Shown piece after piece: positions 1 through 64,000 of a stretch of 64,000 nucleotides of DNA. Every line of letters starts with the position of its first letter. The stretch's first letter is position 1. The notes beneath the pieces are model-generated. The model saw nothing but the letters and a program-made list of their open reading frames with translations. It was not told where the DNA came from and did not search any database. The DNA lies in NCBI GenBank assembly GCA_964016885.1, contig OZ024740.1, positions 48,670,001-48,734,000 on the forward strand. Reading direction: 5' to 3'. The DNA comes from Eledone cirrhosa (taxonomy: Eukaryota). The position numbers and the translations under genes were made by a program.

Positions 1-90
1 ACATGGCTGCCATATCCAGCTGGTCAACAACCACATAGAAGCTCACTGGTTGGCTTCTGTTAGCTATCATCATTAATTTTGGTGGTTATA

Positions 91-290
91 GCTGTTGTTG
101 TCTAGTCCCAGATTTGCTCCTATCAATCAGGTCCATAATCATGACACTCTAGATCTGATTATCCAGTCTCTCTTCAATGAACAGTTTATCCAATGTGTCT
201 ATTGTAAGATAGTAGTCTGTATTTTAAGAGAGATTTAGCTGCTCTCTATAGCAGGTCAACTAACAATGCAGAAGCTTCTGTATTGACATA
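91..290 (+). repeat. dispersed ~200-bp repeat (family D); other pieces at 1-55, 7455-7530, 15583-15755, 18712-18815, and inverted at 21245-21320 and 20350-20385
   Basis: Shared head TGTTGTTT..CCC.AGGTCA...CTATGATCAAA, middle TCCAATGTGTC and tail GATTT.GCT.CT.T..AGCAGGTCAA across copies. Confidence 0.6.
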
Positions 291-954
291 CAATGACATA
301 TTTTAAATGCTAATGTTTGCAATGGTGATATTATTATTATTAAAGTTGACTAGTTAACTTGATGCTCTACAAATTTAAATTAGCTGTGGCATAAATTGCA
401 ATTTAAGATTATTAGACTGCTCTAGATTTTTCTGGAACTAGCCAAATGCTCACATTCAAGAATATACATATTGTTTTATTTGTTATAAACAGCTTTAACC
501 TGCAAAAGACTGTGTGTGTTATATAACATTATTTTGCATTTTAATATATCAAGGTTTATATCGTTCTTCTAATTATATTTTGGACAAGAGTTAACTGCCT
601 GTATATGCTTCAATTATTTTTTAAGATTGTGGAGAGGCTTTAGTAAATATAGTTGTTCATCTATTAACATTGTAAACCCAGATTTTGAACATTAGATTAT
701 TAGATTCTGTAAAAAAGCAACAGCCTATAATGGATATTTGGGGTGAGATTAATGATCCCACAGGCAATATTTGATAGCATGTATGGTCCTGTAACTCTTG
801 ATAGTCATAGGGAAGCCGTATTGACATACAATGTTTCTTGGGCATTTTAAGCCTGGCGGAGTTCATCCCTCTCCAGGTCAAGAACAGCAGATTTCTTCCA
901 GAGAAAGATAGAAAGTGAGAGAGAGGAAATGAGAAAGAGATATAGAGGAAGAAT

Positions 955-1110
955 CCCCCAATACTAAACTGGTGCTTTTTTTATCGACCTTGAAAGGATG
1001 AAAGGCAAAGTTGACCTCTGCGGGATTTGAACTCGGAGAGCAGAGACCCGGAAACGAATACCATAATGCATTCTATCCAACGTTCTAACGACTCTGCCAA
1101 TTCACCACCT
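955..1110 (-). mobile_element. SINE family A-related copy
   Basis: ATCGACCTTGAAAGGATGAAAGGCAAAGTTGACCTC...GGATTTGAACTC...CTCTGCCAATTCACC. Confidence 0.8.
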
Positions 1111-1341
1111 ACTTGATACATTAGAAATAGATTAAATTGATAACAGTTTTTTTTTTTTATTTATTTATTTTTTTTTTTTTTATTATAGTAGGGTTTAAAT
1201 AGTAACTATTTTTAAAGAGAAAGAAGACAAAAAACATGAGGTAGCAGAAATAAAGATGTCTTGAAGGATTTTATAGATGCCACATTGTTCCTCTTTGATA
1301 ATTTATTTATTTATTTTTTTTTTTTTTTAATGCATATTCAG

Positions 1342-1445
1342 AAAATCTAGAAAAGAACAACATTAGTGTTTGGGTAGACACTGCTGACATAGGAGCTGGT
1401 GCTGACTTTCTTATAAAAATTGGACAAGCTATCATTGAGTGTAAA
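1342..1445 (+). CDS. TIR/HEAT-repeat protein, first coding exon visible in window (TIR domain, part 1; gene is 5'-incomplete)
   Basis: Pyrimidine tract + CAG acceptor at 1339-1341, GTAAGT donor at 1446. Translates (phase 1) to NLEKNNISVWVDTADIGAGADFLIKIGQAIIECK, the typical TIR 'L...G/N.SVW.D..DI..G.DF...I.QAI..C' segment. Confidence 0.9.
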
Positions 1446-1758
1446 GTAAGTGAATATCTTGAAGTTGTTTCTTGCTTTTGAAAATTCTGTTTTATATTCA
1501 TGTGTTGGTTTGTCAGAAACATTTTATGGCAGGAAATAGTTTGTGAAATATTTAATGCTAATAATTTTTTACATTTTCATATTTCATTTCAACTATCAAA
1601 AAGGATAAAAAATACGATTAGAAATTAAGATGTAAGAAGGAAAACAATTTTGATATAATTTTATATATCATCATACTATATATTACAAAATAAACACTGA
1701 AAAGATGCAATAATAAATGTTGTGTCCTGTATGCAGAAGCAACTAGAAACATATTTTA

Positions 1759-2003
1759 AACTAGCAAAAGAGCCCATCGTTGCTGGGCACACCTTTCACC
1801 ACTGTAAATAAAGACCTCTTTCCTCAACATTGCCATCTTTAATAACCCAGAACTCTGCTATTTTAGGGGAGAGCAAGATTTAAACTATATGTTGACATGC
1901 TTCCGGAGCTAAATAACCTATGTATCAAATTTGAACAAAATTAGATGGAAACTGTTGCAATGCATTGCCTGCATACATTTTCGTTTTTATATATATATAG
2001 ATT
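1759..2003. mobile_element. possible non-autonomous Helitron/Helentron-like element
   Basis: One end AACTAGC followed by a subterminal hairpin (GCCCA.CGTTGC.TGGGC), the other end TTTTTATATATATATAGAT; pattern recognition only. Confidence 0.45.
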
Positions 2004-2574
2004 ACTTAATTTAAAATGTGTAAATGTTTGTTATTGCATACATAACTCTCTAAGTAAACATTCAAGGATGGGTTCTTAGAGCAATTCATTCCAAGGTCAG
2101 CCTCTGTTTTCACAAATCATTTGATTTAACATCAATTTGTTTATATGTAAAAATGTTCATGTATGATTTAATAACTTCCATTTACAGTCATCTGGTTGTG
2201 CTCACTTCTTTACACATATGCATACATACACACACTCACTCTCTTATGTGTATGATGGCTATGCATGCTCTTTTGCAACATGGTATTTAGTGTATAATTA
2301 TATTCAGCATGTGTATGCGTGTATCTAAAGTTTTGCAAGTGGCATTATTTGATGATCGTTCCTGTTTGTATAGCCATTACAAATTATATCGCTTAAAAAG
2401 TAGGTGTGTATGTATGTATGCATGCATGTATGTGTGTATGTATGTATGTATGTATACTATTATAGAGTTTTATCCTAAGCTTTCACTTCCACATTTCCTT
2501 TATATATTTCCACATGGTTGAAGCTAGGTTAGATTTTTTTTTTTTGAAAAATTGAATTGAATGATTATGGATAC

Positions 2575-2725
2575 AAACATGGTTGGGTCTTAAGATGGCT
2601 GCTTAGCAAGTACGTCATCCTGAGTTCAATCCTACTATGCAGTGCTTTGAACAGGTATTTCTAGCATATCTTTGTGCTGACTCAAGCCTTGAGAGGGGAA
2701 ATTTGGTAGAGAGAAATTATGCTGA
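2575..2725 (+). mobile_element. tRNA-derived SINE (family C), degenerate
   Basis: GAGTTCAATCCTACT B-box...AAGCCTTG..GAAATTTGGTAGA; paralogue at 10210-10355. Confidence 0.55.
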
Positions 2726-3001
2726 TAAACTGTACCTATCTATTGTTGGGTAGGAAACAGGCTTAATTCAGTACATGATTTTTGCAGGCCTTTTGGTGGA
2801 GTTCACTTTGTTGCAAGCATTCAGCTTAAGACTCCAGTTTGCTAGAATAATACAATATTTAGAATAGAGTTCAATTGCAGGAGCTGAATCCTGCTTTGAT
2901 GAAGAGTTCTGTCTGAAGCATCAGATCTTTCCTCTTCCTCACAGCAATTCAACTTATCCTACTTTTATAAACTTCTGTACTTTATTATTTGTAAAGGCAG
3001 A

Positions 3002-3180
3002 TGGATTGGCAGTATCGGTAGAGGGTCGGACGCCATGTTTTCCAGCACAGTTACGTCCCTTTACGATCTGAGTTCAAATCCCGCCGAGGTTGACTTTGCC
3101 TTTCATCCTTACGGGGTCGATAAAATAAAGTACCAGTAATGCACTGGGTAATTGCTGGCCTTGTGCCTAAAGTAGAAACA
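3002..3180 (+). mobile_element. tRNA-derived SINE (family A, young), 18-bp TSD
   Basis: A-box-like TGGCAGTATCGG, B-box GAGTTCAAATCC, core TTTGCCTTTCATCCTTACGGGGTCGATAAAATAAAGTACCAG (resembles the Nin/Deu SINE domain); TSD ATTATTTGTAAAGGCAGA at 2984-3001 and 3181-3198. Confidence 0.9.
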
Positions 3181-3839
3181 ATTATTTGTAAAGGCAGAAC
3201 ATCACTAGTTTCCTCAGATGTTACTGTTTCACTATGGCTATAATAGTCTGACATTTACAAAACCATTAACTTCTTACTTGTACCTTTTAGAAAAAAAATG
3301 TTCTTCTTTAATTTATATATTTTCTTATTGCTTGCAAGTTATTTAGATACTCACATGCACATGATTTTTACATCAAAATCTTCATTTGTAGAATAATCTA
3401 TACAAATGTGTTAAATACAGTATTGTTAATATTTTTAAATGAGTATGTAATGGATGGCAATATTATTAGTACAGACTATTGGCTAATGCTTTGCTCTATT
3501 TGTGCCTTTAACTTGTAATATCCTGTACTGCACGAAACAGCATTAGCAGGACATTCTTGAAAAAGGCAATAATTAATACAGCAAATGTTTACATCAATCT
3601 GTCCAATAGTAAAGATACTATAAACATTTGAATTAGCAAATTCATTTTAAAATAAACATGAGATGTTCACAGTTAAACTAAGCTCAAATCCAACTATGGG
3701 TCAACTTGGCTTGTTCATCTCTATAGGGTCTATACAAAGAACAAGTACTGATAATAATTCAGTTAATATCTATTTCCCCAAAAAATTGTGACTTGGCGAT
3801 CAATGTAAAAAAATTGATTATTCAAACATATTTTTACTC

Positions 3840-3870
<31 letters not shown>

Positions 3871-3895
3871 TTTTTATTCTTCTTCTAACTTTCAG

Positions 3896-4041
3896 CTCTT
3901 CATATCTATAGTTAGTGAATCCTCCATTCTTTCCAAATACTGTAAAGATGAATTGTCCTTGGCATATATATCTAACAAAACCATTTTCCCTGTTAGTATT
4001 GCTCCAGATGACAATCTCTTATCTGCTATGGATACTGGAAT
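3896..4041 (+). CDS. TIR/HEAT-repeat protein exon (TIR domain, part 2, with YCxxEL motif)
   Basis: TTCAG acceptor, GTAAGT donor; phase 0 joins previous exon. LFISIVSESSILSKYCKDELSLAYISNKTIFPVSIAPDDNLLSAMDTG(M) matches the TIR betaC-alphaC-betaD pattern. Confidence 0.92.
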
Positions 4042-4082
4042 GTAAGTAAAAACAAGCTTTTTAACTCCTTTTGTTTTATTGT

Positions 4083-4490
4083 ACATCATCATCATCATCA
4101 TCATAGTTTAACATCCATGCTAGCATCGGTTAGACAGATTGTTCTGTTTGGGATAAGTCAAGTCAGGTGACTGTCTCTTTTTCAAACAGAACTGTTTCTG
4201 GCTTTGTTCCTACGGCTAAGTGCTTTTTGTCATGACACCTACCCAACCACTTTACAGTGTGTGCTGGGTGCTTTTTATCATGATACCTGCATGACAACTT
4301 TACAGTGTAAGGGTGGTGTGATCAGAGGTGGGTGTAGTGTTAGGGCATGGGAGGGAGGATAGTAGTTAGGAGGTGCATACTAGATTTATGCTTCAGTCTG
4401 TGTGCATGGGAAGGTGGGTCTTCTGCATAACACTAAAGATTTTGATCCTGTGTCATTGTCTTGGAGAGGTGCAATTGTGCAAGGACTTTG
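4083..4490 (-). mobile_element. RTE LINE 3' UTR fragment, old
   Basis: (CAT)n tail followed by degenerate 3' UTR; GTCATTGTCTTGGAGAGGTG matches 7960-7980. Confidence 0.7.
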
Positions 4491-4592
4491 TATTTATTAT
4501 ATTTCCAGTTTTAACACCTAATTTCTAAATATCAGGCAATTAATTTTCTTTTGCTCTTATAAATTGGAAGCTTTATGCTACATATATCTATA

Positions 4593-5215
4593 ATCTTCTT
4601 CTCCACCTACTTATTCCTGAGAGGGTTATGGGGGCAGAGTCCTCGCACTTCTTTCAGCAGGTCCTGTCAGAAGCAACTGATTCGGCTGCATCCCCAAGCA
4701 AGACCAGCCGAGCTCATGGATGTTATCCAACTATCTTGCTTGGGGTCTACTCCTGGATCTCCTGCCAGTTGGTTTTGCCCGTAAACTCTTTCCTGTGACA
4801 TTCTAGCCACATGCCCATAATATTGGAGCTGTGTCTGAGGACAAGTGTCTCAGTTTTTATAGCACCGATTTTCATTCCTGCCATGAAGCACTCATATCAA
4901 ACCTATCAAGTGCAAGTTGGAAACCACCTTCTGTCAAGTTAAGTAATATATCATCTGCAAATTCCAACCGACTGATTCTCCACCCACCACTTCTAACCCG
5001 GCTGTGCATGTCAATCCTGTTCCTGAGCAGGAGAGGTGACAGTACGCACCCTTGACTGAGTCCGACTCCCACATTGAATGGTTTCAATTAACACCATTTA
5101 TCTGAACACAAATACTCGGGCATTCGTATTGAGACATCAGGGCAACAAGATGACCATCAATCCCATACTTCTGCAGGTCCAGTGGAGCGCGGTCATATCC
5201 CTTTTCGAGGAGTCT
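4593..5215 (-). mobile_element. second RTE-like LINE family, decayed RT/3' end with (AGA)n tail
   Basis: ORF 4872-5087 has VGLSQGCVLSPLL and LEFADD; 3' end CCTACTTATTCC.GAGAGGGTT..GGGG.CAGAGTCCTC is shared with 20515-20555. Confidence 0.8.
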
Positions 5216-5542
5216 GGCTAAGAGATGTAGAGAGATAGTTGAGTCCAAGTTAGCTGATGAACAGTGTCGTTTTCACCTAGGACAGCTGACCAAATATTCA
5301 CTGTGGCAGGTCTTTGAAAATATATCTATAATAGAAGTTAAAATTTTAATTGAGAATTTAGAAAATATTAAAGAGTATCTAATGTATCTAGAGATTGTAA
5401 AAGGAACAATTATAAAATGTTTGTTGTGCCTTAAATTTAACTTGTACAGTAGTTGCAATTATTTTTTTTTATTTTTATTTTTCTTCTTTTCCATTTTTCT
5501 TCTTTTCCAATTAACAATCCAGTAATTTTTCCTTATCTACAG

Positions 5543-5655
5543 GAGACTTAAACTGGCAGGCTTGCAGTGGTACAAATTTCATGATGAATCGAAGTTTGAT
5601 GAAAACATGAATGAACTTTTGAAGGACATTAAAACTGAATTAAATACTATTAACT
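5543..5655 (+). CDS. TIR/HEAT-repeat protein exon (TIR C-terminal strand/helix)
   Basis: CTACAG acceptor, GTAAAT donor; phase consistent (1+111+1 nt). RLKLAGLQWYKFHDESKFDENMNELLKDIKTELNTIN. Confidence 0.88.
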
Positions 5656-5727
5656 GTAAATTTATCCATTTTTTTTCTTTCTTTTTTTTTTTCTTTTTTT
5701 TTTTTTCTTCAACTAAATTCAGTTCTA

Positions 5728-5997
5728 AATTACAACATGTACTGGGTGCTTTTATTGTATAGATCACTAGCAGAAGGGAGGGTGTTATTTTCTTGAACTA
5801 AAGGATCCTCCCAACCCTTTGTTTGGCAAGTTTTCTATGGTTGGATGCCCTTTACAGTGTGTACTGGATGCATTTATCATGTAGATCACCAACACTAGAA
5901 GGTTTGTTGTGTTTTTGACACAGCTGAAGGGTCCTTTCAACCCTTTTAAGCATGATTTCTACAGTGAGGTGCCCTTCCTATTGCCTACCATCCATGA
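5728..5997 (-). mobile_element. RTE 3' UTR-derived fragments with internal ~115-bp duplication
   Basis: TTTCTATGGTTGGATGCCCTT and TTTACAGTGTGTACTGG motifs; GTACTGG.TGC.TTTAT..TAGATCAC occurs twice. Confidence 0.45.
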
Positions 5998-6436
5998 TGA
6001 TATATAACTAGTTATAAGTTTTTCAAGATTCAAATTCAGTGTTGATAGAATTGAGCCTCTCTAAAAATTGAAACAAAAATTCAATCTGGGGTAGAAATTG
6101 ACAATCTATAGGATACAAAGATGAATTTTGAATATATTAATAAATATTCTCAAAAAAAAAAAAATAACAATTGTTTAGAAATCATTGAAAAGGCTACAGT
6201 TGTGTTGAAAGATTTTGATAAAGCAATTAACTGATAAATCAAGAAATAACAAGATTGACACTTTAGTAAGTTGCAATTGAAGCTATAACAAATTATCAGT
6301 TGCACCCCATAATCTGACTGTATGAAACCATTTGTCTTTTTCATTTAGTTAAATTGTGAGGACTTCATGTGATTTTATTTGATACATTACTTCTTATTTC
6401 ATCATGTATATTATTGTTTTAATGTTATTTTTATAG

Positions 6437-6563
6437 GCCAGTCACAAAAAGTTGAATCAAAAAGGCATCGGCGATCAACTAAGATTTACACTAAACAAAC
6501 CATTGAAAGTCCTATTGATTACTGGCAAAGGAAATATAAAGAAAATCAGATTGATTGGAATCA
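6437..6563 (+). CDS. TIR/HEAT-repeat protein exon (linker and start of EF-hand-like region)
   Basis: TTATAG acceptor, GTAAGT donor; 2+123+2 nt. (C)QSQKVESKRHRRSTKIYTKQTIESPIDYWQRKYKENQIDWN(Q). Confidence 0.85.
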
Positions 6564-7031
6564 GTAAGTTATTTTGGAATACCACTCAATGTACAAATAA
6601 CATTTAGTAGGGTTCACAATGTCTGTATGCTGTGTAGATAAATATCATAGATATTACAAGCAAAGCCCTTTGTCAGAGAAGGCTTTGCTCATCAAGATTC
6701 TTGTCTCCATATCATACAAACCTACCCATATTTGTGAACTTTATTGAATAATTTCCACTGGTTTCCTCTAACTGGTTATTATTTGCTATTAACATTTAGC
6801 AGGAAAACGGCACTAGATGATGATGATGACCAACATTATTTTCCAAAGAGATCCTTTATCTTAATTATCATCGTCAATATATTTATTTTTAGTTCAATAT
6901 CTAAGTTTTCCTTGCTTTTATAGTTTTAAATGGTATTGCATTACAAATAGGTTCATTATTTTTAGATATACTGATTTCATGATTGTTTGTGTTTTCCATG
7001 TTAGTAAATTGTCTTTGTATTTTTAATGTAG

Positions 7032-7171
7032 ATTTTGGTATGATTTGACCTGTGATTATAAGGGCTTGTTTAGCACATACACTCCTGATGATCAAAACTG
7101 GCTGAAATCTGTTCTCCGTTGGGAGATGCATATAACCCGTGATGGATGTCTTAAACGAGACAAGTTTATTG
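7032..7171 (+). CDS. TIR/HEAT-repeat protein exon (EF-hand-like region)
   Basis: TGTAG acceptor, GTGAGT donor; 1+138+1 nt, open frame. FWYDLTCDYKGLFSTYTPDDQNWLKSVLRWEMHITRDGCLKRDKFI. Confidence 0.85.
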
Positions 7172-7318
7172 GTGAGTTAAATCTCGTTTTGTTTTTTTAA
7201 GTAGTGAAGGAAATAAAATAGAATAACAATAAAATCATTTTTGTTTAAAATTTGAGCTGAAGGTAAATTGTATCTGGGAAATTTATTTCTATCAATTGTA
7301 ATGTAACAGTCATTTCAT

Positions 7319-7418
7319 ATTGCTGGGGCTGATATTGACTGTTTGCAAGTAAGATTGCTGGGGCTGATATTGACTGTTTGCAAGCAAGATTGCTGGGGCT
7401 GATGTTGACTGATTACAA
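7319..7418 (+). repeat. 35-bp tandem repeat, ~2.8 copies
   Basis: TGCTGGGGCTGATATTGACTGTTTGCAAGTAAGAT starting at 7321, 7356 and 7391. Confidence 0.9.
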
Positions 7419-7530
7419 GGTCTTAATTGCTAAGATATTGGTTTTGAATTCTAAGTTGTTGTTTATCCCCAGGTCAACTATGACCAAAAATATTCCCGCA
7501 GTGATTATATCAATTTTTTTTGTAGGGGTT

Positions 7531-8566
7531 ATCATCATCATCGTTTAACGTCCATATTCCACGCTTGCATGGGTTTGGACGGGAGTTTTCCCATTTGAGG
7601 CAAGAGTGGTTGTCTTGCTCGCATAGGACTGTCTGGCGGGTTTTCTACGGCTAGATGCCCTTGCTAACACCAACCATGTTTACAGTGTGGGACTGGGAGG
7701 TTTTTACCGTGTTGCCTACACGGCCACATTACAGCGCGGACTGTGTTTTTTTGTCGTGACACCTACACGATTTGTTTCGGACTGGATGTTGTGGTACCAA
7801 CATAACTTTACATTGAAAGGGGTGGTGTAGATGAGGTGGGAGTAGTGGGACGGGGGTGTATTTTGTTAGAGGTGCCTACTGACTGTAGTCGGTTTCACTT
7901 TGTACTTAGGTAAGGCGGGTCTTCTCTATTACTCTGTAGCGCCAAAGATCTCGGTCCAGTGACATTGTCTTGGAGAGGTGTGTGTGAGGTCGGAATTTAT
8001 CAAGTCGTCCCAGGTTTTTCTGGGTCTGCCTACTCCGTGGCTACCGTCTATTTTTATTGCCCTGCACTTTTTTATACAGCTGTCGTCTTTCATGCGCATC
8101 ACGTGACCATACCAACGTAGTCTTCTCTCGAGTAAACATCATCTGATCCTTCTTATTTCTAATTTTTCCCTTAGTTCGTTTATGCTTTGCCGTTCACGTA
8201 TATTACTATTACACATCCAGCGGAGCATGCAAGCTTCGTTCCTCTCCAGTCTGCGTATATCCTCTGCACACAATGCCCAGGTCTCACTGCCATGTGACAT
8301 TGTTGTTCGTATGCAGGCATCATACAGCCTGCCTTTCATTTTTAGAGAGAACCCTTTAGCGGCTAATAGTGGTATAAGTTCTCTGAACTTTTTCCATCCA
8401 GTTCTGACTCTAGCTACTGTACTTTCAGAGCACCCTCCCCCACTGCTGATTTTGTCACCCAGGTAACGGAAGCTGTCCACTATTTCTATAGAACCATCTG
8501 TGCAATGGAATGAGCTAGTATTCTGTGGGCACTTGCTGCTACTTATTGCACCTGAGCACCGGCCAC
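7531..8566 (-). mobile_element. RTE LINE, 5'-truncated copy of the same family, with TSD
   Basis: Near-identical to 24280-24955 over ~680 bp; SFRYLG...GWKKFREL ORF; (GAT)n tail; GGGTTATC duplicated at 7526-7533 and 8567-8574. Confidence 0.92.
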
Positions 8567-9107
8567 GGGTTATCTAAGTCTTAAAAAGGAGAAGAGAGGA
8601 AAGATTAGACAATTCAATCTAGGGGGTGTGATTTGATAAAACCTTCCATCTTAATTTTCTGTAACAACTTTTCTGTTATGTTCCAAACACAATCTTTATA
8701 TGGTTGTTCAATCTTCTAGAAATAGCAGTCAAATTTCCTTCAAGTTACACCCTACTCTCTTAAAAAAGACCTTGGAAATTGTACTTAGAAACCTTAAAAA
8801 TTGTACTTAGAGGTACACTATTCCTGAAAATATCATGGAATCATTGATCTACTTGATATAGCAATGTCTAATTCGTAAAAATATTAGTTATTTTATAAAA
8901 TTCCTCCTAATTCTTGATTACTTTCAAAATTAATTGAAAGAAAAACACTGTATTTCGTTAGAAAGTAACAGTTATATAAGATTTAGTTGACTATAAGACA
9001 CCACAACACTGAATACTTTAAAATAAGTGGGTTTGTCTCAGAAAACCAGAGTCAGTCTTGGATGAGTTAGTATCAAAAGTCTTGTTTTATTTTTTTTAAA
9101 TGCTAAA

Positions 9108-9268
9108 TATGAGGGTTGGCTGAAAAGTTTATAGGCTGACCAAGATACTCATAGAATGACCGAATGAGATTCATTTATTAGAAGAGTTAAAATTATTGCA
9201 TGCAGATTTCACAGCTCTAGCATTACTTCTTCATGGTCAGCCTATAAACTTTTCAGCCCACCCTTGTA
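9108..9268. mobile_element. Tc1/mariner-type MITE
   Basis: ~32-bp TIRs TGAGGGTTGGCTGAAAAGTTTATAGGCTGACC / GGTCAGCCTATAAACTTTTCAGCCCACCCTTG, TA at both ends. Confidence 0.88.
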
Positions 9269-9344
9269 TATTTATTGAAATCAATTGTTAATGAACTTTC
9301 AATGAAATTCCTGTGTAATTGTAACTTTTTCTGTTTTCTTTTAG

Positions 9345-9476
9345 AATTTTGCACTCTGGATGGAATTGTTACATGTTTGTGGCAAAGGATAGAAGACCAG
9401 GCACGGGAAAGTTATGCTATGAAAGAAGTGTTTAACATAAATTCTCATGTCCGGGTAGAAGCCATCGAAAATCTTA
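9345..9476 (+). CDS. TIR/HEAT-repeat protein exon (start of HEAT region)
   Basis: TTTTAG acceptor, GTAAGA donor; 2+129+1 nt. (E)FCTLDGIVTCLWQRIEDQARESYAMKEVFNINSHVRVEAIENL. Confidence 0.88.
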
Positions 9477-10209
9477 GTAAGAAATTTTTTTTATTTTTGC
9501 TATTTGTATAAAGTATATTATATAGCAAACCAAACTGCTTTATTAGTTTGTCTTTATATTCAACACCTGTAGCTGTCCACATGATTAGTTTGTTAAATAC
9601 ACTTCACCTTCAATAACTCCAATCAATATAATTCACCAATATACCTAATAGGGACTAGCTGACCCTGTAGAAATTCCATGGTTTAATTAGAAACAGCCAC
9701 TAAATATTAACGATTAATAGGATATTTTTAATATCTTACACACACACACATTACATATACAACAAAATAAATTGAATAAATTTAGTAATTTACTGAAACT
9801 ACCAAAATGGAATATTTTTACTCATAATTTGAGGATAAACAATATTTTTTTGTAAAAGTAATCTCTCACCCCCCCCTCCCACATCCCTTTTCCATAAAGA
9901 TCACCACTGCCACTGTCTCTCTGTTTCTCATAGAAACACACATACACACTCTTACCAGGATGTTTTTCTGATGGGGATATTGCTTAGAAACAATATCAGC
10001 ATAAAGAAGTTTGCAGTGACTGATACACACACACACATACATATATAGTGGTCATCTACCAAATTCAGTCACAAAGCATTGGTCAGTCCAAGACAATAGT
10101 AAAAGACCATTGTATTATATTTAAAGTAAGTCAGGATAGCTGGTTTCTTAGTTTGTATTTATACCTGGAAGAGTTAGAACCAGGATTGCAGAAAAAGCCT
10201 CAAACATTG

Positions 10210-10355
10210 TTCATGTGGTTAAGAAATTTGCTTTGAAAATATATGGTTTGAGGTTCAATCCTACTGTATGGAACCTTGTGAAAATCTCTTTTACCTTAAT
10301 CTCAGGTTGACCAAGCTTTGTGTGAAATTTAGAGGATGGAAACTATGTGGAAGCC
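10210..10355 (+). mobile_element. tRNA-derived SINE (family C), degenerate
   Basis: GTGGTTAAGAA...GGTTCAATCCTACTG...GACCAAGCTTTGTGTGAAATTT...GGAAACT; an inverted 3' piece lies at ~10040-10110. Confidence 0.55.
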
Positions 10356-10539
10356 TATTTGATGAACTGTATTTGTTCTTTGATGGTGGATTTAGTCTGT
10401 CATGCAGTTTAACTGTTACAGTATTGGCTTTATAGAAACATTTTTACCAATAATCTTCAAGGTTGTACAAGTGAATGGATTTCAGTCCAACTTCTTCAGG
10501 GGCTCTTCACAGATGTACCACTTTAATAGTTCTAATACA

Positions 10540-10762
10540 TGCCATGACAAATAACACCCAGTCCATTTTGTAAAGTGGTAGTAATGGTGCCACAATAAAT
10601 GCTCTAAAGTGGTTGGCATTAGGAAGAGCATCCAGCAATAGAATCCAAGCCAAAAATGGAATATATAAGCAAATTGTCGTCTGACTGGTCTAGCTTCAGA
10701 ACATGACAACCTGTCAAAACTATGCAAGCATGGAAAATAGACATTAAATAGTGACAATGAGG
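10540..10762 (+). mobile_element. RTE LINE 3' UTR fragment
   Basis: AAAGTGGTTGGCATTAGGAAGAGCATCCAGC and ATGCAAGCATGGAAAATAGACATTAAAT match the family 3' UTR seen at 23720-23990. Confidence 0.6.
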
Positions 10763-10896
10763 ATAGAGAGAAACTGTTTTCTAGATTAGCTTTTATACTG
10801 AATGTCATGTAAATAGGAATTCTAAAATGTTTATAACAACACCTGACTTCACTCTGTCTTAATATCTAAACCATGATTTTATTTTCTATTTTAAAG

Positions 10897-11137
10897 GTAA
10901 ATTCAAAAGCCGAGAAGTTGTTGATGCCTTAATCTATCTAGTAAGGAATGACGAAGAACCAAATGTCCGTACTGTTGCAGCTATTTGTCTTGCTCAAACT
11001 GGTGCTACTGATGATGTAACAATTCAAGCACTAATTGATGTTCTTGAAGACAAAGATCGTTTAGTGAGAGAAGCTGGATGTTTAGCTCTTGGGCGTTCCC
11101 AATCACAAAAAGCTGTACCTACTCTTTTAGAATTATG
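10897..11137 (+). CDS. TIR/HEAT-repeat protein exon (HEAT repeats)
   Basis: TTAAAG acceptor, GTAAAT donor; 2+237+2 nt. KFKSREVVDALIYLVRNDEEPNVRTVAAICLAQTGATDDVTIQALIDVLEDKDRLVREAGCLALGRSQSQKAVPTLLEL(W) has repeated L...L.D....VR..A...L (PBS-lyase-type HEAT) units. Confidence 0.92.
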
Positions 11138-11642
11138 GTAAATTTTTCATAGTTTTAAATATTTTTCACTTTTAGCTTTATAAACTATATATTTTCTAGA
11201 TAAAGATGTAATATGTAGCACAAATGTTTCCCAGCAATGTGCACCATGTGTTGGAGTAGTTTTTAGAGCACATCCCCCTTACCATCCAGGGTAATGTATT
11301 TGCCATTGTCTGTCATGACAATAAAATAGAAACTATTGGGGGGGGGGGGGGGCTTATATGATTATACTTCTAACAGGGACCCCTAAACTGATGGTAGAAA
11401 GGGATAAAGAAACTGGATACCTAATCTGAATATTTCTATAATTGGTTTTATTTCTTACTTTATTGACATCAATGAATATTTCTTGTAAAGTGCTGTTAGG
11501 ATTAGAATGGATTATTTTTCATATCATTCTTAATTTCTGGTTTAACACAGTCCAGATTTAAAAAAAAAAAAAAAATTTAGAATGTTAATTTTAAATCTTG
11601 ATTTTTGTCTTAATGTTTCAAGTGTTATTTTATTTTTTGCAG

Positions 11643-11802
11643 GCGAAATGATGTGATAGCTGATGTCCGAACAGCTGCAGAAGTGGCCTTGAAACAGATT
11701 GGTGGTGATGAAGTAAAACAAGCAATGCATGTCACAGAAATGCTGGGGAGAGAAATACATGAACTTACAAAATTCGCAGAGAAAGAACCAGGAAATACTT
11801 GA
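11643..11802 (+). CDS. TIR/HEAT-repeat protein, terminal coding exon
   Basis: TTGCAG acceptor; RNDVIADVRTAAEVALKQIGGDEVKQAMHVTEMLGREIHELTKFAEKEPGNT*, with TGA at 11800-11802 followed by an AT-rich 3' UTR. Confidence 0.92.
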
Positions 11803-12147
11803 ACTGCCAAATATTTACAAACTCATTTATTTATTTATTTATTTATTTGTCTTTTGTAAATAAGCCTTGAATTAGCAAGGGAAAAATATCTTCAGAAATT
11901 TTGAGCAAATTTCCTGTTGGTTTTTCAGAAAGGGATTAAATATGCCTCTTGATCACTTTACAAAAATGCACTTATTTATTGAGAATTATTCTGTGGAAAG
12001 TACTGAAGATATGTTGAGCATTATTCATTATTCTTAAATATTACATTTAAATTTAAGCAAGGAATTTTTAGTTTCATTTTTTTTTTCATCTGTAGTAAAC
12101 TGGAAATCTTTGGTATACTTTCACATTTATTTTAATTAAAAAAAAAA

Positions 12148-12153
12148 AATAAA
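12148..12153 (+). promoter_or_regulatory. candidate polyadenylation signal of TIR/HEAT gene
   Basis: AATAAA ~350 bp after the stop; a second one at 12322-12327. A-rich context makes this weak. Confidence 0.3.
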
Positions 12154-12591
12154 TAAAATGTCAAACATCTTGATTATGTTAAATGTGATGTGGAAAATGA
12201 AGTTTTTTATTCATGGTATGTGTTTTTTTACACAATCTCCCTCCCCTCCCCGTTTGTAGAAAAACATAACTACAAACATGATGAATGTGTTGATTACTCT
12301 GTGTATGTATGAAAATGACAAAATAAAAAAAGAAAGTCAACACTAACATTTGTATTGCAAATAATTAAAATTTACATTTTGTAAATATAATGTTATGAGT
12401 AGTAAAATTCCAATTCCTGCTGTGCTGGGACCATATTTTATTATATATTTTTTCTACATTAGTAAATATCCAAAATTGGTGTTAAAGAAACAATTTATTT
12501 AACTGAATTCATTCAAATATGTCTATAATAGCATATATATTTATCAAATAGTTTTTAAATAAATTGAATTTCTGGAAATTAATTATTAAAA

Positions 12592-12783
12592 GGGGCGGTA
12601 GATCGGCAGTATCGGTAGAGGGTCGGACACCATGCTTTCCAGCTTAGTTACGGCCCTTGCCATTCTGAGTTCAAATCCTATCGAGGTTAACTTTGCTTTT
12701 CATCCTTACAGGGTCAATAAAATAAAGTACCAGTAATGTACTGGGTAATTGCTGGCCTTGTGCCAAAAAGTAGAAACAATTAT
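12592..12783 (+). mobile_element. SINE family A copy
   Basis: Same head, B-box, core and AGTAGAAACAATT tail as 3002-3180. Confidence 0.9.
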
Positions 12784-12804
12784 TAATATTAACGTTTTGT
12801 GAGC

Positions 12805-13000
12805 ATGGTGGAATAGTAGTCAGTAGAGCAGAGCATAACATGCCACATAGTATTTTGTTACATTTATTTACATTCTGCATTAATCCTTCTTGAAACAACT
12901 TTGCTTTTCATCTGTTCAGGTATTGATATCATCAATACCAGTGAAGGACTGCAGTTGATTTGACTATAGCTCTCCCCAAAATTAAGTGGCCTTAGAAATC
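12805..13000 (+). mobile_element. SINE family A-related old copy
   Basis: Degenerate head and CAACTTTGCTTTTCATC...ATACCAGT core. Confidence 0.55.
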
Positions 13001-13018
13001 GATATTAACCTTAATAAT

Positions 13019-13123
13019 TGTTTCTACTTTAGGCACAAGGCCAGCAATTACCCAGTGCATTACTGGTACTTTATTTTATCGACCCCGTAAGGATGAAAGG
13101 CAAAGTCAACCTCGGCGGGATTT
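13019..13123 (-). mobile_element. SINE family A, 5'-truncated, 18-bp TSD
   Basis: Reverse complement of the 3' half; GATATTAACCTTAATAAT at 13001-13018 and 13124-13141. Confidence 0.9.
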
Positions 13124-14164
13124 GATATTAACCTTAATAATATTAGCAATTCATTATTCATTTCATTTTCTAAAAATCATTTCCATATATATATATATAT
13201 ATTTATTAAAATAACAGATTAAAGTTTAAGCAAAGAATCGCTGCTTTCACCCTTAACGGGATCTTCTGAAATATTTGCTCTACGGTTCTTATATATTTGA
13301 TATATATTTATCCTTATCGAGCCCTTTTTGGATTTTAGTCTTCAAATTTATTATTATTACTATATATATATACTCTTTTACCCTTTTACCTGTTTCAGCC
13401 ATCCGGCTGAGGCCATGCTGGGGCACCAAATTATATATAATTTTTTTTTTTTTTTTTTATAAATCTTTTTTTTTTTTATAAATCTTTTAAAAAAAAGATA
13501 ACTTTAAATTCTTACAATTATTTTTATATAATAAAAATCTGGCCCCCATGAACTCATTGATAATCTGACTTAATTTTTTGTTGATTGATCCAATCATGTA
13601 TTGTATAATCAAGATTTTATGTGTGCATGATGGCTACACTGCCATCAAAATACCTGTTATGAAAGTATTAACATTCCATGGAAACTCACCTAGGACCAGC
13701 AAAACTATTCATTTTATATGTATATATTTTTATGTAAAATCATATTTCCACCTACTGAAAGGGAAACTTAATATAATAATGACCACTTATGTAGCTGTAA
13801 TTATTTTCAATGAAATGTAAAATATTATTTGAAATTACAATTTCTTTATTTAATAAATTATATATTTTTTATTAAAACAGATATTTTTTGTTATTTAATT
13901 TCTATTGTCTAGTTGTTGAATATCATTACACTTAGAACTTAACTTTTTGTTGATTAAATTGATTGCTCCAGTAAAATACATGTATGAAATATGTACGTCG
14001 ATGCTCTTCTTTTCCATCTCTTTGAGGGTTCGAAACCCCACTATCAGGCTAAAATTTCTTTAGTAAATAATAGCGCAAAAGCTTCTATTTCTAATTATAA
14101 AAAAATATATTGTATTATCAAGATTTTGTTTGCTATTTCTAGCAGGTCAATTGACTATATAGAA

Positions 14165-14298
14165 CAGTGTTTCTCAACATTTTTATCCTTGTGGATCCCA
14201 TGAATTAGTTTTCATGTCTCGGGGGGGGGGGGAACCCTGCATAAAGTTTATTATATACCATTATATAATATCTATGCCTTACAGGTTGAGAAACGCTG
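14165..14298. mobile_element. hAT (Charlie-like) MITE
   Basis: TIRs CAGTGTTTCTCAAC / GTTGAGAAACGCTG; imperfect ATATAGA-type flanks. Confidence 0.75.
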
Positions 14299-14342
14299 AT
14301 ATATAGAGGTTTTGTCGTTAGCTTGTAATTCTTATGTACAAT

Positions 14343-14520
14343 TGGCAGTATCGGTAGAGGGTCGGACGCCATGCTTTGACGCATAGTTACGGCCCTTGCC
14401 ATTCTGAGTTCAAATCCTGCCGAGGTTAACTTTGCCTTTCATCCTTACGGGGTCGATAAAATAAAGTACCAGTAATGCACTGGGTAATTGCTGGCCTTGT
14501 GCCAAAAGTAGAAACGATTA
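14343..14520 (+). mobile_element. SINE family A copy
   Basis: Near-identical to 3002-3180. Confidence 0.9.
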
Positions 14521-14730
14521 TAATAAGTGAAGATAATAAACTATAGCACAGTGTCACTTGATCTTCTAGAAATACCAACCAAATCTTTATAGTGTAACCT
14601 ACTTTAAAAAAGGAAGTGAGTTAGGAAAAAAAAATGTCTGCCTTTTACCATATTTCTGTTTGATTATGACTGACTTTTGGCTAAACAGGTTATTAGTGTA
14701 TATTAATTTTCTTCTGTTGATAGAAATTAA

Positions 14731-14990
14731 ATGGAGGCACATGACCTAGTGGTAAGGGTGTTGGTCTTATCATATCAGGGGTTTGATTCCTGGACTGGTT
14801 TATGTGTTGTGTGCTTGAGCAAACACTTCATTTCCTGTTGCTCCAATATAAACAACTGAAAATGAGTACCAGCTGAGAGTTTAACCCTGTGATGGACTGG
14901 CACCCTGTTCAGGAGGGAGTCTTGTACTCTGTCGCTTCACGCCACGGAAACTGGGGTAAGCAATGGCCCGATGAGCATGCAGGCTCAAGT
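14731..14990 (+). mobile_element. tRNA-derived SINE (family B)
   Basis: tRNA-like head (TGACCTAGTGGTAAGG, GGTTTGATTCC), then TTGTGTGCTTGAGCAA, AAATGAGTACC and CCCTGTGATGGACTGGCACCCTGTTCAGG; resembles invertebrate Deu-domain SINE2 elements. Confidence 0.7.
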
Positions 14991-15036
14991 AAGTATGGTA
15001 GATCACCATGTACTTGTTTCATTATTATTAGTCCTC

Positions 15037-15255
15037 CTGGGCTGGCAGTATCGGTAGTCAGACGTGATGCTTTGACGCATAGTTACGGCCCTTGCCATTC
15101 ATCATCATCACCGTTTTACGTCCGTTCTTCCACGCTAGCATGAGTTCGAATCCTGCCTAGGTTAACTTTGCCTTTCGTCCTTACGGGGTTGATAAAATAA
15201 AGTACCAGTAATTCACTGGATAATTGCTGGCCGTGTGCCAAAAGTAGAAATAATA
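15037..15255 (+). mobile_element. SINE family A copy with 13-bp TSD and nested 40-bp RTE tail
   Basis: ATTATTAGTCCTC at 15024-15036 and 15256-15268; insertion at 15101-15140. Confidence 0.88.
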
Positions 15256-15383
15256 ATTATTAGTCCTCAGCAAAGTAGATTGTACATGAATAACAAGTGA
15301 AGTAATTATTATTATTATTAAAAAGCTAATTAATTATAATTATGGGGTGAAGAAAGGTCATTAGATAGTCCACAACTGGTGTT

Positions 15384-15526
15384 TTAACCCTTTAGAATTT
15401 AAACCAGCCCCTTATATTGATGTTAAGGTATTATTCTCAAAATAAATATCTATCCCATAGATTTGATATTATGAGGTAAAGTGTTTACTGTGAAAATATA
15501 GAGTAATGTAAATGCTAAAGGGTTAA
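15384..15526. mobile_element. piggyBac-type MITE
   Basis: TTAA-CCCTTTAGAATTTA ... TAAATGCTAAAGGG-TTAA (TTAA TSD, CCC...GGG termini). Confidence 0.8.
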
Positions 15527-15851
15527 ATTAGTAAAACAAATTTGTATTTTGTAAGGTTATAGAGGTATGAGTAATTTTAAAGTGTTGTTTCACTCCAAGT
15601 CAACTCTTTTTAATTAGAACTATGATCAAAGGTATTCCAGTCAGGGCCTGCTCTTCAGTATATTGGGGATGACATACTCCAATGTGTCCTGCCATTTTGA
15701 GGGTGGTGATGTTATTTCTAACAGATTGTACAACATTAATACTCTCTTATTGCTGGTAAGTTAAAGAAAATGTATTAGATTTAGTTTATCAATCTGCTTT
15801 AGTACTCAATTAAAACATAAAAAAAACAACATAAATACTAGTTTTATGTTT

Positions 15852-15857
15852 TTTATT
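15852..15857 (-). promoter_or_regulatory. probable native PECR polyadenylation signal (AATAAA), displaced by the Penelope insertion
   Basis: TTTATT on plus strand ~45 bp beyond the distal candidate TSD (15902-15908). Confidence 0.45.
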
Positions 15858-15908
15858 AAATACAATTGGTATAAAATTGTATATTAAAAATAAATCAGTT
15901 TATGTATT

Positions 15909-17685
15909 GTTATACTTTGGGAGGGTCATGTTGCCAATAAGAAACACACGCACCAGTTGCTTTCACTTCAATTTATTATATATTTATAAATTTACAAATC
16001 TACAAACTTATAAATTTCTGGTTGGTTGGTTCCACAACCAGATAGTTGTTTATATATAGTCATAGTCCTTTCGTCACACACTCTGTGACTGGGGATTCCT
16101 TTCTTTGTTTCTGTGCCTTTCCTTTCTTCTATCCTACGCCATTTTGTTTCTGTGTGTGTTTGTGTTCATTTATTTATTTATTGTTGGTTGGTTGGTTCTA
16201 TGTGTGTGTGTGTGTTTTCATTTTGTCCTTAATTGTAAGTTGTGATGTTGCTGTTCCACTCATATTTTCTATTTAATTTTGGTTGTAATTCTTTTATGCT
16301 TACTGCCTCTGTAATTTGCCTAAACATTGCATCTTTTCTGTGTGTGTGGATTCTATTTTTATTTCTATGTTCTCTAATCTACCTCTGTGCTCTATCTTAG
16401 CATGTTGGTAGAGCACAGATGATTCTTTATTATCTTGAAGGTCTCGCCAGTGTTCATTTATTCGTTCCCCTATACTACGAGCTGTCTCACCTATGTACAC
16501 TATATTTTTGTTTCTACATTGTCCTTCAGTACATCTTATGCTATACACTACATTTCTAGTTTTACAGTTAATATGGGGGCTTATTTTACAGGTTATACAT
16601 TTCTTATCTATACATGAGGGTCTTTGGAACGGGTATGTCTTGCTAATAAGTGTTTTTACGGAGGTACCTGGTCTTTCTACTATCTTAATATTGAGTTTGT
16701 TTATTTAGGGCCCTTCTAAATTTGTAGGCTAGTTCGCCTCTAGGGGTTGTATTGATGAACATTACACTCTGGTATTTATTGCTATCATACCGTGAGTTTA
16801 TTCTATTGGCCTTGTTCCTAGTTCTTTCTATTCTATTCCAAAATTTGCTCCTATACAAGGGGCAGGTCCCATTTATGTCATTATTTACCATTTGGTTCTA
16901 TCTCTCTAGTTCTTCGGGGTTGCACATGCGGGACACATTTCTCATCACCCGTACCAAATCCGCAATCAGTATGTTGATTTTGGTATGGTCCGAAATGGCC
17001 GAGATGTTTGGAAGTCATGGGTTTGGCATAATGGGAATGGAGGATTTGTTTTTGGTTGTTAATGGTATCTAACCAGAGCTCTGTGTCTAGTACAGGTAAT
17101 CGATGGTTGGGGTGTCTACTTGGGTAGTCTATAGTAACTCTAATGCTCTGGTGGATGGAGTTTGCTATTTGCTGGATGCTTTCCATTGTGTTTTTCTCTA
17201 GTTCCTGACTGTTCTTTAGTGGGGGTGTCTTAACTACGATGTTTATATCATCTACGTAGCGGGAGTACATTATCAGGGTTAAGCTGTCTTCTAATTGTTC
17301 TATAAGTTTTTGTTTAAGTCTACTGTCCCACCATACCATGAATAAGTTAGCTATGTCGCCTGCAATGCTAACACCAATGGCTGCTCCTTCCTCTTGGGCA
17401 TATGTTTTACCATTAAATTTGAACATATGTTCCTTAAGGGTTAATTTTATGCTGGCCCCTACCGCATGTGCAATCATTTTCTTCAGTTCATCGTGGTTTT
17501 CGGGTGTCCGTATGGCTCTGGTCCACCCGTTCCATCTATCTGTGTGGGTTTTCTTGGCCATTGAGGTAATGGTAGGTGGTCTGCCTCTTGCTGGTCTTGT
17601 AGGGCACAGGTTGCTAAGGTCATAAGTGTCTAGGTAACTATTACTATGGGTAAGCTTAAGTAGAAGTCCCAGCTCACTGGTATCA
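15909..17685 (-). mobile_element. Penelope-like element (PLE), 5'-truncated and frameshifted, RT + C-terminal GIY-YIG endonuclease
   Basis: RT motifs QEEGAAIG and YSRYVDD and thumb LPVLD (ORF 16881-17561); Cys-rich linker CIDKKCITC; GIY-YIG NVVYSIRC...C...VYIGETARSIGERINEH...LYQHAKIEH (ORF 16300-16548); candidate TSD ATGTATT at 15902-15908 and 17686-17692. Confidence 0.9.
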
Positions 17686-17702
17686 ATGTATTCTTTCTCT
17701 TT

Positions 17703-17782
17703 TTATAATTTGCTTTTGGGGAAATCATCTTCACTAGAGTTTTCTTTGGAACCACAGGAATATTCTGGCCAATTTTTATGAT
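17703..17782 (-). CDS. PECR: Peroxisomal trans-2-enoyl-CoA reductase, last coding exon with PTS1
   Basis: TGAAG acceptor, phase matches; (D)HKNWPEYSCGSKENSSEDDFPKSKL* (cf. PECR DHDNWP...AKL); C-terminal SKL is the canonical peroxisomal targeting signal 1. Confidence 0.93.
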
Positions 17783-18105
17783 CTTCAATGATAAAAGAAA
17801 ATTAAATTATTAAAAAGCTGTAGTTTAAGAGATGATACTTTAGAAATGTAATTCAATACTTAATTTTAAAAAGAAATAGGATGGTCACACTTTCAGTTAC
17901 AAACATAATAGGCTATAGCAAAATTCAAACGCTTGGATATGTTGTAGGGAGAAGTAGAATCTGACATTTTGAGGATTAACACTTTATCTGAGACACTTTT
18001 CTTTTCTATTTAGAAAATAACATAAATGTTCTTAATACATAGATCTCAAACATGCATGATCTTGTCTGTTGTCATGACCTCTAATCTGAATTCCACTATC
18101 AAATT

Positions 18106-18423
18106 CATCATCATCGTTTTTACATCCGCTTTTAGTCCTCTCTCCTGCACACCACCTTGGATTCCTCTTAAACCCAGCTTCTGCCTTCCTCTCACACTTA
18201 CATTGCACATCCAATGGAGCATGGTTGCTTCATTTCTATCCAGTCTACGCATGTCCTATGCAGTCACAGCCCATGTTTCACTACTATGCAACATCGCACA
18301 CAGGCATCATACAGTCGTCCTTTTATACATGGTCAACAGTGGGCGAAATCTCTGAACTTTTTCCATCCTATCCTTATTCTAACTATTATGCTCTCAGAAC
18401 ATGTTCCTCCGTTGCTATTTATA
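18106..18423 (-). mobile_element. RTE LINE fragment, old
   Basis: GGTCSESIIVRIRIGWKKFR and MRRLDRNEATMLHWMC remnants; CATCATCATCGTTTT tail. Confidence 0.75.
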
Positions 18424-19061
18424 TAATAATAGCAAATTGAATATAGTTGTTGCAAAGATCCAACTTGAGTAGATGTCAAAGCAAAGCAGTAAAATTTATG
18501 GAAATTTATAATGGTATGTGTTAGCAAGAAAGTATAAAAATATCACATGGTGCCCGGAATGCTAGATTCCTCTTTCTCCATTCTGTGATCTAGTAAATAT
18601 TCTTGCTTCCACCAAACATTGTCACTATAGGCCTGAGACAGTTTAGCAGCATAGGAAAGACTAATTTGTTTTTACAGCTGGTAGTCATATAAGTATGCTT
18701 GCCTCAATCTGAGGGTGTTGTGATTTGAGGGGGATTTGGCTATTACTAACAAAGTCAAACGACCACACAGGCTGTCTATGATGTTTATCCTCAGGTCAGT
18801 CCTGATTCAGCATGTTTTTAAAAGATTCAAGCCCTGAGATAACACCTTTCAGGTTTATTTAGAACTCTCATGCATCTTTTCCTTATTTAAAAGACCAAAA
18901 GCCTTGATGACCCTTTGAAACTAGTGGGATTAATATAAGGGAATATATGATTGATCAACCATGTGGTGGTTGTTGTATAAATATGCAAACCTAAAGATTA
19001 GTGTGTTATTATAGAAAGGGTTTTCTATGGCAAAATTACAGCTGTCTTTCTTTCTCAGAAT

Positions 19062-19153
19062 ATGGATGTAGTTGGTATGCTCCAAGTTAAACTAAGTTTT
19101 AGTTGGAGCATGGATGTAGTTGGTATGCTCCAAGTGAAACTAAGTTTTAGTTG
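19062..19153 (+). repeat. 48-bp tandem duplication with internal hairpin
   Basis: ATGGATGTAGTTGGTATGCTCCAAGT.AAACTAAGTTTTAGTTG at 19062 and 19110. Confidence 0.88.
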
Positions 19154-19535
19154 TTTTCTGTAACCTAGTATTTAACTGAACAAATCCAGCCCAATACTTA
19201 TTTTAGTATGGTATTTTATTTATTGATCTATATTTATCAAATGACTCATTTTAACACAACACCAGTTTTAACTCAGTGTTGTGTCAAAAGCTGCAAACAC
19301 AGACACATACACAGATATATATGTACACTCTTAAAGAAAAAGCTATAGATGGAAAATTTCCATGCCACCTGAATTCAAATTTGAACTAGCTGCTTTTGCC
19401 TTGTTAGAAAAAGAAAAATTAACTGGATTTTCTAGATATGTGCAATGATAGTCAGTTGAAGGAGACAAGAGTTTTGCTTAAAGTACTATAGAATTCAACA
19501 ACTGAAATCATTAGAGATTCAATTAATTACTTTTA

Positions 19536-19742
<207 letters not shown>

Positions 19743-19779
19743 TTAATAGTTATTTATTTTTTAACAAATATAATAATCC

Positions 19780-19970
19780 AATATTGGCAAAAGGTCTGTA
19801 GTTTGGTGGAAGGGGTAAGTCAATTATATCAATCCCAGTATTCAACTGGTACTTTATTTTATCAACCCTGGAAGGATGAAAGGTAAAATTAACCTCAGTG
19901 GGATTTTAATTCAGAACGTAGTGAGCCAGAACAAATATTGATAAACATTTGTCCAACCCTCTGCTAATCC
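19780..19970 (-). mobile_element. SINE family A-related older subfamily copy
   Basis: CTGGTACTTTATTTTATCAACCCTGGAAGGATGAAAGGTAAAATTAACCTC core. Confidence 0.75.
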
Positions 19971-19985
19971 AATAATAATAATAAT

Positions 19986-20175
19986 AATTGTTTCTACTTT
20001 TGGCACAAGGCCAGCAATTATCCCAGTACATTACTGGTACTTTATTTTATCGACCCCGTAAGGATGAAAGGCAAAGTTAACCTTGGCAGGATTTGAACTC
20101 GGATCATAAAGAGACGTAACTATGCTGGAAAGCATGGCGTCCGACTCTCTACTGGTACTGCCAATCCACCGCCAA
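19986..20175 (-). mobile_element. SINE family A copy
   Basis: Reverse complement of the consensus, flanked by (AAT)n. Confidence 0.9.
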
Positions 20176-20499
20176 AAATAATAATAATATTAAAAACAAG
20201 TAAAAAGTGATAAAATAAAAAACGAACCAAAATAGAATTAATAGTAGTGACAAAATAAGTTGACAGGATTATCACAAGTGGAACACCTTTCATCATAAGT
20301 CTACTTGGATTAGAGTTGAACTAAGGCTAAACAACAATAAGAAAAAAACTGGGATGATCGTGGCAAGAACAACTTTGATCCTAGATCGTTTGGAGTTCAT
20401 TAACAAAAACACACATAATAATAATAACAACAAAATTTTAAATTACTTAGAAGCACAAACAATGCATATGATATATGATTCTTCTCCTCCTCCTCCTCA

Positions 20500-20725
20500 C
20501 CCCTCTTCTTCTTGGCCCACTTATTCCAGAGAGGGTTGAGGGGACAGAGTCCTCAGACATGCCTTCCAGAAAATCCTATTGCTGGACAGATTTTACCAGC
20601 AAAGCCAGCCAGTAGGAAACCCATAGGTAGAGCACTAGCAAGATGGTTGGATAACATTCATGAGCTTGGTTGGTCTCACTTGGAGATCCACCTAGAGCAA
20701 TTGGAGAACGTTGCTTTTGAGAGGA
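20500..20725 (-). mobile_element. 3' fragment of the second RTE-like LINE family
   Basis: Shares 3' end with 4593-4640; the adjoining segment encodes RKPIGRALARWLDNI on the plus strand, suggesting an inversion or rearranged copy. Confidence 0.55.
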
Positions 20726-21379
20726 TAATTCTTTACCATGCCAGAAATCGTAGCATTGGTTAATGGTCAACATGACTCATACACTGTCCACTTTCATGAC
20801 ATTTGTATATTATTCTGTGTATTATACATGCACCTTTGATGAGTTATAGAGTACCTGAACAATGTACACAATAATTTTCATTATTATTATTTTAAACTAA
20901 AGATGAAGTTTGAACAAGCAGAAGCGGTTGTTGACATTTCTCTGCTGAAACTAGAAGTGAAATAAAAGAAAACGACAGTGGCAGAGTCGGTCAATAACAC
21001 TGTATGCTCACCAGAGAGACATCACCAATAACTTCAGCTTATTCAAACTTCCCCCCCTGGCTTCTTTGGCCATCAACCAATGCTACAATTTCTGATGTAA
21101 TATAGAAATATTATGCCAATTCACTGATGAAAGTTTTTTAAAACTGAAATTTTTGAATAAAATACTATTTTATTTCATCATATGCATTGTCTAGGCTTCT
21201 AAGTAATTTTAAATACAAAATCAAGAGATAAAATAAAGTAAAGATGGGATGGACATGACTGGAAGATCTTTGATCATAGGTTTTCTGGATCAGGGCTGGA
21301 CTTGGGCTAAAGAATAACAATAACAACAATAATAACACAAAAAGCAAAGTAATAACAACAATAATAATGATTTCTATTA

Positions 21380-21560
21380 TAGACACAAGGTCAGCAATTT
21401 CTGGTGGGTGAGACCCCAGTACTAGTGCTTTATTTTATTGACCCTGTAAGGATGAAAGGCAGAGCTAACCTCAGCAGGATTTGAAATCAGAACACAATTG
21501 GCTGTAACTCTATGCTGTGAGGCATGTTGTCTGACGCTCTACTGATACAGCCAATCCTGC
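21380..21560 (-). mobile_element. SINE family A-related copy
   Basis: TTATTTTATTGACCCTGTAAGGATGAAAGGC...GGATTTGAAATCAG...GCCAATCC. Confidence 0.78.
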
Positions 21561-21916
21561 ACTCTAAAAACAACGATAATAATAATAAGTCTAAAATAAT
21601 TAGAGCTGAAAGTATTGTAAACAAGTGTATAGTGTTAAATATAACTGATTGATTAATTATGCTAATAAGTCTTACTTTATACTTATGTCTCTTTGACTCT
21701 TGTAAAAACTATTAGAATAACAGAAAAAAACACAGGAGATAATTTTTGTGTTAATGAGTAAATCATCATCATCATTTTACGTCCGCTTTTCCCTGCTTCC
21801 AAGGGTGGGACGGGTCCTATTCAGCACAGCATCTCTCTACTTGTCACAGTCCTTATGATATGATAATGACTGTGTGTGACCATGTGTATATATGTAATAA
21901 TAAGTATATGTATATA

Positions 21917-22256
21917 TCAATGTTAGTAGGTGCTATACTATAATGAATTTAATGTATGTGTCAATGTTAGTAGGTGCTATACTATAATGAATTTAATGTA
22001 TGTATCAATGTTAGTAGGTGCTATACTATAATGAATTTAATGTATCAATGTTAGTAGGTGCTATACTATAATGAATTTAATGTATGTGTCAATGTTAGTA
22101 GGTGCTATACTATAATGAATTTAATGTATGTATCAATGTTAGTAGGTGCTATACTATAATGAATTTAATGTATCAATGTTAGTAGGTGCTATACTATAAT
22201 GAATTTAATGTATGTGTCAATGTTAGTAGGTGCTATACTATAATGAATTTAATGTA
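21917..22256 (+). repeat. minisatellite, 8 units of 40-44 bp with 128-bp (44+44+40) higher-order period
   Basis: TCAATGTTAGTAGGTGCTATACTATAATGAATTTAATGTA(TGTG/TGTA/-) starting at 21917, 21961, 22005, 22045, 22089, 22133, 22173 and 22217. Confidence 0.95.
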
Positions 22257-22544
22257 AAATCATAATGTAAGCAGCCCATCTGAAGAAGGAGCCCTGCGAG
22301 GTGGGGTGGGTGTCACTGGCCATTGTCTGTGGAAATGCATTCGCAGTTTTGTCTGTGGGGCACAGCGAAAACACTGCCCTGCCCCAGGCATAAAGCCTGT
22401 CACCCTCTCCCCTTTCCCCTCTCTTTCTTCCAAAAACTTACTAGATCTACCAAACCAAATTGTAAAATTATAATATTATAAAATGAAATTAAATTGTTTA
22501 GAACTACCAGTGAAGTCATTCTTTTCCTTTATATATATATATAT

Positions 22545-24004
22545 CTTATAGATGAACTAGAGATAAAATTCCAAGTCTGAAAGCAAGGCCTAGAATCGAA
22601 AGGTCTTAAAATCAACCTGGCAAAGACTGAAGTCCTAATAAGTAGTAGGGATAACAAGGAACAGATCGCCTCTGGGAAATGGCCCTGCTCAGTGTGCAGA
22701 AAAGGAGTAGGTAGAAATTCCATTCTATGAACCAAATAAAAGCAATGCGTATACAAGAGATGTAGTGGGATCTCAGGCAGGCTATCAAAGATTGTAGGTT
22801 TTACTTGTGGCAGGTGAAGAGGGGCAGTAAGTAGCAAGAACCCTCAGGATACAACCACCTTCAAATGATCAGATGGCCCGGTTGAAGTGGTAGATAGTTT
22901 CCATTACCTGGGTGACCAAATCAGTAGTTGATGAAGATGTTCCGAAAGCACAGTAACCAGAGTGAGATCGGGCTGGAGAAAATTCAGGGAGCTACTACCA
23001 TTACTAACTACAAAAGGTTTTTCTCTCAAAATGAAAGGCAGACTGTATGATGCATGTATACGAACAACAATGTTGCATGGCAGCAAGACCTGGGCACTGT
23101 GTGCAGAGATTGGAAAGAAATGAAGCCTCCTTGCTTCGCTGGATGTGCAATAGCAATATATGTGAACGGCAAAGTATAAATATGCTGCATGAGAAATTAG
23201 GTATAAGAAGGATCAATTGTTGCATGCAGAAGAGGAGATTGCGTTGGTATGGACATGGGATGCATATGAAGGATGACAGCTGTATAATAAGGTGCAGAGC
23301 GCTCAAAGTCGATGGTAGCCTTGGTGTGTGCAGGCCTAGGAAGACTTGGGATGAGGTAATAGAAGTTGACCTTGCACAATTACACCTCTCAAAGGCAATG
23401 ATTCATGACCGCGACCTCTGGTGCTATGCAGTTTTGCGGAAGACCCGCTCTCTATTATTCTCGGGATGTGGCTTATACGTAGTAGGCAACACCTTTCTTG
23501 ACCTTTGATCCCTTCTCATATACCTCCCTTAGTGGTAACCATACCTCCCCTACTACACTGTCCACATTATTTTTCCCAAAACCACTCCACCCTCCCTAGT
23601 CACAAGACAAAAGTGCCCAGGCCCCACTGTGTTGTTTCGGTGACACCACAAAGGTGTCCAGTCTACACTGTAAAGTGATCGTGTAGGTGTCTCGACAAAA
23701 AGCACCCAGCACACACTGTAAATGTGGTTGGCATTAGGAAGGGCATCCAGCCATAAAAAACCAACCCCAAAACACCCAGCCCACACTGTAAAGCGGATGT
23801 GTAAAATACTCGGCTAAAAGCACTCGGCACACTCTGTAAATGTGGTTGGCGTTAGGAAGGGCATCCACCCGTAGAAAACCAGTCAGAAACTCTCCTATAT
23901 GAGCGAAACACGGTCACCCAACCTAACTTGCCTCTAAATGGGACAAACCCGTCTAACCCATGCTAGCGTGGAAGATAGACGTTAATCGATGATGATGATG
24001 ATGA
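22545..24004 (+). mobile_element. RTE LINE, 5'-truncated decayed copy (related subfamily), inserted in (TA)n
   Basis: GLKINLAKTEV, KWPCSVCRKGVG, RRLRWYGH..RPRKTW, with stops and frameshifts; 3' UTR with duplicated CACTGTAAATGTGGTTGGC block; (GAT)n tail at ~23988-24004; TA repeats on both flanks. Confidence 0.9.
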
Positions 24005-24265
24005 TATATATATATTGTTAAAATGTGTTGTGTGTCTGTACTTTATGTGTATATCATTTATGGTTTGTCAAACTGAAATCAGGTTCTTTTTTTTATGTAG
24101 GGAGTAATGTGTTGGGGAAGAGCGACATAGTGAATTAAGGTGGATACATATTGTCAGATTGATGATGTTGGATGTCTAGGATGGTTTTTTCCATGAGATG
24201 GGAATTTAGGTGTGAGCAACCTCTAAATATCTCATTCATATTGTTTAGGTATTTATTGGTGGATA

Positions 24266-26996
24266 TCATCATCATCATCATCATCATCATCGTTTAACGT
24301 CCGTGTTCCACGCTTGCATGGGTTTGGATGGGAGTTTTCCCACTTGAGACAAGAGTGGTTGTCTCGCTCGCATAGGACTGTCTGGCGGGTTTTCTACAGC
24401 TGGATGCCCTTCCTAACACCAACCACATTTACAGTGTGGAACTGGGAGGTTTTTACCGTGTTACCTACACAGCCACATTACAGCGTGGACTGTGTGTTTT
24501 TTTGTCGTGACACCTACACGACCTCATTTGTTTCGGCCTGGATGTTGTGGTACCAACATAACTTTACATCGAAAGGGGTGGTGTGGATGGGGTGGGGGTG
24601 TTTTTGTTAGAGGTGCCTACTGACTGTAGTCGGTTTCACTTTGTACTTAGGTAAGGCGGGTCTTCTCTATTACTGTGTAGCGCCAAAGATCTCGGTCCAG
24701 TGACATTGTCTTGGAGAGGTGTAAGTGTGTGAGGTCGGAATTTATCAAGTCGTCCCAGGTTTTTCTGGGTCTGCCTACTCCGTGGCTACCGTCTATTTTT
24801 ATTGCCCTGCACTTTTTTATACAGTTGTCGTCTTTCATATGCATCACGTGACCATACCAACGTAGCCTTCTCTCGAGTAAACAACATCTGATCCCTCTTA
24901 TTTCTAATTTTTCCCTTAGTTCGTTTATGCTTTGCCGTTCACGTATATTACTATTTTCCTTCCTACAAACTAGAACTTTAGTCTTAGACAGGTTAATTTT
25001 AAAGCCTTTTGATTCTAGGCCATGCTTCCATGTTTGGAATTTCTTCTCTAGTTCGGCCATTGATTCAGCTATGAGCATTAGATCATCTGCATATAGGAGT
25101 TCCCATGGGCAGCCGGTCTTGAACTCCTCTGTTATAGCCTGAAGGGCAATAATAAATAAGAACGGAGCCCTGATGAACACCAACTTTTACGCTAAGCTCT
25201 TCACTATATTCGTTGTTAATTCTAACCTTGCTGACTGTTTCTTTATACATGGCTTGTATAGTTCTCACAAGCCATTCGTCAACACCTAGTTTTCTAAGAG
25301 CCCACCAGATAATGGAACGGGGGACTTTGTCGAAGGCTTTCTCCAAGTCGACAAAAGCTAAGTATAGGGGTTTACTTTTAGCTAGGTACTTCTCCTGTAG
25401 TTGTCGTACAATGAAAAGAGCGTCTGTGGTACTTTTGCCTGACACAAACCCGAACTGCATTTCATCTAGATCAATTCTCTCTCTGATTAGTTGCGTTATT
25501 ACTTTTTCTGTGACCTTCATGACCTGGTCGATTAATTTAATGCCTCTATAGTTACTCCTATCTAGGGCATCTCCTTTACCCTTGTAGCAGTTAATGATGA
25601 TACTGCTACGCCAGTCCTTCGGAACAGCCCCATTCTGTATGACTTGGTTTACTATCCGGGTGACCATGGTGTGTCCCACCGTTCCAGAGGCTTTCAGCAT
25701 TTCAGCAACTATTTCCGAAGGCCCAACCGCCTTACCCGTCTTCATATCTTTGATTGCCTTACTTATTATACTACCTTCGACTAACACTGCTGGTCCCTTT
25801 ATTGGGTCGATGTGGGGGAGACTGTCTTTCTCCCATTTATTCTCCTCATTTAGTAGCCTTTCGTAGTGACACTTCCAAGCTACCTTCTTATCAGCGTCAG
25901 TGATGGCAAGTACACCATCATCATTACGGACACACTTCTCCCCGACAATATCACGGTTTTCCTTGACACATTGCCTAGCAATCCTGAACACCTCATGTTT
26001 TTGGTCCTCGCGTTGTAGAACATGCTTGAACTTTCTCTCCTCTGCTTCCCTTCTTGCGAAGTACACTTGTCTCCTAGCTTCCCTCCTGGCCACTTGATAG
26101 TCTTCTCTACTTCCCCATCCCTCCATACTTTCCAAGCCTGCTTTTTGGCCTTAATTGACTCCTCCACCTTACTGTTCCACCACCATGTTACTCTCCTCCT
26201 GCCTATAGGCCTGCTCCAGCCACAGACTTCGTCTGCTGCCATCAGCAGGTTTGCTTTCAGGAATTCCCACTGTTCCTCTATATTGTACGACTCTAAATGC
26301 TCTTCCTTACTGTCGAAAGCATCAAGTAATATGCTTTTAAATTTATTTCTGGCTGTGGGGTCCTTTAGCTTCCATATTTTTCTCCTGGGGATAGTTCTTT
26401 TCTGCTGTCGAGTACGTCTCGTCCTGACTATGAGGTCGCTAATTATCAGTCTATGTTGGGAGGTGCATTCTTCATGGGGAGGGATTTAGTGTTTACAACA
26501 GACACTCTGTCACGTCTTCTGGTAAGGATATAATCTACCTGGCTGGTATGTTCCCCTGATCTGTAGGTGATCAAGTGATTGTCTCGTTTTTTGAAGTTAG
26601 TGTTACAGATAGTTAGGTTATTTGCGTCACAGAATTCCAGGATTCTGGCGCCTTGCTCATTTCTAGTACTAAACCCATAGCCTCCGTGGATTCCATCATA
26701 GCCGTCACAATGTTGTCCAACGTGACCATTTAGGTTGCCAGCAATAATTATATAGTCACTGTCGGTTATTTGGGAGGTAGTGAGCATCAATGTCTCATAG
26801 AATCTGTCTTTTATAGCGCCAGGCAGTTCGGATTGGGGTGCGTACGCAGATATTACTGTCACAGTAGTTCTATTTAGAACAAGTCTTATTTTAATTATTC
26901 TGTCATTCACTCTATTTACGTCTATTATCTTATCCACCCATTTTTCTGCTAACATGATTCCTACCCCACCCAGCCCATTGTCATTTCCCACCCAGC
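24266..26996 (-). mobile_element. RTE-clade non-LTR retrotransposon, frameshifted, APE + RT, internally deleted
   Basis: APE motifs (ISAYAPQ, AGNLNGHVG, SQVDYIL), RT motifs (YRGIKL, QFGF, AFVDLEKAFD, GVHQGS, LLYADD), RTE C-terminal RRLRWYGHV...GRPRKTW, 3' UTR and (GAT)n tail at 24266-24291. Confidence 0.95.
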
Positions 26997-27467
26997 ATTT
27001 CTACAACCTCGTTAGAGCGGCCTTTTAAGGTGCCTACATTCATGGTACCAACTCTGAAGTTTTGGATTGCGTTTGGTGGGTGGGGCACAGGGAGGGGTGA
27101 GGGGGAAATATAAATAAGCCTGTTACGAGGGACAAAACTCAGAATTTGTCAACTATTATTAATGGTCAGTACACTTCTATGAAATGTAACGTATAAATAA
27201 CATTTTCTTCTTTCCTCCCCACCCTTCGGTTCATTCATCCATATATCTATAATCGCCTCAATCCAAATCCTACTTCATAATTGCTATTCTATAATTCTGT
27301 CTCACTGTTCTAAAAAATCTTTCTCCATATCAATAATATGTATTTTGTAACTACATATAAGATATATTTGGGACTGAAATTGCCAACACTTAAAATATCA
27401 CATAGTATCTAAATGTCTAAATATATGATACACAACTGACAGACAAAACTTTAGTAATTCAACTTAC

Positions 27468-27572
27468 CTCTTCAGGTTGACCTAATCTTTTGGCAGGTAT
27501 TAAGGATTTATACATATTGAATATATCAATGTCACCATAATTAGCAGCTGCAGTCTTGGAATATATCACCCC
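27468..27572 (-). CDS. PECR: Peroxisomal trans-2-enoyl-CoA reductase, third-to-last coding exon
   Basis: Minus strand TTAAG acceptor, GTAAGT donor; 105 nt, GVIYSKTAAANYGDIDIFNMYKSLIPAKRLGQPEE, matching the vertebrate PECR GVIYSQTA...IPAKRIGVPEE segment (SDR family). Confidence 0.93.
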
Positions 27573-27776
27573 CTTAAGATAGAAAAAAATCAAAATCAAA
27601 ATAATACTATATTTTGTTATTGTTAGTTAATGCATATGGCAAAACATGAAAATCACAACTTCTCACTTTCTCCTCCCTAATAATGTCAAATTAGTTGTAC
27701 TAAGCACATGCATAGAAGCACTAAAAAGTACTGTTTTCTTTGCAAATAAACATGTTAATTGAGTTGAAATTTAAGA

Positions 27777-30700
27777 ATCAGAGCTGAAGATTTGCTGCTG
27801 TTTAACCTCAGTATTGTCCAGAACAAGCAGACTTATGATCAAAAGCTGAAGATTTGCAGCTGTTTAACCTCAGTATTGTCTAGAACAAGCAGACTATGAT
27901 CAAAAGTGAAGACTTGCTGCTGTTTAACCACAGTATTGTCTAAAAGAAGCAGACCTATGATCAAAAGCTGAAGACTTGCCGCTGTTTAACCCCAGTATTG
28001 TCTAGTACAAGCAGACCTATGATCAGAAGCTGAACACTTGCTGCTGTTTAACCTCAGTATTGTCCCGAAGAAGCAAACCTATGATCAAAAGCTGAAGACT
28101 TGCTGCTGTTTAACCTTAGTATTGTCCAGAACAAGCAGACCTATGATCAAAAACTGAAGACTTGCTGCTGTTTAACCTCAGTATTGTCTAGAACAAGCCG
28201 ACCTATGATCAAAAGCTGAAAACTTGCTGCTGTTTAACCTCAGTATTGTCTACAACAAGCAGACCTATGATCAAAAGCTGAATACTTGCTGCTGTTTAAC
28301 CTCAGTATTGTGCAGAAGAAGCAAACCTATGATCAAAAGCTGAAGACTTGCTGCTGTTTAACCTCAGTATTGTCTACAACAAGCAGACCTATGATCAAAA
28401 GCTGAAGACTTGCTGCTGTTTAACCTCAGTATTGTCCAGAAGAAGAAGACCTATGATAAAAAGCTGAAGACTTGCTGTTGTTTAACCTCAGTATTGTCCA
28501 GAACAAGCAGACCTATGAACAAAAGCTGAAGACTTGCTGCTGTTTAACCTCAGTATTGTCTAGAACAAGCAGACCTATGATCAAAAGCTGAAGACTTGCT
28601 GCTGTTTAACATCAGTATTGTCCAGAAGAGGCAAACCTATGATCAAAAGCTGAAGACTTGCTGCTGTTTAACCTCAGTATTGTCCAAAAGAAGCAGACCT
28701 ATGATCAAAGGCTGAAAAATTGCTGCTGTTTAACCTCAGTATTGTCCAGAAGAAGCAGACCTATGATAAAAAGCTGAAGACTTGCTGCTGTTTAACCTCA
28801 GTATTGTCTTCAACAAGCAGACCTATGATCAAAAGCCGAAGACTTGCTGCTGTTTAACCTCAGTATTGTCTAGAACAAGCAGACCTATGATCAAAAGCTG
28901 AAGACTTGCTGCTGTTTAACATCAGTATTGTCCAGAAGAGGCAGACCTATGATCAAAAGCTGAAGACTTGCTGCTGTTTAACCTCAGTATTGTCCAGAAG
29001 AAGCAGACCTATGATCAAAAGCTGAAGACTTGCTGCTGTGTAACCTCAGTATTGTCCAGAAGAGGCAGACCTATGATCAAAAGCTGAAGACTTGCTGCTG
29101 TTTAACCTCAGTATTGTCTAGAACAAGCACACCTATATGCAAAGGCTGAAGACTTGCTGCTGTTTAACCTCAGTATTGTCCAGAAGAAGCAGACCTATGA
29201 TCAAAGGCTGAAAAATTGCTGCTGTTTAACCTCAGTATTGTCCAGAAGAAGCAGACCTATGATAAAAAGCTGAAGACTTGCTGCTGTTTAACCTCAGTAT
29301 TTTCTAGAAGAAGCAGACCTATGATCAAAAGCTGAAGACTTGCTGCTGTTTAACCTCAGTATTGTCTAGAACAAGCACACCTATATGCAAAAGCTGAAGA
29401 CTTGCTGCTGTTTAACCTCAGTATTGTCCAGAAGAAGCAAACCTATGATCAAAAGCTGAAGACTTGCTGCTGTTTAACCTCAGTATTGTCTAGACCAAGC
29501 ACACCTATGATCAAAAGTTGAAGTCTTGCTGCTGTTTAACCTCAGTATTGTCTAGAACAAGCAGACCTATGAACAAAAGCTGAATACTTGCTGCTGTTTA
29601 ACCTCAGTATTGTCCAGAAGAAGCAGACCTAAGATCAAAAGCTGAAGTCTTGCAGCTGTTAAACCTCAGTATTGTCCAGAAGAAGCAGACCTATGATCAA
29701 AAGTTGAAGACTTGCTGCTGTTTAATCTCAGCATTGTCCAGAAGAAGCAGACTTATAATCAAAAGCTGAAGACTTGCTGCTGTTTAACCTCAGTATTGTT
29801 TAAAACAAGCAGACCTATGATTAAAAGCTGAAGACTTGCTGCTGTTTAATCTCAGCATTGTCCAGAAGAAGCAGACTTATAATCAAAAGCTGAAGACTTG
29901 CTGCTGTTTAACCTCAGTATTGTTTAAAACAAGCAGACCTATGATTAAAAGCTGAAGACTTGCTGCTGTTTAACCTCAGTATTGTCCAGAAGAAGCAGAC
30001 CTATGATCAAAAGCTGAAGACTTGCTGCTGTTTAACCTCAGTATTGTCTAGAACAAGCAGACCTATGATCAAAAGCTGATGACTTGTTGCTGTTTAACCT
30101 CAGTATTGTCAAGAACAAGCAGACCTATGATCAAAAGCTGAAAACTTGCTGCTGTTTAACCTCAATATTGTCCAGAACAAGCAGACCTATGATAAAAAGC
30201 TGAAGACTTGCTGCTGTTTAACATCAGTATTGTCCAGAAGAAGCAGACCTATGATCAAAAGCTGAAGACTTGCTGCTGTGTAACCTCAGTATTGTCCAGA
30301 AGAAGCAAACCTATGATCAAAAGCTGAAGACTTGCTGCTGTTTAACCTCAGTATTGTCCAGAAGAAGCAGACCTGTGATCAAAAGCTGAATAATTGCTGC
30401 TGTTTAACCTCAGTATTGTCAAGAACAAGCATACCTATGATCAAAAGCTGAAGACTTGCTGCTGTTTAACCTCAGTATTGTCTAGACCAAGCACACCTAT
30501 GATCAAAAGCTGAAGTCTTGCTGCTGTTTAACCTCAGTATTGTCTAGAACAAGCACACCTATATGCAAAAGCTGAAGACTTGCTGCTGTTTAACCTCAGT
30601 ATTGTCCAGAAGAAGCAAACCTATGATCAAAAGCTGAAGACTTGCTGCTGTTTAACCTCAGTATTGTCCAGAAGAAGCAGACCTATGATCAAAAGCTGAA

Positions 30701-33700
30701 GACTTGCTGCTGTTTAACCTCAGTATTGTCTAGAACAAGCAGACCTATGATCAAAAGCTGAAGACTCACTGCTGTTTAACCTCAGTATTGTCTAGACCAA
30801 GCACACCTATGATCAAAAGTTGAAGTCTTGCTGCTGTTTAACCTCAGTATTGTCTAGAACAAGCAGACCTATGTACAAAAGCTGAATACTTGCTGCTGTT
30901 TAACCTCAGTATTGTCCAGAAGAAGCAGACCTATGATCAAAAGCTGAAGTCTTGCAGCTGTTTAACCTCAGTATTGTCCAGAAGAAGCAGACCTATGATC
31001 AAAAGCTGAAGACTTGCTGCTGTTTAATCTCAGCATTGTCCAGAAGAAGCAGACTTATAATCAAAAGCTGAAGACTTGCTGCTGTTTAACCTCAGTATTG
31101 TTTAAAACAAGCAGACCTATGATTAAAAGCTGAAGACTTGCTGCTGTTTAACCTCAGTATTGTCTAGAACAAGGAGACCTATGATCAAAAGCTGATGACT
31201 TGTTGCTGTTTAACCTCAGTATTGTCAAGACTATCCACACCTATGATCAAAAGCTGAAGACTTGCTGCTGTTTAACCTCAATATTGTCCAGAACAAGCAG
31301 ACCTATGATAAAAAGCTGAAGACTTGCTGCTGTTTAACCTCAGTATTGTACAGAAGAAGCAGACCTATAATCAAAAGCTGAAGACTTGCTGCTGTTTAAC
31401 CTCAGTATTGTCTAGAGCAACCACACCTATGATCAAAAACTGAAGACTTGCTGCTGTTTAACCTCAGTATTGTCCAGAAGAAGCAGACCTATGATCAAAA
31501 GCTGAATACTTGCTGCTGTTTAACCTCAGTATTGTCAAGAACAAGCACACCTATGATCAAAAGCTGAAGTCTTGCTGCTGTTTAACCTCAGTATTGTCTA
31601 GAACAAGCAGACCTATGAACAAAAGCTTAAGACTTGATGCTGTTTAACCTGAGTATTGTCCAGAAGAAGCAGACCTATGATCAAAAGCTGAAGTCTTGCA
31701 GCTGTTTAACCTCAGTATTGTCCAGAAGAAGCAGATTTATGATCAAAAGCTGAAGACTTGCTGCTGTTTAACCTTAGTATTGTCCAGAAGAAGCAAACCT
31801 ATGATCAAAAGATGAAGACTTGCTGCTGTTTAACCTCAGTATTGTCTAGAGCAAGCAGACCTATAATCAAAAGCTGAAGACTTGCTGCTGTTTAACCTCA
31901 GTATTATCTAAAAAGAGCAGACCTATGATCAGAAGCTGAAGATTTCCTGCTGTTTAATCGCAGCATTGTCCAGAAGAAGCAAACCTATGATCAAAAGCTG
32001 AAGACTTGCTGCTGGTTAAACTCAGTATTGTCCAGAAGAAGCAGACCTATGATCAAAAGCTGAACACTTGCTGCTGTTTAACCTCAGTATTGTCTAGAAC
32101 AAGCAGACCTAAGATCAAAAGCTGAAGACTTGCTGCTGTTTAACATCAGTATTGTCCAGAAGAAGCAGACCTATGATTAAAAGCTGAAGACTTGCTGCTG
32201 TTTAACCTCAGTATTGTGCAGAAGAAGCAAACCTATGATCAAAAGCTGAAGACTTGCTGCTGTTTAACCTCAGTATTGTCTACAACAAGCAGACCTATGA
32301 TCAAAAGCTGAAGAGTTGCTGCTGTTTAACCTCAGTATTGTCCAGAAGAAGAAGACCTATGATAAACAGCAGCGAGTCCTTGCTGCTGTTTAACCTCAGT
32401 ATTGTCCAGAAGAAGCAGACCTATGATCAAAAGCTGAAGTCTTGCAGCTGTTTAAGCTCAGTATTGTCCAGACGAAGCAGACCTATGATCAAAAGCTGAA
32501 GACTTGCTGCTGTTTGACCTTAGTATTGTCCAGAAGAAGCAAATCTATGATCAAAAGCTGAAGACTTGCTGCTGTTTAACCTCAATATTGTCAAGAACAA
32601 GCAGACCTATGATAAAAAGCTGAAAACTTGCTGCTGCTTAATCTCATTATTGTCCAGAAGAAGCAGACCTATGATCAAAAGCTGAAGACTTGCTGCTGTT
32701 TAACCTTAGTAGTGTCCAGAAGAAGCAAATCTATGATCAAAAGCTGAAAACTTGATGCTGTTTAACCTTAGTATTGTCCAGAAGAAGCTGACCTACTATC
32801 AAAAGTTGAAGACTTGCTGCTGTTTAACCTCAGTATTGTCCAGAACAAGCAGACCTATGATCAAAAGCTGAAAAATTGCTGCTGTCTAATCACAGTATTG
32901 TCTAGACCAAGCACACCTTTGATCAAAAGCTGAAGTCTTGCTGCTGTTTAACCTCAGTATTGTGCAAAAGAAGCAAACCTATGATCAAAAGCTGAAGTCT
33001 TGCAGCTGTTTAACCTCAGTATTGTCCAGAAGAAGCAGACCTATGATCAAAAGCTGAACACTTGCTGCTGTTTAATCTCAGCATTGTCCAGAAGAAGCAG
33101 ACTTATAATCAAAAGCTGAAGACATGCTGCTGTTTAACCTCAGTATTGTTTAAAACAAGCAGACCTATGATTAAAAGGTGAAGACTTGCTGCTATTTAAC
33201 CTCAGTATTGTCTAGAACAAGCAGACCTATGATCAAAAGCTGATGACTTGTTGCTGTTTAACCTCAGTATTGTCAAGACCATCCACACCTATGATCAAAA
33301 GCTGAAGACTTGCTGCTGTTTAACCTCAATATTGTCCAGAACAAGCAGACCTATGATAAAAAGCTGAAGACTTGCTGCTGTTTAACCTCAGTATTGTACA
33401 GAAGAAGCAGACCTATAATCAAAAGCTGAAGACTTGCTGCTGTTTAACCTCAGTATTGTCTAGAACAAGCACACCTATGATCAAAAACTGAAGACTTGCT
33501 GCTGTTTAACCTCAGTATTGTCCAGAAGAAGCAGACCTATGATCAAAAGCTGAAGACTTGCTGCTGTGTAACCTCAGTATTATCCAGAAGAAGCAAACCT
33601 ATGAACAAAAGCTGAAGACTTGCTGCTGTTTAACCTCAGTATTGTCCAGAAGAAGCACACCTATGATCAAATGCTGAAGTCTTGCTGCTGTTTAACCTCA

Positions 33701-36700
33701 GTATTGTCCAGAAGAAGCAGACCTATGATCAAAAGCTGAAGTCTTGCAGCTGTTTAACCTCAGTATTGTCCAGAAGAAGTAGATTTATGATCAAAAGCTG
33801 AAGACTTGCTGCTGTTTAACCTTAGTATTGTCCAGAAGAAGCATACCTATGATCAAAAGATGAAGACTTGCTGCTGTTTAACCTCAGTATTGTCCAGAAG
33901 AAGCAGATTTATGATCAAAAGCTGAAGACTTGGTGCTGTTTAACATCAGTATTGTCTAGAGCAAGCAGACCTATGATCAAAAGCTGAAGACTTGCTGCTG
34001 TTTAACCTCAGTATTATCTAAAAAGAGCAGACCTATGATCAGAAGCTGAAGACTTCCTGCTGTTTAATCGCAGCATTGTCCAGAAGAAGCAAACCTATGA
34101 TCAAAAGCTGAAGACTTGCTGCTGGTTAAACTCAGTATTGTCCAGAAGAAGCAGAGCTATGATCAAAAGCTGAACACTTGCTGCTGTTTAACCTCAGTAT
34201 TGTCTAGAACAAGCAGACCTATGATCAAAAGCTGAAGACGTGCTGCTGTTTAACCTCAGTATTTTCTAGACCAAGCACACCTACGAGCAAAAGCTGTAGT
34301 CTTGCTGCTGTTTAACCTCAGTATTGTCTAGAACAAGCAGACCTATGAACAAAAGCTGAAGACTTGCTGCTGTTTAAGCTCAGTATTGTCCAGAAGAAGC
34401 AGACCTATGATCAAAAGCTGAAGTCTTGTAGCTGTTTAAGCTCAGTATTGTCCAGAAGAAGCAGACCTATGATCAAAAGCTGAAGACTTGCTGCTGTTTA
34501 ACCTCAGTATTGTTTACAACAAGCAGACCTATGATTAAAAGCTGAAGACTTGCTGCTGTTTAACCTCAGTATTGTGCAGAAGAAGCAAACCTGTGATCAA
34601 AAGCTGAAGACTTGCTGCTGTTTAACCTCAGTATTGTCTACAACAAGCAGACCTATCATCAAAAGCTGAAGACTTGCTGCTGTTTAACCTCAGTATTGTC
34701 CAGAAGAAGAAGACCTATGATAAACAGCTGAAGACTTGCTGTTGTTTAACCTCAGTATTGTCCAGAACAAGCAGAACTATGATCAAAAGCTGAAGACTTG
34801 CTGCTGTTTAACCTCAGTATTGTCTTCAACAAGCAGACCTATGATCAAAAGCCGAAGACTTGCTGCTGTTTAACCTCAGTATTGTCTAGAACAAGCAGAC
34901 CTATGATCAAAAGCTGAAGACTTGCTGCTGTTTAACATCAGTATTGTGCAGAAGAAGCAAACCTATGATCAAAAGCTGAAGACTTGCTGCTGTTTAACCT
35001 CAGTATTGTCTACAACAAGCAGACCTATGGTCAAAAGCTGAAGACTTGCTGCTGTTTAACCTCAGTATTGTCCAGAAGAAGAAGACTTGTGATAAACAGC
35101 AGCGCGTCCTTGCTGCTGTTTAACCTCAGTATTGTCCAGAAGAAGCAGACCTATGATCAAAAGCTGAAGTCTTGCAGCTGTTTAAGCTCAGTATTGTCCA
35201 GACGAAGCAGACCTATGATCAAAAGCTGAAGACTTGCTGCTGTTTAACCTCAATATTGTCCAGAACAAGCAGACCTATGATAAAAAGCTGAAAACTTGCT
35301 GCTGTTTAATCTCAGTATTGTCCAGAAGAAGCAGACCTATGATCAAAAGCTGAAGACTTGCTGCTGTTTAACCTTAGTATTGTCCAGAAGAAGCAAATCT
35401 ATGATCAAAAGATGAAGCCTTGATGCTGTTTAACCTTAGTATTGTCCAGAAGAAGCTGACCTACTATCAAAAGTTGAAGACTTGCTGCTGTTTAACCTCA
35501 GTATTGTTCAGAAGAAGCAGACCTATGATCAAAAGCTGAAGACTTGCTGCTGTTTAACATCAGTATTGTCCAGAACAAGCAGACCTATGATCAAAAGCTG
35601 AAGAATTGCTGCTGTCTAATCACAGTATTGTCCAGAAGAAGCAGACCTATGATGAAAAGCTGAAGTCTTGCTGCTGTTTAACCTCAGTATTGTCTAGAAG
35701 AAGCAGACCTATGATCAAAAGCTGAAGACTTGCTGCTGTTTAACCTCAGTAGTGTCTAGACCAAGCACACCTATGATCAAAAGCTGAAGTCTTGCTGCTG
35801 TTTAACCTCAGTATTGTGCAAAAGAAGCAAACCTATGATCAAAAGCTGAAGACTTGCTGCTGTTTAACCTCAGTATTGTCTAGAAGAAGCAGACCTATAT
35901 TCAAAAGCTGAAGACTTGCTGCTGTTTAACTCAGTATTGTCCATAAGAAGCAGACCTATGATCAAAAGCTGAAGACTTGCTGCTGTTTAACCTCATTATT
36001 GTCCATAAGAAGCATACCTATGATCAAAAGCTGAAGACTTGCTGCTGTTTAACCTCAGTATTGTCTAGAATATGCAGACCTATGATCAAAAGCTGAACAC
36101 TTGCTGCTGTTTAACCTCTATATTGTCCAGAACAAGCAGACCTATGATCAAAAGCTGAAGACTTGCTGCTGTTTAACCTCAGTATTGTCTAGAACAAGCA
36201 GACCTATGATCAAAAGCTGAAGACTTATTGCTGTTTAACCTCAGTATTGTCCAGAAGAAGCAAACCTCTGATCAAAAGCTGAAGACTTGCTGCTGTTTAA
36301 CCTCAGTATTGTCCAGAAGAAGCAAACCTCTGATCAAAAGCTGAAGACTTGCTGCTGTTTAACCTCAGTATTGTCTAGAAGAAGCAGACCTATGACCAAA
36401 ACCTGAAAAATTGCTGATGTTTAACCTCAGTATTGTTTAGAAGAAGCTGACCTACTATCAAAAGTTGGAGACTTGCTGCTGTTTACCCTCAGTATTGTTC
36501 AGAAGAAGCAGACCTATGATCAAAAGCTGAAGACTTGCTGCTGTTTAACATCAGTATTGTCCAGAAGAAGCAGACCTATGATCAAAAGCTGAAAAATTGC
36601 TGCTGTCTAATCTCAGTATTGTCCAGAAGAAGCAGACCTATGATCAAAAGCTGAAGACTTGCTGCTGTTTAACCTCAGTATTGTCCAGAAGAAGCAGACC

Positions 36701-39700
36701 TATGATCAAAAGCTGAAGATTTGCTGCTGTTTAACCTCAGTATTGTCTTGAACAAGCACACCTATGATCAAAAGCTGAAGACTTGCTGCTGTTTAACCTC
36801 AGTATTGTCTAGAACAAGCAGACCTATGATCAAAAGCTGAAGACTTGCTGCTGTTTAACCTCAGTATTGTGCAGAAGAAGCACACCTATGATCAAAAGCT
36901 GAAATCTTGCTGCTGTTTAACCTCAGTATTGTGCAGAAGAAGCAAACCTATGATCAAAAGCTGAAGACTTGCTGCTGTTTAACCTCAGTATTGTCCAGAA
37001 GAAGCAGACCTATGATCAAAAGCTGAAGACTTGCTGCTGTTTAACATTAGTGTTGTCTAGAACAAGCAGACCTATGATCAAAAGCTGAAGACTTATTGCT
37101 GTTTAACCTTAGTATTGTCCAGAAGAAGCAGACCTATGATCAAAAGCTGAAGACTTGCTGCTGTTTAACCTCAGTATTGTCTAGAAGAAGCAGACCTATG
37201 ATCAAAAGCTGAAGACTTGCTGCTGTTTAACCTCAGTATTGTCTAGAACAAGCAGACCTATGATCAAAAGCTGAAGACTTATTGCTGTTTAACCTCAGTA
37301 TTGTCCAGAAGAAGCAAACCTCTGATCAAAAGCTGAAGACTTGCTGCTGTTTAACCTCAGTATTGTCCAGAAGAAGCAAACCTCGGATCAAAAGCTGAAG
37401 ACTTGCTGCTGTTTAACCTCAGTATTGGCCAGAAGAAGCAGACCTATGATCAAAAGCTGAAGATTTGATGCTGTTTAACCTCAGTATTGTCTTGAACAAG
37501 CAGACCTATGATCAAAAGCTGAAGACTTACTGCTGTTTAGTCTCAGTATTGTCCAAAAGAAGCAGACCTATGATCAAAAGCTGAAGACTTGCCGCTGTTT
37601 AACCTCAGTATTGTCCAGAAGAAGCAGACCTATGATCAAAAGCTGAAGACTTGCTGCTGTTTAACCTCAGTATTGTCTAGAAGAAGCAGGCCTATGATCA
37701 GAATCTGAAGATTTGCTGCTGTTTAAACTCAGTATTGTCTAGAAGAAGCAGACCTATGACCAAAAGCTGAAGACTTGCTGCTGTTTAACCTCAGTATTGT
37801 TCAGAAGAAGCAGACCTATGATCAAAAGCTGAAGACTTGCTGCTGTTTAACATCAGTATTGTCCAGAAGAAGCAGACCTATGATCAGAATCTGAAGATTT
37901 GCTGCTGTTTAAACTCAGTATTGTCTAGAAGAAGCTGACCTACTATCAAAAGTTGAAGACTTGCTGCTGTTTAACCTCAGTATTGTTCAGAAGAAGCAGA
38001 CCTATGATCAAAAGCTGAAGACTTGCTGCTGTTTAACATCAGTATTGTCCAGAAGAAGCAGACCTATGATCAAAAGCTGAAAAATTGCTGATGTCTAATC
38101 TCAGTATTGTCCAGAAGAAGCAGACCTATGATCAAAAGCTGAAGATTTGCTGCTGTTTAACCTCAGTATTGTCTAGAAGAAGCAGACCTATGATCAAAAG
38201 TTGAAGACTTGCTGCTGTTTAACCTCAGTATTTTCTAGACCAAGCACACCTATGATCAAAAGCTGAAGTCTTGCTGCTGTTTAACCTCAGTATTGTGCGA
38301 AAGAAGCAAACCTATGATCAAAAGCTGAAGACTTGCTGCTGTTTAACCTCAGTATTGTCTAGAAGAAGCAGACCTATATTCAAAAGCTGAAGACTTAGTG
38401 CTGTTTAATCTCAGTATTGTCTAGAACAAGGAGACCTATGATCAAAATCTGAACACTTGCTACTGTTTAACCTCAGTATTGTCTAAAACAAGCAGACCTA
38501 TGATCAAAAGCTGAAGACTTTGATGCTGTTTAACCTCAATATTGTCTTGAACAAGCAGACCTATGATCAAAAGCTGAAGACTTACTGCTGTTTAGGCTCA
38601 GTATTGTCCAAAAGAAGCAGAGCTATGATCAAAAGCTGAAGACTTGCTGCTGTTTAACCTCAGTATTGTCCAGAAGAAGCAGACCTATGATCAAAAGCTG
38701 AAGATTTGCTGCTGTTTAACCTCAGTATTGTCTTGAACAAGCAGACCTATGATCAAAAGCTGAAGACTTACTGCTGTTTAGTCTCAGTATTGTCCAAAAG
38801 AAGCAGACCTATGATCAAAAGCTGAAGACTTGCTGCTGTTTAACCTCAGAATTGTCCAGAAGAAGCAGACCTATGATCAAAAGCTGAAGACTTGCTGCTG
38901 TTTAACCTCAGTATTGTCTAGAAGAAGCAGGCCTATGATCAGAATCTGAAGATTTGCTGCTGTTTAAACTCAGTATTGTCTAGAAGAAGCAGACCTATGA
39001 CCAAAAGCTGAAGACTTGCTGCTGTTTAACCTCAGTATTGTTTAGAAGAAGCTGACCTACTATCAAAAGTTGAAGACTTGCTGCTGTTTAACCTCAGTAT
39101 TGTTCAGAAGAAGCAGACCTATGATCAAAAGCTGAAAATTGCTGCTGTCTAATCTCAGTATTGTCCAGAAGAAGCAGACCTATGATCAAAAGCTGAAGAC
39201 TTGCTGCTGTTTAACCTCAGTATTGTCTAGAAGAAGCAGACCTATGATCAAAAGCTGAAGACTTGCTGCTGTTTAACCTCAGTATTTTCTAGACCAAGCA
39301 CACCTATGATCAAAAGCTGAAGTCTTGCTGCTGTTTAACCTCAGTATTGTGCAAAAGAAGCAAACCTATGATCAAAAGCTGAAGACTTGCTGCTGTTTAA
39401 TCTCAGTATTGTCTAGAAGAAGCAGACCTATATTCAAAAGCTGAAGACTTGCTGCTGTTTAATCTCAGTATTGTCTAGAACAAGGAGACCTATGATCAAA
39501 ATCTGAACACTTGCCACTGTTTAACCTCAGTATTGTCTAGAACAAGCAGACCTATGATCAAAAGCTGAAGACTTGATGCTGTTTAACCTCAGTATTGTCT
39601 AGAACAAGCAGACCTATGATCAAAATCTGAAGACTTGCTGCTGTTTAACTCAGTATTGTCCATAAGAAGCAGACCTATGATCAAAAGCTGAAGACTTGCT

Positions 39701-42700
39701 GCTGTTTAACCTCAGTATTGTCTAGAATATGCAGACCTATGATCAAAAGCTGAAGACTTGCTGCTGTTTAACCTCAGTATTGTCTAGAACAAGCAGACCT
39801 ATGATCAAAAGCTGAAGACTTATTGCTGTTTAACCTCAGTATTGTCCAGAAGAAGCAAACCTCTGATGAAAAGCTGAAGACTTGCTGCTGTTTAACCTCA
39901 GTATTGTCCAGAAGAAGCAAACCTCGGATCAAAAGCTGAAGACTTGCTGCTGTTTAACCTCAGTATTGTCCAGAAGAAGCAGACCTATGATCAAAAGCTG
40001 AAGATTTGATGCTGTTTAACCTCAGTATTGTCTTGAACAAGCAGACCTATGATCAAAAGCTGAAGACTTGCTGCTGTTTAGTCTCAGTATTGTCAAAAAG
40101 AAGCAGACCTATGATCAAAAGCTGAAGACTTGCTGCTGTTTAACCTCAGTATTGTCCAGAAGAAGCAAACCTCTGATCAAAAGCTGAAGATTTGCTGCTG
40201 TTTAACCTCAGTATTGTCCAGAAGAAGCAGACCTATGATCAAAAGCTGAAGATTTGCTGCTGTTTAACCTCAGTATTGTCTTAAACAAGCACACCTATGA
40301 TCAAAAGCTGAAGTCTTGCTGCTGTTTAACCTCAGTATTGTCTAGAAGAAGCAGACCTATGATCAAAAGCTGAAGACTTGCTGCTGTTTAACCTCAGTAT
40401 TGTCTAGAAGCAGACCTATGATCAAAAGCTGAAGACTTGCTGCTGTTTAACCTCAGTATTGTCTAGACCAAGCACACCTATGATCAAAAGCTGAAGTCTT
40501 GCTGCTGTTTAACCTCAGTATTGTGCAGAAGAAGCAAACCTATGATCAAAAGCTGAAGACTTGCTGCTGTTTAACCTCAGTATTGTCCAGAACAAGCAGA
40601 CCTATGATCAAAAGCTGAAGACTTGCTGCTGTTTAACCTCAGTATTGTCTAGAAGAAGCAGACCTATATTCAAAAGCTGAAGACTTGCTGCTGTTTAACC
40701 TCAGTATTGTCTAGAATATGCAGACCTATGATCAAAAGCTTTAGACTTGCTGCTGTTTAACCTCAATATTGTCCAGAACAAGCAGACCTATGATCAAGAG
40801 CTGAAGACTTGCTGCTGTTTATCTCAGTGTTGTCCATAAGAAGCAGACCTATGATCAAAAGCTAAAGACTTGTTGCTGTTTAACTACAGTATTGTCCATA
40901 AGAAGCAGACCTATGATCAAAAGCTGAAGACTTGCTGCTGTTTAACCTCAGTATTGTCTAGAATATGCAGACTTATGATCAAAAGCTGAAGACTTGCTGC
41001 TGTTTAACCTCAATATTGTCCAGAACAAGCAAACCTATGATCAAAAGCTGAAGACTTGCTGCTGTTTATCTCAGTATTGTCCATAAGAAGCAGACCTATG
41101 ATCAAAAGTTGAAGACTTGCTGCTGTTTAACCTTAGTATTGTCCATAAGAAGCAGACCTATGATCAAAAGCTGAAGACTTGCTGCTGTTTAACATTAGTG
41201 TTGTCTAGAAGAAGCAGACCTATGATCAAAAGCTGAAGACTTGATGCTGTTTGACTTTAGTATTGTCTAGAACAAGCAGACCTATGATCAAAAGCTGAAG
41301 ACTTGCTGCTGTTTAACCTCAATATTGTCCAGAACAAGCAGACCTATGATCAAAAGCTGAAGACTTGCTGCTGTTTAACTCAGTATTGTCCATAAGAAGC
41401 AGACCTATGATCAAAAGCTGAAGACTTGCTGCTGTTTAACCTCAGTATTGTCCATAAGAAGCAGACCTATGATCAAAAGCTGAAGACTTGCTGCTGTTTA
41501 ACCTCAGTATTGTCCAGAAGAAGCAGACCTATGATCAAAAGCTGAAGACTTGATGCTGTTTAACCTTAGTATTGTCCAGAACAAGCAGACCTATGATCAA
41601 AAGCTGAAGACTTGCTGCTGTTTAGTCTCAGTATTGTCCAAAAGAAGCAGACCTATGATCAAAAGCTGAAGACTTGCTGCTGTTTAACCTCAGTATTGTC
41701 CATAAGAAGCAAACCTCTGATCAAAAGCTGAAGACTTGCTGCTGTTTAACCTCAGTATTGTCTAGAAGAAGCAGGCCTATGATCAGAATATGAAGATTTG
41801 CTGCTGTTTAAACTCAGTATTGTCTAGAAGAAGCAGACCTATGATCAAAAGCTGAAGATTTGCTGCTGTTTAACCTCAGTATTGTCTAGAAGAAGCAGAC
41901 CTATGATCAAAAGCTGAAGACTTGCTGCTGTTTAACCTCAGTATTGTCTAGAAGAAGCAGACCTATGATCAAAAGCTGAAGACTTGCTGCTGTTTAACCT
42001 CAGTATTGTCTAGACCAAGCACACCTATGATCAAAAGCTGAAGTCTTGCTGCTGTTTAACCTCAGTATTGTGCAGAAGAAGCAAACCTATGATCAAAAGC
42101 TGAAGACTTGCTGCTGTTTAACCTCAGTATTGTCCAGAACAAGCAGACCTATGATCAAAAGCTGAAGACTTGCTGCTGTTTAACCTCAGTATTGTCTAGA
42201 AGAAGCAGACCTATATTCAAAAGCTGAAGACTTGCTGCTGTTTAACCTCAGTATTGTCTAGAATATGCAGACCTATGATCAAAAGCTTTAGACTTGCTGC
42301 TGTTTAACCTCAATATTGTCCAGAACAAGCAGACCTATGATCAAGAGCTGAAGACTTGCTGCTGTTTATCTCAGTGTTGTCCATAAGAAGCAGACCTATG
42401 ATCAAAAGCTAAAGACTTGTTGCTGTTTAACTACAGTATTGTCCATAAGAAGCAAACCTATGATCAAAAGCTGAAGACTTGCTGCTGTTTAACCTCAGTA
42501 TTGTCTAGAATATGCAGACTTATGATCAAAAGCTGAAGACTTGCTGCTGTTTAACCTCAATATTGTCCAGAACAAGCAAACCTATGATCAAAAGCTGAAG
42601 ACTTGCTGCTGTTTATCTCAGTATTGTCCATAAGAAGCAGACCTATGATCAAAAGCTGAAGACTTGCTGCTGTTTAACCTTAGTATTGTCCATAAGAAGC

Positions 42701-45700
42701 AGACCTATGATCAAAAGCTGAAGACTTGCTGCTGTTTAACATTAGTGTTGTCTAGAAGAAGCAGACCTATGATCAAAAGCTGAAGACTTGATGCTGTTTG
42801 ACTTTAGTATTGTCTAGAACAAGCAGACCTATGATCAAAAGCTGAAGACTTGCTGCTGTTTAACCTCAATATTGTCCAGAACAAGCAGACCTATGATCAA
42901 AAGCTGAAGACTTGCTGCTGTTTAACTCAGTATTGTCCATAAGAAGCAGACCTATGATCAAAAGCTGAAGACTTGCTGCTGTTTAACCTCAGTATTGTCC
43001 ATAAGAAGCAGACCTATGATCAAAAGCTGAAGACTTGCTGCTGTTTAACCTCAGTATTGTCCAGAAGAAGCAGACCTATGATCAAAAGCTGAAGACTTGA
43101 TGCTGTTTAACCTTAGTATTGTCCAGAACAAGCAGACCTATGATCAAAAGCTGAAGACTTGCTGCTGTTTAGTCTCAGTATTGTCCAAAAGAAGCAGACC
43201 TATCATCAAAAGCTGAAGACTTGCTGCTGTTTAACCTCAGTATTGTCCAGAAGAAGCAAACCTCTGATCAAAAACTGAAGACTTGCTGCTGTTTAACCTC
43301 AGTATTGTCCATAAGAAGCAGACCTATGTTCAAAAGCTAAAGATTCGCTGCTGTTTAACCTCAGTATTGTCTAGAAGAAGCAGACCTATGATCAAAAGCT
43401 GAAGACTTGCTGCTGTTTTAACCTCAGTATTGTCCAGAAGAAGCAGACCTATGATCAAAAGCTGAAAACTTGCCGCTGTTTAACCTCAGTATTGTCTTGA
43501 ACAAGCAGACCTATGATCAAAAGCTGAAGATTTGCTGCTGTTTAACCTCATTATTGTCCAAAACAAGCAGACCTATGATCAAAAGTTGAAGACTTGCTGC
43601 TGTTTAACATCAGTATTGTCCAGAAGAAGCAGACCTATGATCAAAAGCTGAAGATTTGCTGCTGTTTAACCTCAGTATTGTCTAGAAGAAGCAGACCTAT
43701 GATCAAAAGGTGAAGACTTGCTGCTGTTTAACCTCAGTATTGTCCAGAAGAAGCAGACCTATGATCAAAAGCTGAAGACTTGCTGCTGTTTAACCTCAGT
43801 ATTGTCTAGACCAAGCACACCTATGATCAAAAGCTGAAGTCTTGCTGCTGTTTAACCTCAGTATTATGCAGAAGAAGCAAATCTATGATCAAAAGCTGAA
43901 GACTTGCTGCTGTTTAACCTCAGTATTGTCCAGAACAAGCAGACCTATGATCAAAAGCTGAAGATTTGCTGCTGTTTAACCTTAGTATTGTCTAGAACAA
44001 GCACACCTATATTCAAAAGCTGAAGACGTGCTGCTGTTTAATCTCGGTATTGTCTAGAACAAGCAGACCTATGATCAAAATCTAAAGACTTGCTACTGTT
44101 TAATCTCAGTATTGTCCAGAAGAAGCAGACCTATGATCAAAAGCTGAAGACTTGCTGCTGTTTAACCTCAATATAGTCCAGAACAAGCAGACCTATGATC
44201 AAAAGCTGAAGACTTGCTGCTGTTTAACTCAGTATTGTCCATAAGAAGCAGACCTATGATCAAAAGCTGAAGACTTGCTGCTGTTTAACCTCAGTATTGT
44301 CTAGAATATGCAGACCTATGATCAAAAGCTGAAGACTTGCTACTGTTTAACCTCAATATTGTCCAGAACAAGCAGACCTATGATCAAAAGCTGAAGACTT
44401 ATTGCTGTTTAACCTCAGTATTGTCCAGAAGAAGCAAACCTCTGATCAAAAGCTGAAGACTTGCTGCTGTTTAACCTCAGTATTGACCAGAAGAAGCAAA
44501 CCTCGGATCAAAAGCTGAAGACTTGCTGCTGTTTAACCTCAGTATTGTCCAGAAGAAGCAGACCTATGATCAAAAGCTGAAGATTTGCTGCTGTTTAACC
44601 TCAGTATTGTCTTGAACAAGCAGACCTATGATCAAAAGCTGAAGACCTTACTGCTGTTTAGTCTCAGTATTGTCCAAAAGAAGCAGACCTATGATCAAAA
44701 GCTGAAGACTTGCTGCTGTTTAACCTCAGTATTGTCCATAAGAAGCAAACCTCTGATCAAAAGCTGAAGACTTGCTGCTGTTTAACCTCAGTATTGTCCA
44801 CAAGAAGCAGACCTATGATCAAAAGCTGAAGATTTGCTGCTGTTTAACCTCAGTATTGTCTTGAACAAGCACACCTATGATCAAAAGCTGAAGACTTGCT
44901 GCTGTTTAACCTCAATATTGTCCAGAACAAGCAGACCTATGATCAAAAGCTGAAGACTTGCTGCTGTTTATCTCAGTATTGTCCATAAGAAGCAGACCTA
45001 TGATCAAAAGCTGAAGACTTGCTGCTGTTTAACCTCAGTATTGTCCAGAAGAAGCAAACCTCTGATCAAAAGCTGAAGACTTGCTGCTGTTTAACCTCAG
45101 AATTGTCCAGAAGAAGCAGACCTATGTTCAAAAGCTAAAGATTCGCTGCTGTTTAACCTCAGTATTGTCTACAAGAAGCAGACCTATGATCAAAAGCTGA
45201 AGACTTGCTGCTGTTTTAACCTCAGTATTGTCCAGAAGAAGCAGACCTATGATCAAAAGCTGAAAACTTGCTGCTGTTTAACCTCAGTATTGTCTTGAAC
45301 AAGCAGACCTATGATCAAAAGCTGAAGATTTGCTGCTGTTTAACCTCATTATTGTTCAAAACAAGCAGACCTATGATCAAAAGTTGAAGACTTGCTGCCG
45401 TTTAACATCAGTATTGTCCAGAAGAAGCAGACCTATGATCAAAAGCTGAAAACTTGCTGCTGTTTAACCTCAGTATTGTCTAGAACAAGCAGACCTATGA
45501 TCAAAAGCTGAAGACTTGCTGCTGTTTAACCTCTATATTGTCCAGAACAAGCAGACCTATGATCAAAATCTGAAGACTTGCTGCTGTTTAACATTAGTGT
45601 TGTCTAGAAGAAGCAGACCTATGATCAAAAGCTGAAGACTTGATGCTGTTTGAGTTCAGTATTGTCTAGAACAAGCAGACCTATGATCAAAAGCTGAAGA

Positions 45701-48700
45701 CTTATTACTGTTTAACCTTAGTATTGTCCAGAAGAAGCAAACCTCTGATCAAAAGCTGAAGACTTGCTGCTGTTTAACCTCAGTATTGTCCAGAAGAAGC
45801 AGACCTATGATCAAAAGCTGAAGATTTGCTGCTGTCTAATCTCAGTATTGTCCAGAAGAAGCAGACCTATGATCAAAAGCTGAAGATTTGCTGCTGTTTA
45901 ACCTCAGTATTGTCTAGAAGAAGCAGACCTATGATCAAAAGCTGAAGACTTGCTGCTGTTTAACCTCAGTATTGTCCAGAAGAAGCAGACCTATGATCAA
46001 AAGCTGAAGACTTGCTGCTGTTTAACCTCAGTATTGTCTAGACCAAGCACACCTATGGTCAAAAGCTGAAGTCTTGCTGCTGTTTAACCTCAGTATTGTG
46101 CAGAAGAAGCAAATCTATGATCAAAAGCTGAAGACTTGCTGCTGTTTAATCTCAGTATTGTCTAGAACAAGCAGACCTATGATCAAAATCTAAAGACTTG
46201 CTACTGTTTAACCTCAGTATTGTCCAGAAGAAGCAGACCTATGATCAAAAGCTGAAGACTTGCTGCTGTTTAACCTCAATATAGTCCAGAACAAGCAGAC
46301 CTATGATCAAAAGCTGAAGACTTGCTGCTGTTTAACTCAGTATTGTCCATAAGAAGCAGACCTATGATCAAAAGCTGAAGACTTGCTGCTGTTTAACCTC
46401 AGTATTGTCTAGAATATGCAGACCTATGATCAAAAGCTGAAGACTTGCTGCTGTTTAACCTCAATATTGTCCAGAACAAGCAGACCTATGATCAAAAGCT
46501 GAAGACTTATTGCTGTTTAACCTCAGTATTGTCCAGAAGAAGCAAACCTCTGATCAAAAGCTGAAGACTTGCTGCTTTTTAACCTCAGTATTGTCCAGAA
46601 GAAGCAAACCTCGGATCAAAAGCTGAAGACTTGCTGCTGTTTAACCTCAGTATTGTCCAGAAGAAGCAGACCTATGATCAAAAGCTGAAGATTTGCTGCT
46701 GTTTAACCTCAGTATTGTCTTGAACAAGCAGACCTATGATCAAAAGCTGAAGACCTTACTGCTGTTTAGTCTCAGTATTGTCCAAAAGAAGCAGACCTAT
46801 GATCAAAAGCTGAAGACTTGCTGCTGTTTAACCTCAGTATTGTCCATAAGAAGCAAACCTCTGATCAAAAGCTGAAGACTTGCTGCTGTTTAACCTCAGT
46901 ATTGTCCAGAAGAAGCAGACCTATGATCAAAAGCTGAAGATTTGCTGCTGTTTAACCTCAGTATTGTCTTGAACAAGCACACCTATGATCAAAAGCTGAA
47001 GACTTGCTGCTGTTTAACCTCAGTATTGTCTAGACGAAGCAGGCCTATGATCAGAATCTGAAGATTTGCTGCTGTTTAAACTCAGTATTGTCTAGAAGAA
47101 GCAGACCTATGACCAAAACCTGAAAAATTGCTGATGTTTAACCTCAGTATTGTTTAGAAGAAGCTGACCTACTATCAAAAGTTGAAGACTTGCTGCTGTT
47201 TAACCTCAGTATTGTCCAGAAGAAGCAGACCTATGATCAAAAGCTGAAGACTTGATGCTGTTTAACCTCAGTATTGTCTAGAACAAGCAGACCTATGATC
47301 AAAATCTGAAGACTTGCTGCTGTTTAACTCAGTATTGTCCATAAGAAGCAGACCTATGATCAAAAGCTGAAGACTTGCTGCTGTTTAACCTCAGTATTGT
47401 CTAGAATATGCAGACCTATGATCAAAAGCTGAAGACTTGCTGCTGTTTAACCTCAGTATTGTCTAGAACAAGCAGACCTATGATCAAAAGCTGAAGACTT
47501 ATTGCTGTTTAACCTCAGTATTGTCCAGAAGAAGCAAACCTCTGATGAAAAGCTGAAGACTTGCTGCTGTTTAACCTCAGTATTGTCCAGAAGAAGCAAA
47601 CCTCGGATCAAAAGCTGAAGACTTGCTGCTGTTTAACCTCAGTATTGTCCAGAAGAAGCAGACCTATGATCAAAAGCTGAAGATTTGATGCTGTTTAACC
47701 TCAGTATTGTCTTGAACAAGCAGACCTATGATCAAAAGCTGAAGACTTGCTGCTGTTTAGTCTCAGTATTGTCAAAAAGAAGCAGACCTATGATCAAAAG
47801 CTGAAGACTTGCTGCTGTTTAACCTCAGTATTGTCCAGAAGAAGCAAACCTCTGATCAAAGGCTGAAGACTTGCTGCTGTTTAACCTCAGTATTGTCCAG
47901 CAGAAGCAGACCTATGATCAAAAGCTGAAGATTTGCTGCTGTTTAACCTCAGTATTGTCTTAAACAAGCACACCTATGATCAAAAGCTGAAGTCTTGCTG
48001 CTGTTTAACCTCAGTATTGTCTAGAAGAAGCAGGCCTATGATCAAAAGCTGAAGACTTGCTGCTGTTTAACCTCAGTATTGTCTAGAAGAAGCAGACCTA
48101 TGATCAAAAGCTGAAGACTTGCTGCTGTTTAACCTCAGTATTGTCTAGAAGCAGACCTATGATCAAAAGCTGAAGACTTGCTGCTGTTTAACCTCAGTAT
48201 TGTCTAGACCAAGCACACCTATGATCAAAAGCTGAAGTCTTGCTGCTGTTTAACCTCAGTATTGTGCAGAAGAAGCAAACCTATGATCAAAAGCTGAAGA
48301 CTTGCTGCTGTTTAACCTCAGTATTGTCCAGAACAAGCAGACCTATGATCAAAAGCTGAAGACTTGCTGCTGTTTAACCTCAGTATTGTCTAGAAGAAGC
48401 AGACCTATATTCAAAAGCTGAAGACTTGCTGCTGTTTAACCTCAGTATTGTCTAGAATATGCAGACCTATGATCAAAAGCTTTAGACTTGCTGCTGTTTA
48501 ACCTCAATATTGTCCAGAATAAGCAGACCTATGATCAAGAGCTGAAGACTTGCTGCTGTTTATCTCAGTGTTGTCCATAAGAAGCAGACCTATGATCAAA
48601 AGCTAAAGACTTGTTGCTGTTTAACTACAGTATTGTCCATAAGAAGCAGACCTATGATCAAAAGCTGAAGACTTGCTGCTGTTTAACCTCAGTATTGTCT

Positions 48701-51700
48701 AGAATATGCAGACTTATGATCAAAAGCTGAAGACTTGCTGCTGTTTAACCTCAATATTGTCCAGAACAAGCAAACCTATGATCAAAAGCTGAAGACTTGC
48801 TGCTGTTTATCTCAGTATTGTCCATAAGAAGCAGACCTATGATCAAAAGCTGAAGACTTGCTGCTGTTTAACCTTAGTATTGTCCATAAGAAGCAGACCT
48901 ATGATCAAAAGCTGAAGACTTGCTGCTGTTTAACATTAGTGTTGTCTAGAAGAAGCAGACCTATGATCAAAAGCTGAAGACTTGATGCTGTTTGACTTTA
49001 GTATTGTCTAGAACAAGCAGACCTATGATCAAAAGCTGAAGACTTGCTGCTGTTTAACCTCAATATTGTCCAGAACAAGCAGACCTATGATCAAAAGCTG
49101 AAGACTTGCTGCTGTTTAACTCAGTATTGTCCATAAGAAGCAGACCTATGATCAAAAGCTGAAGACTTGCTGCTGTTTAACCTCAGTATTGTCCATAAGA
49201 AGCAGACCTATGATCAAAAGCTGAAGACTTGCTGCTGTTTAACCTCAGTATTGTCCAGAAGAAGCAGACCTATGATCAAAAGCTGAAGACTTGATGCTGT
49301 TTAACCTTAGTATTGTCCAGAACAAGCAGAACTATGATCAAAAGCTGAAGACTTGCTGCTGTTTAGTCTCAGTATTGTCCAAAAGAAGCAGACCTATCAT
49401 CAAAAGCTGAAGACTTGCTGCTGTTTAACCTCAGTATTGTCCAGAAGAAGCAAACCTCTGATCAAAAGCTGAAGACTTGCTGCTGTTTAACCTCAGTATT
49501 GTCCATAAGAAGCAGACCTATGTTCAAAAGCTAAAGATTCGCTGCTGTTTAACCTCAGTATTGTCTAGAAGAAGCAGACCTATGATCAAAAGCTGAAGAC
49601 TTGCTGCTGTTTTAACCTCAGTATTGTCCAGAAGAAGCAGACCTATGATCAAAAGCTGAAGACTTGCTGCTGTTTAACCTCAGTATTTTCTAGACCAAGC
49701 ACACCTATGATCAAAAGCTGAAGACTTGCTGCTGTTTAACATCAGTATTGTCCAGTAGAAGCATACCTATGATCAAAAGCTGAAAAATTGCTGATGTCTA
49801 ATCTCAGTATTGTCCAGAAGAAGCAGACCTATGATCAAAAGCTGAAGATTTGCTGCTGTTTAACCTCAGTATTGTCTAGAAGAAGCAGACCTATGATCAA
49901 AAGTTGAAGACTTGCTGCTGTTTAACCTCAGTATTTTCTAGACCAAGCACACCTATGATCAAAAGCTGAAGTCTTGCTGCTGTTTAACCTCAGTATTGTG
50001 CGAAAGAAGCAAACCTATGATCAAAAGCTGAAGACTTGCTGCTGTTTAACCTCAGTATTGTCTAGAAGAAGCAGACCTATATTCAAAAGCTGAAGACTTA
50101 GTGCTGTTTAATCTCAGTATTGTCTAGAACAAGGAGACCTATGATCAAAATCTGAACACTTGCTACTGTTTAACCTCAGTATTGTCTAGAATATGCAGAC
50201 CTATGATCACAAGCTGAAGACTTTGATGCTGTTTAACCTCAATATTGTCTTGAACAAGCAGACCTATGATCAAAAGCTGAAGACTTACTGCTGTTTAGGC
50301 TCAGTATTGTCCAAAAGAAGCAGACCTATGATCAAAAGCTGAAGACTTGCTGCTGTTTAACCTCAGTATTGTCCAGAAGAAGCAGACCTATGATCACAAG
50401 CTGAAGACTTTGATGCTGTTTAACCTCAATATTGTCTTGAACAAGCAGACCTATGATCAAAAGCTGAAGACTTACTGCTGTTTAGGCTCAGTATTGTCCA
50501 AAAGAAGCAGACCTATGATCAAAAGCTGAAGACTTGATGCTGTTTAACCTCAGTATTGTCCAGAAGAAGCAGACCTATGATCAAAAGCTGAAGATTTGCT
50601 GCTGTTTAACCTCAGTATTGTCTTGAACAAGCAGACCTATGATCAAAAGCTGAAGACTTACTGCTGTTTAGTCTCAGTATTGTCCAAAAGAAGCAGACCT
50701 ATGATCAAAAGCTGAAGACTTGCTGCTGTTTAACCTCAGAATTGTCCAGAAGAAGCAGACCTATGATCAAAAGCTGAAGACTTGCTGCTGTTTAACCTCA
50801 GTATTGTCTAGAAGAAGCAGGCCTATGATCAGAATCTGAAGATTTGCTGCTGTTTAAACTCAGTATTGTCTAGAAGAAGCAGACCTATGACCAAAAGCTG
50901 AAGACTTGCTGCTGTTTAACCTCAGTATTATTTAGAAGAAGCTGACCTACTATCAAAAGTTGAAGACTTGCTGCTGTTTAACCTCAGTATTGTTCAGAAG
51001 AAGCAGACCTATGATCAAAAGCTGAAAATTGCTGCTGTCTAATCTCAGTATTGTCCAGAAGAAGCAGACCTATGATCAAAAGCTGAAGACTTGCTGCTGT
51101 TTAACCTCAGTATTGTCTAGAAGAAGCAGACCTATGATCAAAAGCTGAAGACTTGCTGCTGTTTAACCTCAGTATTTTCTAGACCAAGCACACCTATGAT
51201 CAAAAGCTGAAGTCTTGCTGCTGTTTAACCTCAGTATTGTGCAAAAGAAGCAAACCTATGATCAAAAGCTGAAGACTTGCTGCTGTTTAATCTCAGTATT
51301 GTCTAGAAGAAGCAGACCTATATTCAAAAGCTGAAGACTTGCTGCTGTTTAATCTCAGTATTGTCTAGAACAAGGAGACCTATGATCAAAATCTGAACAC
51401 TTGCCACTGTTTAACCTCAGTATTGTCTAGAACAAGCAGACCTATGATCAAAAGCTGAAGACTTGATGCTGTTTAACCTCAGTATTGTCTAGAACAAGCA
51501 GACCTATGATCAAAATCTGAAGACTTGCTGCTGTTTAACTCAGTATTGTCCATAAGAAGCAGACCTATGATCAAAAGCTGAAGACTTGCTGCTGTTTAAC
51601 CTCAGTATTGTCTAGAATATGCAGACCTATGATCAAAAGCTGAAGACTTGCTGCTGTTTAACCTCAGTATTGTCTAGAACAAGCAGACCTATGATCAAAA

Positions 51701-54700
51701 GCTGAAGACTTATTGCTGTTTAACCTCAGTATTGTCCAGAAGAAGCAAACCTCTGATGAAAAGCTGTAGACTTGCTGCTGTTTAACCTCAGTATTGTCCA
51801 GAAGAAGCAAACCTCGGATCAAAAGCTGAAGACTTGCTGCTGTTTAACCTCAGTATTGTCCAGAAGAAGCAGACCTATGATCAAAAGCTGAAGATTTGAT
51901 GCTGTTTAACCTCAGTATTGTCTTGAACAAGCAGACCTATGATCAAAAGCTGAAGACTTGCTGCTGTTTAGTCTCAGTATTGTCAAAAAGAAGCAGACCT
52001 ATGATCAAAAGCTGAAGACTTGCTGCTGTTTAACCTCAGTATTGTCCAGAAGAAGCAAACCTCTGATCAAAAGCTGAAGACTTGCTGCTGTTTAACCTCA
52101 GTATTGTCCAGAAGAAGCAGACCTATGATCAAAAGCTGAAGATTTGCTGCTGTTTAACCTCAGTATTGTCTTAAACAAGCACACCTATGATCAAAAGCTG
52201 AAGTCTTGCTGCTGTTTAACCTCAGTATTGTCTAGAAGAAGCAGGCCTATGATCAAAAGCTGAAGACTTGCTGCTGTTTAACCTCAGTATTGTCTAGAAG
52301 AAGCAGACCTATGATCAAAAGCTGAAGACTTGCTGCTGTTTAACCTCAGTATTGTCTAGAAGCAGACCTATGATCAAAAGCTGAAGACTTGCTGCTGTTT
52401 AACCTCAGTATTGTCTAGACCAAGCACACCTATGATCAAAAGCTGAAGTCTTGCTGCTGTTTAACCCCAGTATTGTGCAGAAGAAGCAAACCTATGATCA
52501 AAAGCTGAAGACTTGCTGCTGTTTAACCTCAGTATTGTCCAGAACAAGCAGACCTATGATCAAAAGCTGAAGACTTGCTGCTGTTTAACCTCAGTATTGT
52601 CTAGAAGAAGCAGACCTATATTCAAAAGCTGAAGACTTGCTGCTGTTTAACCTCAGTATTGTCTAGAATATGCAGACCTATGATCAAAAGCTTTAGACTT
52701 GCTGCTGTTTAACCTCAATATTGTCCAGAACAAGCAGACCTATGATCAAGAGCTGAAGACTTGCTGCTGTTTATCTCAGTGTTGTCCATAAGAAGCAGAC
52801 CTATGATCAAAAGCTAAAGACTTGTTGCTGTTTAACTACAGTATTGTCCATAAGAAGCAGACCTATGATCAAAAGCTGAAGACTTGCTGCTGTTTAACCT
52901 CAGTATTGTCTAGAATATGCAGACTTATGATCAAAAGCTGAAGACTTGCTGCTGTTTAACCTCAATATTGTCCAGAACAAGCAAACCTATGATCAAAAGC
53001 TGAAGACTTGCTGCTGTTTATCTCAGTATTGTCCATAAGAAGCAGACCTATGATCAAAAGCTGAAGACTTGCTGCTGTTTAACATTAGTGTTGTCTAGAA
53101 GAAGCAGACCTATGATCAAAAGCTGAAGACTTGATGCTGTTTGACTTTAGTATTGTCTAGAACAAGCAGACCTATGATCAAAAGCTGAAGACTTGCTGCT
53201 GTTTAACCTCAATATTGTCCAGAACAAGCAGACCTATGATCAAAAGCTGAAGACTTGCTGCTGTTTAACTCAGTATTGTCCATAAGAAGCAGACCTATGA
53301 TCAAAAGCTGAAGACTTGCTGCTGTTTAACCTCAGTATTGTCCATAAGAAGCAGACCTATGATCAAAAGCTGAAGACTTGCTGCTGTTTAACCTCAGTAT
53401 TGTCCAGAAGAAGCAGACCTATGATCAAAAGCTGAAGACTTGATGCTGTTTAACCTTAGTATTGTCCAGAACAAGCAGACCTATGATCAAAAGCTGAAGA
53501 CTTGCTGCTGTTTAGTCTCAGTATTGTCCAAAAGAAGCAGACCTATCATCAAAAGCTGAAGACTTGCTGCTGTTTAACCTCAGTATTGTCCAGAAGAAGC
53601 AAACCTCTGATCAAAAGCTGAAGACTTGCTGCTGTTTAACCTCAGTATTGTCCATAAGAAGCAGACCTATGTTCAAAAGCTAAAGATTCGCTGCTGTTTA
53701 ACCTCAGTATTGTCTAGAAGAAGCAGACCTATGATCAAAAGCTGAAGACTTGCTGCTGTTTTAACCTCAGTATTGTCCAGAAGAAGCAGACCTATGATCA
53801 AAAGCTGAAAACTTGCCGCTGTTTAACCTCAGTATTGTCTTGAACAAGCAGACCTATGATCAAAAGCTGAAGATTTGCTGCTGTTTAACCTCATTATTGT
53901 CCAAAACAAGCAGACCTATGATCAAAAGTTGAAGACTTGCTGCTGTTTAACATCAGTATTGTCCAGAAGAAGCAGACCTATGATCAAAAGCTGAAGATTT
54001 GCTGCTGTTTAACCTCAGTATTGTCTAGAAGAAGCAGACCTATGATCAAAAGCTGAAGACTTGCTGCTGTTTAACCTCAGTATTGTCCAGAAGAAGCAGA
54101 CCTATGATCAAAAGCTGAAGACTTGCTGCTGTTTAACCTCAGTATTGTCTAGACCAAGCACACCTATGATCAAAAGCTGAAGTCTTGCTGCTGTTTAACC
54201 TCAGTATTATGCAGAAGAAGCAAATCTATGATCAAAAGCTGAAGACTTGCTGCTGTTTAACCTCAGTATTGTCCAGAACAAGCAGACCTATGATCAAAAG
54301 CTGAAGATTTGCTGATGTTTAACCTTAGTATTGTCTAGAACAAGCACACCTATATTCAAAAGCTGAAGACGTGCTGCTGTTTAATCTCGGTATTGTCTAG
54401 AACAAGCAGACCTATGATCAAAATCTAAAGACTTGCTACTGTTTAATCTCAGTATTGTCCAGAAGAAGCAGACCTATGATCAAAAGCTGAAGACTTGCTG
54501 CTGTTTAACCTCAATATAGTCCAGAACAAGCAGACCTATGATCAAGAGCTGAAGACTTGCTGCTGTTTATCTCAGTGTTGTCCATAAGAAGCAGACCTAT
54601 GATCAAAAGCTAAAGACTTGTTGCTGTTTAACTACAGTATTGTCCATAAGAAGCAGACCTATGATCAAAAGCTGAAGACTTGCTGCTGTTTAACCTCAGT

Positions 54701-57700
54701 ATTGTCTAGAATATGCAGACTTATGATCAAAAGCTGAAGACTTGCTGCTGTTTAACCTCAATATTGTCCAGAACAAGCAAACCTATGATCAAAAGCTGAA
54801 GACTTGCTGCTGTTTATCTCAGTATTGTCCATAAGAAGCAGACCTATGATCAAAAGCTGAAGACTTGCTGCTGTTTAACCTTAGTATTGTCCATAAGAAG
54901 CAGACCTATGATCAAAAGCTGAAGACTTGCTGCTGTTTAACATTAGTGTTGTCTAGAAGAAGCAGACCTATGATCAAAAGCTGAAGACTTGATGCTGTTT
55001 GACTTTAGTATTGTCTAGAACAAGCAGACCTATGATCAAAAGCTGAAGACTTGCTGCTGTTTAACCTCAATATTGTCCAGAACAAGCAGACCTATGATCA
55101 AAAGCTGAAGACTTGCTGCTGTTTAACTCAGTATTGTCCATAAGAAGCAGACCTATGATCAAAAGCTGAAGACTTGCTGCTGTTTAACCTCAGTATTGTC
55201 CATAAGAAGCAGACCTATGATCAAAAGCTGAAGACTTGCTGCTGTTTAACCTCAGTATTGTCCAGAAGAAGCAGACCTATGATCAAAAGCTGAAGACTTG
55301 ATGCTGTTTAACCTTAGTATTGTCCAGAACAAGCAGACCTATGATCAAAAGCTGAAGACTTGCTGCTGTTTAGTCTCAGTATTGTCCAAAAGAAGCAGAC
55401 CTATCATCAAAAGCTGAAGACTTGCTGCTGTTTAACCTCAGTATTGTCCAGAAGAAGCAAACCTCTGATCAAAAACTGAAGACTTGCTGCTGTTTAACCT
55501 CAGTATTGTCCATAAGAAGCAGACCTATGTTCAAAAGCTAAAGATTCGCTGCTGTTTAACCTCAGTATTGTCTAGAAGAAGCAGACCTATGATCAAAAGC
55601 TGAAGACTTGCTGCTGTTTTAACCTCAGTATTGTCCAGAAGAAGCAGACCTATGATCAAAAGCTGAAAACTTGCCGCTGTTTAACCTCAGTATTGTCTTG
55701 AACAAGCAGACCTATGATCAAAAGCTGAAGATTTGCTGCTGTTTAACCTCATTATTGTCCAAAACAAGCAGACCTATGATCAAAAGTTGAAGACTTGCTG
55801 CTGTTTAACATCAGTATTGTCCAGAAGAAGCAGACCTATGATCAAAAGCTGAAGATTTGCTGCTGTTTAACCTCAGTATTGTCTAGAAGAAGCAGACCTA
55901 TGATCAAAAGGTGAAGACTTGCTGCTGTTTAACCTCAGTATTGTCCAGAAGAAGCAGACCTATGATCAAAAGCTGAAGTCTTGCTGCTGTTTAACCTCAG
56001 TATTATGCAGAAGAAGCAAATCTATGATCAAAAGCTGAAGACTTGCTGCTGTTTAACCTCAGTATTGTCCAGAACAAGCAGACCTATGATCAAAAGCTGA
56101 AGATTTGCTGCTGTTTAACCTTAGTATTGTCTAGAACAAGCACACCTATATTCAAAAGCTGAAGACGTGCTGCTGTTTAATCTCGGTATTGTCTAGAACA
56201 AGCAGACCTATGATCAAAATCTAAAGACTTGCTACTGTTTAATCTCAGTATTGTCCATAAGAAGCAGACCTATGTTCAAAAGCTAAAGATTCGCTGCTGT
56301 TTAACCTCAGTATTGTCTAGAAGAAGCAGACCTATGATCAAAAGCTGAAGACTTGCTGCTGTTTTAACCTCAGTATTGTCCAGAAGAAGCAGACCTATGA
56401 TCAAAAGCTGAAGACTTGCTGCTGTTTAACCTCAGTATTTTCTAGACCAAGCACACCTATGATCAAAAGCTGAAGACTTGCTGCTGTTTAACATCAGTAT
56501 TGTCCAGAAGAAGCATACCTATGATCAAAAGCTGAAAAATTGCTGATGTCTAATCTCAGTATTGTCCAGAAGAAGCAGACCTATGATCAAAAGCTGAAGA
56601 TTTGCTGCTGTTTAACCTCAGTATTGTCTAGAAGAAGCAGACCTATGATCAAAAGTTGAAGACTTGCTGCTGTTTAACCTCAGTATTTTCTAGACCAAGC
56701 ACACCTATGATCAAAAGCTGAAGTCTTGCTGCTGTTTAACCTCAGTATTGTGCGAAAGAAGCAAACCTATGATCAAAAGCTGAAGACTTGCTGCTGTTTA
56801 ACCTCAGTATTGTCTAGAAGAAGCAGACCTATATTCAAAAGCTGAAGACTTAGTGCTGTTTAATCTCAGTATTGTCTAGAACAAGGAGACCTATGATCAA
56901 AATCTGAACACTTGCTACTGTTTAACCTCAGTATTGTCTAAAACAAGCAGACCTATGATCAAAAGCTGAAGACTTTGATGCTGTTTAACCTCAATATTGT
57001 CTTGAACAAGCAGACCTATGATCAAAAGCTGAAGACTTACTGCTGTTTAGGCTCAGTATTGTCCAAAAGAAGCAGACCTATGATCAAAAGCTGAAGACTT
57101 GCTGCTGTTTAACCTCAGTATTGTCCAGAAGAAGCAGACCTATGATCAAAAGCTGAAGATTTGCTGCTGTTTAACCTCAGTATTGTCTTGAACAAGCAGA
57201 CCTATGATCAAAAGCTGAAGACTTACTGCTGTTTAGTCTCAGTATTGTCCAAAAGAAGCAGACCTATGATCAAAAGCTGAAGACTTGCTGCTGTTTAACC
57301 TCAGAATTGTCCAGAAGAAGCAGACCTATGATCAAAAGCTGAAGACTTGCTGCTGTTTAACCTCAGTATTGTCTAGAAGAAGCAGGCCTATGATCAGAAT
57401 CTGAAGATTTGCTGCTGTTTAAACTCAGTATTGTCTAGAAGAAGCAGACCTATGACCAAAAGCTGAAGACTTGCTGCTGTTTAACCTCAGTATTATTTAG
57501 AAGAAGCTGACCTACTATCAAAAGTTGAAGACTTGCTGCTGTTTAACCTCAGTATTGTTCAGAAGAAGCAGACCTATGATCAAAAGCTGAAAATTGCTGC
57601 TGTCTAATCTCAGTATTGTCCAGAAGAAGCAGACCTATGATCAAAAGCTGAAGACTTGCTGCTGTTTAACCTCAGTATTGTCTAGAAGAAGCAGACCTAT

Positions 57701-60700
57701 GATCAAAAGCTGAAGACTTGCTGCTGTTTAACCTCAGTATTTTCTAGACCAAGCACACCTATGATCAAAAGCTGAAGTCTTGCTGCTGTTTAACCTCAGT
57801 ATTGTGCAAAAGAAGCAAACCTATGATCAAAAGCTGAAGACTTGCTGCTGTTTAATCTCAGTATTGTCTAGAAGAAGCAGACCTATATTCAAAAGCTGAA
57901 GACTTGCTGCTGTTTAATCTCAGTATTGTCTAGAACAAGGAGACCTATGATCAAAATCTGAACACTTGCCACTGTTTAACCTCAGTATTGTCTAGAACAA
58001 GCAGACCTATGATCAAAAGCTGAAGACTTGATGCTGTTTAACCTCAGTATTGTCTAGAACAAGCAGACCTATGATCAAAATCTGAAGACTTGCTGCTGTT
58101 TAACTCAGTATTGTCCATAAGAAGCAGACCTATGATCAAAAGCTGAAGACTTGCTGCTGTTTAACCTCAGTATTGTCTAGAATATGCAGACCTATGATCA
58201 AAAGCTGAAGACTTGCTGCTGTTTAACCTCAGTATTGTCTAGAACAAGCAGACCTATGATCAAAAGCTGAAGACTTATTGCTGTTTAACCTCAGTATTGT
58301 CCAGAAGAAGCAAACCTCTGATGAAAAGCTGAAGACTTGCTGCTGTTTAACCTCAGTATTGTCCAGAAGAAGCAAACCTCGGATCAAAAGCTGAAGACTT
58401 GCTGCTGTTTAACCTCAGTATTGTCCAGAAGAAGCAGACCTATGATCAAAAGCTGAAGATTTGATGCTGTTTAACCTCAGTATTGTCTTGAACAAGCAGA
58501 CCTATGATCAAAAGCTGAAGACTTGCTGCTGTTTAGTCTCAGTATTGTCAAAAAGAAGCAGACCTATGATCAAAAGCTGAAGACTTGCTGCTGTTTAACC
58601 TCAGTATTGTCCAGAAGAAGCAAACCTCTGATCAAAAGCTGAAGACTTGCTGCTGTTTAACCTCAGTATTGTCCAGAAGAAGCAGACCTATGATCAAAAG
58701 CTGAAGATTTGCTGCTGTTTAACCTCAGTATTGTCTTAAACAAGCACACCTATGATCAAAAGCTGAAGTCTTGCTGCTGTTTAACCTCAGTATTGTCTAG
58801 AAGAAGCAGGCCTATGATCAAAAGCTGAAGACTTGCTGCTGTTTAACCTCAGTATTGTCTAGAAGAAGCAGACCTATGATCAAAAGCTGAAGACTTGCTG
58901 CTGTTTAACCTCAGTATTGTCTAGAAGCAGACCTATGATCAAAAGCTGAAGACTTGCTGCTGTTTAACCTCAGTATTGTCTAGACCAAGCACACCTATGA
59001 TCAAAAGCTGAAGTCTTGCTGCTGTTTAACCCCAGTATTGTGCAGAAGAAGCAAACCTATGATCAAAAGCTGAAGACTTGCTGCTGTTTAACCTCAGTAT
59101 TGTCCAGAACAAGCAGACCTATGATCAAAAGCTGAAGACTTGCTGCTGTTTAACCTCAGTATTGTCTAGAAGAAGCAGACCTATATTCAAAAGCTGAAGA
59201 CTTGCTGCTGTTTAACCTCAGTATTGTCTAGAATATGCAGACCTATGATCAAAAGCTTTAGACTTGCTGCTGTTTAACCTCAATATTGTCCAGAACAAGC
59301 AGACCTATGATCAAGAGCTGAAGACTTGCTGCTGTTTATCTCAGTGTTGTCCATAAGAAGCAGACCTATGATCAAAAGCTAAAGACTTGTTGCTGTTTAA
59401 CTACAGTATTGTCCATAAGAAGCAGACCTATGATCAAAAGCTGAAGACTTGCTGCTGTTTAACCTCAGTATTGTCTAGAATATGCAGACTTATGATCAAA
59501 AGCTGAAGACTTGCTGCTGTTTAACCTCAATATTGTCCAGAACAAGCAAACCTATGATCAAAAGCTGAAGACTTGCTGCTGTTTATCTCAGTATTGTCCA
59601 TAAGAAGCAGACCTATGATCAAAAGCTGAAGACTTGCTGCTGTTTAACATTAGTGTTGTCTAGAAGAAGCAGACCTATGATCAAAAGCTGAAGACTTGAT
59701 GCTGTTTGACTTTAGTATTGTCTAGAACAAGCAGACCTATGATCAAAAGCTGAAGACTTGCTGCTGTTTAACCTCAATATTGTCCAGAACAAGCAGACCT
59801 ATGATCAAAAGCTGAAGACTTGCTGCTGTTTAACTCAGTATTGTCCATAAGAAGCAGACCTATGATCAAAAGCTGAAGACTTGCTGCTGTTTAACCTCAG
59901 TATTGTCCATAAGAAGCAGACCTATGATCAAAAGCTGAAGACTTGCTGCTGTTTAACCTCAGTATTGTCCAGAAGAAGCAGACCTATGATCAAAAGCTGA
60001 AGACTTGATGCTGTTTAACCTCAGTATTGTCTAGAAGCAGACCTATGATCAAAAGCTGAAGACTTGCTGCTGTTTAACCTCAGTATTGTCTAGACCAAGC
60101 ACACCTATGATCAAAAGCTGAAGTCTTGCTGCTGTTTAACCCCAGTATTGTGCAGAAGAAGCAAACCTATGATCAAAAGCTGAAGACTTGCTGCTGTTTA
60201 ACCTCAGTATTGTCCAGAACAAGCAGACCTATGATCAAAAGCTGAAGACTTGCTGCTGTTTAACCTCAGTATTGTCTAGAAGAAGCAGACCTATATTCAA
60301 AAGCTGAAGACTTGCTGCTGTTTAACCTCAGTATTGTCTAGAATATGCAGACCTATGATCAAAAGCTTTAGACTTGCTGCTGTTTAACCTCAATATTGTC
60401 CAGAACAAGCAGACCTATGATCAAGAGCTGAAGACTTGCTGCTGTTTATCTCAGTGTTGTCCATAAGAAGCAGACCTATGATCAAAAGCTAAAGACTTGT
60501 TGCTGTTTAACTACAGTATTGTCCATAAGAAGCAGACCTATGATCAAAAGCTGAAGACTTGCTGCTGTTTAACCTCAGTATTGTCTAGAATATGCAGACT
60601 TATGATCAAAAGCTGAAGACTTGCTGCTGTTTAACCTCAATATTGTCCAGAACAAGCAAACCTATGATCAAAAGCTGAAGACTTGCTGCTGTTTATCTCA

Positions 60701-63700
60701 GTATTGTCCATAAGAAGCAGACCTATGATCAAAAGCTGAAGACTTGCTGCTGTTTAACATTAGTGTTGTCTAGAAGAAGCAGACCTATGATCAAAAGCTG
60801 AAGACTTGATGCTGTTTGACTTTAGTATTGTCTAGAACAAGCAGACCTATGATCAAAAGCTGAAGACTTGCTGCTGTTTAACCTCAATATTGTCCAGAAC
60901 AAGCAGACCTATGATCAAAAGCTGAAGACTTGCTGCTGTTTAACTCAGTATTGTCCATAAGAAGCAGACCTATGATCAAAAGCTGAAGACTTGCTGCTGT
61001 TTAACCTCAGTATTGTCCATAAGAAGCAGACCTATGATCAAAAGCTGAAGACTTGCTGCTGTTTAACCTCAGTATTGTCCAGAAGAAGCAGACCTATGAT
61101 CAAAAGCTGAAGACTTGATGCTGTTTAACCTTAGTATTGTCCAGAACAAGCAGACCTATGATCAAAAGCTGAAGACTTGCTGCTGTTTAGTCTCAGTATT
61201 GTCCAAAAGAAGCAGACCTATCATCAAAAGCTGAAGACTTGCTGCTGTTTAACCTCAGTATTGTCCAGAAGAAGCAAACCTCTGATCAAAAGCTGAAGAC
61301 TTACTGCTGTTTAACCTCAGTATTGTCCATAAGAAGCAGACCTATGTTCAAAAGCTAAAGATTCGCTGCTGTTTAACCTCAGTATTGTCTAGAAGAAGCA
61401 GACCTATGATCAAAAGCTGAAGACTTGCTGCTGTTTTAACCTCAGTATTGTCCAGAAGAAGCAGACCTATGATCAAAAGCTGAAAACTTGCCGCTGTTTA
61501 ACCTCAGTATTGTCTTGAACAAGCAGACCTATGATCAAAAGCTGAAGATTTGCTGCTGTTTAACCTCATTATTGTCCAAAACAAGCAGACCTATGATCAA
61601 AAGTTGAAGACTTGCTGCTGTTTAACATCAGTATTGTCCAGAAGAAGCAGACCTATGATCAAATGCTGAAGATTTGCTGCTGTTTAACCTCAGTATTGTC
61701 TAGACCAAGCACACCTATGATCAAAAGCTGAAGTCTTGCTGCTGTTTAACCTCAATATTGTGCAGAAGAAGCAAACCTATGATCAAAAGCTGAAGACTTG
61801 CTGCTGTTTAACCTCAGTATTGTCCAGAACAAGCAGACCTATGATCAAAAGCTGAAGACTTGCTGCTGTTTAACCTCAGTATTGTCTAGAAGAAGCAGAC
61901 CTATATTCAAAAGCTGAAGACTTGCTGCTGTTTAACCTCAGTATTGTCTAGAATATGCAGACCTATGATCAAAAGCTTTAGACTTGCTGCTGTTTAACCT
62001 CAATATTGTCCAGAACAAGCAGACCTATGATCAAAAGCTGAAGACTTGCTGCTGTTTATCTCAGTGTTGTCCATAAGAAGCAGACCTATGATCAAAAGCT
62101 AAAGACTTGTTGCTGTTTAACTACAGTATTGTCCATAAGAAGCAGACCTATGATCAAAAGCTGAAGACTTGCTGCTGTTTAACCTCAGTATTGTCTAGAA
62201 TATGCAGACTCATGATCAAAAGCTGAAGACTTGCTGCTGTTTAACCTCAATATTGTCCAGAACAAGCAAACCTATGATCAAAAGCTGAAGACTTGCTGCT
62301 GTTTATCTCAGTATTGTCCATAAGAAGCAGACCTATGATCAAAAGCTGAAGACTTGCTGCTGTTTAACCTTAGTATTGTCCATAAGAAGCAGACCTATGA
62401 TCAAAAGCTGAAGACTTGCTGCTGTTTAACATTAGTGTTGTCTAGAAGAAGCAGACCTATGATCAAAAGCTGAAGACTTGATGCTGTTTGACTTTAGTAT
62501 TGTCTAGAACAAGCAGACCTATGATCAAAAGCTGAAGACTTGCTGCTGTTTAACCTCAATATTGTCCAGAACAAGCAGACCTATGATCAAAAGCTGAAGA
62601 CTTGCTGCTGTTTAACTCAGTATTGTCCATAAGAAGCAGACCTATGATCAAAAGCTGAAGACTTGCTGCTGTTTAACCTCAGTATTGTCCATAAGAAGCA
62701 GACCTATGATCAAAAGCTGAAGACTTGCTGCTGTTTAACCTCAGTATTGTCCAGAAGAAGCAGACCTATGATCAAAAGCTGAAGACTTGATGCTGTTTAA
62801 CCTTAGTATTGTCCAGAACAAGCAGACCTATGATCAAAAGCTGAAGACTTGCTGCTGTTTAGTCTCAGTATTGTCCAAAAGAAGCAGACCTATCATCAAA
62901 AGCTGAAGACTTGCTGCTGTTTAACCTCAGTATTGTCCAGAAGAAGCAAACCTCTGATCAAAAGCTGAAGACTTGCTGCTGTTTAACCTCAGTATTGTCC
63001 ATAAGAAGCAGACCTATGTTCAAAAGCTAAAGATTCGCTGCTGTTTAACCTCAGTATTGTCTAGAAGAAGCAGACCTATGATCAAAAGCTGAAGACTTGC
63101 TGCTGTTTTAACCTCAGTATTGTCCAGAAGAAGCAGACCTATGATCAAAAGCTGAAAACTTGCCGCTGTTTAACCTCAGTATTGTCTTGAACAAGCAGAC
63201 CTATGATCAAAAGCTGAAGATTTGCTGCTGTTTAACCTCATTATTGTCCAAAACAAGCAGACCTATGATCAAAAGTTGAAGACTTGCTGCTGTTTAACAA
63301 CAGTATTGTCCAGAAGAAGCAGACCTATGATCAAAAGCTGAAGATTTGCTGCTGTTTAACCTCAGTATTGTCTAGAAGAAGCAGACCTATGATCAAAAGC
63401 TGAAGACTTGCTGCTGTTTAACCTCAGTATTGTCCAGAAGAAGCAGACCTATGATCAAAAGCTGAAGACTTGCTGCTGTTTAACCTCAGTATTGTCTAGA
63501 CCAAGCACACCTATGATCAAAAGCTGAAGTCTTGCTGCTGTTTAACCTCAGTATTATGCAGAAGAAGCAAATCTATGATCAAAAGCTGAAGACTTGCTGC
63601 TGTTTAACCTCAGTATTGTCCAGAACAAGCAGACCTATGATCAAAAGCTGAAGATTTGCTGATGTTTAACCTTAGTATTGTCTAGAACAAGCACACCTAT

Positions 63701-64000
63701 ATTCAAAAGCTGAAGACGTGCTGCTGTTTAATCTCGGTATTGTCTAGAACAAGCAGACCTATGATCAAAATCTAAAGACTTGCTACTGTTTAATCTCAGT
63801 ATTGTCCAGAAGAAGCAGACCTATGATCAAAAGCTGAAGACTTGCTGCTGTTTAACCTCAATATAGTCCAGAACAAGCAGACCTATGATCAAAAGCTGAA
63901 GACTTGCTGCTGTTTAACTCAGTATTGTCCATAAGAAGCAGACCTATGATCAAAAGCTGAAGACTTGCTGCTGTTTAACCTCAGTATTGTCTAGAATATG
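27777..64000 (+). repeat. 62-bp satellite DNA array, ~580 head-to-tail copies, continuing past the window end
   Basis: Consensus GACCTATGATCAAAAGCTGAAGACTTGCTGCTGTTTAACCTCAGTATTGTC(C/T)AGAA(G/C)AAGCA; period 62 (e.g. 36821 to 36883); no TE insertions or orientation switches seen. Confidence 0.98.

Follow-up and report, generated by a model that had tools for sequence, protein, structure and literature searches.

SARM1 and C. elegans TIR-1 join a soluble TIR domain, with a glutamate at the catalytic position, to a helical-repeat domain, and in SARM1 the order is ARM-SAM-TIR. TRAM (TICAM2) is an N-myristoylated TIR adaptor that, to our knowledge, lacks a HEAT or EF-hand-like region. Cat1 and AbTIR are bacterial TIR NAD+ hydrolases with sensors and contexts of their own. 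The invertebrate ecTIR-DC family 11 comprises proteins of 429-499 aa in which a TIR is followed by an Armadillo-type repeat region, with no transmembrane segment drawn (PMC6321704 Fig. S1); the descriptions of the family that we draw on from PMC6321704 and PMC5549309 mention no enzyme motif, myristoylation motif, EF-hand-like middle or glutamate-less paralogues. The gene described here shares the family 11 layout; it also has the enzyme motif, a myristoylation-type start and a probable EF-hand-like middle, and some of its relatives are glutamate-less paralogues.

The locus is a confirmed ten-exon gene of the octopod Eledone cirrhosa, spliced into one open frame. Eight of its exons lie in the window, the 64,000-nucleotide stretch of contig OZ024740.1 that we analyzed. 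Each is preceded by AG and followed by GT, except that the last ends in a stop codon, and the start phases across the series from 1342 to 11802 are 1, 0, 2, 1, 2, 1, 1 and 2. Joined, they read through 386 codons and one terminal stop, whereas the other two frames contain 29 and 51 stops. The first-pass annotation had proposed this phase-matched GT-AG series and placed the N-terminus outside the window, and both proposals hold: two further coding exons, of 145 and 21 bases, lie upstream, and the form that starts at Met-Gly (MG) is a complete product of 435 aa. The splice junctions are based on colinearity with orthologues rather than on RNA reads, and the same colinearity rules out a chance joining of exons. 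The features are as follows.

G000:C1:48632263-48632283, upstream of the window: coding exon of 21 bases
G000:C1:48662945-48663089, upstream of the window: coding exon of 145 bases with the MG start and TIR strand A, ending in phase 1
1342..1445, + strand: first in-window coding exon, TIR strand B and BB loop
3896..4041, + strand: coding exon spanning TIR strands C and D and, between them, helix C, which carries the catalytic-position glutamate
3950..3952, + strand: codon GAA for the glutamate at the catalytic TIR position (E102 in the 435-aa form, E101 in P0002)
5543..5655, + strand: coding exon, TIR strand E and helix E
6437..6563, + strand: coding exon, weakly conserved linker, then the start of the EF-hand-like domain
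7032..7171, + strand: coding exon for the central part of the probable Cbl-type EF-hand-like domain, whose loop has no canonical calcium ligands
9345..9476, + strand: coding exon running from the last part of the EF-hand-like domain through a connecting helix to the first HEAT helix
10897..11137, + strand: coding exon, PBS-lyase/alphaRep-type HEAT repeats with a conserved DRLVRE motif
11643..11802, + strand: final coding exon, with the fourth HEAT repeat, a conserved helix at the C-terminus and the TGA stop

By homology to a labelled member, the gene belongs to ecTIR-DC family 11. Its product is identical to Trichoplax TrispH2_006851 at 168 of 402 aligned residues (41.8%), and our search recovered P0077 (E 5.9e-120, 92% of the query), whose cluster includes RDD40005.1, the same Trichoplax protein. 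TrispH2_006851 was labelled ecTIR-DC family 11, 'TIR Armadillo', in 2019 (PMC6321704); our assignment rests on that label, the family having been defined in Gerdol et al. 2017. The direct orthologue is LOC115211707 of Octopus, another octopod (XP_029636231 / XP_029636223), annotated as uncharacterized with no assigned function, its two isoforms (430 and 437 aa) differing at the N-terminus; the Eledone product matches it at 372 of 430 residues (86.5%). The family is low in copy number and, by these identities, slow-evolving; it extends to placozoans, ctenophores, sponges, one choanoflagellate, lancelets and tunicates, with no named arthropod, nematode or vertebrate match among 86. The idea that this is an uncharacterised, non-standard architecture survives in part: our literature searches found no functional study of the family, but the architecture had already been catalogued. 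Orthology to a characterised family, which the first-pass annotation had named as the outcome that would undo its proposal, comes close to applying, given the annotated Octopus orthologue; the family is named, not characterised.

To define the architecture, we combined profile searches with a predicted model. From its N-terminus, the protein consists of the TIR, a linker, a helical domain in the middle, four HEAT repeats and a C-terminal helix. Pfam matched both domains that the first-pass annotation had named: the first two in-window exons each match TIR_2 weakly alone (E 0.0019 and 0.0026), exon 10897-11137 matches HEAT_2 (E 6e-14), and the full-length Octopus orthologue matches both (TIR_2 3.6e-20, HEAT_2 1e-18). 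TIR_2 and HEAT_2 occur together in 43 of 43 family members, and in P0002 they span residues 32-156 and about 290-400, respectively. The model displays four helical repeats, with the BB loop (residues 63-66) at pLDDT under 50. A soluble TIR, an EF-hand-like middle and about four PBS/alphaRep-type HEAT repeats, as first proposed, are thus borne out, the EF-hand-like call being of moderate strength.

That call concerns a domain whose best match is the EF-hand part of Cbl (Pfam Cbl_N2); with E up to 1 allowed, 20 of the 43 members match it, the best at 1.4e-4. Structural comparison by VIA gave Z 8.8 against Cbl over 87 aligned residues (rmsd 3.9, next row 6.8), which, like the other matches, is consistent with Cbl but not decisive for a helical domain of this small size; Foldseek also ranked Cbl first, but at a non-significant E of 0.44, with nothing at E 0.001, and in the ESM Atlas the best score was 0.77, with no named family. 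Identity to the Cbl tyrosine-kinase-binding domain is 9-12%, and neither a four-helix bundle nor an SH2 domain was detected. The middle domain is probably an EF-hand-like fold of Cbl type; canonical calcium ligands are missing from its loop, and calcium binding is improbable. Conservation of the HEAT region equals or exceeds that of the TIR (0.66 versus 0.61), which fits a scaffold too, and the region carries a conserved charged surface formed by D354, R355, R358, E359, W381, R382, N383 and D384. The name FAM65A in three database entries (P0005, P0051, P0052) raised a RIPOR/FAM65 link, which we judged to be transferred annotation; a HEAT-region search among longer proteins gave 3 matches among 821 candidates, and neither the name RIPOR nor a FAM65 domain occurred in any of them, which is weak evidence on the point.

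The gene is not SARM1. Its TIR comes first and its HEAT repeats are C-terminal, and it differs further in its four short PBS-type repeats, EF-hand-like middle, myristoylation-type start and lack of SAM domains. No SAM domain was found at E up to 1 in orthologues or among the 25 families listed for 43 members, the predicted model offers no space for one, and SARM1 matches to the family cover the TIR only. Trichoplax, moreover, has a separate SARM1-like protein (PMC6321704).

We next turned to the TIR domain itself. Through family member P0168, the Eledone glutamate aligns with those of Cat1 (WCWDEL) and AbTIR (WTNYEL), which we take to be the catalytic residues of those enzymes; when SARM1 was aligned by phmmer, its glutamate and that of the family fell at different positions. 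Among solved structures, the family profile finds its best TIR matches in Cat1 (E 9.5e-9), AbTIR (2.9e-5) and SARM1 (2.2e-4), followed by TLR15 (2.8e-3), although the bacterial matches are distant (E 1e-8 to 1e-5) and confined to the TIR. Structural similarity, computed from the model, is high to Hydra TRR-2 (Z 16.2), TIR-1 (16.1), SARM1 (16.0), MyD88 (15.4) and IL-1RAcPb (15.3), with TRAM a weaker match than SARM1 or MyD88 (Z 12.0); scores so closely tied fail to separate enzymes from adaptors.

Across 90 aligned relatives, the position holds glutamate in 80, glutamine in 9 and a gap in 1; the first-pass placement of a glutamate at the catalytic TIR position is right. As a sign of an enzyme it says little alone, being common to most non-TLR animal TIRs. 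In a screen of 61 isolated animal TIRs, whose conclusions are termed speculative by the preprint itself, 12 were active in E. coli; IL-1R9, IL-1R10 and TLR2 carried the glutamate without activity, and the active TIRs mostly made cADPR (bioRxiv 10.64898/2026.04.20.719644). Among 76 rows, the 70 with glutamate largely keep S/A36 (59), H37 (56), D60 (59), F/Y70 (61) and Y/F97 (59), whereas the 6 without it keep 1, 0, 1, 1 and 1, respectively. Pocket positions thus decay along with the glutamate, a contrast that rests on about three events, as 4 of the 6 rows form one clade. Main copies retain the glutamate; it was lost in one paralogue clade of bivalves (100% support), in one of gastropods and in single rows.

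The N-terminus offers a further clue to function. The 145-base exon starts MGHKIS, with Met-Gly at the start and serine at position 6; the myristoylation consensus is a Met-Gly start with serine or threonine at position 6. MG stands at the start in 30 of 76 rows and within 25 residues in 37, and serine or threonine occupies position 6 in 33 of those 37, against a background of 20% (27/30 among relatives that start with MG). These MGxxxS tails are otherwise unalignable from the choanoflagellate to tunicates, and some of the starts add a cysteine. An early MG is absent from 39 of 76 rows, some of which are incomplete models. The MG-starting form is accordingly predicted to be N-myristoylated, and the longer form, which includes the 21-base exon, is predicted to mask that glycine. 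None of the papers found on myristoylation concerned this family, judging by title and abstract. The conserved MGxxxS start, the exon predicted to mask its glycine, the probable Cbl-type middle domain and the repeated glutamate-less paralogues are the features newly described here.

Overall, we give an even chance to a TIR enzyme held at the membrane by a lipid anchor, which, once clustered, would turn NAD+ into an ADP-ribose-type signal. In such a protein, the myristoylated MG form would tether the TIR at the membrane, and the conserved HEAT surface may bind a partner or ligand that gathers TIR domains there. The clustered TIR would then cleave NAD+ to an ADP-ribose-type messenger, more likely a cADPR-like signal than bulk NAD+ loss, and the glutamate-less paralogues may serve as regulators. 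The role could be epithelial defence or sensing; ecTIR-DC 11 is reported as elevated in mussel gills (PMC5549309).

The same anchor would also suit a non-enzymatic sorting or bridging adaptor that works as TRAM does: the tethered TIR would contact Toll-like receptors or MyD88, the HEAT repeats would recruit downstream proteins, and the glutamate would be structural. We regard this as possible but less likely than the enzyme. The MGxxxS start is compatible with it, as is a TIR fold tied with those of MyD88, TIRAP and IL-1R, and in another group of paralogues (Octopus P0139, Lottia, Patella, Lingula) the glutamate persists although the strand A and BB-loop motifs have degenerated. As the preceding aspartate is still more conserved (89 of 90 rows), the motif may be retained for structure. 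Inactivity of 49 of the 61 glutamate-bearing TIRs screened (bioRxiv 10.64898/2026.04.20.719644), the adaptor or regulator role hypothesised for ecTIR-DC proteins (PMC6321704) and the elevation of the family in mussel gills alongside MyD88 and STING (PMC5549309) point the same way. Yet NAD+ hydrolases are the closest TIRs by sequence, the paralogues' pocket residues decay with the glutamate, and the family occurs in a choanoflagellate and in Trichoplax, the latter without true TLRs (PMC6321704).

The reading nearest to that of the first-pass annotation is an NAD+-depleting executioner analogous to SARM1, in which the HEAT repeats would keep the TIR inhibited; binding of a metabolite or a pathogen ligand would release it, with cell or neurite death as the outcome. 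The likeness of its TIR to SARM1 and TIR-1 in fold and to SARM1 in sequence, and the charged surface of its repeats, are consistent with this, but there is no SAM domain for ring pre-assembly, and the repeats, only four, short, C-terminal and of PBS type, match alphaRep proteins and not the ARM domain of SARM1. Trichoplax has a distinct SARM1-like family (PMC6321704), and NAD+ depletion was not seen with most active animal TIRs (bioRxiv 10.64898/2026.04.20.719644); we consider this reading unlikely. Less probable still is a membrane-anchored, calcium-linked protein, enzymatic or not, that signals in ciliated or secretory epithelia outside immunity, its TIR serving housekeeping. Low copy number and slow evolution, unlike expanding immune receptors, would fit it, as would the MG-plus-cysteine starts and the lack of a named arthropod or nematode match among 86. 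Named vertebrate matches are equally absent from those 86, however, and vertebrates possess motile cilia; nor does the EF-like loop of the Eledone gene carry canonical calcium ligands. The elevation in gills, a ciliated organ (PMC5549309), speaks for it.

As a locus, this is an ordinary gene whose orthologue in Octopus is annotated and whose family is named; what makes it interesting are family-level features rather than this copy. The family is a good test case for whether animal TIRs besides that of SARM1 use NAD+-derived messengers to signal. It is small, soluble and low-copy, and its conservation spans a choanoflagellate, lancelets and tunicates; natural glutamate-to-glutamine paralogues are built-in controls, and the predicted lipid anchor indicates where to look. 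At its furthest, and we think this rather improbable, the membrane-tethered enzyme would be a pre-animal, lipid-anchored TIR cyclase making cADPR or an isomer at invertebrate epithelial membranes, switched between membrane and soluble forms by an alternative short first exon that hides the myristoylated glycine, and tuned by catalytically dead paralogues of repeated origin: an animal second-messenger pathway that would be independent of TLRs, SARM1 and CD38.

The eight exons that the first-pass annotation had read as one frame are present and establish the gene model: joined, they give 386 codons with a single, terminal stop, and all introns are GT-AG. The coding exons, in one joined frame between GT-AG introns, are as follows.

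1342-1445, plus strand, coding exon
3896-4041, plus strand, coding exon
5543-5655, plus strand, coding exon
6437-6563, plus strand, coding exon
7032-7171, plus strand, coding exon
9345-9476, plus strand, coding exon
10897-11137, plus strand, coding exon
11643-11802, plus strand, last coding exon

In this 3.0 Gb genome, searching the 200 kb 5' of the window with the Octopus and Argonauta orthologues (tblastn) revealed an extra coding exon 7 kb before it (G000:C1:48662945-48663089), which encodes TIR strand A. Its ATG immediately follows the acceptor AG, its peptide opens MGHKIS, and its end phase of 1 is that of the first window exon. A 7-codon exon resembling the beginning of the longer isoforms in Octopus and Argonauta was sought in the upstream sequence; a single match emerged (G000:C1:48632263-48632283), with a phase-0 GT after it. 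With two upstream exons and eight in the window, the coding exons number up to ten. Aligned with its Octopus vulgaris orthologue, P0002, the 435-aa form is identical at 372/430 positions; two gaps are of one residue each, one lying three residues away from a junction, and a third, of three residues, is at the C-terminal end. Against P0046, which co-clusters with a cuttlefish protein, 275/428 positions are identical and every junction is gap-free. The contigs that encode the whole of P0046 do not exceed 2,951 bases and are probably spliced transcripts. In the tree (FastTree, 78 rows), the window product falls together with its Octopus and Argonauta counterparts, local support 100%, which by homology places the source among octopod cephalopods.

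The window also holds repeats and mobile elements.

24647-27000, minus strand, broken LINE-like fragment with endonuclease-/reverse-transcriptase-like frames (translations read by eye)
7929-8573, minus strand, broken LINE-like fragment with endonuclease-/reverse-transcriptase-like frames (translations read by eye)
16300-17702, minus strand, putative Penelope-like element, two frames resembling reverse transcriptase and GIY-YIG nuclease (our own reading)
about 3000-3190, 12595-12790 and 13020-13125, short interspersed repeat copies spotted in the sequence

The 7929-8573 fragment is intronic, between exon 7032-7171 and exon 9345-9476. A 62-bp tandem satellite (27782-63996; about 585 copies, 90% matches) occupies the final 36 kb, up to the window end; its copies are for the most part spaced by 62 bases or a multiple of that, with no higher-order period seen.

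The annotated order of a TIR and about four PBS-type HEAT repeats is likewise established. Pfam finds TIR_2 (E 3.6e-20) and HEAT_2 (E 1e-18) in the Octopus orthologue, and both in 43/43 family members. For P0002, AlphaFold (mean pLDDT 79.6) models, after a disordered tail (1-25), a TIR of five strands and a helical middle domain joined by a linker that is disordered too (172-188); four helical repeats, resembling alphaRep/PBS-type HEAT proteins, and a long last helix follow. The EF-hand-like label for the middle domain drew moderate support, and we treat that fold as predicted. Folded separately (pLDDT 87.0), this domain best matched the Cbl tyrosine-kinase-binding domain in VIA (Z 8.8, rmsd 3.9, 87/100 aligned), followed by calmodulin (Z 6.8). 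Foldseek also ranked Cbl first, yet at E 0.44, and the rows listed are Cbl and other EF-hand proteins, judged from titles; Pfam Cbl_N2 appears in 20/43 members when E values up to 1 are allowed, the lowest being 1.4e-4. By our reading, the second EF-hand-like loop of this gene has no canonical acidic ligands, so calcium binding is not predicted.

The architecture, first read as outside the standard metazoan TIR set, belongs to a family named in 2017. Trichoplax TrispH2_006851, identical to the window protein at 168/402 positions, is labelled ecTIR-DC 11, 'TIR Armadillo', 429 aa (PMC6321704 Fig. S1). A word-based profile search scoring 8000 candidates returned 86 proteins with E of 1e-10 or lower, including a Trichoplax cluster with TrispH2_006851. 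Its named matches cover molluscs, annelids, nemerteans, a brachiopod, a bryozoan, acoels, an echinoderm, lancelets, tunicates and Trichoplax; among these named rows, many others being nameless, none is vertebrate, arthropod, nematode or cnidarian. A further, exhaustive search yielded 486 proteins with E of 1e-30 or lower, many of them matching in a single domain; its best 150 contributed a full-length family member, that of the choanoflagellate Salpingoeca urceolata. TIR+HEAT_2 proteins that share the same motifs are recorded for Trichoplax, for the ctenophore Mnemiopsis and for a sponge, Vazella, in PMC13142454 (its Supplementary Table 1), each marked 'not in supported clade'; PMC5549309 describes raised ecTIR-DC 6, 11 and 13 in mussel gills. 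Three divergent full-length members from JGI records (P0158, P0164, P0172), possibly of unicellular eukaryotes, have intact TIR motifs; P0158 and P0164 have MG plus cysteine close to the start. Among the next-best TIR matches to the family profile in the best 150 are four long proteins (P0142, P0148, P0150, P0184) that each have between four and seven TIR_2 domains; three of them also have WD40 repeats.

The N-terminus carries a recurrent motif. MG opens 30/76 rows and lies at most 25 residues in in 7 more, and 33/37 MG rows have S/T at position 6, against a background over the first 40 residues of 6% G and 20% S+T. This pairing is the N-myristoylation consensus and predicts a lipid anchor. 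The motif spans Salpingoeca to lancelets and tunicates, while the remainder of the tails is unalignable; since kin share motifs, the counts are not independent events. Because 13/76 rows start M-Y-K/R (gastropods, Solemya and two annelids included) and Octopus has isoforms of 430 aa (MG start) and 437 aa (leader), we infer two first exons, one of which would expose the glycine and the other mask it.

The proposal of an enzymatic TIR is plausible, as the family glutamate (E102 of the 435-aa form) aligns with those of Cat1 and AbTIR via member P0168; the SARM1 alignment is out of register around the motif. Of 90 rows, omitting four TIR-less fragments and three partial matches, 80 have E at this position, 9 have Q and one is gapped. 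All nine Q rows are a pteriomorph bivalve paralogue without MG starts, and the five in the tree form a single clade. In the scallop/oyster paralogue clade (P0059-P0066, P0075, P0115, P0130), Gln naturally replaces Glu, the pocket motifs have decayed and MG starts are absent, making it by sequence a candidate pseudo-enzyme. Q or L occupies the position in 5/6 proteins of a gastropod paralogue clade (P0133, P0162, P0163, P0165, P0194, P0199), which have long N-terminal tails, several with an MG start. Salpingoeca has D, one unnamed tree row R, and the Vazella row also R (PMC13142454 Supplementary Table 1). A second, distant paralogue in the genome (G000:C25:2747039-2765271, minus strand; 71-85% identity to Octopus LOC115226206, whose protein has no MG start) retains the glutamate, with Asn replacing the Asp just before it.

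In the 76-row alignment, each of five pocket-side positions is retained by 56-61 of the 70 rows with E, as against 0-1 of the 6 without; four of those six are one clade. Against such joint decay, a second paralogue set keeps E despite decayed strand A and BB-loop motifs, and the fold search tied enzyme and adaptor TIRs. A TRAM-like scaffold is a serious, if less probable, alternative. The glutamate is also widespread: a 2026 preprint (10.64898/2026.04.20.719644), whose main text does not mention HEAT, EF-hand or octopus, reports it in most non-TLR animal TIRs, describes glutamate-bearing TIRs that are inactive, and has 12/61 TIRs assayed active, mostly yielding cADPR without NAD+ depletion. 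The SARM1 analogy first drawn fails as regards the build of the protein, and a SARM1-like executioner is unlikely; a non-immune signalling role, epithelial or ciliary, is given slightly less weight still.

We consider most likely, at about an even chance, a membrane-anchored signalling enzyme. The MG form would be tethered by myristate and a basic tail, the conserved HEAT surface would take a partner or ligand and so cluster the TIR domains, and the clustered TIR would cut NAD+ to a cADPR-type messenger. The interest of the gene rests on family-level features not found in print in the literature searched, the founding family paper lying outside its reach, and ecTIR-DC 11 could offer a direct test case for TIR enzymatic signalling in animals.

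Follow-up and report, generated by a model that had tools for sequence, protein, structure and literature searches.

A 62-bp satellite in a single intron, probably grown from the tail end of a dispersed short element

The stretch of DNA analysed here (the window; 64,000 nucleotides, G000:C1:48,670,001-48,734,000 in a 3.0-Gb genome) was extended by 100 kb on each side, and places reached in this way are given as window-extended positions. It contains part of a minus-strand gene resembling that of peroxisomal trans-2-enoyl-CoA reductase (PECR), and one intron of this gene holds a long array of a 62-bp repeat:

19602..19712, minus strand: next PECR-like exon after the one at 27466; best PDB match 1yxm (peroxisomal trans-2-enoyl-CoA reductase, E 3.3e-10), weak match to adh_short_C2
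27466..27572, minus strand: PECR-like exon directly downstream (in the sense of the gene) of the array-bearing intron
27782..64000, no strand assigned: 62-bp satellite array, 585 copies inside the window, running onward to window-extended 92,576 (G000:C1:48,762,576)
near 113.1, 114.9, 132.3 and 136.4 kb (window-extended), minus strand: further exons of the short-chain dehydrogenase, beyond the array

The array-bearing intron extends from about 27,573 to window-extended 113,025 (GT..AG, ~85 kb), and the array takes up 65 of these ~85 kb. A contig of 1,107 nt from run X4 contains the 27.5-kb exon without differences, linked on either side with the neighbouring exon (19.7 kb and 113 kb). Since the flanking exons are joined, a spliced form exists and the intron can be spliced out; run X4 carries the same organism label, and no RNA run was among those listed as carrying the sequence. 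The array is most likely without a function of its own, and tolerated because the intron is spliced out. On the plus strand, at 1330-11800, a multi-exon gene converges on the PECR-like gene; its exons contain a weak TIR_2 match (3896-4042, E 0.003, below the cut-off) and HEAT repeats (10899-11117, E 1e-11), and it is possible that it encodes a TIR plus HEAT protein. The window also holds a 44/40-bp minisatellite with an exact 128-bp super-period (21908-22256), and a decayed element of Penelope-like appearance has two related copies, one on either side of the array (window 15908-17700 and window-extended 94,090-96,000).

Tandem Repeats Finder reported a single array from 27782 to the end of the window. 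As a whole it comprises 1,046 monomers in 64.8 kb, 28.6 kb of which lie beyond the window, and it is located 48.7 Mb from the start of a 443-Mb contig. The 1,046 monomers represent 335 distinct sequences, with a mean divergence of 5.3% from the majority monomer. Edge decay was rejected because the divergence is level along the array (4.8-5.9%), and a fixed higher-order repeat was rejected as well, there being no dominant lag up to 40 monomers and only irregular block duplications. Runs of identical monomers, up to 26 long, recur at distant lags, and the proportion of monomers with an identical twin is 75-97%, but 37-39% in the first 150. When an 18-mer taken from the monomer was looked up in the genome, each of its 518 exact matches fell inside the array; the 62-bp unit is thus confined to one locus, which answers the question of locus-specificity raised in an earlier, sequence-only note on this DNA. 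A search of Rfam gave no credible match for the monomer and no ribozyme at the start of the array.

A second 18-mer, common to the monomer and to sequences elsewhere, has 301 exact matches in the genome, two of them in the array. Twenty-eight dispersed loci carrying it align as an element of ~220 bp, which we call family D. Thirty-six near-full copies have 56-76% identity to the consensus (mean 67%), and in 59 random 10-kb stretches D accounts for 30 hits and 3,541 bp, or 0.6%, compared with 0 hits in the reversed control. Extrapolated from this 0.6%, the copy number would be of the order of 100,000, unevenly spread. D is older than the array, since the monomers differ by ~5% while the D copies have 67% identity, although it must be noted that homogenisation can make arrays look younger. 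The window contains the following D sequences:

3..287, minus strand: full D copy (87-287), then, head-to-tail, the start of another (3-62); found with the D profile
7454..7521, minus strand: D 3' fragment (E 3e-8)
8689..8840, plus strand: D copy, body only (E 1e-21)
15581..15752, minus strand: near-full D copy with an internal deletion (E 1e-20)
18718..18813, minus strand: head-to-tail D fragments; found with the D profile
20262..20387, plus strand: two adjoining D 3' fragments, second-best match to the monomer and absent from the earlier note
21237..21326, plus strand: D copy, 3' part, the best single match to the monomer in the window
27785..27791, no strand assigned: 7-bp spacer foreign to D, found in every monomer and, beside unique DNA, at the array's left edge
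27792..27846, minus strand: D-derived 55 bp of the first monomer, the reverse complement of the last ~55 bp of D (model positions 174-228)

The D-derived 55 bp cover the stem-loop region of D and its CAA-like tail, which is CAG-like in the array. To compare the two without circularity, a terminal-segment consensus was made from 22 D copies chosen by their body only: a body-only profile (21 of the 28 seed loci) was run against 0.8 Mb and gave 49 hits, 22 of which reached the terminal side. This consensus and the monomer share 38 of 55 positions (69%) without gaps. The earlier note had staked its proposal on a significant alignment to family D relative to shuffled controls, and the score was reached by 0 of 5,000 dinucleotide shuffles. 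With the GTT-like tail removed the count was still 0/5,000, the best shuffle coming close (38.5 vs 39.5). Searched against the family-D profile with nhmmer, the monomer gave E 1.2e-4, and the best of 2,000 shuffles 2.5. Its score of 50.5 is like that of a typical genuine D copy (16.5-74.5 for the 22 copies). The match of motif order and spacing claimed earlier over ~54 of the 62 bp needs a correction: it consists of two good blocks flanking a middle of ~18 bp where the match to D is poor.

Relatives of the monomer had been pointed out at 91, 7455, 15583, 18783 and 21265-21320 and described as heads of the family. All five places are hit by the D profile, as are the head-to-tail copies noted at 1-290 and 18712-18815, and what was called a head is probably the 3' tail seen from the opposite strand. 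Compared singly with the monomer, three are significant, namely the copy at 21265-21320 (35/52 identities without gaps over 21255-21330, 0/2,000 shuffles) and those at 18775 (5/2,000 shuffles) and 85 (22/2,000), and two are not significant by themselves (15575, 106/2,000; 7450, 198/2,000). These two failures, the modest 69% identity and the shuffle that came within one point once the tail was removed could be taken to mean that chance, or the GTT-like tail alone, explains the resemblance. We give this next to no credit: no shuffle reached the score with or without the tail, the nhmmer values are far apart, the alignment runs over 55 bp without a gap, the three best monomer matches within the unique 27.7 kb are all D copies, and at the level of the family the test with the body-selected consensus refutes it. 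The derivation of the satellite from the terminal ~60 bp of a common transposable element is therefore supported, with a profile that was not built from the satellite, and the unit can be described more closely as ~55 bp of the D end plus 7 bp of flank. Contigs of D copies from runs X1 and X5 overlap the monomer and then pass into D-body-like sequence (loose ends at 27841 and 27846).

The two ends of the array differ. At the left edge the 7-bp spacer, likely the flank of the founding D copy, stands beside unique DNA, and the 2-3 bases that precede it fit both the flank and D; this is a possible microhomology, too short to tell from chance. A duplication that took in both the terminal part of a D copy and the DNA beside it would be expected to leave a spacer in this position, although the left edge could also be that of a trimmed array instead of the original flank. 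A contig from run X1 crosses the left junction exactly; X1 may be the assembly's own sample, so it is not independent, and its monomer contigs have a depth thousands of times that of the flank, which is no measure of copy number. At the right end the array breaks off in mid-monomer and adjoins a 5'-truncated LINE fragment, presumably RTE-like judging by its motifs, whose closest local relative is 95% identical. Pfam had no family for this fragment, no target duplication was seen around it, and no D body was hit at E<1 within 7.4 kb past the array.

We think it probable, at roughly three chances in four, that this single-locus intronic satellite, with a unit made of the last 55 bp of D plus 7 bp from beside it, originated where it now lies, a local tandem duplication having spanned the end of one decayed D copy, and that it then expanded. 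It is the match of the other seven bases to the left flank that points to duplication in place. The first duplication would have been a slip or repair event at the DNA level where flank and D share 2-3 bp; the rise to ~1,050 copies and their ~95% uniformity could then be due to unequal exchange or slippage, and a later LINE insertion or deletion may have removed the remainder of the parent D copy at the right end. Short intermediates of this kind exist elsewhere in the genome. Dimers to 5-mers of D motifs were found at C3:309.15M, C7:10.51M, C14:10.175M and C14:16.21M, and some of them continue into the D body: at C7:10.51M and C14:10.175M 4-5 copies are followed by it, and at C14:16.21M a dimer runs into it, with a spacer that equals the flank and a shared AAAG.

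Alternatively, the first dimer might have been produced during transposition, by a tail-only (5'-truncated) D copy or by two D tails placed in tandem. Tail-only copies do exist (22 were listed), 15 of 26 close D pairs are head-to-tail and 2 are opposed, the D body is not attached at the 62-bp array, and several tail units (this array, C3:309.15M, C7:10.51M, C14:16.21M) break near model position 174-175. The shared break points, however, were partly set by the search patterns used, and D copies show no excess of 5'-truncation, as many of them reaching the end of the model at their start as at their finish (66 and 66 of 128). Moreover, body segments, which tail priming would not duplicate, form arrays equally readily, and the repetition of the left flank in the spacer is directly explained by DNA duplication. 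We consider a seed made by transposition unlikely.

The nature of D itself bears on a further possibility, that D is a non-autonomous rolling-circle element of the Helitron/Helentron type, whose own replication would have produced the tandem units. Such elements have subterminal inverted repeats, a 3' hairpin and fixed terminal bases. D is short, non-coding and dispersed, with sharp ends on both sides: conservation ceases sharply at the 5' end (53 copies), and upstream of it 75 flanks share no sequence except preceding D tails. These ends and the head-to-tail bias would suit a rolling-circle element, as would the target duplications, which show no excess over the control (mean longest shared word 5.3 vs 5.3 in 34 old copies), and the head, for which no tRNA, 5S or 7SL sequence was detected, loose ARAGORN calls being present on the flanks. 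Old copies, however, lose their target duplications anyway, and the head may have decayed or been lost. The CAA-like simple repeat in which D ends, after a 3' stem-loop (z -2.1 for the 3' 62 nt), and the better folding of the strand that has this tail last (z -3.3 and -2.1 at the two ends, compared with -0.9 and -1.0 on the reverse strand) fit an RNA-borne element. In addition, the tandem units derive from many parts of D with differing spacers and not from one internal core. Taken together, a rolling-circle origin appears improbable.

We describe family D as SINE-like and leave it unclassified. Rfam gave no match and no ribozyme over D at seven loci, and the search for a partner LINE was negative in ~1 Mb of the 3 Gb, the upstream flanks of the 22 tail-only hits sharing nothing at the junction. 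Octopus SINEs are named in PMC4824008, and nothing in the portion of that paper available to us identifies family D. Three D copies (bigL_61692, bigL_99905, L096_8240) and the first unit of L153 have lost 14-17 bp in the same part of the 3' stem-loop region. A palindromic word of 5-6 bp occurs twice in this region; recurrent slippage deletion is a possible explanation. In the satellite monomer the folding of D is lost, with no folding excess (z about 0).

It is also conceivable that the satellite came first or from elsewhere, its monomers having spread from an older satellite family or been captured by D. Run X5, which carries another organism label, yielded contigs with head-to-tail monomers, 92-98% alike, which correspond to window positions 27782-27885; they have a depth of 2-10, like the dispersed D contigs of the same run, and no flank. 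X5 may come from a relative whose array is short, or its monomers may be trace DNA. We find a satellite-first origin very improbable, given that the unit is confined to one locus in the genome, that D copies are far more diverged than the monomers, and that unrelated arrays cover differing parts of D.

These other arrays were studied by testing 20 tandem loci against the D profile. Seventeen matched at E <= 0.0015 where shuffles did not, and three failed. The 17 are the 62-bp array and 16 others (eight from the tail, eight from the body), mostly with unrelated units, ranging from 2 to 2,183 copies and up to 100 kb. It must be noted that 15 of the 16 were found by means of D motifs, which inflates their profile scores, and only that at C1:320.0M was sampled blind. 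Two of the arrays found with D motifs were the following:

G000:C1:36,967,485-37,068,004 (L197-L207): 46 bp x 2,183 array, 100.5 kb, from the D tail end, 11.7 Mb from the 62-bp array
C21:9.636M: 56 bp x 28 array, found by D-motif search

The score of the 46-bp array against D was reached by 0/5,000 shuffles, the best of them scoring 40.5 vs 42, and a D body fragment lies ~290 bp past its end (E 1e-8). Among the candidates that did not hold, a 59-bp satellite of at least 74 kb at C4:207.02-207.09M (L225-L230) had no D profile match despite a shared 15-20-bp word, C15:18.75M was marginal (E 0.04), C3:146.2M had no tandem call, and C21:9.93M looked unrelated.

The idea that the D tail is a hotspot for array formation was rejected, as searches with body motifs yielded tandem loci in equal or greater number. 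A body motif had 199 tandem matches at no fewer than 43 loci, a tail motif searched with the same spacing 40 matches at 7 loci, and the counts of the single motifs were 7 and 2 in 0.8 Mb for body and tail, respectively. The terminal origin of the 62-bp unit is therefore not special; tandem arrays have been seeded from the D body no less often. The tandem pattern of a mid-body motif had 7,802 matches. A 63-65-bp unit with this motif was seen at C2:0.75M, 22.29M, 220.59M and 273.05M, at C4:83.06-83.31M and at further loci, and the number of matches means that this one D-derived unit may have turned into a spreading, multi-locus satellite. Near-identical D-body units are also common to distant pairs of loci (C1:217.04M and C4:235.29M; C15:9.6M and C19:10.1M), which suggests the transfer of arrays between chromosomes.

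Blind sampling gives some impression of how frequent such arrays are. Four of 60 blind 10-kb probes (L110, L080, L093, L076) were wholly satellite, with units of 26, 49, 25 and 79 bp, and several percent of the genome may consist of large arrays with short units. One of the 60 probes met the 79-bp array at C1:320.0M, which matches D positions 156-228; for the other three large arrays no clear dispersed source was found in ~1 Mb (0, 0 and 1 weak hit). One in four blind large arrays compared with a genome share of 0.6% is no more than suggestive of D seeding arrays beyond its share. We put forward only tentatively, as something rather doubtful, that family D, a headless ~220-bp element, is a nursery of satellites beyond its share of ~0.6%, having given rise independently to dozens of arrays, each at one locus and between a dimer and a 100-kb block in size (one of the four large arrays from the 60 blind probes among them), aided by head-to-tail landing, and with run X5 perhaps holding the 62-bp array at an early stage of roughly ten copies. 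If this were true, the birth of satellites from a known ancestor could be followed in one genome as a replicated series.

The present array is a clean case, with good support, of a process already known, for which our searches found no report in this lineage, and we saw no sign of a new mechanism or function. Its value is rather as material, there being many arrays grown independently from one ancestral element. One can ask which first duplications go on to expand, how fast a unit diverges from its source, and how much satellite the intron of a working gene tolerates, the figure here being 65 of 85 kb.

It remains to compare the array with known systems. Ribozyme-bearing satellites and retrozymes are short elements, often head-to-tail and structured on one strand. 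The 62-bp array is unlike them, since Rfam found no ribozyme at seven D loci or at the array start and the monomer has a folding z of about 0. It agrees with transposon-derived satellites: the array is long, uniform and head-to-tail, its match to D is beyond chance, and the dispersed parent is older. According to a review (PMC12692304), satellites derive from SINEs, LINEs, Helitrons and other elements; the word 'cephalopod' is absent from that review, and in the openly accessible literature we found no report of such satellites in octopods.

The closest known case is that of the SINE-derived satellites sSat1-3 of squamate reptiles (Vassetzky et al. 2023, PMC10702118), as they are described in the portion of that paper available to us. 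As in the sSats, the unit is part of an old, dispersed short element, with extra bases sometimes included, there are many independent origins from differing parts of the parent, and short heterogeneous loci occur beside long uniform ones (sSats reach ~950 and >1,200 units, ~94% alike). In some sSat loci the terminal unit continues into the parent; this is not so at the 62-bp array, but it was observed at C7:10.51M, C14:10.175M and C14:16.21M, and partly at C1:36.97M. The parents of the sSats, the Squam elements, are tRNA-derived SINEs, whereas D is without a detectable head. The major sSats occupy many loci with a subtelomeric leaning, whereas the 62-bp unit has one intronic locus where the parent body is lost; this locus is not subtelomeric (48.7 Mb into the 443-Mb contig), and one locus cannot show a preference. 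The lineage, too, differs from squamate reptiles, the repeat landscape of the genome suggesting an octopod mollusc. As the array lacks both an attached parent and a subtelomeric position, and D is no more than SINE-like, we file it under transposon-derived satellites and not as an sSat; as such it is the product of a known route and an ordinary mechanism.
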